Of a DNA stretch of 64,000 nucleotides, positions 1-64,000 are shown piece after piece. Within the stretch, counting starts at the first letter, position 1. Each line of letters opens with the position of its first letter. The notes below the pieces were generated by a model. That model had not been told where the DNA came from and searched no databases. It was given only the letters and a program-made list of their open reading frames with translations. Source of the DNA: an uncultured Gammaproteobacteria bacterium (GTDB taxonomy: Bacteria > Patescibacteriota > Microgenomatia > Levybacterales > GWA1-39-11); the NCBI GenBank assembly GCA_964511305.1, contig CAZEEU010000001.1, positions 127,214 through 191,213 on the forward strand, written 5' to 3'. A program made the translations under genes and the position numbers.

Positions 1-83
1 CCACACAAAAAAAGTCGGATTTCTTTTATGCAGCAAAAAAGCTAGAAATATTATAAAAATGATGTCCTGAATTTTTGGCATAT

Positions 84-1259
84 TTATCTAAGAAAGATTT
101 TAAGAATATTTTTTTTGTCTTTTTCAGTAAGTTCTGGATTGTTGCCAATATACAATCCCCTCTCATGTGCAATCTGAGCGTTCTCCATTTTGAAATTCTT
201 TTCCGCCGTATACTTTTTAAAAAATGGCTGCGCAGTAATATCGCCACCAACAATCGGACGTATCTCAATTTTACCATCACATATGCTTACTAGCTCGTCT
301 CTTAATTTTTGGCTTTTACAAATTATCGGAATTGCAAAATTTGAAAGTAAATCCATATGGTCATAATAAATTGGCAGGTAATAATCTTTTTGTTGATATA
401 TCTTAAGAGCAACTTCAAGAAAGTTCTTGTTTCTTTTTTTTATAATTTCTTCAAGAAATGACAGCTGCACATTTCCAAGAAATCCATTTATTTCAGTGGG
501 TCGTAAGTTGTAACCGAGATCATAAAATGTGTATCTTGAATAAAATGTAGAATTAACCTTATATTTATTCCTCATTTTAGTCTGTTTGGCTACTGAAAGA
601 TTCCTATCCCATCCATGAGCCCTAACAATTCGCAACTGGTGAGCTAAATCTCCATTATCAGTACAAATTGCACCTCCTTCGATTGTTGACATATGATGTC
701 CTACATAAAAAGAGTTTGTGCTCGCAAAACCATAATTTCCTAATTTCATACCTTTATAAACACTCCCCAGCGACTCACAGTTGTCCTCAAGAAGAATTAT
801 TTTTTCTTTTCTGCAAAAGTCATAAATCTTGTCGATGTCATCGCAAAAGCCTAAAGTATTGGTTAAAAAGAGGGCCTTAAGTTTATGTTTTTTTGTAGCT
901 TCAATGAATTTTGCAGAGGAGACATTTAATGTATTAAGTTCTATGTCAATTGGTATAGGCGTTAGTCCAAGCTCAATTATTGGCATTACATTGGTTGACC
1001 AAGTAAGTGCTGAAAAGGCGACGTTATCTCCTTTTCTTAACTTACCAAGATTAAGTAATGCTTGTATAAGTGCTAAGTTTGCAGAACTTCCACTATTAAC
1101 AAATACACAATATTTCCTCTCTTGGAAGTGAGCAAACTTTTTTTCAAATTTTTCACATTCTGCGCCAAAGCTTAATTGCTTGGCGCTTCCTACAAAACTC
1201 TGCAATGCTTTGATAGTTGCCGGTTCTTTATAAAAAGTAGACTTGACGAGCTTTATCAT
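84..1259 (-). CDS. DegT/DnrJ/EryC1/StrS-family PLP/PMP-dependent sugar-modifying enzyme; probable sugar 3-dehydratase (ColD/E1-like) rather than aminotransferase
   Basis: 391-aa ORF with the DegT-fold signature (…FVNSGSSANLAL…, …ILLEDNCESLGS…). At the position of the Schiff-base Lys the sequence reads 'SFYVGHHMSTIEGG'. The paralog at 15984..17144 has 'SFHAIKNMSTGDGG' there, so Lys is replaced by His, as in the PMP-dependent 3-dehydratases ColD and E1. Confidence 0.8.
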   Translation of the reverse strand: MIKLVKSTFYKEPATIKALQSFVGSAKQLSFGAECEKFEKKFAHFQERKYCVFVNSGSSANLALIQALLNLGKLRKGDNVAFSALTWSTNVMPIIELGLTPIPIDIELNTLNVSSAKFIEATKKHKLKALFLTNTLGFCDDIDKIYDFCRKEKIILLEDNCESLGSVYKGMKLGNYGFASTNSFYVGHHMSTIEGGAICTDNGDLAHQLRIVRAHGWDRNLSVAKQTKMRNKYKVNSTFYSRYTFYDLGYNLRPTEINGFLGNVQLSFLEEIIKKRNKNFLEVALKIYQQKDYYLPIYYDHMDLLSNFAIPIICKSQKLRDELVSICDGKIEIRPIVGGDITAQPFFKKYTAEKNFKMENAQIAHERGLYIGNNPELTEKDKKNILKIFLR

Positions 1260-3139
1260 GATTTCCGAATACGAACGTATGGGACAGTAACATAAGCCAA
1301 AAAGATTATGATCGAAATAATACTTATAGGCAACAGCATTTTTATATATTTTTGCGGCTCGTAATACAGTTTTGCTTTAGAGGAATCTGTTGGCAAATCA
1401 AAACTGTTAATTCCTTGGTAGTTGCTTGATTTTATAGCTTTACCATTAATATCTAGGGTCCAATATGGAGAATACGATTCTGAGAATAATAAAGTGCCGT
1501 TTTTACTATCAGCAAAATTTAACTCGTATTCTGTAGCAGTTATATTTTCTGACTTGACTTGTGAAATGCTGTTCAGGATGCTGAATCTATTTCGATATCC
1601 TGTATTTTCAAAAACGGCGATCTTACCAAAATTTTTAACCTTTTTAAGATATTTAATTTTATCTATCTTTTCAATGACATTTAAATAATTCTTCTGTGAA
1701 TATTTATGGTCATCTATAAATATTTCACCCTCACTATCAAAAGGTACAATTACATATTTTATAGAGTATAAATCGAGCTTACCATTCAGATTGGGCAATT
1801 CTTTCAGAATAGTTACTGGATCATTTTTAGAGAATAATTCCCCTCGACCAATTGCAGGACTCACTGTTGAGAAGTACCCATATCGTTGCCACTGGGGAAT
1901 CCATAATGTCCTAAATGACTCTTTCTGATCAATAATGAAATCTGAAAGCTGTTTGTATTCTTTTGGCACCTCTCTCATGCGTGGTATATTTACCTGTCCA
2001 TAAAAAATAAATCGATTCAAAAATATCCAATACATTACAAACAAAACCATAAGAATTTTAAGGCTAATAAATTTCAATTGCTTTTTTGAATGAAAATAAG
2101 AACTTATACAATTGATGCCAGAAGGGATTAATAATGAATAGGCAAAGGCAATAAGCATATAAAACTTTGTAGAATCGCGAAACGCACCAAAACCAGGAAT
2201 ACTATCGTATAAAAATTCATATACTTTTCCGAATGGCTCATTTGTTCCCTTAGCCAAAAATATGCCCACCAACGAAATCAACGTCAATACTATTATCTGA
2301 TTTCTTTCTTTTAGCTTTGCTTTCAATCCAAGCAGTGGAACGAAAGCAAGTATTGGAAGTAATAAAAATTCTGACTTTACAAAAGATACTTTCCCAAAAA
2401 TATTATCAGGCCAATTAGGATGAAGTAGAGATATAGAATTTTCAAGGTGTGCAAAGCTAAAAAAGCTAGCAGATCCAGTAACACCACTGCCTACACTCTT
2501 TTGCGCAAATAAAATAAGTGGCACTATCCAAAATAGGTGACTTAAAAATATAACTCCTATTGCAGTCAGCATCAACATGATTGTATCTTTAACTACAATT
2601 TTTCTTAAAAATATAAAAACAAAGAATAGCAGAAAAAGGCCAACTGCAAAGATACGTGGGTCAAATAGAGTGAGAAGAGACGAAACAAGTCCAAAAGTAA
2701 TCGATCTTCTCAGCGAATATTTTTCAATCGCATTTATAAATGTCAAAACCATAAAAGGAAGCAATGAATATGCAAAAGCTACGCCAAGTTGTCCTCCAAA
2801 AAATATTAAGAGAAAATACGTATTCGTTGAGAAAATGAGTCCAGCAATAATTGCTAGGTAGTTGTTGATAGAAAATATTTTTTTAAATAAATAGAAACCC
2901 CCGAGAAAAGAACTAATAGAGATAGGCAAAATCCATAATAAAATACTAGCCCAAAGCCATCCCATTCCAAGTTGTGAAATTGTTGCAGTAAGATTTAGAT
3001 AGCTTGTAATCCATAGAGTATTTATAGACTGAATTCCCAATCCGCTATTTAAAGATGAATCCCATGAAGATGGAATGCCAACAAATGAGGCTAGGCTGTC
3101 TTGCCAAAAGAATCTCCAGTCTCCTCTTATAATATCCAT
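1256..3139 (-). CDS. Polytopic membrane protein (GT-C-like) with a YfhO-type C-terminal extracytoplasmic domain and C-terminal TM anchor
   Basis: 627-aa ORF with many hydrophobic helices in the N-terminal half. The C-terminus reads '…SYSPYWTLDINGKAIKSSNYQGINSF…' followed by a hydrophobic anchor (LLPISIISIIIFLAYV), the same module seen in the YfhO-like proteins of this window. Its start codon abuts an in-frame TAA that separates it from the 104-aa ORF upstream. Confidence 0.75.
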   Translation of the reverse strand: MDIIRGDWRFFWQDSLASFVGIPSSWDSSLNSGLGIQSINTLWITSYLNLTATISQLGMGWLWASILLWILPISISSFLGGFYLFKKIFSINNYLAIIAGLIFSTNTYFLLIFFGGQLGVAFAYSLLPFMVLTFINAIEKYSLRRSITFGLVSSLLTLFDPRIFAVGLFLLFFVFIFLRKIVVKDTIMLMLTAIGVIFLSHLFWIVPLILFAQKSVGSGVTGSASFFSFAHLENSISLLHPNWPDNIFGKVSFVKSEFLLLPILAFVPLLGLKAKLKERNQIIVLTLISLVGIFLAKGTNEPFGKVYEFLYDSIPGFGAFRDSTKFYMLIAFAYSLLIPSGINCISSYFHSKKQLKFISLKILMVLFVMYWIFLNRFIFYGQVNIPRMREVPKEYKQLSDFIIDQKESFRTLWIPQWQRYGYFSTVSPAIGRGELFSKNDPVTILKELPNLNGKLDLYSIKYVIVPFDSEGEIFIDDHKYSQKNYLNVIEKIDKIKYLKKVKNFGKIAVFENTGYRNRFSILNSISQVKSENITATEYELNFADSKNGTLLFSESYSPYWTLDINGKAIKSSNYQGINSFDLPTDSSKAKLYYEPQKYIKMLLPISIISIIIFLAYVTVPYVRIRKS

Positions 3140-3454
3140 TTATTTGCTTTTAACCTCACGAAGGCATAACACAATGTATAGCACTGTAAGAAAGTATCCT
3201 AATATACTAACTTGCTCTGCATAATAAGTTTTTGAGAATGCAACAAAAAAATAATTAAGACCAAATGATATCAACCCGAAGAGCAGTATTTTCTCAGAAG
3301 AAGGTCTAAATAGAACAAGTGCGCTAATAACAAAGGAGAATAGAACTACCCCATCAAAAAAAGTACTAACAATATTTATATACGGCAATCGAATAAGGAA
3401 AGAAACAATGACTGCAATTAGAATAGATACTATGAATTTAACAACTGTTTTCAT
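3140..3454 (-). CDS. Small 4-TM membrane protein, possibly a GtrA-like polyprenyl-phosphate-sugar flippase component
   Basis: 104 aa with four hydrophobic segments and an 'SFGLNYFF' segment that loosely resembles the GtrA 'SFxxNxxxTF' region. It overlaps the upstream 1111-aa gene by 4 bp (ATGA), and the small-protein-within-GT-C-operon arrangement fits. Family assignment is weak. Confidence 0.5.
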   Translation of the reverse strand: MKTVVKFIVSILIAVIVSFLIRLPYINIVSTFFDGVVLFSFVISALVLFRPSSEKILLFGLISFGLNYFFVAFSKTYYAEQVSILGYFLTVLYIVLCLREVKSK

Positions 3455-6400
3455 TTTGCTTTTTTCTGCCTAGATATAACAAGTATTACAAGTGATGCCA
3501 AAAAAGTAGTTACAGAAATAATGCACCCGTATAAAAATAGTTCTTGAATACGGTATTCAATAGTAAGTTTTGTCGTACCAGAGGGGATGACCCAACCATT
3601 TGCATAACCATTTACTTGTATGTGCTTTGTCCCAGGCTTTGTAGCCCAATTGTCATTATATGACTGACCCATTACAAATATACTTTTCTTATCTTGGTGC
3701 ATTGGACTCATTATGTACTGCGTGTTGCTTCTTTTTACTGGCATAACACTCATACTAGACACGTTATTTTTATTGCTGACGAAAATGATGTCAGGAATTG
3801 CAACTTTACTCATAACTAAATCACTAACTTCTACGTCTGACTTGCCGTAGCCCTCTAAGCTTTCCCTATTACAAATTACTAAATGAAATCCATTATTACC
3901 AGGTGAGGCATATGTTGTTTCATATGAATTAGACTTTAGTTGAGAGGTTAATACGTCAATACTCTGAGCACTCATTACCGACTTTCCCTTAGGAACAAAC
4001 GCAACAAAGAATTTATCATCTACCTCTTTTCGCAAATGATTAAAAGTAACTTTATATATATCGTTTCTTTCGGAAAGCACCGCCTGAGAATAATAACAAC
4101 CATCTTTCATGGCTTTTAGATCTAGGGCTTTATTACCTTCAATCAAATTCTTTTTTTGCTGCTTCAGAACAACTCTATTTTTTCCCTTTTCAAGATTGTG
4201 AGATCCCAAATCGTACCAGCCATTGTATTTGTTAACGACTAGCGTACTTTTACCATCTGCATTTATACCAAGATCTACAGATTCTCCAATTTCAATATTG
4301 TCATTGGGTCGATAATAAACTTGATAAGTATTTTTTTCTGGAGAATTTACCAAAAGTCTTTTCTCTTCCTCGGTGCTTGTTCTCCAGGTTCTTGTGTCAA
4401 TCAAGTTCCAATTTATTTGAAGTGCATTGGCAAGACCCAGAAGCTTTGGCTGATAATTAGGGTACTTCTCAATAATTTGCCTGATAATAACTTGTTGCGT
4501 CCTTATGTAGCTTAGAAGATCAATTAAATTGTCGTTAGTAAAACTGTGTTTTGAATTTATCAATGTAGACGTTAATTCTTCTGAGGTTCCTGTAGCCTCA
4601 TTTATAATTCTTAAAATTATTCTATCCTCCTCAGCACTATCAAGACTTTTTTGAATACCCATAATATCTCTGAGTGTTTTTTGTGAATAAAATATGGATA
4701 ATTCTACAGGCTTTTTCTTAAGTTGAGCTTCCTGCTTTAGCTGCTGATTCTGAATATAAAAATATAAAACAGATCCTTGTGTAATTGTTGGAATATATTG
4801 CAAAGTGTTAATAAATTTCCACTGCAAGTTACAAGTGATGCACATGCTGTCTAAGTAATAATTAGTCGGGGCTAGTCCAATATTTTTGTAAGGCAAATCG
4901 TCCTTAAAGAGAACCTCAGGCTGTGATGCATTGAAATTCGGTAGGGTTACTATTTTTCCAAATGTGTTTGTATCGCCCCCGATATAAGAATACGAATCGC
5001 TGTTTGTAAAATTCCCCTCACTTTGATAAAAATCATATACTTCCCATTTACCAAAAGTTTTAACTTCCCCCAAGTTCTTTGAGCTGAGAGCTGCTTTGAA
5101 CCGATCAGGACTAACCGATGGAGAATTTGGATTATCCCAGACAAAGTCATTTCTAAGAATAAAAGATTGAATGCCCAGTATTTTTGCTAAATTTTGCCAA
5201 CCTTCTTCATTTTTTTCCATCATGCCGTACAACTTCGACAATAAAGCGTCTTCGTCCTTGGACATATAGAGACTGTTATTTAAGATGGGTGAATCAGTTA
5301 ATAAAGTAGTTATAGGCGCAAGACTCCAATAACCCCAAGCGTATTGCTCTACCTTGCCATCCGCATTAGGTGGAGGAAGCATTAACGTTTTTTTATCGCC
5401 TCTTGTTGCACTACCACTCCATTTCCCAAAATCATATATGTACTGTGGCACTTCAACCCTATTTGACTGCTTTCCTTTTATATAGTCGAAAAATGAACCA
5501 TTTAAAAATGGGTAACTATAAAGAACTATTCCACAACAAAAAATTAAGTAAAAAAGATAAGCAGCTTTTGGTTTTTTATGTGCAATTTTTACTGCAACAA
5601 AATTAACAAAAAATCCTAATAAGACTGCGTAGGCAAGCCAGAGTGAAGGGGAGAATTTATAGAAAGGGTTACGAAAGGCAATGAATCCCGGGACGTACTT
5701 CATAAGCATTATGTATAAAGCCCCAAATGGTGGATGAGCACCAGCTACAAAAACAAGACTTACGACAGCAAGAAAAGCAAAAAATAATAGGATTTTACGC
5801 TCCGTTTTTTTCTTGTACAAAAGTAATGTTATGAATGCTGCTACTGGTATTAAAGAACTTATTAAAATCAGAAACGGATTATGCAAGAATACGTTTGCAT
5901 ACGGATGACTTGGATTTTGATACCACTCTGGCACTCCCTGAAGTCTAATTAAATTGCTATATGAACTATTTTCACTTACATATTTAACCCAATCTAAAAT
6001 TCCATCCTGGCCTCCAAAAAAGTCCACTGACTGACTGTAGGAAGTTTTTAAGGAACTTCCAAATGGAATTAACCAATACGAATGCAGCAACACGCTAAAT
6101 AAAAGAACAGTTCCAAAAAGCTTTGACAACATTAAAAGTCTTTTTCCTGATGCCTCTTGAATAAAGTAATATATGACAAACACAAGCAAGGAGATAATAA
6201 CTCCTCCAAAAAGAGGAAGACTGGCAAGTCCGTTCAGAAGAAAAAATATTAACGCTATAAGAATGCCAGTTGTCAGTGTTTTTCTTTTTCCTTCATTCCA
6301 ATCCAAAAGTAGTGCAATCATGAGGGGAAGCGCTGCGTACACTGAAAATTTAGTTCTCTCAGCAACAAACCATCCCTGCAATAAAAAGTGATTTATCATG

Positions 6401-6786
6401 TAGAAAATTGCAACAGGAAGGCTGAAGAATTTTAGCTTTAGCTTGTCCTCTATCTTTGTTGCCAGGTAGTACATCGACAGACCAGGCAGCACGAACCAGA
6501 AAATAAAAGTGATTTTCTGCATAGATTGCAAGCCAAATCCAGCATATGTGACCACTGCTTCAAGTCCGTGAATGAATATTCCGGGAAGTGCGTACGTCTG
6601 ATCATTACCAAACCCGAATCTGACTGTCCATGTATAGAGTCTGTCCAGAAAATGCGGGATAGGAGCCAATGGAAGGCCAGCATCATGCCCTAAAATAACC
6701 TGTGATTGCCCAAACCAAAGCAATGGGATCAAACCCAAAAGAAGAATTATGAGTATCTCTATTCTACGTTGACTGATAAATTTCAT
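3451..6786 (-). CDS. Very large membrane protein: N-terminal ~550-aa multi-TM (GT-C-like) domain, ~500-aa extracytoplasmic domain, C-terminal TM anchor
   Basis: 1111-aa uninterrupted ORF. The N-terminus begins with 'GHDAGLPLAPIPHFLDRL…' and is followed by more than 10 hydrophobic helices. The central and C-terminal region is hydrophilic and β-rich, and the protein ends with a hydrophobic anchor '…GCIISVTTFLASLVILVISRQKKAK'. Confidence 0.8.
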   Translation of the reverse strand: MKFISQRRIEILIILLLGLIPLLWFGQSQVILGHDAGLPLAPIPHFLDRLYTWTVRFGFGNDQTYALPGIFIHGLEAVVTYAGFGLQSMQKITFIFWFVLPGLSMYYLATKIEDKLKLKFFSLPVAIFYMINHFLLQGWFVAERTKFSVYAALPLMIALLLDWNEGKRKTLTTGILIALIFFLLNGLASLPLFGGVIISLLVFVIYYFIQEASGKRLLMLSKLFGTVLLFSVLLHSYWLIPFGSSLKTSYSQSVDFFGGQDGILDWVKYVSENSSYSNLIRLQGVPEWYQNPSHPYANVFLHNPFLILISSLIPVAAFITLLLYKKKTERKILLFFAFLAVVSLVFVAGAHPPFGALYIMLMKYVPGFIAFRNPFYKFSPSLWLAYAVLLGFFVNFVAVKIAHKKPKAAYLFYLIFCCGIVLYSYPFLNGSFFDYIKGKQSNRVEVPQYIYDFGKWSGSATRGDKKTLMLPPPNADGKVEQYAWGYWSLAPITTLLTDSPILNNSLYMSKDEDALLSKLYGMMEKNEEGWQNLAKILGIQSFILRNDFVWDNPNSPSVSPDRFKAALSSKNLGEVKTFGKWEVYDFYQSEGNFTNSDSYSYIGGDTNTFGKIVTLPNFNASQPEVLFKDDLPYKNIGLAPTNYYLDSMCITCNLQWKFINTLQYIPTITQGSVLYFYIQNQQLKQEAQLKKKPVELSIFYSQKTLRDIMGIQKSLDSAEEDRIILRIINEATGTSEELTSTLINSKHSFTNDNLIDLLSYIRTQQVIIRQIIEKYPNYQPKLLGLANALQINWNLIDTRTWRTSTEEEKRLLVNSPEKNTYQVYYRPNDNIEIGESVDLGINADGKSTLVVNKYNGWYDLGSHNLEKGKNRVVLKQQKKNLIEGNKALDLKAMKDGCYYSQAVLSERNDIYKVTFNHLRKEVDDKFFVAFVPKGKSVMSAQSIDVLTSQLKSNSYETTYASPGNNGFHLVICNRESLEGYGKSDVEVSDLVMSKVAIPDIIFVSNKNNVSSMSVMPVKRSNTQYIMSPMHQDKKSIFVMGQSYNDNWATKPGTKHIQVNGYANGWVIPSGTTKLTIEYRIQELFLYGCIISVTTFLASLVILVISRQKKAK

Positions 6787-7457
6787 TTGGTACCAATAAA
6801 ATAAATTGGACTGTTAAGGTATGGGAGAGGAATTGCAAAAGGTATTATGACCTGAAACCTCTTGTTGTATCTGTAAAAAAATGGAATGAGTGTGAATCTG
6901 TGATATTGCACATTCTTAAACCCGACCTTCTTCATGATAGCTACCCATGCTTGAGGATATTTAACATTGATATGTGTAGGGTCACGAAAGTTCCATTTAT
7001 AAGGATAGGGTGTTGAGATAACTGCCTTACCTTTAGCTTCCAATGCTTCATAAATATTTTGAATTCCTTTTTCTGGATTTTCTAAATGCTCCACTACCTC
7101 AAAAGCAATAATGTAATCAAATTTAACAGGTAACGTTATCTTTTTCTGGATATCGATGACACTAAATTTTACATTTGGAGTAAGCTTTTTGGCTTTCTTA
7201 ACCGCGTATTCAGATATATCACTTGCGTAGACATCAAATCCCTTTTCGACCAACAAACTTGAGACCGCACCGATAGAGCACCCTATCTCTAAAATCTTTT
7301 TGCCATTTCCCTTTTTTAGAGGAATATATTCTCCAAGCTTTTCAATCCAAGCAAAGAACCAACGTCGAGATAATTCCAAATCTTCCTTACTAAAATTTCC
7401 AACTGCACTCTTGTACCAACCTTTAAAGTACGTCTCCTCAAATTTATTTTTCGGCAT
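6783..7457 (-). CDS. Class I SAM-dependent methyltransferase
   Basis: 224 aa with motif I 'KILEIGCSIGAVSS', an acidic motif II '…DVYASDIS…' and motif III '…DYIIAFEVVEHL…'. It overlaps the upstream gene by 4 bp. Confidence 0.85.
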   Translation of the reverse strand: MPKNKFEETYFKGWYKSAVGNFSKEDLELSRRWFFAWIEKLGEYIPLKKGNGKKILEIGCSIGAVSSLLVEKGFDVYASDISEYAVKKAKKLTPNVKFSVIDIQKKITLPVKFDYIIAFEVVEHLENPEKGIQNIYEALEAKGKAVISTPYPYKWNFRDPTHINVKYPQAWVAIMKKVGFKNVQYHRFTLIPFFYRYNKRFQVIIPFAIPLPYLNSPIYFIGTK

Positions 7458-7518
7458 ATCTTGATAAGATTATACATAATATTAACCTATTTACTATCTG
7501 TTAATTGTCGAAAATAAG

Positions 7519-9585
7519 TTAATTATTGTAGCGAAGGGTTTTAATAATAAGTTCGATAAATTCATTCTTGCCAAGACTCGCATCGTCTTTGGTACTATTT
7601 TCAAATTCATCTCCAACCGTTTCAATTCGAATATAAGAAGACCCATCGTATTGAGGAACGAAATAAACCGGGTACTTACCAGTAAGTACATATAGACAAG
7701 TGACCGTACCGTAATTCTCGTTAGTAATATTTACGAGTCTCCAATTCTGACCAATCGTTTGTCCGTCGCTATCGGTGAGCGTTTGAACAAAATCGTGAAA
7801 GTATGATTTATTATCCTTTGAGAACATTGCAACACGAATTATCGAACCTTTGGTTAGTTCTATATAGTTAAGCAATCTCGACTGTTCAGAATAGTTAGGG
7901 TCTATTTTAAATGAAAATTTCTCAAGCTCCTCTTTCTTCCAGTTTCTTGTAATGATTCTGTCACCAACCTCGTTCTTATACTCAGGCAAGAAGGTTTCCG
8001 TTATATTTATTAACCTGTTTTCTTTTCCATCCCAAGAATAAGCCTTTATATCCCCTTCACTTATGTTATTTTTTAATCCATCTTTAAATAGATCCTCACG
8101 ATTTAAATAATAACCAAATGATAGATTTTTATCTTTAAAATACCAGCTTTTATTTAATGGGATTTTCTGTAGAGATCTTGTACTAACAAATTGAGGACCA
8201 AGCTCTCCTTTATTAAAGTACTGGATTGCTAGGACCTGCCCAAGGTTAGTTTGGAATGGGGGAATCTGTGCGAATCCATAATAACCTTGATTACTTTCTA
8301 TCAAAAAAACAGTATTGGCGCTTAAGTTTTTTGAATCAGACTGAATTGAATTTATTATTTGTTTGCGCACTATGCCGGTCTGCTCGTAAGGAGTGAGTAT
8401 CTGCTGCAACGTAAAATAACTGGAAATAAGAAAAAGCATTATTACCAAACAATAAATTGCAATGACCTTCCACTTGATGTCTTTTCTTAATTTCGAATGA
8501 ATAAATTTACCAACACCTATAAATATGAAAGACCATGCTACCGAAACCAGGTATAAATATCTTGAATCTATAATTAAAAATTCGATTTTATAAGAGGAAT
8601 AAAGGGATGTTAGAAGTACGATGAAGGCATTAACAAATATCATTGCCATTCCAATAAGAATGATTTTTGACTCACTCCTTCTTCGTTCTTTAAAGCAGAA
8701 AACTGAAATCAATATGGCCATAGCGAAAATGACTATATGTACCGATTCATGAGTTGCCAAGCTAATCTGCTTATTTAGAGTCGAGTAAGACACTAAATCC
8801 TGCAACGCCATGTTTGAGAAGATTTGAATGTAGTTTTGAAAAGTATCCATCCCAATATGTAACTTATTTTGGAATATTTCCCCAGCAACAAAAAACTTTG
8901 GCAATATAAATCTAAAAAGAAAATAAACAATTGCCAAAACAGAGATTGCCTTAATAACTTTTCTGAAAGATCTAGAATCCAAAAGGTAGGTTATGAGTGG
9001 AATTAGAACAAAAAGCACTACTGCATTTTCTTTTATAAGAAGCGCGCCAACAAAGGAACCCAAAGATATAACAATTTGATTTTTTTTCTTTTGAAAACTT
9101 CCAAGAAGAGCCAGCAAAGAAATTAAAATTAGAGAGGTAGACAAAAGGTCATATATAGTAACCATAGGCCACGTTACTGCTTGAAAATGACTTACGTTAA
9201 TCGCCAGAAACAGTGAGGCAAAAAAGGCTAACCCACTACTTACTTTAAGTGCACGACAGAGCTTAAATAATAAAAGGCAGTTTAACGCATGAAGTAACAG
9301 TCCTAGAAGAATATACCAAGTAAAATTAAGCCTAAAGATTAAGATACTTACAAACCAAAGCAGGCTCTGCAAGGGGACGACGTGACCTCCGCCTGAGATC
9401 CAATAAGCATCTACTATGGATTTACTTAATGAATGAAACAGTCCAATTAAAGGATTGGTAACAAGTGGAAAGTATTCAGAAAAGTAGAACCATTCATCCC
9501 CTTGAAAATAAAATGAAAATGCTTTGTGATAGTAAATTAGAATTAGAATCAGAAAAGCAAAGAAAGAAAGTACTATTCTCTTCAT
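7519..9585 (-). CDS. Polytopic membrane protein, GT-C-like, with a C-terminal soluble domain
   Basis: 688 aa. The N-terminal 'FQGDEWFYF' acidic loop motif is followed by ~12 hydrophobic helices. The C-terminal ~280 aa are hydrophilic, with no terminal anchor. Confidence 0.75.
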   Translation of the reverse strand: MKRIVLSFFAFLILILIYYHKAFSFYFQGDEWFYFSEYFPLVTNPLIGLFHSLSKSIVDAYWISGGGHVVPLQSLLWFVSILIFRLNFTWYILLGLLLHALNCLLLFKLCRALKVSSGLAFFASLFLAINVSHFQAVTWPMVTIYDLLSTSLILISLLALLGSFQKKKNQIVISLGSFVGALLIKENAVVLFVLIPLITYLLDSRSFRKVIKAISVLAIVYFLFRFILPKFFVAGEIFQNKLHIGMDTFQNYIQIFSNMALQDLVSYSTLNKQISLATHESVHIVIFAMAILISVFCFKERRRSESKIILIGMAMIFVNAFIVLLTSLYSSYKIEFLIIDSRYLYLVSVAWSFIFIGVGKFIHSKLRKDIKWKVIAIYCLVIMLFLISSYFTLQQILTPYEQTGIVRKQIINSIQSDSKNLSANTVFLIESNQGYYGFAQIPPFQTNLGQVLAIQYFNKGELGPQFVSTRSLQKIPLNKSWYFKDKNLSFGYYLNREDLFKDGLKNNISEGDIKAYSWDGKENRLINITETFLPEYKNEVGDRIITRNWKKEELEKFSFKIDPNYSEQSRLLNYIELTKGSIIRVAMFSKDNKSYFHDFVQTLTDSDGQTIGQNWRLVNITNENYGTVTCLYVLTGKYPVYFVPQYDGSSYIRIETVGDEFENSTKDDASLGKNEFIELIIKTLRYNN

Positions 9586-10595
9586 TCTTTATATCCAACC
9601 AAGCTTTTTGCAAAAAGGTAATAGTAGTAGGTTAATCCGGGACTTCGTTTTATTTCACCTAGAAAAGCGCTATCCTTTATAACTCTTATTTTCTCTTGAA
9701 TTCTCTTTCTCTTGGCAAGAGTTGATTTCAGATTTACAACATTCCAATATATTGCCCTGTTGATGCTTAGGAAAAGGTCAAATCTACCTTTTGGAATAAA
9801 AGATAACGCTGCTGCTTCACACAATATTAAGTGCACTGGTAAGATTTTAATAAGTTCAACAGTCCCAAGGTTCTTTATATAAGAACATATTCTGTTTTTA
9901 AATGAATGAAATTGTATAAAGCCATTATTCATGGCGTTTGAAGTACCTCCAACTTTATGATGTATCACTGACTTCGGAGCATAAACAATTGAATATCCTA
10001 AAAGCCATACTCGATGACAAAAGTCGGTCTCTTCAAAATATGCAAAAAAGTCCTCATCAAATAACCCCACCCTATCGATAACTTCTTTTTTAATCATCAT
10101 GCATGCACCTTTTGCGGTATACAGATAATGAGTAGCGTCATATTTTTTCTTATCTTTTTGAAAATACCCGTAATGATAGAGAAACCCTGTACTTGTGTAA
10201 TATGCTCCAACTGAATCCAGTCTATCCGGATAATCCATGGAAAGAATTTTGCTCTGCACTACCCCTATCTTATCTTCTGCTTCAATTGCTTTAACAAGCT
10301 CAGTTACAAAATCTTTTGTGACTACCGTGTCATTGTTAAGCAACAATACATAATCCCCAGTAACCGCAGGCAGGCCCTTGTTATTACCACCAGAAAATCC
10401 TAAATTTTTCTTGCACTTTACTATTTTTATCTTTGGGAAATTCTCTTCAATATAACGTATTGAATCGTCATGGGAAGCATTATCAACAACTATCGTTTCG
10501 AGATTGGGATAGGTTACTTTCGACAATGATGGAAGACATTTTTTAAGATGAGAAAGTCCGTTCCAATTTACAATAATAATTGAGACTTTTTTCAT
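9582..10595 (-). CDS. Glycosyltransferase family 2 (rhamnosyltransferase/WbbL-like subfamily)
   Basis: 'VSIIIVNWNGLSHLKKCLPSL…IVVDNASHDDS', '…LLLNNDTVV…' and 'FDEDFFAYFEETDFCHRVWLLGY' are typical GT2 motifs (DxD region and C-terminal ED/DFC box). Confidence 0.9.
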   Translation of the reverse strand: MKKVSIIIVNWNGLSHLKKCLPSLSKVTYPNLETIVVDNASHDDSIRYIEENFPKIKIVKCKKNLGFSGGNNKGLPAVTGDYVLLLNNDTVVTKDFVTELVKAIEAEDKIGVVQSKILSMDYPDRLDSVGAYYTSTGFLYHYGYFQKDKKKYDATHYLYTAKGACMMIKKEVIDRVGLFDEDFFAYFEETDFCHRVWLLGYSIVYAPKSVIHHKVGGTSNAMNNGFIQFHSFKNRICSYIKNLGTVELIKILPVHLILCEAAALSFIPKGRFDLFLSINRAIYWNVVNLKSTLAKRKRIQEKIRVIKDSAFLGEIKRSPGLTYYYYLFAKSLVGYKE

Positions 10596-11311
10596 ATAGA
10601 TGCAGTCTTAACTGCCCGTATGTCAATTTCGGCAAACCCTTTATTTCTATAATCTCTTCTAACTAATGCGTCAATCAATCTATTCCTTGGTTCTTTTTTA
10701 CCTAATGCGTGTTTAAAAAAGTACAAAATTAAAATTGATAGTGTGGTATAAAAACCTGCATTATATTTTATGTCTTTTACAGTAAAACCAGACAGCTGTA
10801 GCAATGAGAGTAATTCTTTTTTTGAGTAATGTCTATGCCCAAAAAAGAATGCAGGGTCCAAAACATTAGAAAGCAAATTATTATTCATTGTATTTATAAA
10901 GAGTGTTCCATTTTTCTTCATAGAGCGATTGATATTTATTAAAGAGACTAATTCACTTCCTCTTGGTATATGCTCAATGACCATGAAATACAATACAACG
11001 TCAAATTCTTCTTTTTTAGGAAGAGCATCTACTATTGAATGTTTGTAGAATTTAAATTTAGGAAATTTTTTTGTTGCCGTTTTTAGTGGCGCACTTTCTA
11101 TATCTATTCCAGTGACATTGCACTTTTCTTTTATCATTAGTTCTTCCAATGGCCCACTCCAACAGCCGATATCTAACACTGCTTTATTAAGAATATAGGG
11201 ACGAATCCAGTTGAATAAAAAATAATGTCCTGGCACTAACACATTCTCTCCATCTCGAGAGGCAACATACTTCATTCTAGACTGCATATTATAATTAAAA
11301 CATTCTATCAA
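10592..11311 (-). CDS. Class I SAM-dependent methyltransferase
   Basis: 239 aa with motif I 'VLDIGCWSGPL' and '…DVVLYFMVIEHIP…'. It overlaps the upstream GT2 by 4 bp. Confidence 0.8.
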   Translation of the reverse strand: MIECFNYNMQSRMKYVASRDGENVLVPGHYFLFNWIRPYILNKAVLDIGCWSGPLEELMIKEKCNVTGIDIESAPLKTATKKFPKFKFYKHSIVDALPKKEEFDVVLYFMVIEHIPRGSELVSLININRSMKKNGTLFINTMNNNLLSNVLDPAFFFGHRHYSKKELLSLLQLSGFTVKDIKYNAGFYTTLSILILYFFKHALGKKEPRNRLIDALVRRDYRNKGFAEIDIRAVKTASI

Positions 11312-11358
11312 ACTACTCTATTGATAAAAAGGAGTTGTTTGTCTAAAATCAAGATCAT
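11312..11358. promoter_or_regulatory. Divergent intergenic region between the minus-strand methyltransferase and the plus-strand epimerase; presumed divergent promoters
   Basis: A 47-bp AT-rich spacer lies between two divergently oriented start codons and contains a 'TAAAAT' -10-like hexamer. This is positional inference only. Confidence 0.3.
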
Positions 11359-12318
11359 ATGAAAGTACTAATTACCGGAGGAAATGGATTTATTGGAAGT
11401 TCGGTCGCACACAAACTTTTAAAACGAGGCTATGAAATAGGGGTACTTGATAATGATTCAAGTTTTATAAATAAGCCTAAATACCACAAAGCAGCTCTTG
11501 AGCACAGAAAAAAACTTTTTAAAAATAAAATTTCGTATAGTCTTAAAGGTGACATCCGCAACAAATCGCATGTAAAAAGAGCCTTCGATGAATTTCAGCC
11601 AAATATAGTAGTGCATTTGGCAGCAATACCAATGGCACGACCACTGCCAGAATTTGAAGAAGAGATGATTCCAATAACCCTTTATGGCACGCTAAATGTA
11701 CTTGAAGAATTTGAAAAATGTGAGTCCGCAACTAAGATTGTCTACACATCATCAAGTATGACCTATGGACATTTCACAAAGAGTCCACAGCCTGAGGATG
11801 TAATGCTTAATCCAATAAATAGTTACGGAGCCTGCAAAGCTGCTGGTGAATATTTTGTAAAACTCTCAAAGAAAGAATGGGTAATCGTCAGACCAACCTC
11901 TGTATACGGATATGCTGATGCCGCCAACAGAGTAACACAACTACTTCTGGACGCTGCACTCAATAATAAATCCGCTTGGGTTGTAAGAGGAGAAACACTC
12001 GACTTTTCCTACATCGAAGACGTTGCAGAAGGATTTGCACTTGCTGTTGAGCGCCCAAGTGCTGTATACCAAACATTTAATATTTCAAAGGGAGAACCAA
12101 GATCTGCATCAGACTTTGCTGAGATACTTAAAAAACACTTTCCTAAATTCACATATGACGTGAAAGAACCAACTGTTCAGCAAGTTTTTCGTGGAGCACA
12201 AGATATAACAAAAGCAAAGGACTTCTTGAATTTTTCTCCGAAGTTCAACATTGAGGATGGAATTGAAGATATTCTACGCCTTGTTGAAGAGTACAACTGG
12301 AAGAAAGACGCATACTAA
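11359..12318 (+). CDS. NAD-dependent sugar epimerase/dehydratase (extended SDR)
   Basis: N-terminal Rossmann 'MKVLITGGNGFIGSSVAHKLL' and the catalytic 'YGACKAAGE' (YxxxK) motif. 319 aa. Confidence 0.9.
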   Translation: MKVLITGGNGFIGSSVAHKLLKRGYEIGVLDNDSSFINKPKYHKAALEHRKKLFKNKISYSLKGDIRNKSHVKRAFDEFQPNIVVHLAAIPMARPLPEFEEEMIPITLYGTLNVLEEFEKCESATKIVYTSSSMTYGHFTKSPQPEDVMLNPINSYGACKAAGEYFVKLSKKEWVIVRPTSVYGYADAANRVTQLLLDAALNNKSAWVVRGETLDFSYIEDVAEGFALAVERPSAVYQTFNISKGEPRSASDFAEILKKHFPKFTYDVKEPTVQQVFRGAQDITKAKDFLNFSPKFNIEDGIEDILRLVEEYNWKKDAY

Positions 12319-13808
12319 TGGTTTATTATTTAGGGGTACTCATACCTCTTCTTGGTTTTATACTTCAGGCCTACCCACGACTCATAAATAAATCCTTTGG
12401 AGTGGATGTGTGGACACGCCTCCTTGAGATTGACGCAATACGAAATGCCAACCATAGAGTTCCAGATAAAGTTGAAAAGGGATTTATTATAGAGGGACAT
12501 TTCGATTATCCTCCGGTTTTTCCTTTTATTTTTTCTTTTATCTCAAGAAAGGCTATTATTAGATTTCAAGGATACATTTCCCCTCTTATTGATTCATTTC
12601 AGACCTTTTTCGTTTTTGTTTTTTGTTATCAAATTACAAATTCACTAGCAATGTCATTGCTTGCTCAATTAATTTATATACTCACACCAATGATTGCCGT
12701 TGAGAATAGCTATCTCACTCCTCGCTCTCTCGGATACCTAACATTTACCCTAGCTTTTTATCCTCTTATCTTAAATCAACTTAATCCTTCAAACCTCACA
12801 TTATTAAGCGGCGTAATTTTCGCAGTTTTATTATTTCTCACACACAGATTCGCCTTGCAGTCTTACGTAATATTATGCCTACTCATGGGCGCACTAACGG
12901 GTTCATTGCATTTTTTTGCTATTCCCGTTGTGTCATTTATTCTCGCTGTTATTATTACCAAGGGGTACTATCTGAGGGTACTTAAAGGTCATCTATCTAA
13001 CATTTACTTCTGGGTAATAAATTATAAGTATCGCTTTGCTCATCAAATCTATGGACTCCGCGAAAGTAAAAAAAATGATTGGGTAGCGGTCGTATACAAG
13101 CTTCTTTCTGAATTCTCACCAATATTCCTTCTTTTTACAAATGTATGGGCCGCCTCTGCATTCGTTTTTATATATCTATATATTGGAACTAGCATATTCC
13201 AAGACTCTCCGATTTTAGTTTACTTTGCATTCTGGGTAGCCTTTTGCTATATCCTTGGAGCTATTATCTTAAGATTTAAAGTACTAATACCAATAGGTGA
13301 AGGTCAACGGTATCTTGAAATGGCAACGCTACCTAGTGCAATTCTCACATCATATCTTGCCTTTTACTTTTACGGCATTTACGGCACTATAGTAATTTTC
13401 CTTGGCGGATTTATACTTGCCTCCAACTTGGCCTTAATACTTTACATCCAAATAAAGGGGGTAATTAACGACAAAAATAGATCTCTTACTCCAGAACTTG
13501 AAAAAATGTATAGCTTTATTAACAGGTTGCCAGAAAAAAGACCTAGAATAATGTGCATACCTCATCAAATAACAACGATGACAGTTTTTCATACAAAGGC
13601 GGACGTATTAGTAAATGCAGACAATCCAGGTCTTATGAAACTTTCAGACTTTTACCCAATACTTAACGTAGACCTACAAACTCTTCAGAAAAAATATCAG
13701 CTAGACTATATACTTTTAAGAGAGAACTTTGCAAAGGAAAAGGATTTACCAATAAGCAAAACACAAACAATCTTTACCTCTGGGGACATTCAACTCCTTA
13801 AATTCTAA
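12318..13808 (+). CDS. Polytopic membrane protein of an uncharacterised family (paralog of 13805..15274)
   Basis: 496 aa with many TM helices. It shares with its convergent neighbour the motifs 'YPRL(I/V)N..FGVD(V/I)WT', 'YDYPP', 'TPRSLGY', 'GEGQRYLE' and 'CIPHQITT'. Confidence 0.75.
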   Translation: MVYYLGVLIPLLGFILQAYPRLINKSFGVDVWTRLLEIDAIRNANHRVPDKVEKGFIIEGHFDYPPVFPFIFSFISRKAIIRFQGYISPLIDSFQTFFVFVFCYQITNSLAMSLLAQLIYILTPMIAVENSYLTPRSLGYLTFTLAFYPLILNQLNPSNLTLLSGVIFAVLLFLTHRFALQSYVILCLLMGALTGSLHFFAIPVVSFILAVIITKGYYLRVLKGHLSNIYFWVINYKYRFAHQIYGLRESKKNDWVAVVYKLLSEFSPIFLLFTNVWAASAFVFIYLYIGTSIFQDSPILVYFAFWVAFCYILGAIILRFKVLIPIGEGQRYLEMATLPSAILTSYLAFYFYGIYGTIVIFLGGFILASNLALILYIQIKGVINDKNRSLTPELEKMYSFINRLPEKRPRIMCIPHQITTMTVFHTKADVLVNADNPGLMKLSDFYPILNVDLQTLQKKYQLDYILLRENFAKEKDLPISKTQTIFTSGDIQLLKF

Positions 13809-15274
13809 AGCGTAATCATTAGATAGTTACCAAATTTCTTTTCAACTGTATATTTTTTAAGCTTCAAATCCTGGATAGAAGCATATTCTTCATTAAGAAT
13901 GATTGCATCAAGATCATGTTTTTCCATAACTTTTGCTACATCAAGCTTCATATAAGGATACACATCAGAGATTTTTGAGATATTTGTATAATCTGCATTC
14001 ACAAAAACAGAGCAACCCGTGTGGTATATCACATTAGTTGTGATTTGATGCGGTATGCAAAGGAGTCGAGGCTTCTTTTTCTGACCACGCAAATATTTAA
14101 ATAACTCCTCAAGCTCTGGGGTAATTGTCCTTAATCTGTCTTTTATAATTGCTTTTCGTTGGATTACAACAATTGTTACTATGCAAAGGGCGATAATAAA
14201 TGAATACAGCCCAACCACAAAAGGGTTTTTTGCATTAAAAAATTCCAGGAAAAGTTGAGCTGCTACAAAGGCAGCTGGAAAAGCGGATAACTCAAGATAT
14301 CTCTGCCCCTCTCCAAGAAATCTTAGCTTATGAACCCACAATGTTAGAATTGCAAGCACATAGGATGTTAGCACCCAAACAATAAGATAATTTACAATTC
14401 CACTACGAGATCCTATGAAAAGATAAAAAATACTTGCTATAACCCAGGGGTTAGTAATAGCAAGAATAAAGGGAGGGAATTTAAGGAACTGGTTATATAA
14501 ATTGAATACAAAATCATTACTCGAATTTTTAGCAGGTGCACCTTTTATTTGGTGATAAAATCTAAAGTCAATTACGTTATACCAAAACTTTAGATTACCC
14601 AGATGACCACGCAGGACCTTTAAATAAAACTTTCGGGAAATAATTATGGCAAGAGTAAATGACAGCACAAAAGCAAAAATATAGCTTACAGTGCCAAAAA
14701 ATATTGAAAAGATAATTGAGTAAAAAAGAAATCCTTGAGACGTAAATCTGTGCGAAAGAAATATCAAAGATCCTACCAAAATTGCGCCAACTAATAAATA
14801 GTAATTCTGGCTAACTCCAAAGAAATATAAGAGCATAAAGGTAATTGTGAATAGAGTGTACCCAAGTGATCTTGGAGTCGCACTAGAGTTCTCAAGAACT
14901 ACAATCGGAGTAACTACATAAAGCAGTTGAGTAAGTAGTGCTAGATAAATGTTTTGAGTAAGTCCCAAAACTAAACCAAATATTAAAAAAAGGTGCAGTG
15001 AGTCAAAAATGGGTGAAAAAAGGAATTCATATTTTTCAACAATTGGTATTGGAATTCTTGATAGCAATGTAATAAATGCTGGAGGATAATCATATTCACC
15101 TGGTACTAAAAATCCGCCTTCGATTTTTTTTGGAATTCCCTTTTGTCGCTTGTACTCTTTTAAATATAACAGATGAGTCCATATATCCACGCCGAATTTA
15201 CGATTAACCAGTCTTGGATATGACTCAAACAGTATTGCAATTAATGGAACAATAAGGCCTAGCAAAATAATCAT
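13805..15274 (-). CDS. Polytopic membrane protein of an uncharacterised family (paralog of 12318..13808)
   Basis: 489 aa with the same conserved motifs as 12318..13808. The two genes converge and overlap by 4 bp. Confidence 0.75.
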   Translation of the reverse strand: MIILLGLIVPLIAILFESYPRLVNRKFGVDIWTHLLYLKEYKRQKGIPKKIEGGFLVPGEYDYPPAFITLLSRIPIPIVEKYEFLFSPIFDSLHLFLIFGLVLGLTQNIYLALLTQLLYVVTPIVVLENSSATPRSLGYTLFTITFMLLYFFGVSQNYYLLVGAILVGSLIFLSHRFTSQGFLFYSIIFSIFFGTVSYIFAFVLSFTLAIIISRKFYLKVLRGHLGNLKFWYNVIDFRFYHQIKGAPAKNSSNDFVFNLYNQFLKFPPFILAITNPWVIASIFYLFIGSRSGIVNYLIVWVLTSYVLAILTLWVHKLRFLGEGQRYLELSAFPAAFVAAQLFLEFFNAKNPFVVGLYSFIIALCIVTIVVIQRKAIIKDRLRTITPELEELFKYLRGQKKKPRLLCIPHQITTNVIYHTGCSVFVNADYTNISKISDVYPYMKLDVAKVMEKHDLDAIILNEEYASIQDLKLKKYTVEKKFGNYLMITL

Positions 15275-15282
15275 TTAAAGTT

Positions 15283-15984
15283 TTACCGAGAGCTTTTACT
15301 CCAGGCGAAAGTGAGATATGTTTCAATTGCTTTAAAACCACATGATGCGTATGCTCGAATTGCAGAAATATTCTGAATTTGAGTTTCAATCTTGGCATTA
15401 TCTCCTCCACTGTCCTTAATGTACGATAAGGCGGATTTGACGAGCATTTTACCAATCCCATTACCTTGAAATTCTTTACCAACAGCAATAAGCGGTATAT
15501 GCTCTCCCTTAATTGTCACATATCCAGCAATCATGCCGTTCTGTTCAAAAACTAAAACTCGGTCGGCAACATCTGAGGATACAGAATTTTCAACCCAGCG
15601 TTTATATATCTCTTGGGCTTTATTATTGCTAATAATTGGATCATTAAAAAATCTTGTTGAATCAAATGCATGTCCACTTATTTGTTTTAGCCGTTCTATA
15701 TCTTCTATTATTGCTTCTCTAACATTTTTTGACTCATATGTTTCAAGACTACTATTTTCAAAATTAATCGCACCATCTACAAGCAAAAAGCCATTTTTTT
15801 CTAAGGCATGCGCGATGTCTAACCTTTTTGAAGAAAATCTATAGGTGGCATATTCAATGCTACCTTCTATTAATGCAGCAACTAATCCCACAACGTCATT
15901 AGGAGAATTAATCTCAGTTATTTTAGCCGTAGAAAATCCAAGGATTTCAGTATCAAATGGGTCGTTATGCCAAGAAAATTGCAT
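15283..15984 (-). CDS. GNAT-family N-acetyltransferase, WecD-like (amino-sugar N-acyltransferase)
   Basis: 233 aa with the GNAT acetyl-CoA motif '…IAVGKEFQGNGIGKMLV…'. Its position immediately downstream of a sugar aminotransferase, with a 1-bp overlap, supports the role. Confidence 0.75.
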   Translation of the reverse strand: MQFSWHNDPFDTEILGFSTAKITEINSPNDVVGLVAALIEGSIEYATYRFSSKRLDIAHALEKNGFLLVDGAINFENSSLETYESKNVREAIIEDIERLKQISGHAFDSTRFFNDPIISNNKAQEIYKRWVENSVSSDVADRVLVFEQNGMIAGYVTIKGEHIPLIAVGKEFQGNGIGKMLVKSALSYIKDSGGDNAKIETQIQNISAIRAYASCGFKAIETYLTFAWSKSSR

Positions 15985-17144
15985 TATTTGCTCTTGAAGT
16001 TTGTAACAATTTCAATAAGTGTATCCGCAACGTAATTTACTTCTTCGATTGTCATTTTGGGATACAAAGGAAGTGTTAGCATTTTTTTAAATACTTTTTG
16101 GGCTACTGGGAAGTCTGACGGTTTGACTTTTAAGTCTTTTTTATAGAAACTTAGTTCATAAAGTGGCATATAGTATACATTTGCCCCTATATTGCGCTTT
16201 TTCATTTCCTCAACAATTTGGTCCCTAGTAATTGTAAGTTTTGAAATGTCAATTTGAACCGTATAGAGATTTCTGGCATGTCTATTCGATGTATCGTTAT
16301 GAGGTACTCGAATTTCTGCTATTTTTGAAAATTTCTCATCATAGATAGATGCGTATTTTTGTCTAACAGCGATAAATTTATCAAGTTTTTTGAGCTGTTG
16401 AATTCCTAACGCTGCTTGGATGTCTGTCATGTTAAATTTATATCCTGGCAAAGAAACGTCATATCGCCAACTCCCAACTGCTGAATGTCTTTTCCATGCA
16501 TCTTTACTCATTCCATGAAGTCTTAAAAGACAGAGTTTGTCGTATAAATTCTTGTTGTTCGTCGTAACCATACCACCATCCCCAGTTGACATATTTTTTA
16601 TCGCATGAAATGAGAAGACCGTCGCGTCACCAATGTTACCTATTCTTGTCCCTTTATATTCTGTGCCTACCGCAGTTGCTGCATCTTCGATAATAAGCAG
16701 CTTGTATTTTTTGGCTAAACTTTTTACTTTAGCCATATCAACTGCTTGTCCTCCATAATGCATTATCATCAAAGCCTTTGTCTTTTTTGTGATTTTTTCT
16801 TCAATCTTTGAAACATCAATATTTAACGAATCCTCCATAACGTCGACAAAAATAGGTACTCCTCCAAGCTGGACAATTGGATTTGCTGTGGCAGCAAAAG
16901 TAAGAATAGTTGTTATAACTTCATCACCTTTTGAGATACCTGATGCAAGAAGTGATAGGAATAGACCTGCGGTACACGAGGACATTGCCACTGCATACTT
17001 ACTACCAACATACTTTGCAAAATCTTCTTCAAATTGATGTGTTCTCGGGCCTAATGTTACCCAGCCCGAATCCAAAGCATCGAGAACTTCATCTTTTTCC
17101 TCTTTTCCAAAAAGTGGTTGTGCAAACGGTATAAATTTATCCAT
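15984..17144 (-). CDS. DegT/DnrJ/EryC1/StrS-family sugar aminotransferase (ArnB/WecE/PglE-like)
   Basis: 386 aa with '…DALDSGWVTLGPRTHQFEEDFAKYVGSKYAVAMSSCTAGL…' and the canonical Lys motif 'VFSFHAIKNMSTGDGG'. Confidence 0.9.
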   Translation of the reverse strand: MDKFIPFAQPLFGKEEKDEVLDALDSGWVTLGPRTHQFEEDFAKYVGSKYAVAMSSCTAGLFLSLLASGISKGDEVITTILTFAATANPIVQLGGVPIFVDVMEDSLNIDVSKIEEKITKKTKALMIMHYGGQAVDMAKVKSLAKKYKLLIIEDAATAVGTEYKGTRIGNIGDATVFSFHAIKNMSTGDGGMVTTNNKNLYDKLCLLRLHGMSKDAWKRHSAVGSWRYDVSLPGYKFNMTDIQAALGIQQLKKLDKFIAVRQKYASIYDEKFSKIAEIRVPHNDTSNRHARNLYTVQIDISKLTITRDQIVEEMKKRNIGANVYYMPLYELSFYKKDLKVKPSDFPVAQKVFKKMLTLPLYPKMTIEEVNYVADTLIEIVTNFKSK

Positions 17145-17173
17145 TTATTATTACTAATTATACATTAAATATT

Positions 17174-18298
17174 TTACTTGCCAGGTCTAATTTGACCATT
17201 TATTAGCTTGAAGCTCTCCCTACCAGCTTCTTCCCAACTAAATTTCTTTGACCACAATATTGCTTCTTTACACATTTTTTTGTACGTCAAATCATCTTCC
17301 AGTAGAGATAATGTTCCGGAGTACAAGCTTTCGATATTTTGTTCAACCAACCTTCCCGTCTTGCCATCAACAATAGAATCTACAAGTCCTGCAACTCTAT
17401 ATCCAATTGCCGGAGTTCCAACCGAGTTTGCCTCAATAACATTAAGTCCCCACCCTTCTTTAATGGATGGGTGAATGAGTAATTTGGACTTAGATAATAT
17501 ACTGAATTTTTGATCTTCAGTTACAAATCCCACAATCGTACAGTACTGACCAAGCTTCCTTTTCTTGATCATATTCACAATATGATCTTGATACTGTTCT
17601 GACTCACTTTTACCAATTATGGTCAGATGAACATTCTTATGTTTTTTGGAGATTCTATCTACAACTTCGATTGCATCTTCGATACCTTTGTCCTTTGATA
17701 TTCTTGCCAAAAAAACGAGGTTATGCGGAATTTTCTTTGCAACTAATGATCTTTTCCATGGTGTAAATCCATGATGAATGACATGTATCTTTTTTGAAGA
17801 AAGCCCTACTTTTAAAAGATCGTCTCGTGCTGACTCAGAGCCAGTTATAAAAGATTGTTTTTTGTATTTTCTAATAATAAAAGGTTCCAAAATAAATCCA
17901 ATTGCTGCAAGAGGGAAAAAAAGATTCTCAAACCAAATTTTACCGGCAACCTCATTAATAAGACCAATTACTTTAGGTTTGCCTCTATAAAAAATCGAGA
18001 AATATGGGAAGAAGTGAAAACAATCAATAATAACATCGTAATGTTTTTTGCTTCGCAAGAAGAAAATGAAAAATTGTATAAAACTTGTAAAGTGACTACC
18101 TCGACGTATATATAGAATTCCGTCCTTATTCTCCTCTCCCTTGCTCCCTTTGTAGCTTGAGGCACACCATGTAATTTGTGCCCCCTTGCTCTTCCAATAT
18201 GAAGCGTGGTGAAATAGTGATATCTCGGCGCCACCAGCTAACGGATGTTGTGGATCTCGCCAGTTGAGGATTAGTATGTTCATTTTCCTTGTAGCCAA
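17174..18298 (-). CDS. Glycosyltransferase family 4 (GT-B, retaining)
   Basis: 374 aa with the EX7E-region motif 'PSIKEGWGLNVIEANSVGTPAIG…GKTG'. Confidence 0.85.
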   Translation of the reverse strand: MATRKMNILILNWRDPQHPLAGGAEISLFHHASYWKSKGAQITWCASSYKGSKGEENKDGILYIRRGSHFTSFIQFFIFFLRSKKHYDVIIDCFHFFPYFSIFYRGKPKVIGLINEVAGKIWFENLFFPLAAIGFILEPFIIRKYKKQSFITGSESARDDLLKVGLSSKKIHVIHHGFTPWKRSLVAKKIPHNLVFLARISKDKGIEDAIEVVDRISKKHKNVHLTIIGKSESEQYQDHIVNMIKKRKLGQYCTIVGFVTEDQKFSILSKSKLLIHPSIKEGWGLNVIEANSVGTPAIGYRVAGLVDSIVDGKTGRLVEQNIESLYSGTLSLLEDDLTYKKMCKEAILWSKKFSWEEAGRESFKLINGQIRPGK

Positions 18299-19056
18299 TT
18301 TTTTTGATTACTTTTTCTATAGTATTTAATAATTCTAACTCTATAAAATACAGCGAGAGTATCCCACAGCATATGAAGAACGACCGTCCATAGAGTTGTT
18401 GAGGTTATTGTATTTGCCCCTTTAAATCGAAGCTTAATGGGAGCCTCATAGATTCTTTTGTAGCCAAGAGCATAGGCAAGTGCAAAAATTTCGACATCAA
18501 ATGCAAAAGTCTTGACTAAAAGTCTTGGAAAAACATCCCGCACTACCTTTGCTTTGTAAAACTTTATGCCTGTTTGGGTATCTCTTAATTTAAATCCGAA
18601 TAAAATACGGGTAAAAGTCCGGTATCCCCAGGAAAGAATTTTTCTGTAAAATGGGTAATCAACCTTAGAAACAGGGTGCATCTTGCTTCCAACAATAATA
18701 TCAGCATCGTACCAAATCATATGATTTAAGAGCATGGAGACACCAGTTGGATCAATATCTAACCCCGCATCCATAAAGCCTATTATGTCTCCGCTTGCCT
18801 TCAGAGCTCCATAACGCACAGCATATCCTTTCCCTTGGTTGAATTTATATTGATAAACTTTAACCCGGGACGAGGCATGTCTTTTGATTCGTTCATATGT
18901 ATCATCAAGCATGCCATCTACTACAACTATTATTTCAAATGAATAGTCTAGTTCTTCCATTACAGATACCAGCTTTTTGACATTTTGAACAATTGTCTTT
19001 TCTTGTTTGTAAGCAGGAATAATGAGGGAAATTGTTTGAAGTTTTCTTTTAGGCAT
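18280..19056 (-). CDS. GT2 polyprenyl-phosphate sugar synthase-like (DPM1/GtrB/CsbB-type)
   Basis: 'ISLIIPAYKQEKTI…IIVVVDGMLDDT…YKFNQGKGYAVRYGALKASGDIIGFMDAGLDIDP'. It is a short (258-aa) soluble-type GT2. Confidence 0.8.
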   Translation of the reverse strand: MPKRKLQTISLIIPAYKQEKTIVQNVKKLVSVMEELDYSFEIIVVVDGMLDDTYERIKRHASSRVKVYQYKFNQGKGYAVRYGALKASGDIIGFMDAGLDIDPTGVSMLLNHMIWYDADIIVGSKMHPVSKVDYPFYRKILSWGYRTFTRILFGFKLRDTQTGIKFYKAKVVRDVFPRLLVKTFAFDVEIFALAYALGYKRIYEAPIKLRFKGANTITSTTLWTVVLHMLWDTLAVFYRVRIIKYYRKSNQKNWLQGK

Positions 19057-19117
19057 TGGCTTTTTTGATATTTTAAGTTAGTGCTTGTGATTAAGCAATG
19101 GCTCAGTTAAATATAAG

Positions 19118-20404
19118 CTACTTTTGCGTTTTGAGTAAGTAGAGTGAAATACAAAGAAGTCCACCTGTAACTATAATTGAGGAGTAAATGATTTGTCCAA
19201 AATCTGCATGGAATAAATAAATTAAGACTGATTGCAACACTGTTCCTACTAAGAGTATCCAGGCAAAATTTGTCTTTTTTATAGAGAGGAAATAATATCC
19301 AAATAACGAAAGAATCGAGTATAGAGTTATAAAAACACCAAATAGTGGAAGGTACTGACTTATTGCAAGGTACTCCTTATTTTTTAGGAAGAATAATATT
19401 GCAAAATTAGGAAATAAAGCATAAAAGCCAGTAATTGCCAAACATGCTGCACCAACAATCAAAATCGAAAGATATAGTACACCTTTGTAATTCTTTTTAG
19501 ATGCATATCTATTTATCAAAATAGGGAACATAACAGTACTTATGGGAGCGCTTATATAGAAAATTACACGACCAACCAGGGAGAGCCCCGCATATTGACC
19601 TGTTTGGTAGGCGCTGAACAAATGTTTTACCAACAAAATATCATTTGAAATAAAGGCATTTAAGCAAAATATTACAACAGCTGATGGTATACCAAATGAT
19701 ATAAGCTCTTTATAAGAAATGCTTGGTATATTGGCCGATTTGTAAAATATTACATTTCTTAAATAGTAAATCCCAAATATCAACAAAACTAGGCTGGATA
19801 CTACGTATCCCGATATAGCCCCGTACAACCCCCACCCCATAATTACCAGAATGAAAGCAGATCCAACTTTTACAAAAGCCGCAACAGTATTTGAAAAGGA
19901 TAAATACCTAAATGCAAGATTTGCTTGGGCAAAAGAGTTATTGAGGGTTGTTGCGTAAGAAATAAGAACACAAATAATTGCAATGAAAAATAACAGCGGG
20001 TTTTGAATGTTAAAGAATTCCTCTGCTTGTCTTGAAAAAATAAAGAACAATACTAAGAGCAAAATTCCTGAGATGGCAAGTGGCTTGAAAAGTTTTATGT
20101 AGAAAGCATGTAGATGACTCGTATTATTATTTGCAAAATAGTCACCTGCGGCACTAACTACAGTTGGAGTTACAGCCCCTGCAGGTATGGCAAGAAGTGT
20201 TATTAGGGAGACTATGCTTGTAAGAAGTCCATACTCCTCTACCATCAGGTTCCTACTCATTAGTAGGTTGAAAAGAAAATTAAAGAAATTTGCCAACAGA
20301 CCACCAGAAAAAAGGAAAAAGGATCCTGTAAAAAGAGGGTTTTTTAGGGCGTTTTTAATGTGCTTTTGCATATAACTTTTCGTAGGCACTAACCGTACCT
20401 TCAA
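19118..20404 (-). CDS. Wzx/MOP-superfamily oligosaccharide flippase-like polysaccharide biosynthesis protein
   Basis: 428 aa, about 12 hydrophobic helices and no soluble domain, within a GT cluster. The 5' end overlaps the upstream GT4 by ~50 bp, so the true start may be the internal Met at ~20371. Confidence 0.7.
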   Translation of the reverse strand: MKVRLVPTKSYMQKHIKNALKNPLFTGSFFLFSGGLLANFFNFLFNLLMSRNLMVEEYGLLTSIVSLITLLAIPAGAVTPTVVSAAGDYFANNNTSHLHAFYIKLFKPLAISGILLLVLFFIFSRQAEEFFNIQNPLLFFIAIICVLISYATTLNNSFAQANLAFRYLSFSNTVAAFVKVGSAFILVIMGWGLYGAISGYVVSSLVLLIFGIYYLRNVIFYKSANIPSISYKELISFGIPSAVVIFCLNAFISNDILLVKHLFSAYQTGQYAGLSLVGRVIFYISAPISTVMFPILINRYASKKNYKGVLYLSILIVGAACLAITGFYALFPNFAILFFLKNKEYLAISQYLPLFGVFITLYSILSLFGYYFLSIKKTNFAWILLVGTVLQSVLIYLFHADFGQIIYSSIIVTGGLLCISLYLLKTQK

Positions 20405-21419
20405 TCATTTTCTTAATAGAAAATGATTTTGATTGCTCGAGTGCAGCTTCTGAATATTTTTCTCTCAAGGAGACATCTGAAGAAATGGTTTTCATTTTTA
20501 GTGCAATGTCATGATAGTCGTTTTGGTCTACGTAAATGCCAGCGCTCCCAGCAACCTCAGGTAAGCTACCACCATGTGAAACAATAACAGGTGCCCCGCA
20601 ACTCATTCCTTCAAGAACAGGCAGTCCAAAACCTTCATCTATTGAAGGCATGCATACTGCAAGTGCCATGTTATAAAGCAAGACCAAATCATCTTCCGGT
20701 ACAAAACCAGGCTTTATAAATAAATCAGAATTAGTTTCACTCACAACCCACGACCTATCGTTATTCCAAGGGTTTGAAGCATCAAAATCGGACACCAATG
20801 CTTTTCCTACCATAACAATAGGAATCTGAACCTCTTTTATTGCATCAACAAGTCTAGGCAAATTTTTGTTCCAGGTTACATCCCCTACATACAAAAAGAA
20901 TTTTTCAGGCAAATTATATTTCTTGGCGATAGTAAGTCGTTCTGATGCTGATATTTTTTCCTTTCGGAAGCTATCTCCAACTCCTAAAAGAACGCTCTCA
21001 ACCTGATGTCCCTTAACCCCAACAAATTTTATAATATTTTTCTTTGAAGCTTCAGAATCAGCGAGAATAAGATCTGATTGTTTTAAAATCCTTCTATTAA
21101 CTTGCCATGAGATATTGCCTTTAATACCAGCAGGAAAATGTTCAGGGTATGATATTGGAATAAGATCGTGCACAGTAATTACTGTTTTTTTCTTTTTGAA
21201 AATAGGAAATGTTACAAAAAAGGGATCAAGGTACGGATAGTGCACTATATCTGCCTCTTTGCTGTCCTCCTGTATATTAGAACTGAAGATATAGTCATTC
21301 TTTCTGTCATATTTCTCAAGATTATCTTTTAGAAGGCCTATATACATTCCTACACCACGAACTTTATGCTGACTTTTTGTCTGAGAACTAATCGGGGAAA
21401 CATCTACAGCAATTTTCAT
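20355..21419 (-). CDS. Glycosyltransferase family 4
   Basis: 354 aa with 'PSIDEGFGLPVLEGMSCGAPVIVSHGGSLPEV', the EX7E motif. Confidence 0.85.
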   Translation of the reverse strand: MKIAVDVSPISSQTKSQHKVRGVGMYIGLLKDNLEKYDRKNDYIFSSNIQEDSKEADIVHYPYLDPFFVTFPIFKKKKTVITVHDLIPISYPEHFPAGIKGNISWQVNRRILKQSDLILADSEASKKNIIKFVGVKGHQVESVLLGVGDSFRKEKISASERLTIAKKYNLPEKFFLYVGDVTWNKNLPRLVDAIKEVQIPIVMVGKALVSDFDASNPWNNDRSWVVSETNSDLFIKPGFVPEDDLVLLYNMALAVCMPSIDEGFGLPVLEGMSCGAPVIVSHGGSLPEVAGSAGIYVDQNDYHDIALKMKTISSDVSLREKYSEAALEQSKSFSIKKMIEGTVSAYEKLYAKAH

Positions 21420-21452
21420 ATAAATCTAAAAATAAAAACTTAAAACAAAAAA

Positions 21453-21818
21453 CTATATTACTTTATTTTTCCAATACTTAAGTAAACCGATCAATTGTCT
21501 ACTTACCTCTATAGTTTTATCATGAACTGATGTGTAAGTATTTTCGTCAATATAATTGAGGTCCTTTGAAAGTAAAAGATGATACTTTGTTTCTTCAAGA
21601 GATCCATTTGCGATATAAAGAAATTCGATAAATTCTTTTCTGTGACCTCTCGAATTTCCCTCAATTATATTTGTTGTAACCGATGAGGCTGATCTTCTTA
21701 TTTGACTTACCAAACCAAACCTCTCATCGATAGGAAACATGGAGGAAACTTTGTATACATCCAGGACGAGTTCATGTGCAACTTTAAATATTGGGAGTGT
21801 TGTAAATTTATCAACCAT
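21453..21818 (-). CDS. Four-helix-bundle protein (23S rRNA intervening-sequence protein family)
   Basis: 121 aa: '…FKVAHELVLDVYKVSSMFPIDERFGLVSQIRRSASSVTTNIIEG…EFIEFLYIANGSLEETKYHLLLSKDL…'. I recognise this as the typical sequence of the family, in a free-standing copy. Confidence 0.7.
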   Translation of the reverse strand: MVDKFTTLPIFKVAHELVLDVYKVSSMFPIDERFGLVSQIRRSASSVTTNIIEGNSRGHRKEFIEFLYIANGSLEETKYHLLLSKDLNYIDENTYTSVHDKTIEVSRQLIGLLKYWKNKVI

Positions 21819-21836
21819 GCGTGGACTTTTTAGTTT

Positions 21837-22820
21837 TTAGTTATCTGTTTTATTGCTCTTGCTGTGCCAAGCGTATGCACTCCTCACAATCGTTGAAAGA
21901 TCTGAATATCGAGGCTCAAAATGTAATTCATTTGTAATGCGACTTACATCAGCAACCAGAGTGTCAGCGTCTCCCGGTCTTCTCTCCTCATATCTAACTT
22001 TCAACTCAAGGCCGGTTACATCCTGAATTGTTTGTGCGATTTCTTTATTGCTTTTGCCCCTTCCCGTTCCAACATTGTACGTATACCCTCCCGGGTTCTC
22101 TATGATTTTTTGAAGCGCTAAGACATGGGCTTCAACAAGATCTAATACGTGGATATAATCTCTTACACAGGTACCGTCTGGTGTGCTGTAATCATTTCCA
22201 TATATAACAAACTCTTTTCCTTCGCGCGCAGACTTAAGCGCAATAGGAATTATATGCGTTTCGGGCATATGTTCTTCTCCAAGACTCCCATCCATCATAG
22301 CTCCACAAGCATTAAAGTACCGAAGAACAGCATAGTTAAGCCCGTATATCGTTTTATGCCAAAAAAGCATCCGCTCAACCATCAATTTGCTCTCACCATA
22401 TGGGTTTGTAGGAACCTTTCGATCATCCTCTTGTATAGGTACCCGCTCTGGGTTACCGTAAACTCCTGCTGTTGATGAGAAAATGATATTCTTTACGCCA
22501 ATTTCATGTAGGCTATCGAGGAACATTTGTGTTTGGTGAGTATTTTGTTCAAAATAAAGTCCAGGATTTTCCATGGATTCCTTCATTGATATGTAGGCTG
22601 CAAAATGAATTACAGCTTCAAATTTATTTTCGGATGAAATTTTAGAAAGTAATTCTCGATCTCCTACCTTACCTCGGTAAAACGGTACATTCTCAGGAAC
22701 TACATGTTCATTTCCGCGCTCCAAGCTATCAAGAACAATTGGTTCGTATCCTTTTTCTAAAAGAGCACGAACCATAAAACTGCCTATATATCCTGCTCCA
22801 CCTGTAACTAATATTTTCAT
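21837..22820 (-). CDS. galE: UDP-glucose 4-epimerase
   Basis: 327 aa with 'MKILVTGGAGYIGS', '…YGESKLMVERML…' (YxxxK) and a GalE-like length. Confidence 0.9.
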   Translation of the reverse strand: MKILVTGGAGYIGSFMVRALLEKGYEPIVLDSLERGNEHVVPENVPFYRGKVGDRELLSKISSENKFEAVIHFAAYISMKESMENPGLYFEQNTHQTQMFLDSLHEIGVKNIIFSSTAGVYGNPERVPIQEDDRKVPTNPYGESKLMVERMLFWHKTIYGLNYAVLRYFNACGAMMDGSLGEEHMPETHIIPIALKSAREGKEFVIYGNDYSTPDGTCVRDYIHVLDLVEAHVLALQKIIENPGGYTYNVGTGRGKSNKEIAQTIQDVTGLELKVRYEERRPGDADTLVADVSRITNELHFEPRYSDLSTIVRSAYAWHSKSNKTDN

Positions 22821-22837
22821 ATATCTATTCTACCAAT

Positions 22838-24376
22838 TTATGGCTGCTCATTGAACCACCATCTTGTCGTTGTATCAGAAATTAGCCTCAAGGAATGTTT
22901 TTGCCAGTGCATCGCGCTTATAGAAGCACTACTGTGACTTGAGAGGTCTATCATATCAGTCCCGTTTATTCGAGTGAAATTCGCCTGCTTTATTTCAAAA
23001 TCAGGAACATGGCGCACGCCAGTTGGGTAGCAATTCTCATTTTCAAAACCTACCGGTCGTCCTTTATCTGAGAGCAATTTATGGCTATCCAGTAGAAAAA
23101 GGATCGAATGAGACTCTGAAGAGTAATACGTATTGCCTGGTCCAGGGCAAAGGAATAACTTAAATTTTTCGTTAGGGTACTGAGCAATTAGATGCTGTTC
23201 TGTCTCATACATTTGTACAGTAAATTTATCCTTTGTTAGGAGGGGAATTATTCTAGGAATATTAAAAATTAAAAGCGTAACAACAACTAGCAACAGATAT
23301 AGTTTTTTTATAGTACCTTTCTTGACTAACTGATAAAAATAGAAAATGACGTATCCTTCAAATATTAATATAAAAGGCCTAATATAGTTAAGGTAACCAA
23401 AGAATCGCTCACCCCAGTAGTATCTTAGAAGAATAAAGTTAAATACAAAAGCTATTACCAATACCAACAACTCTTTTGATACTTTTCGCTTATATATGCT
23501 GTATCCAAAAATCCCTCCAAAAATAATCATTACAATTGCGCCAACCAACCCAGGAATGCCTGTTACTTCTTCTATGTATGAAGGCCAAAAATCTCGTACG
23601 TAAAATAGCCACCTGTTGGGGACATAAATTAACTTTTTCCCTTCCGTGTAGTAATACAAAATATTTCTAAAATTAAACCAATGATTATTTAAATCGAAAA
23701 AGATCATGGGCAAGAAAGTTACAAACAGGCCAGCTCCTATACATAGAATGTTAATGTACCTTTTCGGCTTAAAGACTAATAACAATAAAGGAAGGATCAT
23801 AAGACCCATCATTTGATAGTGAATATTTATTGCTATACCTAACGAGGCCCCAAGAGCAAACCCCCACCAATATGAATGATTTTTACGAATAAGCTTAATA
23901 AATATATAGATGGAAAGAAAAGCAAAAAGATTTGATAGATTAGGATTTGTTAAATGAGTTCCTGAAAGAATAAGGGATGCTGATATTGCTCCCAAAAAGG
24001 CAAGTATTATTCCAAACTTTTTGTCAAAAAACTCTCCTATTTTGTAGAGCAGAAAAATGCATAAAACCGATGCGATGCTTAAATAAATCCACGGAGCATA
24101 AGGCACTTGAAAAACTATTCTTGCCAAAGCAAGTTGGTAGTAATACCAAGGGCCAAAAGTAAAGGGACCTGCGGAAGAGAATGGCCCAACAAGGGGAAGC
24201 TGCAGGTCTCGCGCACCAATGGTCGCAACAGCGGCATCCCTAATCGGTTCATCACTTAAGTTATACCTGAACGGATAGTTATAAAATCTTAAAATAAGTG
24301 CTACTACTATAAATAATGATAGACAATACTTCTCCCAGTTTTTCAAAATATGAATTCGCACTTTTTGAATATTCAT
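22838..24376 (-). CDS. GT-C glycosyltransferase, ArnT/PMT_2-like (subfamily B)
   Basis: The first-loop acidic motif 'YNLSDEPIRDAAVATIGARDLQLPLVGPFSSAGPFTFGPWYYYQLA' matches paralogs at 26815 and 28070, followed by more than 10 TM helices. The track ORF extends to 24454, but the ATG at 24376 overlaps the upstream stop as ATGA and is the more likely start. Confidence 0.75.
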   Translation of the reverse strand: MNIQKVRIHILKNWEKYCLSLFIVVALILRFYNYPFRYNLSDEPIRDAAVATIGARDLQLPLVGPFSSAGPFTFGPWYYYQLALARIVFQVPYAPWIYLSIASVLCIFLLYKIGEFFDKKFGIILAFLGAISASLILSGTHLTNPNLSNLFAFLSIYIFIKLIRKNHSYWWGFALGASLGIAINIHYQMMGLMILPLLLLVFKPKRYINILCIGAGLFVTFLPMIFFDLNNHWFNFRNILYYYTEGKKLIYVPNRWLFYVRDFWPSYIEEVTGIPGLVGAIVMIIFGGIFGYSIYKRKVSKELLVLVIAFVFNFILLRYYWGERFFGYLNYIRPFILIFEGYVIFYFYQLVKKGTIKKLYLLLVVVTLLIFNIPRIIPLLTKDKFTVQMYETEQHLIAQYPNEKFKLFLCPGPGNTYYSSESHSILFLLDSHKLLSDKGRPVGFENENCYPTGVRHVPDFEIKQANFTRINGTDMIDLSSHSSASISAMHWQKHSLRLISDTTTRWWFNEQP

Positions 24377-25146
24377 ATTTTTTTCCCTAAATATAGGTAA
24401 TAAGAAACAGGAAATCTGAGAGCAGACATTAAAGCAAAAACAAATCCTTGCCATCCATCCATAAAACCCTTGTGACGCCCGTATGCTGTAAGCATCCAGT
24501 GTGCCGGTTTTGCTAAGACATATCCAACACCTAGAACAAATTGCTGTAAGACATTTTTTCCCTTCATATCATCTTTAATCTGTTGAGCCAAAAGATGGTT
24601 ATATCTCATCCATTTTTTACGATAAAATGCAAAGTCTTTATAGGGGTAATGCAGCAAAGCCTCCTTTAAGTATCCGACTTTTCCTTCTATCACTGCCTGC
24701 TCGTGCACATCTTTTTGAGGCAAATGTCCTCTGCCATTTCGATATAGCCTAACAGTATAGTCAGGATATTGCCCCCCCTTCAACAAAAATCTTCCAAGGA
24801 AATAATTTTTCCGGGGCATCCAAAAGCCATTCTCCTCTGGGTCTTTTGAAATAATCTTTTTTATTTCCGAAGAAAGCTCTTCGGAAACTACTTCGTCAGC
24901 ATCCATTTGTAATATCCAGTCTCCAGTTGCTCGATCAATGGCCTTCTGCTTGTTGATGTGAAAATTTGTAGGATTGGTTGTAACAAGCACCTTTGCACCA
25001 AATGCCTTAGCAATTTCAACCGTTTTATCTTTAGATGTTCCATCCACTATCACTATTTCAGAAGCTAAAGATTTGACTGATTCTAAGCATCTTGGAAGAT
25101 TCTCTTCTTCGTTATATGTCGCCAAAACAACAGAAATTTTTTTCAT
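24373..25146 (-). CDS. Glycosyltransferase family 2 (WaaE/KdtX-like subfamily)
   Basis: 'ISVVLATYNEEENLPRCLESV…IVIVDGTSKDKT…WILQMDADEVVS'. Paralogous to 41405..42157 and 47062..47961. Confidence 0.85.
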   Translation of the reverse strand: MKKISVVLATYNEEENLPRCLESVKSLASEIVIVDGTSKDKTVEIAKAFGAKVLVTTNPTNFHINKQKAIDRATGDWILQMDADEVVSEELSSEIKKIISKDPEENGFWMPRKNYFLGRFLLKGGQYPDYTVRLYRNGRGHLPQKDVHEQAVIEGKVGYLKEALLHYPYKDFAFYRKKWMRYNHLLAQQIKDDMKGKNVLQQFVLGVGYVLAKPAHWMLTAYGRHKGFMDGWQGFVFALMSALRFPVSYYLYLGKKI

Positions 25147-25170
25147 GTATTAAATTTATCTTATCACGTA

Positions 25171-26814
25171 TTACCTCTCAACTACCTCAATAACCCTATC
25201 ACCATTGAGATTTTTAATTTCTTTAAGTATATTCCCTTTTTTGTATTCAGTAGGGTCAATCACCATAAGGATCCCATCTACTTTTACTTCTTGTGGATTA
25301 GTAAAAGATATATTGTTGATTAGATGATCATAATTAAGCCAACCCGATACAGAGCCTCCATTTTTTTGATATGTGACAGGATCGTATTTTTTATAAAAGA
25401 GATAGAACATGTAGCTTGCTGTGAGGTATCCTCGATTTGAGATTATTATTTTTTTCTGTTTGTTTTTTAAAGAATCCAAATACTCAAAAGACTGAATAAC
25501 TCCATATTGAAATTGGCTAGAATACTTCTGCGGAAAAACATTGAAATACGAAAGATAAAATTGGGAAATACTGATTGTAAAAATCAGGCATACAAAAGAT
25601 GCTAAGCCCACAATGAATGCTTTGTTTTTCTTTTTATATTGCTTTATAAGTCCAAGACTAGTACCTGATAGAAGAGATAGTACTCCAATTGTTGCAAATG
25701 AACGCATAGGCTGAGGTGCACCTGTCGTTAGGGCGCTAGGAAGAATACCTATCACATACCATGCAAAAAGGAACGTAAGCCATTTCCACTTTCTCTTTAA
25801 AACAAAAAAAGTGATCCCTCCAATCAGCAAAGGCAGCTCCATCAAATACATAAGTCCAAATCCAGGTATTCGAAACTGCCCATTCTCAGCACTTTTATAT
25901 AAAAATTCAAAAGTAAAATGGGAAAGAAAAGATTGAATGAAAATTACAATTGGCACTACGTTCCTGTTATATAAAATGATATTTACATAATCACTATTCT
26001 TTTTGTACTCAATTAATTTTTGAGCATTTTGATACCCTACTTCGAACGGAATATTAAAAACATTAGTTGCCTTAAATCGAAGCATTGCTTCCGGCTGAAG
26101 CGAGACCAATAAAATTGGCGAAATGACAGCAAGACCAACAAGTGATGCTACTAAAAATTTCTTCCAGTTATTCTTTACTAGTTTAAAATAACAGACGAAT
26201 AAAAGTATGAGAAATAATGGTATAAAAATTTTGCCACTTTGATACGCGTCAAATGAAAGAGCTAGAAATAATGATGACAGAACTAATTGCACCATGCTAA
26301 CTTGCTTTTTTTTAATCGAATTAAGAAAAAGGCCTAGACCAATGATAAAAAAAGATTGAAAGGCGTTAACTTCGTGACCAAGACGAGAAATATAGATATG
26401 CCATGGAGATATAGCCAATAGGAAAACAGGCATCAATGAAAGTGCTTCTGGCTTTGATACGCCAACTTCTTTAAAAATTCTTCGGGACGCAATATAGAAA
26501 AACAAAAGCGAAACAGTGGAAAGAATAACTGAAGGCATCCTCACAGCAGCTACAGTTAAATCTAACATCCACACAAATGGTATTACTAAATACACGTATA
26601 GTGCTGGCCTATAATCGTCGTATGCTCTTAATAATATTGGCCAACGATTGCCGAATTCATCTTTTCCCGTATGTAAAATCGAATAAGCATTATATCCAAT
26701 GGTTGCTTCGTCAAGAGATGGATGGGGAGGAATAGAATCAATTCTGTATACTCTCAGGAAAAGTCCAAAGAGAATAATAAAACATAGGAAAAAAATAACT
26801 GTTCTTTTATACAT
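25171..26814 (-). CDS. GT-C glycosyltransferase, GT39/ArnT-PMT-like (subfamily A)
   Basis: '…SLDEATIGYNAYSILHTGKDEFGNRWPILLRAYDDYRPALYVYLVIPFV…', i.e. the DE loop motif plus a 'KPPLYxYL'-type motif, then more than 10 TMs. 547 aa. Confidence 0.85.
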   Translation of the reverse strand: MYKRTVIFFLCFIILFGLFLRVYRIDSIPPHPSLDEATIGYNAYSILHTGKDEFGNRWPILLRAYDDYRPALYVYLVIPFVWMLDLTVAAVRMPSVILSTVSLLFFYIASRRIFKEVGVSKPEALSLMPVFLLAISPWHIYISRLGHEVNAFQSFFIIGLGLFLNSIKKKQVSMVQLVLSSLFLALSFDAYQSGKIFIPLFLILLFVCYFKLVKNNWKKFLVASLVGLAVISPILLVSLQPEAMLRFKATNVFNIPFEVGYQNAQKLIEYKKNSDYVNIILYNRNVVPIVIFIQSFLSHFTFEFLYKSAENGQFRIPGFGLMYLMELPLLIGGITFFVLKRKWKWLTFLFAWYVIGILPSALTTGAPQPMRSFATIGVLSLLSGTSLGLIKQYKKKNKAFIVGLASFVCLIFTISISQFYLSYFNVFPQKYSSQFQYGVIQSFEYLDSLKNKQKKIIISNRGYLTASYMFYLFYKKYDPVTYQKNGGSVSGWLNYDHLINNISFTNPQEVKVDGILMVIDPTEYKKGNILKEIKNLNGDRVIEVVER

Positions 26815-28089
26815 TTAATGCTTTAACGTTGTATATAAATAATACAAATACGATTGGGGATCACCCTGAACAAATTCAATTTTTTCACCTTTTGCCATTT
26901 TATCTTTAACTATTTTTTTATGCATTGACAAACTTTGTGGCCCTTGATCGATAAAAATGATAGTGTTTATGTAAATATAGTAAATTCCAACAATTCCTAA
27001 AAGACAATACACATAGATTTTCTTTGTATTTATCAATCGAAGAATGATGTAAGAAAATATTAAAATCGCAATTGGCCTAGTAATGGCAAAGTAATAATTA
27101 GTCAACTCTCCTGAATATGTTGAGAATGCAAACCATGGAACAACAATCCATATGAGTGATAAATAAAGGAACAATACATTTTTTCTCTCAATTTTCCCTT
27201 TCAAAAATAAATAGACTGCAATTGGAATAGATGCAAAAGAAACAAAATGAGCATAAGGTATAGTCAAAATCGAATTGAATTCTATAACCGCGTCTTTTAT
27301 TAACTGAGCAACACGCCTAAGATGAAATCCATGAAACGTACTTCCTAAATATGTAGTTGCAGTAGCTGCCTGCTTCGTCAAAATGTAGTTGAGAATGATT
27401 GGAAATACGAAGAAGATAAAAATTGGAACTGATATAAGAAATGGTTTTAACAATTTTTTTGTCCTTGGAAAAAAAGGCAATGCAAGTAAGATTAAAAGTC
27501 CATAAAAGACAGAGGTAAAGTGAATATGTAGCGAAAAACCGACAGACGCCGCTAAAAGAATTAAGTATTTTGGCTTATTGTTGAGAATTTGATATAGACT
27601 AAAAAGCACAAGAAAAGAAATCGGAACTATAAAATCAACTGGCCACTGGACCCGATCAAGAATCAATATATATGATGAAAAGGTATTAATAAAAATTGCT
27701 ATAAGTGCAGCCTTTTCTCCAAACATACTTTTGGTCACAAAATATACAACAAAGAATGTGAAGATAGAGACAACCAAGGCTGCTATTGGAGAAGCGATTG
27801 GGTCCATTGCTGTTACGAAATAAAATGGGGCAAGAAAGTAATAATAATATGGTCCAATATAAAATCCTGTGTTACCCTTTGCCTGCATTCCTACAAGAGG
27901 CAGCTTCCCATCTATTAAAATGTCTTTTGCTGCCCATGCATTATCTACTTGGTCATACCCAAATCCGCTTTTAGTTTCGGGCATGATAAATCTTGTAACA
28001 ATAAGCACTAAAAAAAGAACACAAAATAATAAAAGGTATAACTTACTTGAAAAATATTTTTTGATTAATTTATTGGCTTTCTTTTTCAT
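26815..28089 (-). CDS. GT-C glycosyltransferase, ArnT/PMT_2-like (subfamily B)
   Basis: 424 aa: '…FGYDQVDNAWAAKDILIDGKLPLVGMQAKGNTGFYIGPYYYYFLAPFYFV…', multi-TM. Confidence 0.75.
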   Translation of the reverse strand: MKKKANKLIKKYFSSKLYLLLFCVLFLVLIVTRFIMPETKSGFGYDQVDNAWAAKDILIDGKLPLVGMQAKGNTGFYIGPYYYYFLAPFYFVTAMDPIASPIAALVVSIFTFFVVYFVTKSMFGEKAALIAIFINTFSSYILILDRVQWPVDFIVPISFLVLFSLYQILNNKPKYLILLAASVGFSLHIHFTSVFYGLLILLALPFFPRTKKLLKPFLISVPIFIFFVFPIILNYILTKQAATATTYLGSTFHGFHLRRVAQLIKDAVIEFNSILTIPYAHFVSFASIPIAVYLFLKGKIERKNVLFLYLSLIWIVVPWFAFSTYSGELTNYYFAITRPIAILIFSYIILRLINTKKIYVYCLLGIVGIYYIYINTIIFIDQGPQSLSMHKKIVKDKMAKGEKIEFVQGDPQSYLYYLYTTLKH

Positions 28090-29584
28090 AGGATCTTTTT
28101 TGGATAATTACACCACTGGGCCTTTTAATAGTACTCACTACTTTACCATCTTTTATCACAGTCTGAAGCCAACCCTCATATGACCATGGCTTGTAAGGGT
28201 CAACTTCTATTATAAGATATGTTACTTTCTTCTTTTCATATGGCGGTATGTACCCATACTTTTGTTTTCCTCTCCAATAAAATAGGTAGTCGTATGGATA
28301 TGTATATACAGGCGGGTTAAATATGAGCACTCCAAAGTCTTTTGACTTAGCATCCTTATATACATAGTCAACCGCATCAAGCTTACCCTTTATTTTTGCG
28401 TCTCCTCCGTAGTCAGCTATGTCATAGGTAATCATTTTGAAAAACTTTGGAACAGATAGCAGCACGCTCACTGTTAGCAGTAAAACAAATGGTAGTAATG
28501 CGTACTGACGAATTATAGTTTTTAGTTTGATTTTTTGAAGTATAAAAACGAAAAGAATATTGTAAGCAACAACCAGGTGAAATAAATAATATTGATAAAC
28601 TGTATTTCTGAGCATGAATAACGATAGGAATGTTACTAAAGGCAACAATAGTAAATAAATAATGAATGAATCAACTTTTTTGTTTTTATATAACGAGTAC
28701 ATAAGTGCAATCAAAAATGTAGTCAAAAATAAAAGAGCTGGGATGTTGTCATGAAAAGGGAGCGAATCAACAACATTAAAAAGAAAACTTCCTAAATGGT
28801 CAATTTGATAGGTTAGGATATTGGCACTTTCATTTCTTCCAGGTGTTTTTATATATGAAATTACCCCATGAATAGCCATAAAATTATGCTTAATCTCAAA
28901 AATGATCATAGGAAGTGCTGCTGTAATAAATCCCGAAAATATTAAAGCGTAGTACTTTACAGATTTCTCTTTAAGAACAAGAATCGAATAAACCAGAAGA
29001 GTAATTACTAGAGGCACTGCAATTGCAAATTCGAAATGATAAACAAGAGCTGAGAAAAATGCAGATAAAAATACCCAAATCTTTTTTTCACGAATTCTTA
29101 CAATACAATAAAATGCAATCAAAGAAAAAAGGGTTGAAGGATACGGACTCCAAATAAACCTTGATTGTGCAATGAGTGGCGGTGAAATTGCCAACAATGA
29201 AGTAAGAACTATGGCCCAGTTAGTCGTAAATAATCTTTTCCCAAGAAGAAATGACACTCCCAGAGCACATAGCCCAAAGAAAAACATCAGAACAACACCC
29301 CCATATGGATCTCCACGAAAAAGAACATATGGTATGGCCAGCAAATAATAATAAAGAGGTCCATGGAATATACCTTGAAAACCGGCCGAGCCGGCACCCA
29401 GTGGCGTGCCTATGAGGCGTAGATCGTGATAATCAACTATATCCCTTGTCATCAAGTACTCTCGTCCGTGATCAAATCCAAATATATAATTACCGTTTAA
29501 AATTTCTATTCCACGACTTAATATGCCAATTGTTAGGCATACTGCAAAAAAAGCAACTAAAGCTATTTTTTTAAAGTTCTTCAT
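28070..29584 (-). CDS. GT-C glycosyltransferase, ArnT/PMT_2-like (subfamily B)
   Basis: 504 aa: '…FGFDHGREYLMTRDIVDYHDLRLIGTPLGAGSAGFQGIFHGPLYYYLLAIPYV…', multi-TM. Confidence 0.75.
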   Translation of the reverse strand: MKNFKKIALVAFFAVCLTIGILSRGIEILNGNYIFGFDHGREYLMTRDIVDYHDLRLIGTPLGAGSAGFQGIFHGPLYYYLLAIPYVLFRGDPYGGVVLMFFFGLCALGVSFLLGKRLFTTNWAIVLTSLLAISPPLIAQSRFIWSPYPSTLFSLIAFYCIVRIREKKIWVFLSAFFSALVYHFEFAIAVPLVITLLVYSILVLKEKSVKYYALIFSGFITAALPMIIFEIKHNFMAIHGVISYIKTPGRNESANILTYQIDHLGSFLFNVVDSLPFHDNIPALLFLTTFLIALMYSLYKNKKVDSFIIYLLLLPLVTFLSLFMLRNTVYQYYLFHLVVAYNILFVFILQKIKLKTIIRQYALLPFVLLLTVSVLLSVPKFFKMITYDIADYGGDAKIKGKLDAVDYVYKDAKSKDFGVLIFNPPVYTYPYDYLFYWRGKQKYGYIPPYEKKKVTYLIIEVDPYKPWSYEGWLQTVIKDGKVVSTIKRPSGVIIQKRSYEKESQ

Positions 29585-31261
29585 TTATTTTTCAAATACG
29601 GATATTGCTTCCTGCCCGTTTGGATAACGTACTTTATATTTAACCTGGTGTAAGGAAGCTTCCTGTGGTCTGCCGACATATAGCACTCTTCCCGTATAAT
29701 TTGCGCCTGAAGTAGGCTCAAATGTGTAGTTATCAAAACCCTTATGCCTTTCTTTCCATCCGCCACTTAAAGTGCCACCAAGCTTTTGATACTTGGCAGG
29801 ATCAATATTTAGATAAAATAAGAAGAACATATATGACTGGTCGAAAGGGATTTCATTTTCAACAACTATTTTGTCGTATTTATTTGCGTTCACAGATACA
29901 TACTTTATTGCCTGCTTGTATCCATACAACCAGTCTTGAGCAGTAAAGTAATTCATCTGAGAAAAGTACTGATTAAAATAATAAGAAATATTAAGAAGGG
30001 CCAATGCGCAGTATAAGCCTGAAATAGCGAGAAATAGATACTTTAACAATCCTTTCTTTCGGGTCTTAACAAAAATAATAATTGCAAAAATTCCTAGTGC
30101 AATCATTAATTCATAGGTCCACGCAAAATTTAGAGTTCTTACGGCGTGAGGAACCCCACTTGTAATGGATGCAGGCACAGGCACTAACAAGAAGTATGCA
30201 AAAAAAGACATCTTATGTCTCTTGTCAATTTTTAGAAACACTAATGTATATATGCCAACTAACAGTAGCGGGAACTCAAATATATACAAGAGTCCCATGA
30301 ATGGCGCGTGATGACGAGTTATGTCTCCAGTTATAAATAGCCAGTTGAGGTCAAAGTGAGAAATATAGCCATATCCTACAGCCTTAACATACTCTACCCG
30401 TCTGTTATCCAGTATTTTTCCAATAATATTTCCTTCCGCTTCATCTCTTAATAATTTTTCGGATGACCTTTTGACAATTGATTGCTCTGCAAAAATACTT
30501 ACACCCTTTGCTCTCATAAGAGCATTGTTGTTAGATAAAATGTACACACCAAGAGGAAGAGCAACAAGTACTGCTGTGACAATTGAAAGTGCAAGAATTT
30601 TCTTGTTGTCGATCACTTTCTTTATGAAAATTATCGACAAAACTATTACAAGAAGCGGAGAAAAAACTCTCTCGCTCTGGTACATGTGGAGATTTAATGC
30701 TGCAAGCCCAAATGCAAAAGGAAGATATGCGGGCTTTTTAAGACCTTTGAGAAAAAACAAAAAAACAGCAATATTAATAGTAAGTCCAACGTTAGATTCA
30801 AAAGCAATTCGAGAGAACTGGATATGCCATGGAGAAATACTTAACAACAGTGAAACTAAAAGCGCGACGTACTCTGATTTTATTTCAACTTCCCCTATAG
30901 AAATCTTTTTAGTACCAAGCAGCAAACGTGCTAAAAAGTAAACGAGCGCAACAGCGATGACTCCTGCAATTGATGAAGGAAGCCTTACGGCTTGCTCAGT
31001 CAAACCTAAAATTGCGACAAATGGAATATCAAGATATGCATAAAGAGCTGGCTTGTAATCATCGTAAGATCTTAAAACTACCGGTAGAAATGCGCCGTAT
31101 TCGTCCCTACCTGTTGTGAGAATCGATTTTGCGTTGTATCCAAGAGCAACTTCATCCCAATTGAGACTAAGTGGCGTTATTCCTAAATCATATGTCCTTA
31201 GAAATCCAGCAAAAACTAAAATCGCAAAAAGTATAATTAATGGTTTTTGGAAAATTCTCAT
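29585..31261 (-). CDS. GT-C glycosyltransferase, GT39/ArnT-PMT-like (subfamily A)
   Basis: 558 aa: '…SLNWDEVALGYNAKSILTTGRDEYGAFLPVVLRSYDDYKPALYAYLDIPFV…'. Confidence 0.85.
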   Translation of the reverse strand: MRIFQKPLIILFAILVFAGFLRTYDLGITPLSLNWDEVALGYNAKSILTTGRDEYGAFLPVVLRSYDDYKPALYAYLDIPFVAILGLTEQAVRLPSSIAGVIAVALVYFLARLLLGTKKISIGEVEIKSEYVALLVSLLLSISPWHIQFSRIAFESNVGLTINIAVFLFFLKGLKKPAYLPFAFGLAALNLHMYQSERVFSPLLVIVLSIIFIKKVIDNKKILALSIVTAVLVALPLGVYILSNNNALMRAKGVSIFAEQSIVKRSSEKLLRDEAEGNIIGKILDNRRVEYVKAVGYGYISHFDLNWLFITGDITRHHAPFMGLLYIFEFPLLLVGIYTLVFLKIDKRHKMSFFAYFLLVPVPASITSGVPHAVRTLNFAWTYELMIALGIFAIIIFVKTRKKGLLKYLFLAISGLYCALALLNISYYFNQYFSQMNYFTAQDWLYGYKQAIKYVSVNANKYDKIVVENEIPFDQSYMFFLFYLNIDPAKYQKLGGTLSGGWKERHKGFDNYTFEPTSGANYTGRVLYVGRPQEASLHQVKYKVRYPNGQEAISVFEK

Positions 31262-32883
31262 ATTGTATACGCAACTAATATAGTTCTGCCATTGAGCAAT
31301 TTAAATTCCTTAAGTCTCCTACTCCCATTAGGCAGCTCGTCAGGATGCACGATATATAAAGCATTTTTCTTTTTAGCCTGTTGAGGTTTTTCTGAAAAAT
31401 ATATTTTGTCAAAACTTCGTACATGCACAAATCCTAAAGGTTCTCTGTATATATCTGCGCTTAGTCTAAATTTTTCAGGATTGTATTTTAAATAGAAAAG
31501 ATAATAAATATACGGCCTTCCTAAAGCTTCTGTCATATAAATCTCGTCGTATGTATTAAAGTTATTCTGAACATACGAAATTGCCTCTTTGTACCCATAC
31601 TGCCATTCCCCAGAATATTCTTTAGGATATTGGAAGAAAAGATTATGTCCAAAATAAATCACAGAAAACAAAATTACTATTGAAAGGGCAATTTTGGAGA
31701 ATATTTGGACTTTACCTCTAAGCATTCCTATCGCAACACAGGCTCCGATTGCGCTAACTATTTGGAAGAAAGGTACCGCACTCTCTGTACGTAATGCATG
31801 AGGCGTTTCACGAGCAAATCCTGCAGGAATGAGAGCTACACCAATCATAAAAGGAACTACCCACCAATGCTTAGTTCTTTTCCGAAACAGAACTAAAAAA
31901 CCAATAATAAGAAATGGCAGCTCCCATAAATACATCTGGCCAACATCCTGTACCGAAAATTTAGGATTCCCATCACCAGTAACAAAGAGGTATTTTGGTG
32001 TTAAGTTGTCGAAATAATGTTTGAGGTACTCTACTCCATATGCAAATCTTCTGTTATGAATTATTTTCGAATAAGCGGAATTATTATCATTAGCCACTTC
32101 TTGATTTGTCCTGTTAATAACTGAAATATCAGAAAATATATTAACTTCGGCAAATCGTAATTTAGCTTGAGGTGATTGAAGGAATATAAATAAGGGAAGA
32201 AACAAAGTAACGCCAATTACAGCAGCAGTTATTGTTACAGTTAAATTTTTAAGCAAGAATTTGAAATGAACTATTAAAAGTACGGCAATAATTATGGGGA
32301 CCGTTACTCTTGCCGAATTAAACGTATACATTGAAGCAACAAACGAAAGGACTGATAGAGGTAAATACCATTTTTTTTCATTAATGCTTTTGAAAAAGAA
32401 CAGAAGACCCAGAACAATAAGCATTGTCGAAACATTTGCCTCAAAAGCGGCTCTTGAAAGCATAATGTGCCACGGAGAAATTGCAACAATAAAAGAAGCA
32501 ACTAATGCTTCTTTCTGTCTATCTTTTCCGAATAACTGAATGACAAGCAAGTATGTTAGAAAAACAGTTATAACCCCAGCTACAGCTGACGGCAACCTCA
32601 CAGCCAATTCAGTCATACCAAGAATTTTTACTGGCAATATATCCAGATAAGCATATAGTGGAGGCTTAAAGTCACCGAATGATTCCAGATATAAAATAGG
32701 CAAAAAAACTCCAAATTCATCCTTACCATCAAGACCAAGTGAATACGCATTATATCCCCATGCAACCTCGTCCCACGTCAAAGAAGGTGGATTTACTGAA
32801 AGATGAAACAGCCTAAAGAAGGTAGCTACCAATAATATTCCTAGAAGAATTAATACGACCTTATTTTTCATATATTTTGTCAT
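31258..32883 (-). CDS. GT-C glycosyltransferase, GT39/ArnT-PMT-like (subfamily A)
   Basis: 541 aa: '…SLTWDEVAWGYNAYSLGLDGKDEFGVFLPILYLESFGDFKPPLYAYLDILPV…'. Tandem paralog of 29585..31261 with a 4-bp overlap. Confidence 0.85.
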   Translation of the reverse strand: MTKYMKNKVVLILLGILLVATFFRLFHLSVNPPSLTWDEVAWGYNAYSLGLDGKDEFGVFLPILYLESFGDFKPPLYAYLDILPVKILGMTELAVRLPSAVAGVITVFLTYLLVIQLFGKDRQKEALVASFIVAISPWHIMLSRAAFEANVSTMLIVLGLLFFFKSINEKKWYLPLSVLSFVASMYTFNSARVTVPIIIAVLLIVHFKFLLKNLTVTITAAVIGVTLFLPLFIFLQSPQAKLRFAEVNIFSDISVINRTNQEVANDNNSAYSKIIHNRRFAYGVEYLKHYFDNLTPKYLFVTGDGNPKFSVQDVGQMYLWELPFLIIGFLVLFRKRTKHWWVVPFMIGVALIPAGFARETPHALRTESAVPFFQIVSAIGACVAIGMLRGKVQIFSKIALSIVILFSVIYFGHNLFFQYPKEYSGEWQYGYKEAISYVQNNFNTYDEIYMTEALGRPYIYYLFYLKYNPEKFRLSADIYREPLGFVHVRSFDKIYFSEKPQQAKKKNALYIVHPDELPNGSRRLKEFKLLNGRTILVAYTI

Positions 32884-34849
32884 TGGACTCGTCTTTTAAT
32901 ATAGTATCAATTTTTTGATGATTGGCCTTAAGCACATTCACTTCTTTATTCTTATATATGGTATCTAAAAATATTGCAGAATTTGTAGCAAAAAGACTAG
33001 TTTTAGGACCAAGAACGATATAGGAAATATTATTTGTTTTGATTGCACGGGCAACATCCGAAAGTCCGCCGTCCATAATTATTGTTTGTACCGAAATAGG
33101 CTTAGTCACTTTCACATTATGACTTTCAAGAATTTGAATTCCCGATAAAAACATTGGCTGATTTGAAAAATATGCGATATATGGACTCGATTTATCCAAA
33201 GCAAAATATGTATGGTCAACAACAACCAATCCCTTAGGCTGCGCTGAAAGAAATGAAAATGCGTTCAGCTGGTTATTGCTTAATGTCAGCATTTGATGAG
33301 TTGTTAATCTTCTTACATTTTGTTTAGTTTCAAAAAACACTCTAGGAATTGTCAGTCCAATAATAACAACAGCTATAAGAAAACCTACTTTCTTAAATGA
33401 CGTGAGCCAGAAAACCGTTGCGGCAGTATAAATACTTCCAAAAACAAAAACATTCACAAGAAAGTTAAAAGTATTTGAACCCCCAGAAGTCTGCTGAAAA
33501 AAGAAGCCAACAATAAGACTTGGGATAATGCCAGCAATAAGAAAGATGTGCAATTCAACAGGAAATAAATTCAAACTTTTTCTTGATTGTATAAGCCCAA
33601 GTAATTTAGTACCAAATAACGCAAACACGGTAATTCCGACATAGAGTACTTCAAATGCAAATGCCTTTAGTGGTTTGGAGTCTTCAGCAAATATCCGTCT
33701 TGCCAACTCTAACCTTTCAAGTTGTAAATATGGTTGCACTATAAAATTTTCAAAAAACCAAAATGATGTGAAATACAAACCACCCGCACCACGATTTACC
33801 GGAAGGTAAATGATGGCAACGACTGCTGCGCAAATACAAACAAGTAACAGATTAAAATATTGCCTCTTAATAATCCACCAGATGCTTAGCGCGCCAAGGC
33901 CTGCTATTGCAAATATCCCAACGTACACTTTAAAACCTATTAGGGTTCCAAAAACCACTCCCAAAATTAAGGTTGTTGCTATATTCCGCTTATTTGAAAG
34001 CCAATGACTCAACAATATTAGACCACCAAATAATTGCACGGTTGCGAATGCACGGGGAGGATTACTAAGAAATTTTGCTCCATCCTCTAAAGAACTCATG
34101 CTGAAGAAGTTAGTTCCCTTCTGAAGAAATATCATAAGCATCCATATAAAATCTCCACCAAAATAAACAAATATTAGCAACCAGAATGCATATCGTATTT
34201 TTTTTGTATAACTTAAGCTAAATACTAATACAACAAGTCCTAAAAGAGCCGGAAGATAGACTGCAGATACTTGGTACTGCAAAATATTGACCGGAATCAT
34301 AAAAACCCGACTTAGGTCGGCAATAAATACATTCGATAAATAATGATAATTTTTAACTATGACTCCTGAAAGACCTGGTTCATAGGGAGGAATATTTTTG
34401 ATAATTTCATGGCTTAAGGAGAGAAAATACAAATTGTCGCTTGCATCTATGCAACAGAATGAAATACCCTGAGTCTCTTTTACACCCATGAATATTCCAA
34501 ATGACATTTGCATCAATATTCCAAGAATAATAATGCCAACGATAGGAAATAACGATTTTGGGATACCCAAATGAATCTTTATATTTCGGAATTTGACAAT
34601 CCAAATTGCCAGTGCTCCTATTATATAAAGGTGTGATACAAACCTTATGTTAAGAAATCCTATTATAAAGCCGAGTAATACCCACGAAGCGGTACCTATG
34701 ACAAAAGAAGACACTATAGAACTAAGTGGAGACAGGGAGAGCTTGGAGGAGCGCAACATAACTGCTCCCGGAATAAAAATTGCCAAAAAGATAGCTAAAA
34801 AAGAATAGGAAAAGTAAAAAATAAATTCAACGGAGAGTAAATTGTACAT
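32861..34849 (-). CDS. Polytopic membrane protein (GT-C-like, family unassigned) with a C-terminal ~190-aa soluble domain
   Basis: 662 aa with about 14 hydrophobic helices. It carries the loop motif '…CCIDASDNLYFLSLSHEIIKNIPPYEPGLSG…' and a hydrophilic C-terminal domain. Confidence 0.7.
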   Translation of the reverse strand: MYNLLSVEFIFYFSYSFLAIFLAIFIPGAVMLRSSKLSLSPLSSIVSSFVIGTASWVLLGFIIGFLNIRFVSHLYIIGALAIWIVKFRNIKIHLGIPKSLFPIVGIIILGILMQMSFGIFMGVKETQGISFCCIDASDNLYFLSLSHEIIKNIPPYEPGLSGVIVKNYHYLSNVFIADLSRVFMIPVNILQYQVSAVYLPALLGLVVLVFSLSYTKKIRYAFWLLIFVYFGGDFIWMLMIFLQKGTNFFSMSSLEDGAKFLSNPPRAFATVQLFGGLILLSHWLSNKRNIATTLILGVVFGTLIGFKVYVGIFAIAGLGALSIWWIIKRQYFNLLLVCICAAVVAIIYLPVNRGAGGLYFTSFWFFENFIVQPYLQLERLELARRIFAEDSKPLKAFAFEVLYVGITVFALFGTKLLGLIQSRKSLNLFPVELHIFLIAGIIPSLIVGFFFQQTSGGSNTFNFLVNVFVFGSIYTAATVFWLTSFKKVGFLIAVVIIGLTIPRVFFETKQNVRRLTTHQMLTLSNNQLNAFSFLSAQPKGLVVVDHTYFALDKSSPYIAYFSNQPMFLSGIQILESHNVKVTKPISVQTIIMDGGLSDVARAIKTNNISYIVLGPKTSLFATNSAIFLDTIYKNKEVNVLKANHQKIDTILKDESNDKIYEK

Positions 34850-34851
34850 TG

Positions 34852-36090
34852 CTATTTACCTTCACTTTCATCTGGCCAAAAGTAAGCTGTTAAAAATACC
34901 ATAGTAAGATACCCTACGTGACTATTATTAAAATATCGAGACATATACCAATATACAAATACCAAAAGGCCATAGGAAAGAATTAAGATTTTTACTTTAG
35001 GATACTTACGTAAAAAGCCCAGCAAAATCACCAACACAGGAACCACAAAAAGCACTTGCCACAGAACGAATGGATAAGAGGAATTCAAGTCTTTAATAAA
35101 ACCTAATTGATGAAGTAGCATTCCCAAACCATAACCGGATATTGGATAGCTATGTGCAGTATTTCCTGATAGGTAAAAAACAGTACTATCAAGAAAAGCA
35201 CCCGGATTCCATAGAAAAAAGGGAATAACTAGGATGGCAAATGTTACAAAAAAAGAACTTAAACGAATCGTTGTACGACGAAGATTATCAGATACAAAAT
35301 ATATATAAGCAACATACAGCGGTATGAAAGGCCATATAGACTGCTTAACTGCAAAAGCAAGTGCTAGAAGAATTCCCGAAATGAGGTACTTCTTACGTGA
35401 TAATAGGATCATTGACAGAAAAAAGAATGCAAACATAAAAACGTCACTTCTGCCCTCTAAGGTATAAGCAAACATCGCAGGATTAAGCGCTAAAATACCT
35501 GTAAAAATAAGTTTTTGCTCTTTATCTTTTATGAAGTAAAAGGCACTAATACAAAGAGAAAGGTACAAAAAGAATAATGGAATACGACCATCAAAATACC
35601 CAATTGTATGATTTGAAATGTAATAAAACGGAAGTGAAAAGAGCAAATAAAATGGCATCATCACAAAATGGTACAGGGCTGGGTTAACTGCGGTATCACT
35701 ATAGTGCCACTGCGCCATAAACGTGTTGTGATATGTAGCTGCCCAAGGATTGATACCATCTAGGAAAAACCTTATTGCAGCCTCGAGTTGTAAGATAATA
35801 TCGTGGATCTGAAAAAGAGGTGCAACTTTGTGACGCACCATAATTGCTGAGATAAATGTACCCCCTACAACGAGTGCAAGAAGAGTCCAAAAAACAATGT
35901 ATTTAAAAAAGTAATACCTTTTTTCAGGCATCGGGACTATATCAAGTAAAAAATTGATAAATATTCCTGCAAATATCAAACCGAACTGGATGTAATTTGT
36001 GTCACCAGGAAAAATCTGATATGTCATTATCACGGGGATAAGAAGTGCCGCCAATATTACGCTGGACAAAGAAAGGCGCTGGTTTTTCAT
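34852..36090 (-). CDS. Polytopic membrane protein, possibly DUF2029/GT87-like GT-C
   Basis: 412 aa, about 10-11 TMs and no large soluble domain. It sits between the GT-C gene 32861..34849 downstream and a DPM1-like GT2 upstream. The family call is tentative. Confidence 0.65.
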   Translation of the reverse strand: MKNQRLSLSSVILAALLIPVIMTYQIFPGDTNYIQFGLIFAGIFINFLLDIVPMPEKRYYFFKYIVFWTLLALVVGGTFISAIMVRHKVAPLFQIHDIILQLEAAIRFFLDGINPWAATYHNTFMAQWHYSDTAVNPALYHFVMMPFYLLFSLPFYYISNHTIGYFDGRIPLFFLYLSLCISAFYFIKDKEQKLIFTGILALNPAMFAYTLEGRSDVFMFAFFFLSMILLSRKKYLISGILLALAFAVKQSIWPFIPLYVAYIYFVSDNLRRTTIRLSSFFVTFAILVIPFFLWNPGAFLDSTVFYLSGNTAHSYPISGYGLGMLLHQLGFIKDLNSSYPFVLWQVLFVVPVLVILLGFLRKYPKVKILILSYGLLVFVYWYMSRYFNNSHVGYLTMVFLTAYFWPDESEGK

Positions 36091-36815
36091 GAAGTAAATC
36101 GGTATTTAATAAGTGTCCACAGTGCTATTGTTCCATCATGTACAGGGCGAATCTTTTTACCCTCGTCGTATCCTCTTGGATTTGTTGTAATATCAAGTTC
36201 TAAAATGTGTATTCCTTTTTTTAGGATCTTCGCTGTAATTTCTGGCTCAAAGTCAAACGACCTTGATTTTAACTTAATCCCATCCAAAGCTGATTTTAAG
36301 AATAGTTTATATCCTGTTTCCATATCAGTAATGCTTTCACCATATAGAACTGAAGTGGCCATACTTAAGAATTTGTTCCCTATGTAATGAAATGGTAGAG
36401 GTGTCCTTCCTTTTCCGAATAAAACAACGTCTTGTCTAAGCCTTGTACCATAGACAACCTTTTCTTTACCATCAAGTATTGGCTTAAGAAGCATTGGAAT
36501 TTCAGTCGGATCATATTCAAGATCAGCGTCTTGAATAAGAAGAACAGATCCTTTAGCATTTTCAAAACCTGTAATAACAGCAGCGCCTTTCCCTTGATTT
36601 ACTTTGTGCTGGATGAATTTGATATTGGTTATTTTCTTCTTTTTCTCAGTAATCACCTGTGCAGATTTGTCTTTAGAACCATCATCTACCACGACAATTT
36701 CTATTTCTAGTTGCGGAATATTAAGCTTGTTCAGCTTATCAAGAACAATGCCAATTGTCTTCTCTTCGTTATATACAGGAATGACAATGGAAAGGAGTTT
36801 TATTGATGAATTCAT
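36087..36815 (-). CDS. GT2 polyprenyl-phosphate sugar synthase-like (DPM1/GtrB/CsbB-type)
   Basis: 'LSIVIPVYNEEKTIGIVLDKL…IVVVDDGSKDKS…HKVNQGKGAAVITGFENAKGSVLLIQDADLEYDPTEIP'. 242 aa, soluble. Confidence 0.9.
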   Translation of the reverse strand: MNSSIKLLSIVIPVYNEEKTIGIVLDKLNKLNIPQLEIEIVVVDDGSKDKSAQVITEKKKKITNIKFIQHKVNQGKGAAVITGFENAKGSVLLIQDADLEYDPTEIPMLLKPILDGKEKVVYGTRLRQDVVLFGKGRTPLPFHYIGNKFLSMATSVLYGESITDMETGYKLFLKSALDGIKLKSRSFDFEPEITAKILKKGIHILELDITTNPRGYDEGKKIRPVHDGTIALWTLIKYRFTS

Positions 36816-37741
36816 GCGATGTGATGTAAGAGCTCAACATCAGAACGTTGATATAATTTCTGCTGTATCTTACGTCTTTTCATTATAGCAGGTAACTTAA
36901 TCAGGGCAAGGAATAATCCTTTCAAAAAAGCTCTATCTCCACCCTTTATAGCCCGTAATATATGCAGTGGGAGTCTAATAATATGGCTTACTATTAGACT
37001 TGAGGAAGTGATATTTTTCCATGTAAATATGAATTGATTTCTATATGCTGCCGTTGTTATTCTCTCCTTTTTAAAGCCTGTAAGTATTGCACCCTCACCG
37101 TGATAGTGCTCAACAACTGACTCCTTATCAAAACAAATTCTATAACCAGATTTAACAGCTCTATATGAAAGGTCTATATCTTCCCAATAAAATGGGTTAA
37201 ATAGTATATCCATACCTCCAATTTTTACAAAAAGTTCTCTCCTTAAGATACAACTACCGCCGGATATCCAAAAGGTATCGGGACTCTCCTCATCGCCCTT
37301 ACTATGAACAATCATCCCACCTCTCCAGGAACCTATCCCACGGCCACGCTTTACCACCCTCTCCCCTTCATGACTCTCATCCATACACCCTATACCAAAA
37401 TATAAAGGGTCTGATTTCATCTTGTTCAAAAGACTCTCAAGAAAGTCCCGCTTAGGAACCACATCACTATTGAGAAGGACCACAAATTCTGCATGTGAAT
37501 GTGATACTCCCGTGTTAATTGCAGATGAAAAACCTTTGTTGTGCGCATGCTCAACAAGCATTATTTTTTTGCTTTTGAGGGAGCTTACAATTTCTCTGAG
37601 CTTTTTCTTATCTTCAAGGGTAGAACCATCATCTATTACTATAATTTTGCCTGTATAGTTCTCGTGCGCCAATAATACTTTTGGTAAGTTCTTTGCAAAG
37701 AGATGGGCTCCGTTATAGTTAGGTATTACAATATCAACCAT
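36812..37741 (-). CDS. Glycosyltransferase family 2 (rhamnosyltransferase-like subfamily)
   Basis: 'MVDIVIPNYNGAHLF…IIVIDDGSTLED…VVLLNSDVV…FYWEDIDLSYRAVKSGY'. The track ORF extends to 37810 and overlaps the YfhO-like gene by 68 bp. The internal Met at 37741 sits just before the 'IVIPNYN' motif and is the more plausible start. Confidence 0.8.
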   Translation of the reverse strand: MVDIVIPNYNGAHLFAKNLPKVLLAHENYTGKIIVIDDGSTLEDKKKLREIVSSLKSKKIMLVEHAHNKGFSSAINTGVSHSHAEFVVLLNSDVVPKRDFLESLLNKMKSDPLYFGIGCMDESHEGERVVKRGRGIGSWRGGMIVHSKGDEESPDTFWISGGSCILRRELFVKIGGMDILFNPFYWEDIDLSYRAVKSGYRICFDKESVVEHYHGEGAILTGFKKERITTAAYRNQFIFTWKNITSSSLIVSHIIRLPLHILRAIKGGDRAFLKGLFLALIKLPAIMKRRKIQQKLYQRSDVELLHHIA

Positions 37742-37742
37742 T

Positions 37743-40007
37743 TTAAAAAAGACTGTCCTTAAATAGTACAGTATGATTCCCGGCTTGAATATATACGCCC
37801 CGAAAAGCATGATTTGTCTTATAAATTTTTGTCAAATTACCGTCAATATACATTTTCCATGTAGGATAAAACGCGTCAGATAGAACTAAAAATCCAGCTC
37901 CTTTATTATAGGTATTAATCTCCACACTATTTTCAGAGTACTTTGTTATTATGGCGTCTCCAACGCTAAGATCTGCTTTATCTTCAAGACCTTCAACAAC
38001 AGCAGAGGATTTAAGATCACTTGAAAATATCTGCTTGATAGATTCATTAGCCCTAACAGTATTTTTAACAAAATAAGCTCGTGGATATGCATTAAGGTTT
38101 TTATATATCTTAGTCTCGCCTTCTTCAAAAACCTTTACAAGCTTAGGTGAATCAATTGGATCAATGGATAGAACAAAAGTCACGTTCATAAAGTCAAACA
38201 TTTGAGAATTGTAATTATGTGGGGTAATTATTCTATTAAATCCAAATGGCGGTGAGCTATTAGGTTTGTCTCTTTCCATTGAGGCAATATACTCAGCATA
38301 AGAATTAAGATATAAAGGATCATACCCCTCGATAGATTGGATTTTGTAATGCGTCAAAAAATTTGGAGCAAGTATTCTGTGATCCATCACAGCAACCCTA
38401 AATATTCCTTGCTGCGATTGTAAAAAATTTAACGATTTTGTTGTTGGATATAAATATTGAGCTTGAGAAAATGGAGTAAATTTTTGAGCAAACCTTAACA
38501 TATCAAATGATGTTAAAAGAAAGAGCACGCAAATTATAGAAAATCTTACTTTTTTGCTTTTTGTCAAAAAATTTATACTAATAATAATTGCACTGACCAA
38601 AAACAGACCAAATGGCAACATAAGATTTCTTAATGCAACCTTCGCCTGTTCTACGTGTCCAAGGAAAAATGAATTAGGAAAAATTACAAAATAAAATAAC
38701 ACGATAAAGCAAAGACCTACAAGCAGTATGGGAATAGAAGCCCTTTTTATTTGTAATCGCTCCGTTGTGATGTTGTTAAGCCCATACGCAGACAGCACCG
38801 CTAATCCAAAACATGCTAGAAATATCAGTCGTGTGGGTTGTGCACTAGAAAGGAATGGGATTGACGCAATAAAAGGCAATGCGGAAACCCCGGTCGGAAG
38901 ACTGAATACCAAACTAAGCAGAATTACTAACCCCATGAAAATGGTAGTTTTATTCTTTTTTGTGAATGCAAAAAATGCTAAAAGAAGAGGAATAATTCCA
39001 ATATACCCAACGAATTCTGCATAGTTAAAAACACCTACATAATTAAGGGTTGCAGGATTACCGAAATAGTCGGGAGCTATAAATTGAGCCAAATTTCTCC
39101 ATGGAATGAACCATCCTTCAATTTCATAAAATTGACGATCCGTCGCTCGAGCTGAATTTACAACAAACAATAACGCCGGATACCACTGAATAAAAGTTAC
39201 AATCCCAAAACCAAGGCAAATAAGAAGATACACCAACAAGGTCTTTACGTCCCTTCTCCATTTCAGAATAAAATAAGCGCATGCTACAAGAAATACATAT
39301 AAAAAAGATTGAGTATGTCCAGCAAGAAATGAGCTTGAGAAAGCCACAGTTATTACAAAGGCCCACATGTTCCTATTTTTGCGTGATGTAAGATGGTCTA
39401 TGCCTAAGAGAATAAGAGGCAGCCACAAAGCCGTATGCACTACGTTCCCCCATGTCAGCCAACTAACACAAAAGCCACAAAAGGAAAAAGCTAAAGAACC
39501 AAGCGCACAGGATGGCGAATTTAACTTTAAGTTCTTAAGGTATAAATACATAAAAAGACAAGCAAGTACTGTCTGAAGAACAATAAATACACCCCACGAA
39601 ATAGATATTGGGAAAATAAAGAACAATATATTAAGTGGGTAAAATGCTGAAGACTGTATATTGCCAACCAATGGCTTTCCTGTCATTTCATATGGGTTCC
39701 ATGATGGAAGCTCTCCTTTTTTAAGAATATTTACAGATAGTTCCTTCCATACATAAGTTTGTCTAACAGGGTCTGTTATAAGAAAGTTTTTAAAAGGAAT
39801 ACCTCGGGGATAATCACTGCTATAAAAATCTCTGAAGGGGTGATATAAACCAACTAATGAATCGGTAGGAATAGGTGCCCTGTTAAAAATTAAAAACGGA
39901 GAATAAAAAACAATAATAATAGCAGCTAGCAAAATGGGGAAGATTATTTTCTTTACTCTTACAAGAGTATCCTTAGTTACCATATAAGATGACTTAGCTC
40001 TTCGCAA
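37743..40007 (-). CDS. YfhO-family polytopic membrane glycosyltransferase-like protein
   Basis: 754 aa. N-terminal '…LPSWNPYEMTGKPLVGNIQSSAFYPLNILFFIFP…', then multi-TM, then the C-terminal '…DAFYPTWKMYIDGNLTKIYKTNHAFRGVYIQAGNHTV…' motif. Confidence 0.8.
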   Translation of the reverse strand: MRRAKSSYMVTKDTLVRVKKIIFPILLAAIIIVFYSPFLIFNRAPIPTDSLVGLYHPFRDFYSSDYPRGIPFKNFLITDPVRQTYVWKELSVNILKKGELPSWNPYEMTGKPLVGNIQSSAFYPLNILFFIFPISISWGVFIVLQTVLACLFMYLYLKNLKLNSPSCALGSLAFSFCGFCVSWLTWGNVVHTALWLPLILLGIDHLTSRKNRNMWAFVITVAFSSSFLAGHTQSFLYVFLVACAYFILKWRRDVKTLLVYLLICLGFGIVTFIQWYPALLFVVNSARATDRQFYEIEGWFIPWRNLAQFIAPDYFGNPATLNYVGVFNYAEFVGYIGIIPLLLAFFAFTKKNKTTIFMGLVILLSLVFSLPTGVSALPFIASIPFLSSAQPTRLIFLACFGLAVLSAYGLNNITTERLQIKRASIPILLVGLCFIVLFYFVIFPNSFFLGHVEQAKVALRNLMLPFGLFLVSAIIISINFLTKSKKVRFSIICVLFLLTSFDMLRFAQKFTPFSQAQYLYPTTKSLNFLQSQQGIFRVAVMDHRILAPNFLTHYKIQSIEGYDPLYLNSYAEYIASMERDKPNSSPPFGFNRIITPHNYNSQMFDFMNVTFVLSIDPIDSPKLVKVFEEGETKIYKNLNAYPRAYFVKNTVRANESIKQIFSSDLKSSAVVEGLEDKADLSVGDAIITKYSENSVEINTYNKGAGFLVLSDAFYPTWKMYIDGNLTKIYKTNHAFRGVYIQAGNHTVLFKDSLF

Positions 40008-41062
40008 AAACGTTCTTTGGTAAATCTTTTTGAAGAATCTATAGCATTTTGTTGAATTTTTACAAACAAATCGTGGTCAACGGCCACCTTATGGGTAGCT
40101 TTTATTAACTCTTCTTGAGTAGACCACAAAAATCCATTCTCATTATCCTTTACGATCTCCGGTTGCCCACCTGCATTTATTACGACGGGGACTTGCCCAT
40201 ATGACATTGCCTCAACAGTAGATATGCCAAAGTGTTCCGCCCTCTCTGGATATTTTGATAAATCTTCGCCAAAACCTGATGCATGCCAATAAATAGTGGC
40301 TTTTTTATATAGATCAACAATCTGCTTGTGATCTGCATTTCTGAAAAGTGTAATGTAGGAGCTTTTAATATCGGACTCAAATTTCTTATATGAATCGAGG
40401 TCCTCATCCTGAACGCTTGTAACAATTGCCATTTTCCAACCTTTTAAGCGCTTTTTTTGAAAAAGCTTAAATGACTCCACAAGCATTGCTAGCTTTTTAA
40501 AGTCAGTACCATTCGGAAGGATGCTAAATCTTCCTACTGTCAGAATAAGCTTTTCTTTATCGCCTAACTTTTCTCTATTTGTTGAAGCAGGTGGATATAG
40601 AACAAAACTACTTGCATTGAACTTCTTGTCAATAAAGCGCTTGGTAAAGTGAGAATTGCATATTATTTTTGAAATTCGCGATTTCCTAAATAAGAAAACA
40701 AAACTATTGGTATTTAACCATTCGACCGGGAATTGAAAATGGATAAGTAACTTGCAGGCGACAATAGGAATACTACCGTCAGAAAGGTATAGTATGCGAT
40801 CATATTTGAAGGTAGAAATAAAACGTTTTAAAAATGAGTTTTGCTTTGCAAAGATATTTGGAACAACTGTGACTTTTGAAAGATCCAAATCAAACTTTTT
40901 AGAAGCCATCTCCAAAATGCCAGGGTCATCCCAAAATATTGAGACTTTATGCTCAGATGAAAGACATGAAGCAGCAGTAAAAATATACTTCTCACCACCA
41001 GTTAATGTTTTTAAATATGGTGAATAAATTCCTATATTCATATTGCGAGAATTAAGTATCAA
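39977..41062 (-). CDS. Glycosyltransferase family 4
   Basis: 361 aa with '…AEHFGISTVEAMSYGQVPVVINAGGQPEIV…ENGFL', the EX7E motif. Confidence 0.8.
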   Translation of the reverse strand: MILNSRNMNIGIYSPYLKTLTGGEKYIFTAASCLSSEHKVSIFWDDPGILEMASKKFDLDLSKVTVVPNIFAKQNSFLKRFISTFKYDRILYLSDGSIPIVACKLLIHFQFPVEWLNTNSFVFLFRKSRISKIICNSHFTKRFIDKKFNASSFVLYPPASTNREKLGDKEKLILTVGRFSILPNGTDFKKLAMLVESFKLFQKKRLKGWKMAIVTSVQDEDLDSYKKFESDIKSSYITLFRNADHKQIVDLYKKATIYWHASGFGEDLSKYPERAEHFGISTVEAMSYGQVPVVINAGGQPEIVKDNENGFLWSTQEELIKATHKVAVDHDLFVKIQQNAIDSSKRFTKERFCEELSHLIW

Positions 41063-41162
41063 GAAGTAAGTATAAAGAGCTTAATACTTTATTCTTATTG
41101 CTTAATTCTTCATATATTCTATCAACATTGCGCAAGAAAAGCTCATGTGCTAGAGTTGATAT
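41063..41162. promoter_or_regulatory. Longest intergenic spacer in the window (100 bp, AT-rich); probable promoter region for the GT4 gene and/or the plus-strand small ORF
   Basis: It is the only spacer of about 100 bp in an otherwise tightly packed locus. I did not identify a specific motif with confidence. Confidence 0.25.
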
Positions 41163-41408
41163 ATGAAAAATCCTGATCCACTTAGTTTTGCTCTTATCAT
41201 TCTTATTTCGGTTATACAGTTAACGATTAAAGGTTTTGCATTATGGAGAGCTTCGCAAGGCAAGCAAAGGAACTGGTTCCTTGTTCTTTTCGTACTTCTT
41301 CCAATCAACGAGTTTGGGATTGTAGAGATACTGTTCCTCTTTAAATTTGCCAAGAAAAAACTCACGCTTGCTGAAATCCAATCCTGGTTGAAGTTTGGAA
41401 AAAACTAA
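41163..41408 (+). CDS. Small 2-TM membrane protein (hypothetical)
   Basis: 81 aa with two clear hydrophobic helices (LSFALIILISVIQLTIKGFALW and WFLVLFVLLPINEFGIVEILFLF) and a Lys-rich amphipathic tail. It converges on the GT2 at 41405 with a 4-bp overlap. The competing antisense ORF 41241..41567 has no membrane or domain features. Confidence 0.45.
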   Translation: MKNPDPLSFALIILISVIQLTIKGFALWRASQGKQRNWFLVLFVLLPINEFGIVEILFLFKFAKKKLTLAEIQSWLKFGKN

Positions 41409-42157
41409 ACCTTCCTCTGTTGAAGCTCCCAAAGCTTTGCGTAAGTAATAAATATCGAAAATGCTTGGTACATACCCTCTATTAATCCGTATACGCCATT
41501 TTTGTATCCTTTGTTTTTTACATAAGAATTGATAAATTCTGTTCCCATGACTCTTAAAAAGCGCCATGGAGCAAGTTGTGGGTGCTTTGATTCAAGACGT
41601 AGCTTTGCTTCAAAAAGAGACCATTCGTTTGTTTTTCTTACCATTTGAGATAAATTTCTGTGCGTAAAGTGTTGTATAGGAGACTCAATTTGATCCATGG
41701 TCCCTTTAACTTTAGGTGTTTCATGAACAACACCTGACCACTCTATAAATTTTTTCCTATAAAATAACCGCTGAACGCGATCTCTAAAATTCCAATCTTT
41801 TCCATAGTAAAAAGTTTTTCGGTGAATAAAGTAGCCAGCTATTTCACTCGTTGGATCATATTGCTTAATTTTTAGAAGTGCTTCTTTTTTAAAAGCATCA
41901 GTTAGCCTTTCGTCTGAATCTAAAAAAAGTACCCATTCCGATGTGGCATGATACATCCCAAAATTCCTTTGATCTGAAAAGTCCTTAAATGCATGCCTAA
42001 CACTCTTAACTTTGTATGAGGTGCATATTTTTTCTGTATCGTGACTATTGCTGCCATCAATCACAATTACCTCCCCAAATCCACGACAAGAGGCTATGGC
42101 ATCTGGCAGAACATCTTCATCATTTCTTGAAATTACTACAACTGTTATATTATTCAT
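41405..42157 (-). CDS. Glycosyltransferase family 2 (WaaE/KdtX-like subfamily)
   Basis: 'ITVVVISRNDEDVLPDAIASC…VIVIDGSNSHDT…WVLFLDSDERLTD'. Confidence 0.85.
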   Translation of the reverse strand: MNNITVVVISRNDEDVLPDAIASCRGFGEVIVIDGSNSHDTEKICTSYKVKSVRHAFKDFSDQRNFGMYHATSEWVLFLDSDERLTDAFKKEALLKIKQYDPTSEIAGYFIHRKTFYYGKDWNFRDRVQRLFYRKKFIEWSGVVHETPKVKGTMDQIESPIQHFTHRNLSQMVRKTNEWSLFEAKLRLESKHPQLAPWRFLRVMGTEFINSYVKNKGYKNGVYGLIEGMYQAFSIFITYAKLWELQQRKV

Positions 42158-44472
42158 TTTTTAAAAGCTCTTATTACCTCAATAATTATTATACCCAATA
42201 TTCCAACCATAAAAAGATAGGTGCCAATAATAAAACTCTCTGGCATATAAGAGAAAACGATTGTACTGTCCCCTTTGGGTACTACAACTCCTCTGAAAGA
42301 ATAGTCTGTTCTAAATATCTTTGAAACCCTACCATTTATTGTCGCTTTCCAGCCTGGATAGTAATTGTCAGTTAGAACTAAAAAGCTTTTTCCAGATGAA
42401 TTAACATTAATTTCAATCCTGTTTGGTTCGTACTTCTTAATTTTTGTAGTTGTCTTTGCATTGAGATCAAGTTGCTCGATCTCCTCCTCAACGAAAGCAT
42501 TATTTTTTGTATCAACAGAAAATAAAGCATCTAACATTTTCTTTTTATCTTGCATGACCATTACATTATTTACAGTAAAAGCTTTGTTCTGGGCATTATT
42601 ATTTTTGTAGGCTCTATAAGAGCTATCTTCATATACTTTTGTGAACTGAGGTAGTGGATACTTGTCGAAGGGAAATGCCCAAGGAAAAGTGCCATCCGAT
42701 ATTTTATGAACGATTGTTTTAACACCAAGAAGAGATATCGCACGTGGTGTGAGATCCGAAGATAATGGGAAATTTACAACAGATCTTTCCGGAAACTGTA
42801 ACTTTCCACTTGAAACATACCCTACGAATTCCCCGTATCTTCCGATGTATAAGGGGTCGTACCCTCGCGGTATTGGTACCCGGTAGTATACAGAATCTTC
42901 TCCCCCCGATAAACCAATTGCTCTATCGTAGTGATTAAGAGAGTTATAGAACTTTGTAATTGGTACCGATACATACACAAGCTTTGGGTCATTAAATGAC
43001 TGCCACTTTGAAGAAAACCTAAGCATTTCAAATATTGATATAAGAAGAACACCAATTATTAAAGCCGTGTATATTCTTTTTTTGTTCATCACATAACCCA
43101 ACACTAATAGTGTTATTGCAACTAATGAAAAACCTACTGGCAGGATCATGTTCTTTTTAGCAATAAGTGCTTTGTCTTGTGACATTAATCCAATAAATGG
43201 AACAACAGAAACAATTAATATGCAGCCAATCAAAATGCACAAAGGTAAAAATACTTTTTTGTTTTTCTTAACAATCAGCTTATTAATTGCATCAAAACCA
43301 AAGCCGCTCAACATAGCAACGGAAAAACTGAAAAGAACTATAATCCTGCTTGCTGCACTTGTCGAGAGAACTGGTACCTTCAGATTTACCAACAAAGTCA
43401 AAAGAGGCGTATCATACGCAAGAAGTAGCGAAAGAAATAAAAGTATAACAAAAAATATCACATGCTTATTCCTAATAACAAATGCTGAACTAATTGCAAA
43501 AAGTAATGTTATTGCTCCTGCATACCCATTCCATTCAGCATAATGCCCGAACCAATCATTGCGAGTTACTGGATTTCCATAGTAATCAGGCGCTATAAGG
43601 GTTGGTAAATATGCCCATGGAATTGCCTCAAACTTCTGAAAAAGCCCACTTCGCACACTTTGCGTGTAAAATTCTATTGAGGGCAAGACCTGTGGAGCGC
43701 AGAGTAATATCCCGAAAAAAACATATTGAAATAAATAAAGGTATCTCCTCTTTTCTTTTTGAAACAACGATCCAAACAGTAAATACATGGATAATCCCAA
43801 TAAGAAGTATAAGCTTGTCTGAAAATGACCACTGAAAAAAGACAGGGGGATGCACAAAGACATAATCGCAGCATATCTGTGCTTTTGAGAGGCCACATAT
43901 TTTTCAATGGCAAAAAGACTTAGAGGTAACGGGAGTATGGCGTAAGCAAGAGTCGCATAACCCATCCATGTAACAATAAATCCACAGAACATGAATGCAA
44001 CAGCTGCCTGAAGACTACCCTTTTCAGATATTTTTAGGGTTCTTGAGAAAATATATGCAAATAGTCCAGCAAGAAGTGGCTGTAACACAACAAGAATTCC
44101 CCACGCAGTAATAAATTTAACAGGAAGAAAGAAGAAAATATTATAAAAAGAAAGAACAGCAGACTGGTAATTAGCTAAATGAGGTGTTCCGGAAAAACTA
44201 AATGGATTCCAAAATGGTATCGATCCGTGCTTTAACTCTTCTATTGCAAAATATCTCCATGGATAAATTTGCCCAATAATATCAGGTTGTGCGTTGTTCT
44301 TTACTGGACCTGCCATGCCTTCGTATTGAGTCCATGGCTGAAAAAAATTGACTTGATAGTCAGATGGATATGGTGTCTTACCGAAAAGAAGGAAAGGGGA
44401 TGCAAAGATTCCCCAAATAAGCAAAATGAAAAGAAAATACTTTAGCCGTATTATGTTTTTTAAATAATCCAT
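42154..44472 (-). CDS. YfhO-family polytopic membrane glycosyltransferase-like protein
   Basis: 772 aa: '…IPFWNPFSFSGTPHLANYQSAVLSFYNIFFFLP…' and the C-terminal '…DNYYPGWKATINGRVSKIFRTDYSFRGVVVPKGDSTIVFSYMPESF' with a terminal TM. Confidence 0.8.
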   Translation of the reverse strand: MDYLKNIIRLKYFLFILLIWGIFASPFLLFGKTPYPSDYQVNFFQPWTQYEGMAGPVKNNAQPDIIGQIYPWRYFAIEELKHGSIPFWNPFSFSGTPHLANYQSAVLSFYNIFFFLPVKFITAWGILVVLQPLLAGLFAYIFSRTLKISEKGSLQAAVAFMFCGFIVTWMGYATLAYAILPLPLSLFAIEKYVASQKHRYAAIMSLCIPLSFFSGHFQTSLYFLLGLSMYLLFGSLFQKEKRRYLYLFQYVFFGILLCAPQVLPSIEFYTQSVRSGLFQKFEAIPWAYLPTLIAPDYYGNPVTRNDWFGHYAEWNGYAGAITLLFAISSAFVIRNKHVIFFVILLFLSLLLAYDTPLLTLLVNLKVPVLSTSAASRIIVLFSFSVAMLSGFGFDAINKLIVKKNKKVFLPLCILIGCILIVSVVPFIGLMSQDKALIAKKNMILPVGFSLVAITLLVLGYVMNKKRIYTALIIGVLLISIFEMLRFSSKWQSFNDPKLVYVSVPITKFYNSLNHYDRAIGLSGGEDSVYYRVPIPRGYDPLYIGRYGEFVGYVSSGKLQFPERSVVNFPLSSDLTPRAISLLGVKTIVHKISDGTFPWAFPFDKYPLPQFTKVYEDSSYRAYKNNNAQNKAFTVNNVMVMQDKKKMLDALFSVDTKNNAFVEEEIEQLDLNAKTTTKIKKYEPNRIEINVNSSGKSFLVLTDNYYPGWKATINGRVSKIFRTDYSFRGVVVPKGDSTIVFSYMPESFIIGTYLFMVGILGIIIIEVIRAFKK

Positions 44473-44487
44473 TTTTTTAGAAAAAGT

Positions 44488-46176
44488 CTATTTTTTAATT
44501 CTTGAACTATATTTTTTATAGATAAGAGAACTGACAATTCCTGTTAGAAATATAAAAGCTACTAGTGAAAGAGCGTTTGAAAGCATCCTCAATTTTGTAT
44601 CAGTAAAAACTATTGAAATCTTATGAACCCCCGGATTCAATTGATAGGTTATAAGCCCTCTATTTGCAGGGTCTTGAAATTCAATATCAAGCTTCTTTCC
44701 ATTGTCAAATACTGACCACCCAGGAAAGTACAATGTGTTTTCCCGAATTCTACCCCCTGAGGTAGTGGTAATTAAATATTCATGATTTATCGATGTTCTT
44801 TTTATTTCTTGTATACTGCCAGTCCCCTCGATAACTTCGGCATTGGCCTTGGCCTCCCTCTCCATAAATCTAACGGACCAAATTGGGGAACTTTCTCCAG
44901 TGTCGGTCGTACCGTGGTAAATATTTTCGTAGAATGAATCCGGAATTACTTTGTATTCTTTTGCCTTCCAATAAGAGAACGTTGGCAAGATAGCAAATAG
45001 CATGAGGCATACAATAACCAACGTTCGCATTTTTCCCTTTTTAACAAAAAGCAAAGTGGAAGGGGTTATAACAGCACAAAGAAAAACCGATAAGCTTAAA
45101 AATCGCCAGGGGAACTGAAATTTCTTAAAAGTGGTAATTACGTCATATAAAAAGTTTGAATACGATAAAGTTAAAAATAATGATGCTGCCAACATAATAA
45201 GCAGACCCATAAAAAATGCCCGATATTCTTTTGACTTACTTCTTATAAATAACAATGGTACCAAAAGGATCCCAAGAACATTTACTAAGCCTATTTGTGT
45301 TGTAAATTGCCCTGTAATTCCATAGCTCCATGGTCCATACAGCAAAGACAACGGGCTAGTGATGAATCGAGTTTTATATTCATCCCCAGTTACGATATCT
45401 CTAAGGGTGAATTTGCCCTCTAAAAATGCAGGAATTACAAAAAAAGAAGAAAGTAAAAATCCTATTAAAAATGCTGAGAAGATAGGTATAAGCCTCTTGT
45501 ACTTTTGCTTACTTACGGCTAGAAAAAGTACGTACAATAAAAATACAGGACAGAACATTAAGCTAATCGCATTATGAGCTAGCAACAATAAACCAAATGC
45601 GCCACTTACACCCACAAGAGACCCACTTAGATATCTTTTATCAGAAAAGTATCTATGAATAAAAAACATTATCAAGGGAGGAAAGATAAATGCCATATGT
45701 TCTCCAATAGCACCTCTCACATAAAGGTCTATGAATCTATATGGCGCATACATGTATATTACGGAACTTATCAATGCATATTCCTCTCCAAACTGCTCCT
45801 TTACCCATAGATACATCGTTAAACCGCTTGCTACAAAGCCTAATGCAAAAATTATTTTCAACGAATCTACAAAAGAAAAACCAATTAGATGAAAAACGGA
45901 AGCAAAATAAGAAGAAAAAGGGTACAAAAACATGAGTACCGGGTGTCCATAACCCCAATTTAAATTTGCTCCCCAACGGGGGAACCATACTCCATCTGTA
46001 AGTCCCAGATAGAAATTAGCAATACGAGCCACATGATCAGTACCATCATGCGTAATAGGTAAACCCGGGGTTAATAGGTTAAATAAAGGTAGTAGACCCA
46101 ATAAAATAATAAGAAGCAAGGATTTATTTTTCATTCTTGATATATTATTTCCCAGGCATATAACTTCCCTTTCCAA
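44488..46176 (-). CDS. Polytopic membrane protein of the uncharacterised GT-C-like 'family X' (paralogs at 50178, 51879, 55215)
   Basis: 562 aa. N-terminal 'HDGTDHVARIANFYLGLTDGVWFPRWGANLNWGYGHPVLMFLYPFSSY…MYLWVKEQFG…YMYAPYRFIDLYVRGAIGEHMAF'. C-terminal 'TLYFPGWSVFDNGKKLDIEFQDPANRGLITYQLNPGVHKISIVF' with a terminal TM. Confidence 0.8.
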   Translation of the reverse strand: MEREVICLGNNISRMKNKSLLLIILLGLLPLFNLLTPGLPITHDGTDHVARIANFYLGLTDGVWFPRWGANLNWGYGHPVLMFLYPFSSYFASVFHLIGFSFVDSLKIIFALGFVASGLTMYLWVKEQFGEEYALISSVIYMYAPYRFIDLYVRGAIGEHMAFIFPPLIMFFIHRYFSDKRYLSGSLVGVSGAFGLLLLAHNAISLMFCPVFLLYVLFLAVSKQKYKRLIPIFSAFLIGFLLSSFFVIPAFLEGKFTLRDIVTGDEYKTRFITSPLSLLYGPWSYGITGQFTTQIGLVNVLGILLVPLLFIRSKSKEYRAFFMGLLIMLAASLFLTLSYSNFLYDVITTFKKFQFPWRFLSLSVFLCAVITPSTLLFVKKGKMRTLVIVCLMLFAILPTFSYWKAKEYKVIPDSFYENIYHGTTDTGESSPIWSVRFMEREAKANAEVIEGTGSIQEIKRTSINHEYLITTTSGGRIRENTLYFPGWSVFDNGKKLDIEFQDPANRGLITYQLNPGVHKISIVFTDTKLRMLSNALSLVAFIFLTGIVSSLIYKKYSSRIKK

Positions 46177-47062
46177 GTCTTCGAATAAGAAAATCCTTAA
46201 CTGCTATTTTTTGCCATGGGCGTCCGGTCAGCAAAATCCTGCCAGCCTCTTTTAGCAGCAACGCTTTTACTTTTGGACTGGCATATTTCATTCCAAAAAT
46301 TAATTTGTTTCGAGTTAGATAGTAATCGTGAAGCGTAGAACCTGAGCCTGAAGATCCTGCGTTATTGTGCCATACAATACCCTTTGGGGCGTATATAAGA
46401 TCGTAACCTTTTCTTATTAATTTCGTACTTAAATCTGCATCTTCATAGTATAAGAAGTAACGTTTATCAAATAACCCTACCTCATTAATGATATTTCTCT
46501 TCAAGAGTAAGCATGCTCCGGTCGCAAATGTAATTTTGCTTTTTTTGTCAAATTGACCCGCATCAACATCGTCTAATCCTATATGCGTTGAAACAACATT
46601 TCCCCAATCAATTTTTCCTCCTGCATACCATATAACCTTTCCGAGTTCTGTTTGCTTATAACGGTCTTTGTGATATTCTCTTCCTTTCGTAAAATAAATT
46701 TTTGGAACGACCCCGGCGATATTGTCAGGTATAATTTCATCAACCAAAACTTGGATGCAACTCATCTCTAACAAACTATCGTTATTCAGTAACAGAAAAA
46801 GGTCGCTGCCATCATTTCGAGTCCTCTCGTAAATCAAGTTATGTCCGCCTGTAAAACCTAGGTTTGTCTCGATTCGTTCGACAACAAGACCAATTTTTTT
46901 ATATTTAGAAACATTTATATCAAGCCTCTCCTTTGAACCGTTATCAAGGACATAAACACTCATTTCAAAACCATCAATTTTTGATTTAAGAAGCGTTTCA
47001 AGGCAATCAACCGTGTCTTGAGAGCTATTATAGTGAAGAATCGAAACGGTAACTTTATGCAT
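46145..47062 (-). CDS. Glycosyltransferase family 2 (rhamnosyltransferase-like subfamily)
   Basis: 'VTVSILHYNSSQDTVDCLETL…YVLDNGS…LLLNNDSLL…FDKRYFLYYEDADLSTKLIRKGY'. Confidence 0.85.
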   Translation of the reverse strand: MHKVTVSILHYNSSQDTVDCLETLLKSKIDGFEMSVYVLDNGSKERLDINVSKYKKIGLVVERIETNLGFTGGHNLIYERTRNDGSDLFLLLNNDSLLEMSCIQVLVDEIIPDNIAGVVPKIYFTKGREYHKDRYKQTELGKVIWYAGGKIDWGNVVSTHIGLDDVDAGQFDKKSKITFATGACLLLKRNIINEVGLFDKRYFLYYEDADLSTKLIRKGYDLIYAPKGIVWHNNAGSSGSGSTLHDYYLTRNKLIFGMKYASPKVKALLLKEAGRILLTGRPWQKIAVKDFLIRRLGKGSYMPGK

Positions 47063-47961
47063 TACGGTAGTACCTTTCGTTGGATTTTGTATATGTTTTT
47101 CTTCAATGAATTTTTTTCTTCTGTTATTTTTTTATCATACTTCCAATACCTAAATTCCCTTCCGATCATCTTTTGGCCCTCTATTAAAATTTTATGAGTA
47201 TTCTTATCCTCAGGATAATTGTTAGCCTCCCAAAGCCTTAGAAAAACTACAAAATGATAAAATGCCTGAAGTAAAGACAAGATAAGACCATGCATCCCAT
47301 CTCGGTAACCCTGTTTTGCAAAATATCGAGTTATAAATTCAGAAAGCGGCATCTTAACAGCATCAATTGATTTATATGCATATCCATTTGAAAGCAAGTT
47401 CTCTGCTTCAGAAACGGTATAAGTCTTGACCATTTTGTTCAAAAATTGTGAGATATTCTCGTAATTTAGATGAAGCATTGGATTTTCAAGCTGTGCCGTA
47501 GCCCCTTCTACTCGTAAAAATTCATGAACATGCTTTTCTTCAAATTTTCCTTTATCTTTCTTAAAAAGTCGAAGCTGTGGATCTGGATACCACCCAGTGT
47601 GCTCAATCCATTTTCCAAATATAATATTTTTTCTTGGTATGAAATATCCATTGACTGTTGACTCATTATCTAAGTGCTCAATTTCTTGTGAAAGCTCATG
47701 AGTAACCCTCTCGTCAGCATCCAAACAAAGTATCCAGCTGTTTGTGGCTTTTGTAAAACCATAATTTTTATTTACATTAAGCATTGGATTATTTGCTCGA
47801 GTAAATACAATCGCACCATTCTTTTTTGCAATTGATGCTGTATCATCGGCAGACGTGTTATCAACAACAATTATCTCTGCGGCAATTTTTTTGACAGAGC
47901 TGATACATTCCTCTATTTTTTTCTCTTCATTAAAGGCTGAAATAACAACAGAAACTTTCAT
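47062..47961 (-). CDS. Glycosyltransferase family 2 (WaaE/KdtX-like subfamily)
   Basis: 'VSVVISAFNEEKKIEECISSV…IIVVDNTSADDT…WILCLDADERVT'. Confidence 0.85.
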   Translation of the reverse strand: MKVSVVISAFNEEKKIEECISSVKKIAAEIIVVDNTSADDTASIAKKNGAIVFTRANNPMLNVNKNYGFTKATNSWILCLDADERVTHELSQEIEHLDNESTVNGYFIPRKNIIFGKWIEHTGWYPDPQLRLFKKDKGKFEEKHVHEFLRVEGATAQLENPMLHLNYENISQFLNKMVKTYTVSEAENLLSNGYAYKSIDAVKMPLSEFITRYFAKQGYRDGMHGLILSLLQAFYHFVVFLRLWEANNYPEDKNTHKILIEGQKMIGREFRYWKYDKKITEEKNSLKKNIYKIQRKVLP

Positions 47962-48009
47962 AATATTAGTGTATCAAAAATAGCTTTCTCTATAATAACA
48001 ATCCCATGC

Positions 48010-49467
48010 TCATTTTTTGGCTCTTATTGCTTTTACCACAAATACAAGAGTCTTAGTCAATTCTTCTCTTGCCATAAAGAACATTGCCCCGGCATACACT
48101 CCCAAAGACAGAATTCCAAAAATAACCATCATAAGAAAAGACGTAACAAAGACACTTGTGACATATGAAAATCCAAACATAAGAATGGCGGCTAAAAATT
48201 GCTTATAGGTTGTTGATATAGCTGAAAATTCAACATAACGTCTTGCAACAAAAAATACCCCAACTGAAGTAAGAGCAACTGCAAATGAAGCAGCAGCAAC
48301 ACCGTTATACCCCATGAGTGGGATGAGAATAAGCGTTGTGCCCCATATCATAATTGTCCAGAAGATCATGAAATACAACGTGACCTTGACCTTGCCAATA
48401 GCATTCAAAAAGTTAGTAAGAGGTGTAGAGACAGATGAAATTACGCTACCAAGAGAGAAGAACATTATTGACATAATTGCAGGTTCCCATTTGTGATAAC
48501 GCGGAATGAAATCTATCAGATAAGGCGAATAGGCAATGATTCCGGCAGCAACCGGAAAGATTGCAAAAGCTATCAGAAAGATTGACTTTTCGATAGCTAT
48601 TTTCAGAGCTGCTCTATCATCTTGTAGTCTAGCAAAAGATGGAAATGTGATTTTTATAATATTATCCATAACTAACCTAAGAGGAAGATAGGCTACCCGT
48701 TGAGCAAACCCGATATATCCAAGTTGTGCTTTTGGAAGTAGACCTCCCAAAAATATTGTTAAAAAATCATCCTTAAAAAGAGCTAGTATGCTGTTTGTCT
48801 GAAAAGGTATTCCAAATGAAATAAGACTTTTAAAAGATTTTTTGTCGAAGCCAAGACCTATCGGCCACGATTGCACCCCATAAGTCGCTACCAATCCGAC
48901 AATGCTTCTAAAAAGAACTGCCAGGATAAAGCTTGTTACACCAAGTCCTGAAATAGCGCATATTACGAGAGTTGCATTATATGTAATATTCTCAAGCACT
49001 TGAGGAACTACTAGTCTATTGTAGTCTAGTTTTCTTTCTAAAATAATGGTTGGAATTGTTCTGAGTGAGGTTAGGAAAAATGAAATGAGAAGTACAACAA
49101 GTAGGATATGCCCAGATTCACCCAACTTGTAAAAGGATGCAAGATTTCCAGACAAAAGGATTGCCGGTACTACAAGGCACAAAACGAGTGCCTGTTGAAT
49201 AGTAAAAACTGTTCGAAGATCTGTCTTGGTAGGCTCTTCTTTCTTCTGTATTAATGAAGCAGCAAGGCCTATATCCTGAAAGTAATTAAAGAAAACAATA
49301 ATTGAAGATACTACAAAAAATGTTCCGAAAGTCTCTGGCTCAAGATAAAGAGTGAGAACTACACTTGAGGCTACACCTAAAAGCTGTATAAGAAATGATC
49401 TGGAAACTAAAGCAAAAACCCCTTTTACAGATTTCGTCGCGATGGCATGCAATTCATTTTCGTCCAT
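48010..49467 (-). CDS. Wzx/MOP-superfamily flippase-like polysaccharide biosynthesis protein
   Basis: About 485 aa with about 14 hydrophobic helices. The track ORF extends to 49539 but would overlap the upstream GT2 by 56 bp. The internal start 'MDENELHAIATK…' at 49467 removes the overlap. Confidence 0.75.
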   Translation of the reverse strand: MDENELHAIATKSVKGVFALVSRSFLIQLLGVASSVVLTLYLEPETFGTFFVVSSIIVFFNYFQDIGLAASLIQKKEEPTKTDLRTVFTIQQALVLCLVVPAILLSGNLASFYKLGESGHILLVVLLISFFLTSLRTIPTIILERKLDYNRLVVPQVLENITYNATLVICAISGLGVTSFILAVLFRSIVGLVATYGVQSWPIGLGFDKKSFKSLISFGIPFQTNSILALFKDDFLTIFLGGLLPKAQLGYIGFAQRVAYLPLRLVMDNIIKITFPSFARLQDDRAALKIAIEKSIFLIAFAIFPVAAGIIAYSPYLIDFIPRYHKWEPAIMSIMFFSLGSVISSVSTPLTNFLNAIGKVKVTLYFMIFWTIMIWGTTLILIPLMGYNGVAAASFAVALTSVGVFFVARRYVEFSAISTTYKQFLAAILMFGFSYVTSVFVTSFLMMVIFGILSLGVYAGAMFFMAREELTKTLVFVVKAIRAKK

Positions 49468-49483
49468 ATGTACTCTTCTTCTA

Positions 49484-50197
49484 TCATATCCTTTTATTGA
49501 GGATGTCAAACCACAAAATAAAACTTTCAAGTACTGCACGGACGACTACAGCTATATTTGCTCCGCTTTGAGCGCCATATTCACGAGGAAAGTGATTAAC
49601 TTCAACTTCTTTTATCTTCAACTTTTTCCTTGTTGCTTTTGCGAGTATTTCAGTTGTAATCATAGCCCCTTCAGAACGCAACGGCATAATTTGCAAAAGG
49701 GCTTCACGCTTGAACATTTTAAATCCACAGTCGATATCTTTAAAATAAAATCTGAAAAAAATGTAATCCCAAATCTTCAACATGTGCATAAGCATATGTC
49801 TGGACATACTGTCGCGTCTCTTTTTTCTAAAACCTATAACAATATCAGAGCCGGGAAGAGCCGCAATAAGTTTTTTAACCTCCGCGAAATCAAATTGTCT
49901 ATCACCATCCGTGAATACAACATACTTATATTTTGCATTTTCAAAGCCTTCCTTAAGAGCTGCCCCATACCCTCTATTTGGGGTGTGGCTGATAACACGC
50001 ACGTTCTTATATTTTTTTGAAAGCTCGAGGCCAATTTGATACGTCTTGTCTGATGAACCATCATCAATAATAAGAATTTCCCAATTTGTAGCAACTTCTT
50101 TAATAATCGGCATGGCATTCTCTACCACATGCTTTACGTTTTTTTCCTCGTTCCAAAAGGGGAAGAATACTGAGAGCTCAGGAAGTTTTTTTTCCAT
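49484..50197 (-). CDS. GT2 polyprenyl-phosphate sugar synthase-like (DPM1/GtrB/CsbB-type)
   Basis: 'LSVFFPFWNEEKNV…ILIIDDGSSDKT…HTPNRGYGAALKEGFENAKYKYVVFTDGDRQFD'. 237 aa. Confidence 0.85.
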   Translation of the reverse strand: MEKKLPELSVFFPFWNEEKNVKHVVENAMPIIKEVATNWEILIIDDGSSDKTYQIGLELSKKYKNVRVISHTPNRGYGAALKEGFENAKYKYVVFTDGDRQFDFAEVKKLIAALPGSDIVIGFRKKRRDSMSRHMLMHMLKIWDYIFFRFYFKDIDCGFKMFKREALLQIMPLRSEGAMITTEILAKATRKKLKIKEVEVNHFPREYGAQSGANIAVVVRAVLESFILWFDILNKRI

Positions 50198-51872
50198 ACG
50201 ATTTAGGTAACATTATACCAAGTAATATAGCAAAAAAAGCAAGTATTGATAGCACATTTCCGACCTTTTCTATGGTGGTTTGTCTGAAAGAAATATCTAT
50301 AATACCCTCCCCTTTTTGGACATTTATATCCATGCCGCGAGGAGCTTGGGTAATTATCCCAGTCTTACCATTTATAGTAGCGTACCATGCAGGAAAGAAA
50401 GCCTGATTGATATGTAAAATTCCATTGGTTAAAAATTTATATTTAATCTGGGTCCCCATTGTCTTCTTTGGAACCTCGGCAATGTATCCCGTGCCAACTA
50501 GTATCTCAAGTTTGGAAGAAGGAAGATCTTCGATGTTTTTTGGTTTGTTAAAGTCCTTTGGCATATATTCATCAGATATTTTTGAGGCAGTATATCGAAT
50601 ATAACTTTGATTTGTATAATATGAAGAATCAAAACTCGTATACTCTTGGGGATTAAATAGCTTCAAATTTAAGAGGATAGTCAAACAACAAATAGCAACA
50701 ACTACTAGAAGTCTTATATTCTGTGAACTTTTAACTACTATATAGGTTGTTCCATACCCTGAAATAATTGCTATTGCCAACGCTATAAAATTTATAAATC
50801 TCCACGGATACTGAATATACGCCATCAGCGGAAAATTTTCCCATACAGGTCCTGAAATAGATAAGCAAAAAAATGATGCAAGAGTCAAAATAACCAGAGC
50901 AACAATTGTTACCTTTTCATGTTTTTCAAATCTATGTTTTGTAAATCTATAACCTAACAGCAAAACTCCCAGCAGCAACAAAACAAGGTTTATTTTCCCT
51001 AATTTAAAACTAAGACCATCCAGACAGCCTGGCACTGATCCACCAAATCCCCACTGACTTTCCCAAAATTGAGAAATACAGACATAGTGATCCGCAAAAT
51101 AAGCGCCTCCACCAAGTTGGGACGAAACATTCGTATAACCCATCTCAAGAAAAGCTGGAATTACGTAAAATGAACTTAAAGCTATTCCCAAAACAATACC
51201 CCCAACAACAAGCAGTAGAAATCTTTTTTTATCTTGAGCAAAAAAAGTCATTGCTATAATTACAAATGGCAGAATTATAAAAAGCATGAGCAATGTGAGA
51301 TTGTGAGAAATTGCTACAAGAAAAATACCAAACGCAAGAACAAAAATTGCTGGAAACGAACGGAAAAAAGATTTACTTTTCTCAGAAAAGAGCATAAAAA
51401 GACCTAAAAGAATCATAGGCAGGAATGCATACGCAAATATCTCTCCAACTGCCCCTCTAACATATAGATTAAGCGCATGATAAGGAAAATAAGCATAAAC
51501 AATTGCACTTACAACACCTGCTGAATTCCCGAATAGTTTTCTACTCAATAAAAACATCGTAATTGGGGCCGCAAGCATTCCCGCAATAAGCATCACTTTC
51601 GTTGCAAAAAGAGAATCAAATCCAATTAGATTAATTAAGCCCCCAAAATAATAAGGAAAAGGTCCGTAAAAATTGAAGATTGGGTATCCATATCCATAAC
51701 CAAGATTTTCAACCCATCTTACCGGAAACATTCCGTGCAAAAGCGAGTTAGACATTTCATAGACTCGCACAACAGTAGTGTTATCGTGAAATGTAAAAAA
51801 ACCTGACTGAAATAACGGAAGGATAGTACCCAACGATAGCAAAATTACTCCGATTATTATTAGTTTTTTCAT
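50178..51872 (-). CDS. Polytopic membrane protein, uncharacterised GT-C-like 'family X'
   Basis: 564 aa: 'FHDNTTVVRVYEMSNSLLHGMFPVRWVENLGYGYGYPIFNFYGPFPYYFGG…YAYFPYHALNLYVRGAVGEIFAY' and the C-terminal '…FFPAWYATINGKTGII…' with a terminal TM. Confidence 0.8.
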   Translation of the reverse strand: MKKLIIIGVILLSLGTILPLFQSGFFTFHDNTTVVRVYEMSNSLLHGMFPVRWVENLGYGYGYPIFNFYGPFPYYFGGLINLIGFDSLFATKVMLIAGMLAAPITMFLLSRKLFGNSAGVVSAIVYAYFPYHALNLYVRGAVGEIFAYAFLPMILLGLFMLFSEKSKSFFRSFPAIFVLAFGIFLVAISHNLTLLMLFIILPFVIIAMTFFAQDKKRFLLLVVGGIVLGIALSSFYVIPAFLEMGYTNVSSQLGGGAYFADHYVCISQFWESQWGFGGSVPGCLDGLSFKLGKINLVLLLLGVLLLGYRFTKHRFEKHEKVTIVALVILTLASFFCLSISGPVWENFPLMAYIQYPWRFINFIALAIAIISGYGTTYIVVKSSQNIRLLVVVAICCLTILLNLKLFNPQEYTSFDSSYYTNQSYIRYTASKISDEYMPKDFNKPKNIEDLPSSKLEILVGTGYIAEVPKKTMGTQIKYKFLTNGILHINQAFFPAWYATINGKTGIITQAPRGMDINVQKGEGIIDISFRQTTIEKVGNVLSILAFFAILLGIMLPKSYGKKTS

Positions 51873-51878
51873 GATAAT

Positions 51879-53534
51879 TTACCTGAATTTCAAAAGAGGC
51901 CTTAAAAGCACAAACAATAAAACTAAAAACGTTAAAATGCTAACTCCGTTAGCTATTGCTCGTGGAAATGTTTCAATGAAAAATAGTTCAACAGAATCCG
52001 CATACTTGCCTGCGCTTATAGTCATAACCCCTTGAGGATTTTGGTAATCTATTTTTGTTTCTACCCCATTTATATATGCTCTCCATCCTGGATAAAATAT
52101 TGTGTTGATTTTAAATACCGTATCGCTCGTAGCAGTAAATTTGAATTTCACTGAATTTGAATTATAAACAGTATTGGAAATTGTAGCATTCCCACTCAGC
52201 ACTTCGACTTTGTCAGTAAAATGTTTGGTTGGCCTGTCTGTTACCCAAAGCGGCATCAATTCTTGCGAGCTTGTAGTCGTTGCTTCATTTGTTAAATAAT
52301 ATTGGTCCGAATAATAACTATATTTCACTGGCCGCGCATAAGGATACACCTGCGCAACAGCAACTATTGCCATGATAAATACTATTATCTTAATTTCTCT
52401 ACCTTCTATTACTAAAAACCCAGCGAGCAGAGAAGACAAAAATCCGAGTTGTGACAATAATGTCCACGGGTAATTAATTTCGGACAGAAGTGGCGTATTG
52501 GTCCAAATAAGCGATGATATTGAGAAAGTCCCAAGAAGGCAAATTACATAACTAAAAAGAATTATTATCGCAAACTTCTTAATAGGAGTCTGTATAAATT
52601 TAGACTTTATAAATGAGAATAAAAGAATAAAAAATGAGACGATAATAACCCCAATCTGTCCCAGTCCAAGCTGATAAGTAAATGCACCTTTTTCTGTCGG
52701 TGTACCATAGTCCCAAGACGGAATGATTAATTTATCAAATGGTACAAAATAGAGATTTCTGTCAGCAATAGGAATTTTTGAAAGTAAAATATTACTTTTT
52801 TCGTACAAAGCCGGGAACCAAAAAAAGAAAGAGAGCCCTGCTCCAAAAAATAAACACAATAAAAAAGTCTGCAGTACGTCAAATCTTTTTTCTATAAATA
52901 TTCGAATACCAATAAATAAAACAAGAACAGGCAGGAAGAGGATGGTCATAATATTATGAGTCATGACCAAAGCACCAATACTAACTGACAACATAAGGAC
53001 TGTAATTCGGGAGAAAGGGGACTCAAATAATCGTAAGGCAAAAAGTAATATGAACGGAAATAAAATCATAGCAATACTCTCCCCCACCGACCCTCTAACA
53101 TACAAATCTACCATTCTATAGGGTAGATATATGTAAAGAATAGAAGATACAATTCCCGACCATTTATTACTCCATAACTTACTGGATGCTAAATACATAA
53201 AGACAGAAGATAGCAGAACACTAAGTATAAAAAGTAATTTAATACTTAATATAAAACTATGAAGAAAAAGATTAAAAATAACGCCAATATAATAAGGCAT
53301 CGGATATGCGAAATTAAAAAGAGGATATCCATATCCAAAATTTAAAGCGCCGCTGTAACGAGGTGGGAACTGCATGTCTCGTAGGGTTCTGAACATATCG
53401 CCAAGCCTAACAACGGCCCACTCCCCATCGTGTGTTGGAAAATATCCTGAATTAAAATATGGAAGAATAACCGGCACGCAGAGAAGAAGAATTATTAAAA
53501 AAGGTAATGTCTGGAATAATAACTTTTTCAACAT
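51879..53534 (-). CDS. Polytopic membrane protein, uncharacterised GT-C-like 'family X'
   Basis: 551 aa: 'THDGEWAVVRLGDMFRTLRDMQFPPRYSGALNFGYGYPLFNFAYPMPYYIG…YIYLPYRMVDLYVRGSVGESIAM' and the C-terminal 'IFYPGWRAYINGVETKIDYQNPQGVMTI' with a terminal TM. Confidence 0.8.
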   Translation of the reverse strand: MLKKLLFQTLPFLIILLLCVPVILPYFNSGYFPTHDGEWAVVRLGDMFRTLRDMQFPPRYSGALNFGYGYPLFNFAYPMPYYIGVIFNLFLHSFILSIKLLFILSVLLSSVFMYLASSKLWSNKWSGIVSSILYIYLPYRMVDLYVRGSVGESIAMILFPFILLFALRLFESPFSRITVLMLSVSIGALVMTHNIMTILFLPVLVLFIGIRIFIEKRFDVLQTFLLCLFFGAGLSFFFWFPALYEKSNILLSKIPIADRNLYFVPFDKLIIPSWDYGTPTEKGAFTYQLGLGQIGVIIVSFFILLFSFIKSKFIQTPIKKFAIIILFSYVICLLGTFSISSLIWTNTPLLSEINYPWTLLSQLGFLSSLLAGFLVIEGREIKIIVFIMAIVAVAQVYPYARPVKYSYYSDQYYLTNEATTTSSQELMPLWVTDRPTKHFTDKVEVLSGNATISNTVYNSNSVKFKFTATSDTVFKINTIFYPGWRAYINGVETKIDYQNPQGVMTISAGKYADSVELFFIETFPRAIANGVSILTFLVLLFVLLRPLLKFR

Positions 53535-53535
53535 A

Positions 53536-55170
53536 TTAATTTCCTACAATTCTATATGCAATTCTTCCATCCGGAAAGCGAATCTCTCTTAGCGGGGCCG
53601 CTACCGGAATTTCTTGCTCAGTGCCAATAAGCAACGTTTTTGGCAGCTTTTCATCACTTATAAAGTTAATATTTCTAAATTCATACTTACCTATTTTTCT
53701 AGAGAAGCGATCGACCTGACCATTTCCGTTTGTATCCCAATTTTTTTGATACCACGAGGGATCTATCTTGTTATAGAAAAGATAGTAAATATAAGGCTGA
53801 TCATATATATATGTCATAATTACTCTGTCATAGTTATCTTCAAGCCCATGAGCAGCAATAATAACTTCCTTATTTCCGTATTGCCAAAAGTAGCCTACTT
53901 CTCGAGGTGTAACTGAATAATATTGATTCAAATAATAGGTAAAATTAATTGCAAAAATTAGAAATCCAAAACTAATCGCAATAGCCCTGTAATTGGCCTT
54001 CTTAATCTTATTGATTATTCCGTAAAGAGATGCAGCTCCATTTGCCACTAAAAATATAAGACCAGGTACCATTCCGATTGCTCTTACTCCATGAGGTGTA
54101 CCAGTAGTTACTGCTGCTGGCAGTGGTGCAATTATCAAAAGGGCTAGCATTGCAATTATCTTTTTTGAGGGGTTCTTAAATACTGAAATAAGACCCCAAA
54201 TCAAAAGAGGCAATTCAAAAAGATACATCATGCCCATGTCTTTTGCATGGTGATGCAGGCTTCCAGCACCTATGGTAAATAGATAATTGAAATCAAAATG
54301 TGTTAGATAATTCTTTTCAGCCGTGTATAGGTAATAAAATCTTCTATTATGAAATACTTGCCCAATAACATTCCCAGTGCTCTTGTCATTCTGCAATTGT
54401 GCAAGTTGATTTTGCAATCCTTCTGATTCTCCAAAAATTGAAACCATAGAAAGTCGTGCTTTGGAACCCTCAGGATTTAAGAAGCCTATATATATAGGTA
54501 GAGAGAATATAAAAATTATTAGTGCAGAGATAATAAGCTGTTTTTTGTAGACAAGTAGTTTTTTTATAAACAAACTTATTAATACCAGAAGAAAAATAGG
54601 AACTACCAATCTAAAACTGTGGTAAGAATACAAGCAGATTACAAATGATATCGAAGAAAGTACAAGGTACCACCTACTTTCTAGTCCTTTAATAAATAGA
54701 TAAAAGGCAAGTAAAAGAAAGAACAATCCCACATTCCCCTCATATGCTGCTCTAGAAAATTGAAGATGCCAGGGTGATATAGAAAGAAAAAAAGCTGAAA
54801 ATAGAGCTACTATCAGTCCTAACTTATGATCTTCTTTATCAAAAAGTTTTTTTACCAAATAGAACATCACAATTACAGATAAAAATCCGAAAAGGGCTGA
54901 GGGAAAACGGACCGCAAATTCAGTAAGTCCGAAAATAGCAACTGGCAAGACATCTAAGTAAATATATACTGGGGGCTTGTAGTCATCAAATGAGCGAAAC
55001 TCTATCGGAAAAGAAGTTCCGTATTCGTCTTTTCCGGTTTTTAATATTGAATATGCATTGTACCCGATGCTTGTTTCGTCCCAATTAAGACTTGGAGGGT
55101 TTTGTCCTAACATGAAAAATCTGAGAATAAATGCAAGGACAACAATCCCTATAAGGTATTTGCTTTTCAC
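53536..55170 (-). CDS. GT-C glycosyltransferase, GT39/ArnT-PMT-like (subfamily A)
   Basis: 544 aa: '…SLNWDETSIGYNAYSILKTGKDEYGTSFPIEFRSFDDYKPPVYIYLDVLPV…'. Confidence 0.85.
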   Translation of the reverse strand: MKSKYLIGIVVLAFILRFFMLGQNPPSLNWDETSIGYNAYSILKTGKDEYGTSFPIEFRSFDDYKPPVYIYLDVLPVAIFGLTEFAVRFPSALFGFLSVIVMFYLVKKLFDKEDHKLGLIVALFSAFFLSISPWHLQFSRAAYEGNVGLFFLLLAFYLFIKGLESRWYLVLSSISFVICLYSYHSFRLVVPIFLLVLISLFIKKLLVYKKQLIISALIIFIFSLPIYIGFLNPEGSKARLSMVSIFGESEGLQNQLAQLQNDKSTGNVIGQVFHNRRFYYLYTAEKNYLTHFDFNYLFTIGAGSLHHHAKDMGMMYLFELPLLIWGLISVFKNPSKKIIAMLALLIIAPLPAAVTTGTPHGVRAIGMVPGLIFLVANGAASLYGIINKIKKANYRAIAISFGFLIFAINFTYYLNQYYSVTPREVGYFWQYGNKEVIIAAHGLEDNYDRVIMTYIYDQPYIYYLFYNKIDPSWYQKNWDTNGNGQVDRFSRKIGKYEFRNINFISDEKLPKTLLIGTEQEIPVAAPLREIRFPDGRIAYRIVGN

Positions 55171-55214
55171 TAGTTTATTGTAGCTTTTTTATTCGTTTTG
55201 GTATAGTAGTTATA
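55171..55214. promoter_or_regulatory. Divergent intergenic region (strand switch); presumed divergent promoters
   Basis: 44-bp AT-rich spacer between a minus-strand GT39-like gene and a plus-strand family-X gene. A 'TATAGT' -10-like hexamer lies about 7 nt upstream of the plus-strand ATG. Positional inference only. Confidence 0.3.
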
Positions 55215-56864
55215 ATGAAAAAAATTAAACCCTACCTGGCAATTATCCTCCTATCCCTTCCTCCATTAATTTACATTTTTCTGAATCCAAATTTACCACA
55301 TACCAGTGATGGACTCATGCATGTGGCAAGGTCTGCTGCGTATCTCAACGAGATCCAGGCTGGTCAGTTCCCCATAAGATGGGCGCATCAATTTGATTAT
55401 GGCTATGGCACTCCAATCTTTAACTTTTTCAATCCTTTGCCATATGCTTTTGGGGCTCTTCTGCTCTCTATCGGAATAAATCTTGCAACAACTCTTAAAA
55501 TAGGTTTTGTTGTAACACAGCTTCTTTCCGGAATTTTTATCCTTCTTTTTGCAAGAACATTTTTTAAAAATTCCAAGACGGCGTTTTTAGTTGCTGTCAT
55601 GTATCAATATGTACCTTTTAGACTCGTTGAGATGCATACACGTGGCGACATAGGATGCTTATACTCGTACATGACTTTTCCATTACTAATGTATGCAATA
55701 ACGGTTTTTTTGAAAAAAAATACAATACCCGGATTTTTACTCTTAGGTCTAGCGTCGGCTTTACTACCTTTAGGGCACAATATTAATGGGTTTGTTTTCT
55801 TCTGTCTCGGCTCTTTATACGTACTATTTGCTACAAAAGACGTCAAAAAAATTCTTGTAACTTTTTTGGCAATGGGATTTGGATTACTTTCTATTTCGTA
55901 TTTCTTGCTCCCAGCCCTTACAGAGCTTAAGTACCTCAATGGCTACATATTCAGTAAGCACCTGTTCTATATGCATTTTCCGGCAATTTACAAATTGCTA
56001 CTTCCGAATATCACAAATAACCCCTCTTTAAGAGTTGCTGAAGTATCTGTTCAGGTTGGATTATTTAATGTAGCTTCCCTCATTGGCTTTATATACCTTT
56101 TTGCTAAAAAAAGAATCGCAAAGGAAAATTGGAAAATGAGCTCCTATCTTCTTGTTGTAGGACTTCTCACTTTTCTTATAATGCTCCCAATAACAAAACC
56201 TCTCTGGGAACATATTGAGTACCTCAGGCAATTTCAATTTCCTTGGCGCTTTCTAGGAATACTGATTTTTGTAACTCCAATGGCCGGCGGAATAGTATTT
56301 GAAAAATTAGATTTTATAAAAAAGTCCAATATAAAATATTACGTACTTTTGGCTCTTATTATACTAAGCACTGTTTTTTATTGGGGCCCATATCAAGGCT
56401 TTCAGAAGATTGACGAGAACTACTATAGGAATTTTCCGGGATCGACAAACTACTTTGCTGAGGTAAATACGATATGGATGGAAAAGGAACCACAAGAGTA
56501 TCCCAAAAAACGTGTTGAAATTGCAGCAGGGAATGCACAAATTTCAAATATAACTATATTACCAGAACGACATACATATACTGTTTTGTCAAAAGAGGAA
56601 AGTACAGTTATCGACAAGACGTACTTTTATCCAGGGTGGAAAGCGTACGTGAATGGGATCGATACTCCAATAGAGTTTCAGGATGCAAACTATAGAGGGC
56701 AGATCACTTTCAAAGTTCCAACAGGCAACAACAATGTAGTTGTTGCTTTTGAACAAAACAAAATAATGAAGACCGGAAATATAATAACACTAACTTCTAT
56801 TGCCTCTGTTATATTAATGCTAGGATATTACTTCATCAAAAAATATGGCAAAAGGAAAAAATGA
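55215..56864 (+). CDS. Polytopic membrane protein, uncharacterised GT-C-like 'family X'
   Basis: 549 aa: 'HTSDGLMHVARSAAYLNEIQAGQFPIRWAHQFDYGYGTPIFNFFNPLPYAFG…YQYVPFRLVEMHTRGDIGCLYSY' and the C-terminal 'TYFYPGWKAYVNGIDTPIEFQDANYRGQITFKVPTGNNNVVVAF' with a terminal TM. Confidence 0.8.
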   Translation: MKKIKPYLAIILLSLPPLIYIFLNPNLPHTSDGLMHVARSAAYLNEIQAGQFPIRWAHQFDYGYGTPIFNFFNPLPYAFGALLLSIGINLATTLKIGFVVTQLLSGIFILLFARTFFKNSKTAFLVAVMYQYVPFRLVEMHTRGDIGCLYSYMTFPLLMYAITVFLKKNTIPGFLLLGLASALLPLGHNINGFVFFCLGSLYVLFATKDVKKILVTFLAMGFGLLSISYFLLPALTELKYLNGYIFSKHLFYMHFPAIYKLLLPNITNNPSLRVAEVSVQVGLFNVASLIGFIYLFAKKRIAKENWKMSSYLLVVGLLTFLIMLPITKPLWEHIEYLRQFQFPWRFLGILIFVTPMAGGIVFEKLDFIKKSNIKYYVLLALIILSTVFYWGPYQGFQKIDENYYRNFPGSTNYFAEVNTIWMEKEPQEYPKKRVEIAAGNAQISNITILPERHTYTVLSKEESTVIDKTYFYPGWKAYVNGIDTPIEFQDANYRGQITFKVPTGNNNVVVAFEQNKIMKTGNIITLTSIASVILMLGYYFIKKYGKRKK

Positions 56865-59181
56865 TCTCTTGATTCGTTTTGCAAAAACAAAAAACAATCT
56901 CTTTCTTGTCATTGCAGTTATTCTAACGGTATTATTTTTTTATCCCGTATTTTTGAAAGGATATACTCCATTTCCTGGCGACCTACTTCTTGCAGAATAT
57001 CAACCATGGAGGTCATATTCGTATGGTGGGATGAATCCAGGGGCGGTACCAAATAAAGCTCAGTACTTTGACTCAATACGCCAAATTTATCCATGGAAGA
57101 CGGAGGTTATTAGTCAAATAAAAAATGGTTCTTTTCCATTATGGAATCCTTATAATTTTAGTGGCGCCCCATTATTTGCAAATTTCCAATCTGCCGTCTT
57201 ATATCCATTAAATGTAGTTTATTTCTTTCTTCCGCAACACGCAGGCTGGAGCTTGCTAGTAATGATACAACCTCTCTTTTCCTTCCTAATGCTTTTTCTC
57301 TTCGCAAGAAAAATGGACATATCAAAAATAGGAAGTGTATTTGCTTCCATTGGATATGCATTCTCACTCTACATGACAACTTTTCTTGAGTACAATACCA
57401 TTGGTCACTTCCTCTACTTATTACCATTAAGCCTATTGCTCTTTGAATATTGCCTAGATGGAAAAAAATTGGCACTGCCTGCTCTTTCATTTATAATCGC
57501 CTCTACTCTTTTCGCAGGACACCTTCAACTTTTTGGAGGAAATCTTATGTTCTTAATTTTGTATATGGCTATAAGATTCGCACATACCCGAAAGAGCAAA
57601 ACCTTAAATTTGAAGATTCTATTTTTTGTAATTCTTGGGATTGGAATAGGGTGCATTCAACTCATACCAGGCATCGAGTTAATTTCTAACTCCGCAAGAA
57701 ACGCTCACAGTACTGAATTCTTTTACGATAATCTACTAATTCGGCCTGATCAGATTATTCTCTATTTAACTCCGGATATTTTTGGCAATCCAGCCGTTAA
57801 GAATTATCTTTTGCCCTTCTCCTACCCTTCAAAAGCCCTTTACGTCGGGATTACTACGATCGTACTATTTGCATTTGGTTTACTCTCAAAAAAAGGTCCG
57901 CTTCTCACAGCTGTCTCTATTTGCTCTCTTATTTTTGCCCTTTTAGTGTTCTTAAATCCGGTTTCTTTTCTTCTTTACAAACTTAATCTTCCAATCATTT
58001 CATCAAGCAGTCCGTCAAATTATATTTACCTTGTATCGATTGGTATTTGCTTAATTGCTGGCAGTGGATACGATTCTTTCGTTAAAGCAAATCTAAAAAA
58101 AGTAATTATTATTCTTTGTATTTTCCTTACATTTGTTGTTGGAATATATACTGCAACTACTTTTTTTCATATACCCATAATTAAAAATGGACTTATTCTA
58201 TCAATTGGAATATTTTTAGCCTCATCTTTCGCCTTTTTACTGATAAGAATTATCAAACTTCAAAAAATTGGAATCACGTTATCATTGCTAATACTTACTT
58301 TAGATTTATTCTATTTCTTTCATAAATTTAATTCATTCGTACCCTCTTCGTATATATATCCTTCAACTGCTATTAATACATGGATCAAAAAAAATGCACA
58401 ACTTGATAGATACTGGGGATTTAAGAGCGGACATATAGAGCCAAATTTTCAAACGCAAACTCAAACCTATTCGCTTGAAGGATATGATCCTCTTTTCCCA
58501 AAAACATATCATGACTTTGTAGCCCTTGCATCGAAAGAATCATCACGATCCGATGCTCTTTTAGATCACGATCTAACTGACACTAATTTAAAAATTCTAT
58601 CAACTACAAGCACTCGATATGTTATTGATAAATTCGAAAACGCATCGACTCAGGATACATTTCCTAGTAAGTATTTTCAGAAAGTATTAAGTCTAAACGA
58701 TTTTTCTGTTCAAGAAAACCTTAAATCAGCACCACGACTATTTCTTACAAAATCTTATTCGATTTATTCTAATCTTAAGGAATTTAAAAAAGAATTTGAA
58801 AAAAAATCGTTTGAGCCTGCTCATAGTATATTGTTAGAAAAAAATCCGTCACTTTCCAAAATTCAACTATCTGATTCAAAATTAGACATACGAACTTATT
58901 CTCCTTCTTATATAAAAGCAAATTCGATAACCAATACAGATTCTTTACTGTATTTGTCAGATACCTACTACCCTGGGTGGAACGCATATATTGATAATGT
59001 AAAAACCGAAATATATAAAGCCAATTACACTTTTCGTGCAGTAAAAGTCCCGGAAGGCACACACACAATAGACTTCAAATATGAGCCTAAATCATTTCAA
59101 TATGGATTGTGGATTTCTATTATTAGTATAATAACAGCAACAAGTTACGCCTTAAAATCACTATATGTTAAAAAAAAGTAA
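56845..59181 (+). CDS. YfhO-family polytopic membrane glycosyltransferase-like protein
   Basis: 778 aa: '…GSFPLWNPYNFSGAPLFANFQSAVLYPLNVVYFFLP…' and the C-terminal 'DTYYPGWNAYIDNVKTEIYKANYTFRAVKVPEGTHTIDFKYEPKSF' with a terminal TM. Confidence 0.8.
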   Translation: MAKGKNDLLIRFAKTKNNLFLVIAVILTVLFFYPVFLKGYTPFPGDLLLAEYQPWRSYSYGGMNPGAVPNKAQYFDSIRQIYPWKTEVISQIKNGSFPLWNPYNFSGAPLFANFQSAVLYPLNVVYFFLPQHAGWSLLVMIQPLFSFLMLFLFARKMDISKIGSVFASIGYAFSLYMTTFLEYNTIGHFLYLLPLSLLLFEYCLDGKKLALPALSFIIASTLFAGHLQLFGGNLMFLILYMAIRFAHTRKSKTLNLKILFFVILGIGIGCIQLIPGIELISNSARNAHSTEFFYDNLLIRPDQIILYLTPDIFGNPAVKNYLLPFSYPSKALYVGITTIVLFAFGLLSKKGPLLTAVSICSLIFALLVFLNPVSFLLYKLNLPIISSSSPSNYIYLVSIGICLIAGSGYDSFVKANLKKVIIILCIFLTFVVGIYTATTFFHIPIIKNGLILSIGIFLASSFAFLLIRIIKLQKIGITLSLLILTLDLFYFFHKFNSFVPSSYIYPSTAINTWIKKNAQLDRYWGFKSGHIEPNFQTQTQTYSLEGYDPLFPKTYHDFVALASKESSRSDALLDHDLTDTNLKILSTTSTRYVIDKFENASTQDTFPSKYFQKVLSLNDFSVQENLKSAPRLFLTKSYSIYSNLKEFKKEFEKKSFEPAHSILLEKNPSLSKIQLSDSKLDIRTYSPSYIKANSITNTDSLLYLSDTYYPGWNAYIDNVKTEIYKANYTFRAVKVPEGTHTIDFKYEPKSFQYGLWISIISIITATSYALKSLYVKKK

Positions 59182-60874
59182 AATTATAATACTTGCTGTC
59201 ATTTTTCTCCTTGCCTTTGCATTACGATTTCACAAATTAGATTCAATCCCAAATGGATACAGAGAAGATGAAACATCCATTGGATACAATGCCTATTCCG
59301 TACTTAAAACCGGCATGGATGAGCATGGAAATAAATATCCACAAAATTTCAAGGCATTCGGGGAATATAAACTCCCTGGATACGTGTATGCAACAGTTCC
59401 TTCTGTTGCAATATTTGGCCTAAATCCTTTTGGCGTAAGATTTATCTCTGCAATTTCTGGATTTCTTATTGTCATTGTTTCTTTCTTTCTTTCAAAAGAA
59501 ATACTTAAAAATCAAAAACATTTATCAGAATGGGGGCCTATCGCCATTTCACTTCTTTTGGCAGTTAACCCTTGGCTTATTTTCTTTTCAAGATCAGCAT
59601 TTGAAGTAACGCTTGCAAATCTTTTTATTATTTCAGGGATATTACTTTTTTTGAAAGGAAAAGAAAGTCAGAAGATGGTCTACTTCATGGTTTCTGCAAT
59701 TCTACTAGCCTTTTCTATATACACATACAATATAGCTCGCCTTTTTACACCAATCCTTTTATTATCTTTAATCCTGATTTATTGGAAAAAAGGCAACTCT
59801 ATTAATGCAAGGACCGCAATTTACTCCTTGGGTACTTTTGCAATAATATTAATTCCTTTTATTTATGGTGCTATTGCAAAAGGTGGAGCTGACTCAACTC
59901 TTGGTACCCTTATTTTTAGTAGTGCGAAAATTCAGGCACCATTACAGGAATTTAGAAGTTATTTTACTGAGATAAGTCCGCTTATGTCAAAGTTATTATT
60001 TAACTACTACTTTATGACATTTTGGCTGTATATCAATAATGTAGTCTCGCATTTTTCTGTTAGTTATTATTTTGTGAATGGAGATGTTTTAGGCAGTTCT
60101 ACTTCCGGGAATGTTGGCCAGTGGTATATTTTTGAACTTCCACTTATAGTCTTGGGAGGAATATTATTCTTCAAATCCAAAACAAAAGAGTCATTGCTAA
60201 TACTTTTATGGGTTGTTGAGCTTATTTTAGTAAGTAGCATTACAAGGGATCCACCTCAGGGCACCCGGACATTCTTTTTGTTATTTCCGATATCTCTACT
60301 TTCATCTATAGGACTAGTTGCAGCAATCGGTTACTTTTCAAAGCTTAAGCAACAAAAAACTAAATACGCAATAAGCCTTTTTGCCAGCGCTATCTGTCTT
60401 TACTATGTAATCTATTTTTTGGCATCGTACTTTGTAAGATTTCCTATTTTTTATGCAAAATATTGGAATACGGCAGATCGTGAGGTTGGGAAATTTATTA
60501 AAGAAAATGGCAGCAAATATAAGACGGTTGTTATTGATCGGGATTCAAGTATAAACTACTCTATAATACTTGCAGAGCTTTTGTATCCTCCTGAAAAATT
60601 TATTAAAGAAGCTGTATGGTCACCTGATGACTCAGAAGGTTTTTCATATCCAACTAAATTTTCAAATATTGAAATTCGTCCAATCGACTGGGAAAAGGAT
60701 ATCAATATGAAAAATCAGCTACTTATCACCTCCCCTGACGGAAAAAAAGCTGACACGGGAATACTTAAAACGATAACTTATCCAAAGCGTCCGGTGGTCT
60801 TTAATAAAGGTCAAGAAATTATGCGCTACCCAATCGAAGAACCTGCTTACTTAATAATTGAAACTAATCGTTAG
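59165..60874 (+). CDS. GT-C glycosyltransferase, GT39/ArnT-PMT-like (subfamily A)
   Basis: 569 aa: '…YREDETSIGYNAYSVLKTGMDEHGNKYPQNFKAFGEYKLPGYVYATVPSV…'. It overlaps the upstream YfhO-like gene by 17 bp. Confidence 0.85.
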   Translation: MLKKSKIIILAVIFLLAFALRFHKLDSIPNGYREDETSIGYNAYSVLKTGMDEHGNKYPQNFKAFGEYKLPGYVYATVPSVAIFGLNPFGVRFISAISGFLIVIVSFFLSKEILKNQKHLSEWGPIAISLLLAVNPWLIFFSRSAFEVTLANLFIISGILLFLKGKESQKMVYFMVSAILLAFSIYTYNIARLFTPILLLSLILIYWKKGNSINARTAIYSLGTFAIILIPFIYGAIAKGGADSTLGTLIFSSAKIQAPLQEFRSYFTEISPLMSKLLFNYYFMTFWLYINNVVSHFSVSYYFVNGDVLGSSTSGNVGQWYIFELPLIVLGGILFFKSKTKESLLILLWVVELILVSSITRDPPQGTRTFFLLFPISLLSSIGLVAAIGYFSKLKQQKTKYAISLFASAICLYYVIYFLASYFVRFPIFYAKYWNTADREVGKFIKENGSKYKTVVIDRDSSINYSIILAELLYPPEKFIKEAVWSPDDSEGFSYPTKFSNIEIRPIDWEKDINMKNQLLITSPDGKKADTGILKTITYPKRPVVFNKGQEIMRYPIEEPAYLIIETNR

Positions 60875-62507
60875 GTCTGAATGCTACAAAAAGCACATCT
60901 CCCTTAAGATCTTTTAATTCTTTAACAATTTTAGCTTTTCTTGGAACCTCTTTTACTGATGCTATAAAAAGAGTGTCCTTTGTCAAAAGCGCATCATCTG
61001 GAATTTTATTGAGAAAGTAAACATTATCCACTCTTCGTACTCTAATCCAATTATCATTTTCTTTTATAATTTGTTGCGTTCCCGGTCTTTGATATTTATA
61101 AGGATCATATTTTGAATAGAACAGATAGTACGCATACTGCTTGGTATCATTGATTCTGCTTGAAATAATAATTTTGTCATAATTATTTTTCTGAGTATCA
61201 ATATACTTCATTGTTGCTTCATATCCAGACATCTCAAATCGTGAGTAGAAAACTTTAAAATAAGAAAAATAGGTTATACCAAAAAACATAACTTCATATA
61301 TTATCAAGATTAATGGGAATGCTAGAATAAATTTCTTTCTTCTGATCTTATCTACTAAATACACTAAGCCGTATGCGCCTGCGATTTGTGCTGAAGGAAG
61401 AAGTAATAAATATCTTGAATAATGTCCTCCCCCAGTTATGCTATCTGGAATTGGAGACAGAAAAATCCACAACAAAATGAGGACTCCGCCTTTATTTTTC
61501 TTAATAATAAGAATTGCTACTCCAATAATAAAGATTAAATATTCAAATATGTAAAAAAGTCCTCTTTGTGGGAGCGTTGAATACTGTGTTGAAGTTCCAT
61601 TTATGGCAAGTAATTCTGGAGAAAAATGACTAACATAATTTGTCGAAAACTTAGTTGCAAAAACGGAATATTTATTTATGGATATTTTACAAATTATTGA
61701 AGGCAAAACTTTTTGACATTCCCCTCTTTGTTCATTTATTACAGTAATTGTACCGCTGTCCTTTGTTAAATTTACTTGAGAAGATCTTGTTCCTGCTGTC
61801 TTAAGTCCACCAAATATAATTGCAGGCAGCAGTGCAATCACAAAAACGATCAGCGTAATAATTATTTTTCTTTTGGAAACTGTATCTCTGTAGGCAAAAA
61901 TGCAGGCTATTATAAGTAGGGGAGCAAATAATGTGTATGCTGCATATGTATAAATCGATAACGCAAAAAATACCATTGATATATACAAAAATCTTGAAGA
62001 TTTAGTTCCAGTAACAAAAAGGGTGACTGCCAAAAGGGATATGAATACACCAACAATTGACTCAATACCAATCCTACTCATCCCAATATGCCAGGGGTTA
62101 ACCGCAAGCAAAAACATTGAAGCTATGCTTATCCATGATTTTTTCCACAAAATGTAAGATAGAATTCCAGCAAGAAGTATGGTTAAGGATCCGATAGCTG
62201 CTGCAGGATACCGCACTGCATAAGCGGTGAAATCGAAAGCAGCAATGCTTGGTATAACAAGATATGTATACAGAGATGGTCTGTAGTCGCCAAAACCTCT
62301 AAGATATGGGGAAGGCTGCATTTGCCCCCATTGATCTCGTCCGGTAATTAAAATTGAATATGCATCATACCCAGTATCTACTTCGTCATTAGAAAGACCT
62401 GATGGAGTTATTCCTAGATCGTAAAACCTAAAGAATATTCCGATAAAGAAAATTATTACAATCAGTAGAATCTGATACTTTGTAAAAATCCTACTTACTC
62501 TTTGCAT
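60864..62507 (-). CDS. GT-C glycosyltransferase, GT39/ArnT-PMT-like (subfamily A)
   Basis: 547 aa: '…GLSNDEVDTGYDAYSILITGRDQWGQMQPSPYLRGFGDYRPSLYTYLVIPSI…'. Convergent with 59165..60874, with an 11-bp overlap. Confidence 0.85.
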   Translation of the reverse strand: MQRVSRIFTKYQILLIVIIFFIGIFFRFYDLGITPSGLSNDEVDTGYDAYSILITGRDQWGQMQPSPYLRGFGDYRPSLYTYLVIPSIAAFDFTAYAVRYPAAAIGSLTILLAGILSYILWKKSWISIASMFLLAVNPWHIGMSRIGIESIVGVFISLLAVTLFVTGTKSSRFLYISMVFFALSIYTYAAYTLFAPLLIIACIFAYRDTVSKRKIIITLIVFVIALLPAIIFGGLKTAGTRSSQVNLTKDSGTITVINEQRGECQKVLPSIICKISINKYSVFATKFSTNYVSHFSPELLAINGTSTQYSTLPQRGLFYIFEYLIFIIGVAILIIKKNKGGVLILLWIFLSPIPDSITGGGHYSRYLLLLPSAQIAGAYGLVYLVDKIRRKKFILAFPLILIIYEVMFFGITYFSYFKVFYSRFEMSGYEATMKYIDTQKNNYDKIIISSRINDTKQYAYYLFYSKYDPYKYQRPGTQQIIKENDNWIRVRRVDNVYFLNKIPDDALLTKDTLFIASVKEVPRKAKIVKELKDLKGDVLFVAFRPND

Positions 62508-64000
62508 CTGGGGTTTTTACTTTATATATAGTAAGCGTAGTATTTCCTATTCCCTTTTTATAACTGGCAATTTTTTCGATAGGCCATGTGGTTGGTGCAA
62601 CGCCTGGTAAAGCGCAATGCAAACAGTCTTGGTAAAAGACTACATAGACAGGCTTTATCTCAGCTTCTTTGGCAATTTCTTCAGGGATAGTTTCGTTGAT
62701 TGGCCAATAGCCTTTAAGGGTTATATTGCTGTTGTTAAGAAAATATGTCTCATATGCATGTGGCAATAAGCCGAATGTACCTTGGGTTGCTACATAAATC
62801 GGACCTTTTTTAGACTCATTATTGAAAAATTCGACGCTCTCACCTATTCCACCCCCAGCAGGCCAACCATTTATAAATTGCTCAAGATCAAGTCTTGGAA
62901 TTGGAGCATTAGCAAAATCAAAAATAACATAGTACATCATACGCAGTGGCAATATAGCGATGATTACAATAAAAGCAGCTCTTAACGCTATGTTTTTATA
63001 ACGAACAAATAATTCATATATGCTATACGCTACCAATGGAATTAATGGCAGGGTCATAAATAATATGTATCGTGGATATAGGGTTTTGCCGAGCACACAC
63101 AGTCCTAAGAATGGAATTACAAACCAAGCAACAAGTAGTATTTTTTCTTTCAAAAAGCGTTTTGAAATGAAAAATGAGACAACGGCTAAAAGAACGTATG
63201 GAGGCGTAAAGTAGATCATGAACCAATCCCAGAGACCCATAAAGTTACGCTGAAAATTTGATACCTTATCCATTGGCTGCAGTTTCAACCACTCCCCAAT
63301 CGGATGAACAAAGATTGTATTTTTTTCTGCAATGATATGAAAGAATGGTGAAAGTCGTTGTACTGAATACATTCCATAAGCAATCACTGCACTAACAATT
63401 ACAAGAACCATAAATTTTATCAATTTTTGTTTTCTTACTTTGTCAGAAAAATTAAAAAGTAACAGAAGAACTGGTGTTAGATATAGTGATAAAAATCCAG
63501 ACGATTTAGTAAGAACTGACCCACCAAGTATAAAACCCAAAATCATCGCAAGGTCCAATCTCAACCTTCTTACAAGCAATATTTGAAAATAAAGAGACCA
63601 CACAAAAAATGCAGCAGTCATGCTTTCATAAATTGCTAATCTGTCATATACCAATAGAAAGGGAAATAGAACGGTAAGGGCAACTGCAATTAAAGAGATT
63701 ACTCGCATACTATTCTTCTCCTTTGATGCAAATATTTCTCTCGTTAAGAAATAGATGCCAACACAAACTAAAAATCCAGCAAATACAGAAACTAGTCTCC
63801 CCGCAAGCAATGGGTCATCAATAAGCTTCATCATAATGCTATCCGCCCAGATAAAAGATGGATTTTTTCCGTCGGTAAGTGAAATAAATCTCCAGTTGGA
63901 GTCAGATTTGGCAATTTGTGCCCATCTCGTGTATATGGCCTCATCCGTAAAAATCGGAAGGGAGGTTATGTTAAGAAGTCTGGTTGCAACAAAAACCACT
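62491..64000 (-). CDS. GT-C glycosyltransferase, ArnT/PMT-like; 5' end probably truncated by the window edge
   Basis: '…LPIFTDEAIYTRWAQIAKSDSNWRFISLTDGKNPSFIWADS…' followed by multi-TM. The DE motif lies only about 18 residues from the first Met at 63999, whereas paralogs have a TM helix before it, so the N-terminus likely extends past 64000. Confidence 0.7.
   Translation of the reverse strand, partial: VVFVATRLLNITSLPIFTDEAIYTRWAQIAKSDSNWRFISLTDGKNPSFIWADSIMMKLIDDPLLAGRLVSVFAGFLVCVGIYFLTREIFASKEKNSMRVISLIAVALTVLFPFLLVYDRLAIYESMTAAFFVWSLYFQILLVRRLRLDLAMILGFILGGSVLTKSSGFLSLYLTPVLLLLFNFSDKVRKQKLIKFMVLVIVSAVIAYGMYSVQRLSPFFHIIAEKNTIFVHPIGEWLKLQPMDKVSNFQRNFMGLWDWFMIYFTPPYVLLAVVSFFISKRFLKEKILLVAWFVIPFLGLCVLGKTLYPRYILFMTLPLIPLVAYSIYELFVRYKNIALRAAFIVIIAILPLRMMYYVIFDFANAPIPRLDLEQFINGWPAGGGIGESVEFFNNESKKGPIYVATQGTFGLLPHAYETYFLNNSNITLKGYWPINETIPEEIAKEAEIKPVYVVFYQDCLHCALPGVAPTTWPIEKIASYKKGIGNTTLTIYKVKTPDAKSK

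Follow-up and report, generated by a model that had tools for sequence, protein, structure and literature searches.

Genes at the locus

Four open reading frames for related membrane proteins, here called X1 to X4 and together family X, lie in the 64,000-nt window (the whole stretch of DNA that was analysed), and all were found where the preliminary description had placed them. With the genes that accompany X1 to X3 they are as follows.

42154..44472, minus strand: YfhO paralog, 772 aa (Pfam YfhO 77 bits; weak match to the family X HMM)
44488..46134, minus strand: X1, PF10131-type GT-C paralog, probably 548 aa (Pfam PF10131 47.6 bits, YfhO 29.6 bits)
46145..47961, minus strand: two GT2 genes (47062-47961 and 46145-47062) filling the interval from flippase to X1, in the conserved block
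48010..49467, minus strand: candidate flippase of MOP/Wzx type, 485 aa by public gene calls, longest open reading frame reaching 49539 (Pfam Polysacc_synt_3, E 8e-49)
49484..50197, minus strand: GT2, 237 aa, polyprenyl-phosphate sugar synthase-like (Pfam Glycos_transf_2), overlapping the X2 stop by 20 nt
50178..51872, minus strand: X2, PF10131-type GT-C paralog, 564 aa, 3' half of a tandem pair
51879..53534, minus strand: X3, paralog, 551 aa, 5' half of the tandem pair, 28% identical to X2 over the full length
55215..56864, plus strand, opposite to X1-X3: X4, paralog, 549 aa, with S29 and C144 variants (PF10131 39.3 bits)

The longest open reading frame of X1 starts at TTG 46176; its true start is probably ATG 46134, because the alignment of the other paralogs to X1 begins at Met15 and public gene calls give a length of 548 aa. 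X1-X4 are real paralogs that diverged anciently, with 27-29% identity over the full length, 50 invariant columns and pairwise phmmer E-values of 1e-46 to 1e-61, far above chance. X3 and X2 do form the tandem pair that had been proposed, 6 nt apart. An HMM of the four paralogs run against the 47 window open reading frames of at least 150 aa recovered no additional full member, and two YfhO open reading frames matched it weakly.

Fold and conserved residues

Each of the four proteins has 12 transmembrane (TM) helices and a beta-sandwich (about 125 aa) followed by a terminal TM helix. With the short K/R-rich loops assigned to the cytoplasm, both termini are cytoplasmic, the beta-sandwich is extracytoplasmic and the invariant polar residues all fall on the outer face. 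The GT-C fold that had been suspected is borne out: the multi-TM core superposes on solved GT-C enzymes, the top structural matches being AglB, STT3 and PglB, and the AF2 model of X3 has a GT-C fold at pLDDT 87. The main landmarks can be given on X2.

51681..51788, minus strand: X2 residues 29-64, first extracytoplasmic loop signature HD..T.V.R...G.FPVRW....GYGYP (D30, R36, R52), invariant columns
51441..51497, minus strand: X2 residues 126-144, Y.Y.PY......YVRG..GE motif in the TM3/TM4 outer loop (R139, E144)
50286..50510, minus strand: X2 residues 455-529, C-terminal extracytoplasmic beta-sandwich with FFP.W....NG motif
50196..50276, minus strand: X2 residues 533-559, terminal TM helix, then a K-rich cytoplasmic tail

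The C-terminal beta domain with its F/Y-F/Y-P-x-W....N-G motif, together with the terminal TM helix, is present in all four paralogs, as described earlier. The two N-terminal motifs are there too, though less strictly than first written: in the first, X4 has SD for HD, X1 has its 'G.FP.RW' register off by one residue and X3 has RY for RW, while in the second X2 reads PYH..N where the pattern has PYR..D, and X4 reads MHTRG..GC, lacking the Glu. Similarly, among the Arg, Asp and Glu residues that the preliminary description took to be invariant, the Asp and Arg are conserved and face outward, but the Glu of the GE motif is not invariant, being replaced by S, C, G or A (E144 in X2) throughout the X4 orthogroup, in which S29 is fixed. 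The Glu that is near-universal, that of PAxxE, had not been flagged. D30, directly after TM1 and across the membrane from the K/R-rich loops, is invariant in three alignments (37/37, and twice 116/117 with one gap), and conservation of the core residues persists down to 24% identity. Two basic positions show fixed, reciprocal differences between the X2 lineage (H132, R358) and the X3 lineage (R132, with T, I or V at 358).

Relation to YfhO

That the first-loop motifs match no YfhO N-terminal pattern is true of the letters as a string, but in profile alignment the two motifs pair, with the Asp of the family X HD falling on the invariant Asp of YfhO and RW...GYG.P aligning with W-N-P...G-x-P. 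As far as homology goes, the earlier view of the family as distinct from YfhO is wrong: hhalign of family X against the window YfhO proteins gives 98.4% probability (E 8e-15, 349 columns), and the C-terminal domains of the YfhO open reading frames are matched by the family X HMM at E 5e-8 and 2e-8. The likeness extends from the homologous TM core to a C-terminal beta domain with an F/Y-Y-P-G-W...N-G motif and terminal TM helix in both, and to a place, for each, in an operon with a GT2 of polyprenyl-phosphate sugar synthase type, as in csbB-yfhO (PMC5836110). In the Pfam scan X1 reaches 29.6 bits against YfhO (PF09586), just above its gathering cut-off of 28.5 bits and below the PF10131 score of the same protein, and X2, X3 and X4 have no PF09586 match.

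Family X is nevertheless a compact version. At 549-564 aa its members are some 210-230 residues shorter than the window YfhO proteins (754-778 aa), without the extra TM helices of YfhO and most of its extracellular region, and the loop-1 sequence pattern is not the same. In Bacillus subtilis YfhO, 13 TM helices are accompanied by a loop of 389 aa (PMC5836110); the family X counterparts are 12 helices and an outer domain of about 125 aa. The long YfhO layout, of about 750-850 aa with a large extracellular portion ahead of its last TM helix, is thus absent from family X.

A catalogued family

The family had been put forward as apparently undescribed, which is not borne out. X1, X2 and X4 score 47.6, 44.0 and 39.3 bits against PF10131 in the Pfam scan, exceeding its curated gathering cut-off of 26.4 bits by 13-21 bits, and for each of them PF10131 is the best-scoring of all GT-C models. 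X3 has no Pfam match at E<=1 and so lies below the PF10131 threshold; most of its orthologues, at 48-83% identity, carry PF10131, as do 118 of the 120 top relatives of X2 and most relatives of X4. PF10131 ('PTPS_related') is listed in the GT-C clan CL0111 as of unknown function (PMC7801869), and a literature search turned up no functional or structural data for any member. A hit to a catalogued family was found, but the family hit is itself uncharacterised, which weakens the claim of novelty without abolishing it.

Could the Pfam match reflect clan-level similarity only, with X1-X4 forming a new GT-C family apart from all those catalogued? The 621-position PF10131 profile is matched over its first half only (positions 1-318 in the window proteins, and likewise 1 to about 320 in ten distant relatives), at a modest 21-75 bits in the relatives tested; in X2 the match begins at residue 66, downstream of the HD...RW...GYG.P signature; the C-terminal domain fits the YfhO profile and not that of PF10131; and none of X1-X4 has an NCBIfam model, X3 lacking a Pfam match as well. 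Against this stand the margins over the cut-off in three of the four paralogs, the lead of PF10131 over the other GT-C models, the PF10131 labels of the relatives, the homology to YfhO and a name already in NCBI use for members, '6-pyruvoyl-tetrahydropterin synthase-related'. A new family is, on balance, improbable. The modest scores, the half-profile match and the position of X3 below the threshold also count against our preferred reading, in which X1-X4 are a compact YfhO-related subgroup of PF10131. The family, with about 7,800 clusters at 50% identity (E<=1e-30), is already catalogued, experimentally uncharacterised, common in Microgenomates and not new.

Gene neighbourhood

The pair had been placed directly downstream of a DPM1-like GT2. 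Its adjacency and synthase-like identity hold, the best PDB matches of the 237-aa protein being ArnC (9e-17), DPMS (5e-14) and GtrB (7e-11), but the order does not: on the coding (minus) strand the GT2 is 3' of X3-X2, and the pair is therefore upstream of it. The block continues through the flippase candidate, two GT2 genes and X1 to the 772-aa YfhO gene, which lies directly 3' of X1 and closes it; gaps and overlaps between the genes are operon-like. The order X3-X2-GT2-MOP flippase-GT2-GT2-X1-YfhO is kept in four other Microgenomates genomes (L001, L010-L012), and every one of the eight related loci examined shares its X3-X2-GT2-flippase core, at 40-62% identity. Several cytoplasmic GT2 and GT4 genes are also encoded in the cluster, and the whole neighbourhood of family X is given to glycan synthesis.

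A role in pterin metabolism, as the database name implies, or as non-catalytic membrane scaffolds, has that inherited name as its one argument. It is already contradicted by fold and gene context: no PTPS catalytic domain was matched in the Pfam scan of X1-X4, the proteins have a 12-TM GT-C fold, the Asp at the catalytic position is invariant among 117 diverse relatives and the neighbourhood is wholly one of glycan synthesis. We regard it as extremely improbable.

Proposed function

Family X most likely works outside the cell, taking a sugar from a polyprenyl-phosphate carrier and attaching it to an acceptor in the envelope. The adjacent GT2 would move a sugar from a nucleotide sugar to polyprenyl phosphate at the cytoplasmic face, the adjacent MOP-family protein would flip this lipid-linked product outward, and each family X enzyme would then pass the sugar to the envelope acceptor, either glycan or protein. 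An Asp in EL1 is common to all GT-C enzymes studied, and their loops EL2 to EL5 carry residues that bind phosphate or metal, among them an Arg just before TM10 (PMC7801869). By loop position, D30 in the first outer loop may act on the acceptor or on a metal ion, and the basic or polar outer-face residues R52, R139, H190 and R358, with E243, may bind the phosphate of the donor or a metal ion. The beta-sandwich may aid binding of an acceptor glycan, and the four paralogs would differ by acceptor or by linkage.

Related gene sets are known. The three-component systems (GtrA/GtrB/Gtr*, CsbB/GtcA/YfhO and the C. youngae ORF15/ORF14/ORF12 system with its GT136) co-encode a synthase of lipid-phosphate sugar with a flippase and a GT-C protein, and here the synthase-like GT2, the candidate flippase and family X are likewise encoded together. 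The csbB and yfhO genes form a GT2/GT-C operon needed for LTA glycosylation, and the 2018 genetic study implicating YfhO itself says that biochemical evidence is lacking (PMC5836110). The present block differs in that two GT-C paralogs stand before the GT2 and flippase candidate; X1, as third paralog, belongs to it too, along with two more GT2 genes and the gene for YfhO. The conserved flippase neighbour is of MOP/Wzx type, with no GtrA-type protein in the window. A MATE-family flippase serves the C. youngae system (PMC11127046), which sets a precedent for a flippase of that family.

Family X lacks the DE...KPP-type loop-1 motif of ArnT, PMT and PMT_2, and against PMT_2 (PF13231) X1 reaches 17.9 bits, below the cut-off of 26.1, with X2-X4 scoring nothing. 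AglB, STT3 and PglB, the closest solved structures, share 9-16% sequence identity with it and have a different C-terminal domain. MOP/Wzx proteins classically flip diphosphate-linked oligosaccharides and not monophosphate-linked sugars, which counts against our reading. That conserved neighbour, the top structural matches and the cytoplasmic GT2 and GT4 genes, which could assemble an oligosaccharide, can instead be read as transfer of a whole oligosaccharide from a polyprenyl-diphosphate carrier, in the manner of an oligosaccharyltransferase, ligase or polymerase. We consider this quite unlikely: WWD, W[WY]D and D.D motifs are absent from all four sequences, there is no Pfam STT3 match and NCBIfam archaeo_STT3 gives 15.6 bits where its cut-off is 450, no initiating phosphoglycosyl transferase was found among the window open reading frames scanned, and the immediate neighbour is the GT2 resembling ArnC, DPMS and GtrB. 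Taken as a whole, the reading of X1-X4 as PF10131 GT-C paralogs of a compact YfhO-related subgroup, acting in extracytoplasmic sugar transfer by the mechanism proposed above, has in our estimate a probability of about 0.7.

In library entries P0121 and P0122 two full modules occur within one protein. The X3-X2 pair, kept in eight related loci and with its reciprocal changes at positions 132 and 358, can be envisaged as an obligate two-subunit GT-C enzyme which, with the GT2 and the MOP flippase handling a monophosphate-linked sugar, would constitute an envelope glycosylation machine specific to Microgenomates. This extension is speculative and on present evidence unlikely. If true, X3-X2, the GT2 and the flippase would together be a machine without a characterised counterpart.

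The four paralogs and their family

X1 to X4, numbered in coordinate order, are members of PF10131, a catalogued and uncharacterised Pfam family ('PTPS_related', a name inherited from 6-pyruvoyl-tetrahydropterin synthase) that is related to YfhO (PF09586). All four open reading frames, of 549-564 aa each, were found where the preliminary description of this DNA had predicted them:

44488-46176 (-), X1
50178-51872 (-), X2, in tandem with X3
51879-53534 (-), X3, in tandem with X2
55215-56864 (+), X4

That they are paralogs rather than a chance pattern follows from pairwise phmmer E-values of 1e-46 to 1e-61; their four-way alignment has 50 invariant columns, with 27-29% identity to X1. Searching the 47 window ORFs of at least 150 aa with an HMM made from X1-X4 retrieved these four as the sole full members; two of the window's three YfhO ORFs matched weakly (E 3e-15 and 5e-14). 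X1 probably starts at ATG 46134 rather than TTG 46176, as it is from that Met that the other paralogs align, and public gene calls give X1 as 548 aa. The N-terminal and 'GE' motifs first noticed are present in a less strict form than was written: X4 has SD for HD and Cys for the Glu of 'GE', X2 has PYH..N in place of PYR..D, X3 has RY in place of RW, and X1 has a one-residue shift ahead of 'FPRW'.

The family had been thought undescribed. Since it is large and already catalogued, that claim has to go. X1, X2 and X4 score 47.6, 44.0 and 39.3 bits against PF10131, whose gathering cut-off is 26.4 bits, X1 being also barely above the YfhO cut-off (29.6 versus 28.5 bits); X3 has no Pfam match, and an NCBIfam scan gave no match for any of the four. 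Large-database searches at E<=1e-5 returned 730 relatives of X2, 635 of X3 and 213 of X4, and the PF10131 label is carried by 118 of the 120 top X2 relatives and, for X3 and X4, by the majority of the top ones. P0274, a protein present in NCBI, JGI, ENA and Logan, is 100% identical to X3, and many metagenomes contain an assembled copy of this locus, its genes there labelled PF10131, YfhO and PMT_2. When 1.84 billion cluster representatives were searched exhaustively with a profile, the matches numbered 24,981 at E<=1e-3, falling to 15,172 at E<=1e-10 and to 7,788 at E<=1e-30, the last figure amounting to some 7,800 50%-identity clusters. A partial homologue with 38% identity to X4 (P0451), labelled Candidatus Pacearchaeota archaeon, could reflect presence of the family in DPANN archaea or a binning error.

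Pfam places PF10131 in its GT-C clan, CL0111, with the entry 'function unknown' (PMC7801869), and searches of the literature for PF10131, PTPS_related, IPR018776 or COG5617 found only one bioinformatic mention and two transcriptome tables. Of the 621 profile positions, only 1 to ~320 are matched, at 21-75 bits, by the window proteins and by ten relatives further removed; several of these proteins have a last domain that matches the YfhO profile at its C-terminal end. By these matches they are a compact subgroup lying between the catalogued PF10131 and YfhO families.

Relation to YfhO

Distinctness from YfhO had also been proposed. Profile to profile, a 37-sequence family X alignment matches the three window YfhO proteins with 98.4% probability (E 8e-15, 349 columns), and the C-terminal domains align as well (E 5e-8 and 2e-8), so at the level of homology the separation does not hold; an all-against-all search of window ORFs likewise places X1-X4 and the three YfhO proteins in one connected group. 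The Asp of family X 'HD' (D30; residue numbers are those of X2 throughout) aligns with the invariant Asp of YfhO P-x-P-x-D, and RW...GYG.P with W-N-P...G-x-P. Where the two differ is between the TM-core match and the C-terminal-domain match: family X has no counterpart of about YfhO residues 406-650, where the additional TM helices and the greater part of the outer region lie. For YfhO of Bacillus subtilis, 13 TM helices and an extracellular loop of 389 aa are described (PMC5836110).

Fold, topology and conserved residues

Predicted models and their structural matches bear out the GT-C reading, Foldseek recovering the same set of GT-C structures. X3, the sole paralog lacking a Pfam match, is by its predicted model (pLDDT 87.0, pTM 0.89) also a GT-C protein, since the order of helices and strands is unchanged and the same GT-C enzymes are matched. 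Sequence-profile searches of the PDB with the 4- and 37-sequence profiles yielded no solved structure among the relatives. That the best structural matches are AglB/STT3 lends some weight to the main rival for what these enzymes do, namely en-bloc transfer of a diphosphate-linked oligosaccharide; against it, monophosphate-using enzymes score nearly equally and X1-X4 contain no OST-type WWD or DxD motif.

Overlaying the model helices on the 37-sequence alignment leads to a predicted topology of 12 TM helices with both termini cytoplasmic, because the K/R-rich short loops (2.9 per 10 residues, 3.0 per 6 and 4.0 per 8) fall on the side that is cytoplasmic in an N-in arrangement. The C-terminal tail has 2.8 K/R per 7 residues and the short outer loops have invariant residues only. 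The first outer loop consists of two helices, with D30 just ahead of the first, and R52-W53 and G-Y-G-Y-P between the two.

Kept down to 24% identity is a core of D30, R52-W53, G62, P130, R139-G140, H190, P239-A-x-x-E243, P356-W357-R358 and P494-x-W496. From it comes a signature for the compact Microgenomates subgroup: D30, R52-W, G-x-G-x-P, R139-G, H190, PAxxE243, PWR358 and PxW496, all predicted by this topology to be on the outer face. Possibly catalytic, invariant Arg, Asp and Glu residues had been suggested; the Glu of 'GE' turns out not to be universal, while that of PAxxE is close to it. The published GT-C pattern has an Asp in EL1, an Arg-acid pair in EL2, a polar pair in EL3, an acid in EL4 and, in EL5, an Arg followed by TM10 that binds donor phosphate (PMC7801869). 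Matched by loop position rather than by 3D superposition, the family X core corresponds to it.

Differences fixed by lineage

X1 has the complete residue set. H132 and R358 characterise the X2 orthogroup; in the X3 orthogroup, of 117 sequences, R132 is found together with Y/F at 53, and position 358 is always T/I/V; that of X4 (27 sequences) has S29, with S/C/G/A replacing E144. The tandem partners X2 and X3 thus show a reciprocal fixed swap of basic residues at 132/358, X1 and X4 having Arg at both. Since no lineage has lost any of the remaining core residues, the paralogs are, as judged from these alignments, probably specialised enzymes and not decayed copies. Might X3, without R358 or a Pfam match, be a decayed pseudo-enzyme? 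This was rejected because its other core residues are invariant in 117 orthologues and its model is confidently GT-C.

The long outer loop EL4 of X2 (HFVC...GC.DG) has two cysteines, Cys 265 and Cys 283, that nearly all of the X2 orthogroup shares and that X1, X3 and X4 lack, which suggests an X2-lineage disulfide in a loop that in other GT-C enzymes covers the active site. The single polypeptides P0121 (1116 aa), P0122 (1093 aa), P0145 (3329 aa) and P0196 (1670 aa) each contain at least two complete family X modules, and may be true tandem-gene fusions or gene-calling artefacts.

Gene neighbourhood and a possible pathway

The X3-X2 tandem pair, with 6 nt between the genes, is as first described; its placing downstream of a GT2 gene was reversed. 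That gene (237 aa, 49484-50197) is 3' of X3-X2 on the coding strand, overlapping the end of X2 by 20 nt, and the pair is therefore upstream of it. Its product best matches, among solved structures, ArnC (9e-17), dolichol-phosphate mannose synthase (5e-14) and GtrB (7e-11). The next gene encodes a MOP/Wzx-type protein (Polysacc_synt_3, E 8e-49) and is followed in order by GT2, GT2, X1 and YfhO. Longest ORFs overstate two genes here: that of the flippase (48010-49539), which public calls put at 485 aa, not 509, so that it does not overlap GT2, and PMT_2 at 53536-55170, publicly called as 525 or 544 aa.

The core of X3-like, X2-like, GT2 and MOP flippase genes recurs in all eight related loci (Levybacteria/Microgenomates; X2 identity 40-62%), and in four (L001, L010-L012) the flippase is followed by GT2, GT2, X1-like and YfhO; L001 has in addition a divergent X4-YfhO-PMT_2 arm. 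L001 (CAZHDZ010000001.1, 211 kb) keeps the gene order of window 42-61 kb (PMT_2, YfhO, X4, PMT_2, X3, X2, GT2, Wzx, X1, YfhO), its proteins being 62-83% identical. Its label, 'uncultured Gammaproteobacteria bacterium', is probably wrong, the other relatives being Levybacteria/Microgenomates.

Along two stretches, one running from PMT_2 as far as the GT2 at 41405 and the other between GT4 and YfhO_a, neighbouring genes lie -31 to +48 nt apart, which would fit long co-transcribed units; the sole interruption of the array is a 342-nt gap (41063-41404). Small ORFs in the window are:

41163-41408 (+), opposite to the array strand, in the 342-nt gap: two-TM DUF5652 ORF, 81 aa (51.7 bits)
21453-21818 (-), inside the glycosylation island: 23S rRNA-intervening-sequence protein family ORF, 121 aa (122.5 bits)
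3140-3454 (-), between the AftD-like gene and an 1111-aa ORF: 104 aa, about four predicted TM segments, no Pfam match

The last may encode a small transporter or a protein resembling a flippase; there is no GtrA-type small flippase in the window, and Pfam scans of its ORFs found no initiating phosphoglycosyl transferase.

We infer a scheme in which the GT2 would charge polyprenyl phosphate with a sugar, the MOP protein would flip the lipid-linked sugar, for which a MATE-family flippase offers precedent (PMC11127046), and each family X enzyme would pass the sugar on to an acceptor in the envelope, D30 occupying the putative catalytic position. The Wzx-type character of the neighbour would suit en-bloc transfer; the ArnC-like GT2 adjoining X2 speaks against it. 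The csbB-yfhO operon provides a model parallel to the GT2/family X scheme, that model being drawn from genetics alone (PMC5836110).

A glycan-synthesis island

The whole window is a glycan-synthesis island. In its 64 kb are 23 ORFs with at least eight predicted TM segments, mostly PMT_2, YfhO, PF10131 or AftD-like (at least seven, three, four and one, respectively), together with GT2, GT4, epimerase, aminotransferase and methyltransferase genes. Multi-TM ORFs without a Pfam match are:

3451-6786, 1111 aa
7519-9585
12318-13808 and 13805-15274, mutual paralogs
25171-26814
28070-29584
32861-34849 and 34852-36090
60864-62507

Implications

The original observation was largely right, the GT-C reading right and the novelty claim not. 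As the new-family claim fails, the immediate value is corrective: X1-X4 are to be read as PF10131/YfhO-like GT-C glycosyltransferases, neither pterin enzymes nor an unknown family. What remains of interest is the family's size, its experimentally uncharacterised state, the residue signature and the conserved gene block defined here, whose eight genes name likely partner enzymes of family X; signature, topology and gene block make PF10131 testable. With 23 ORFs of at least eight TM segments, mostly GT-C-like, in one 64-kb window, these small-genome bacteria would seem to invest heavily in envelope glycosylation.
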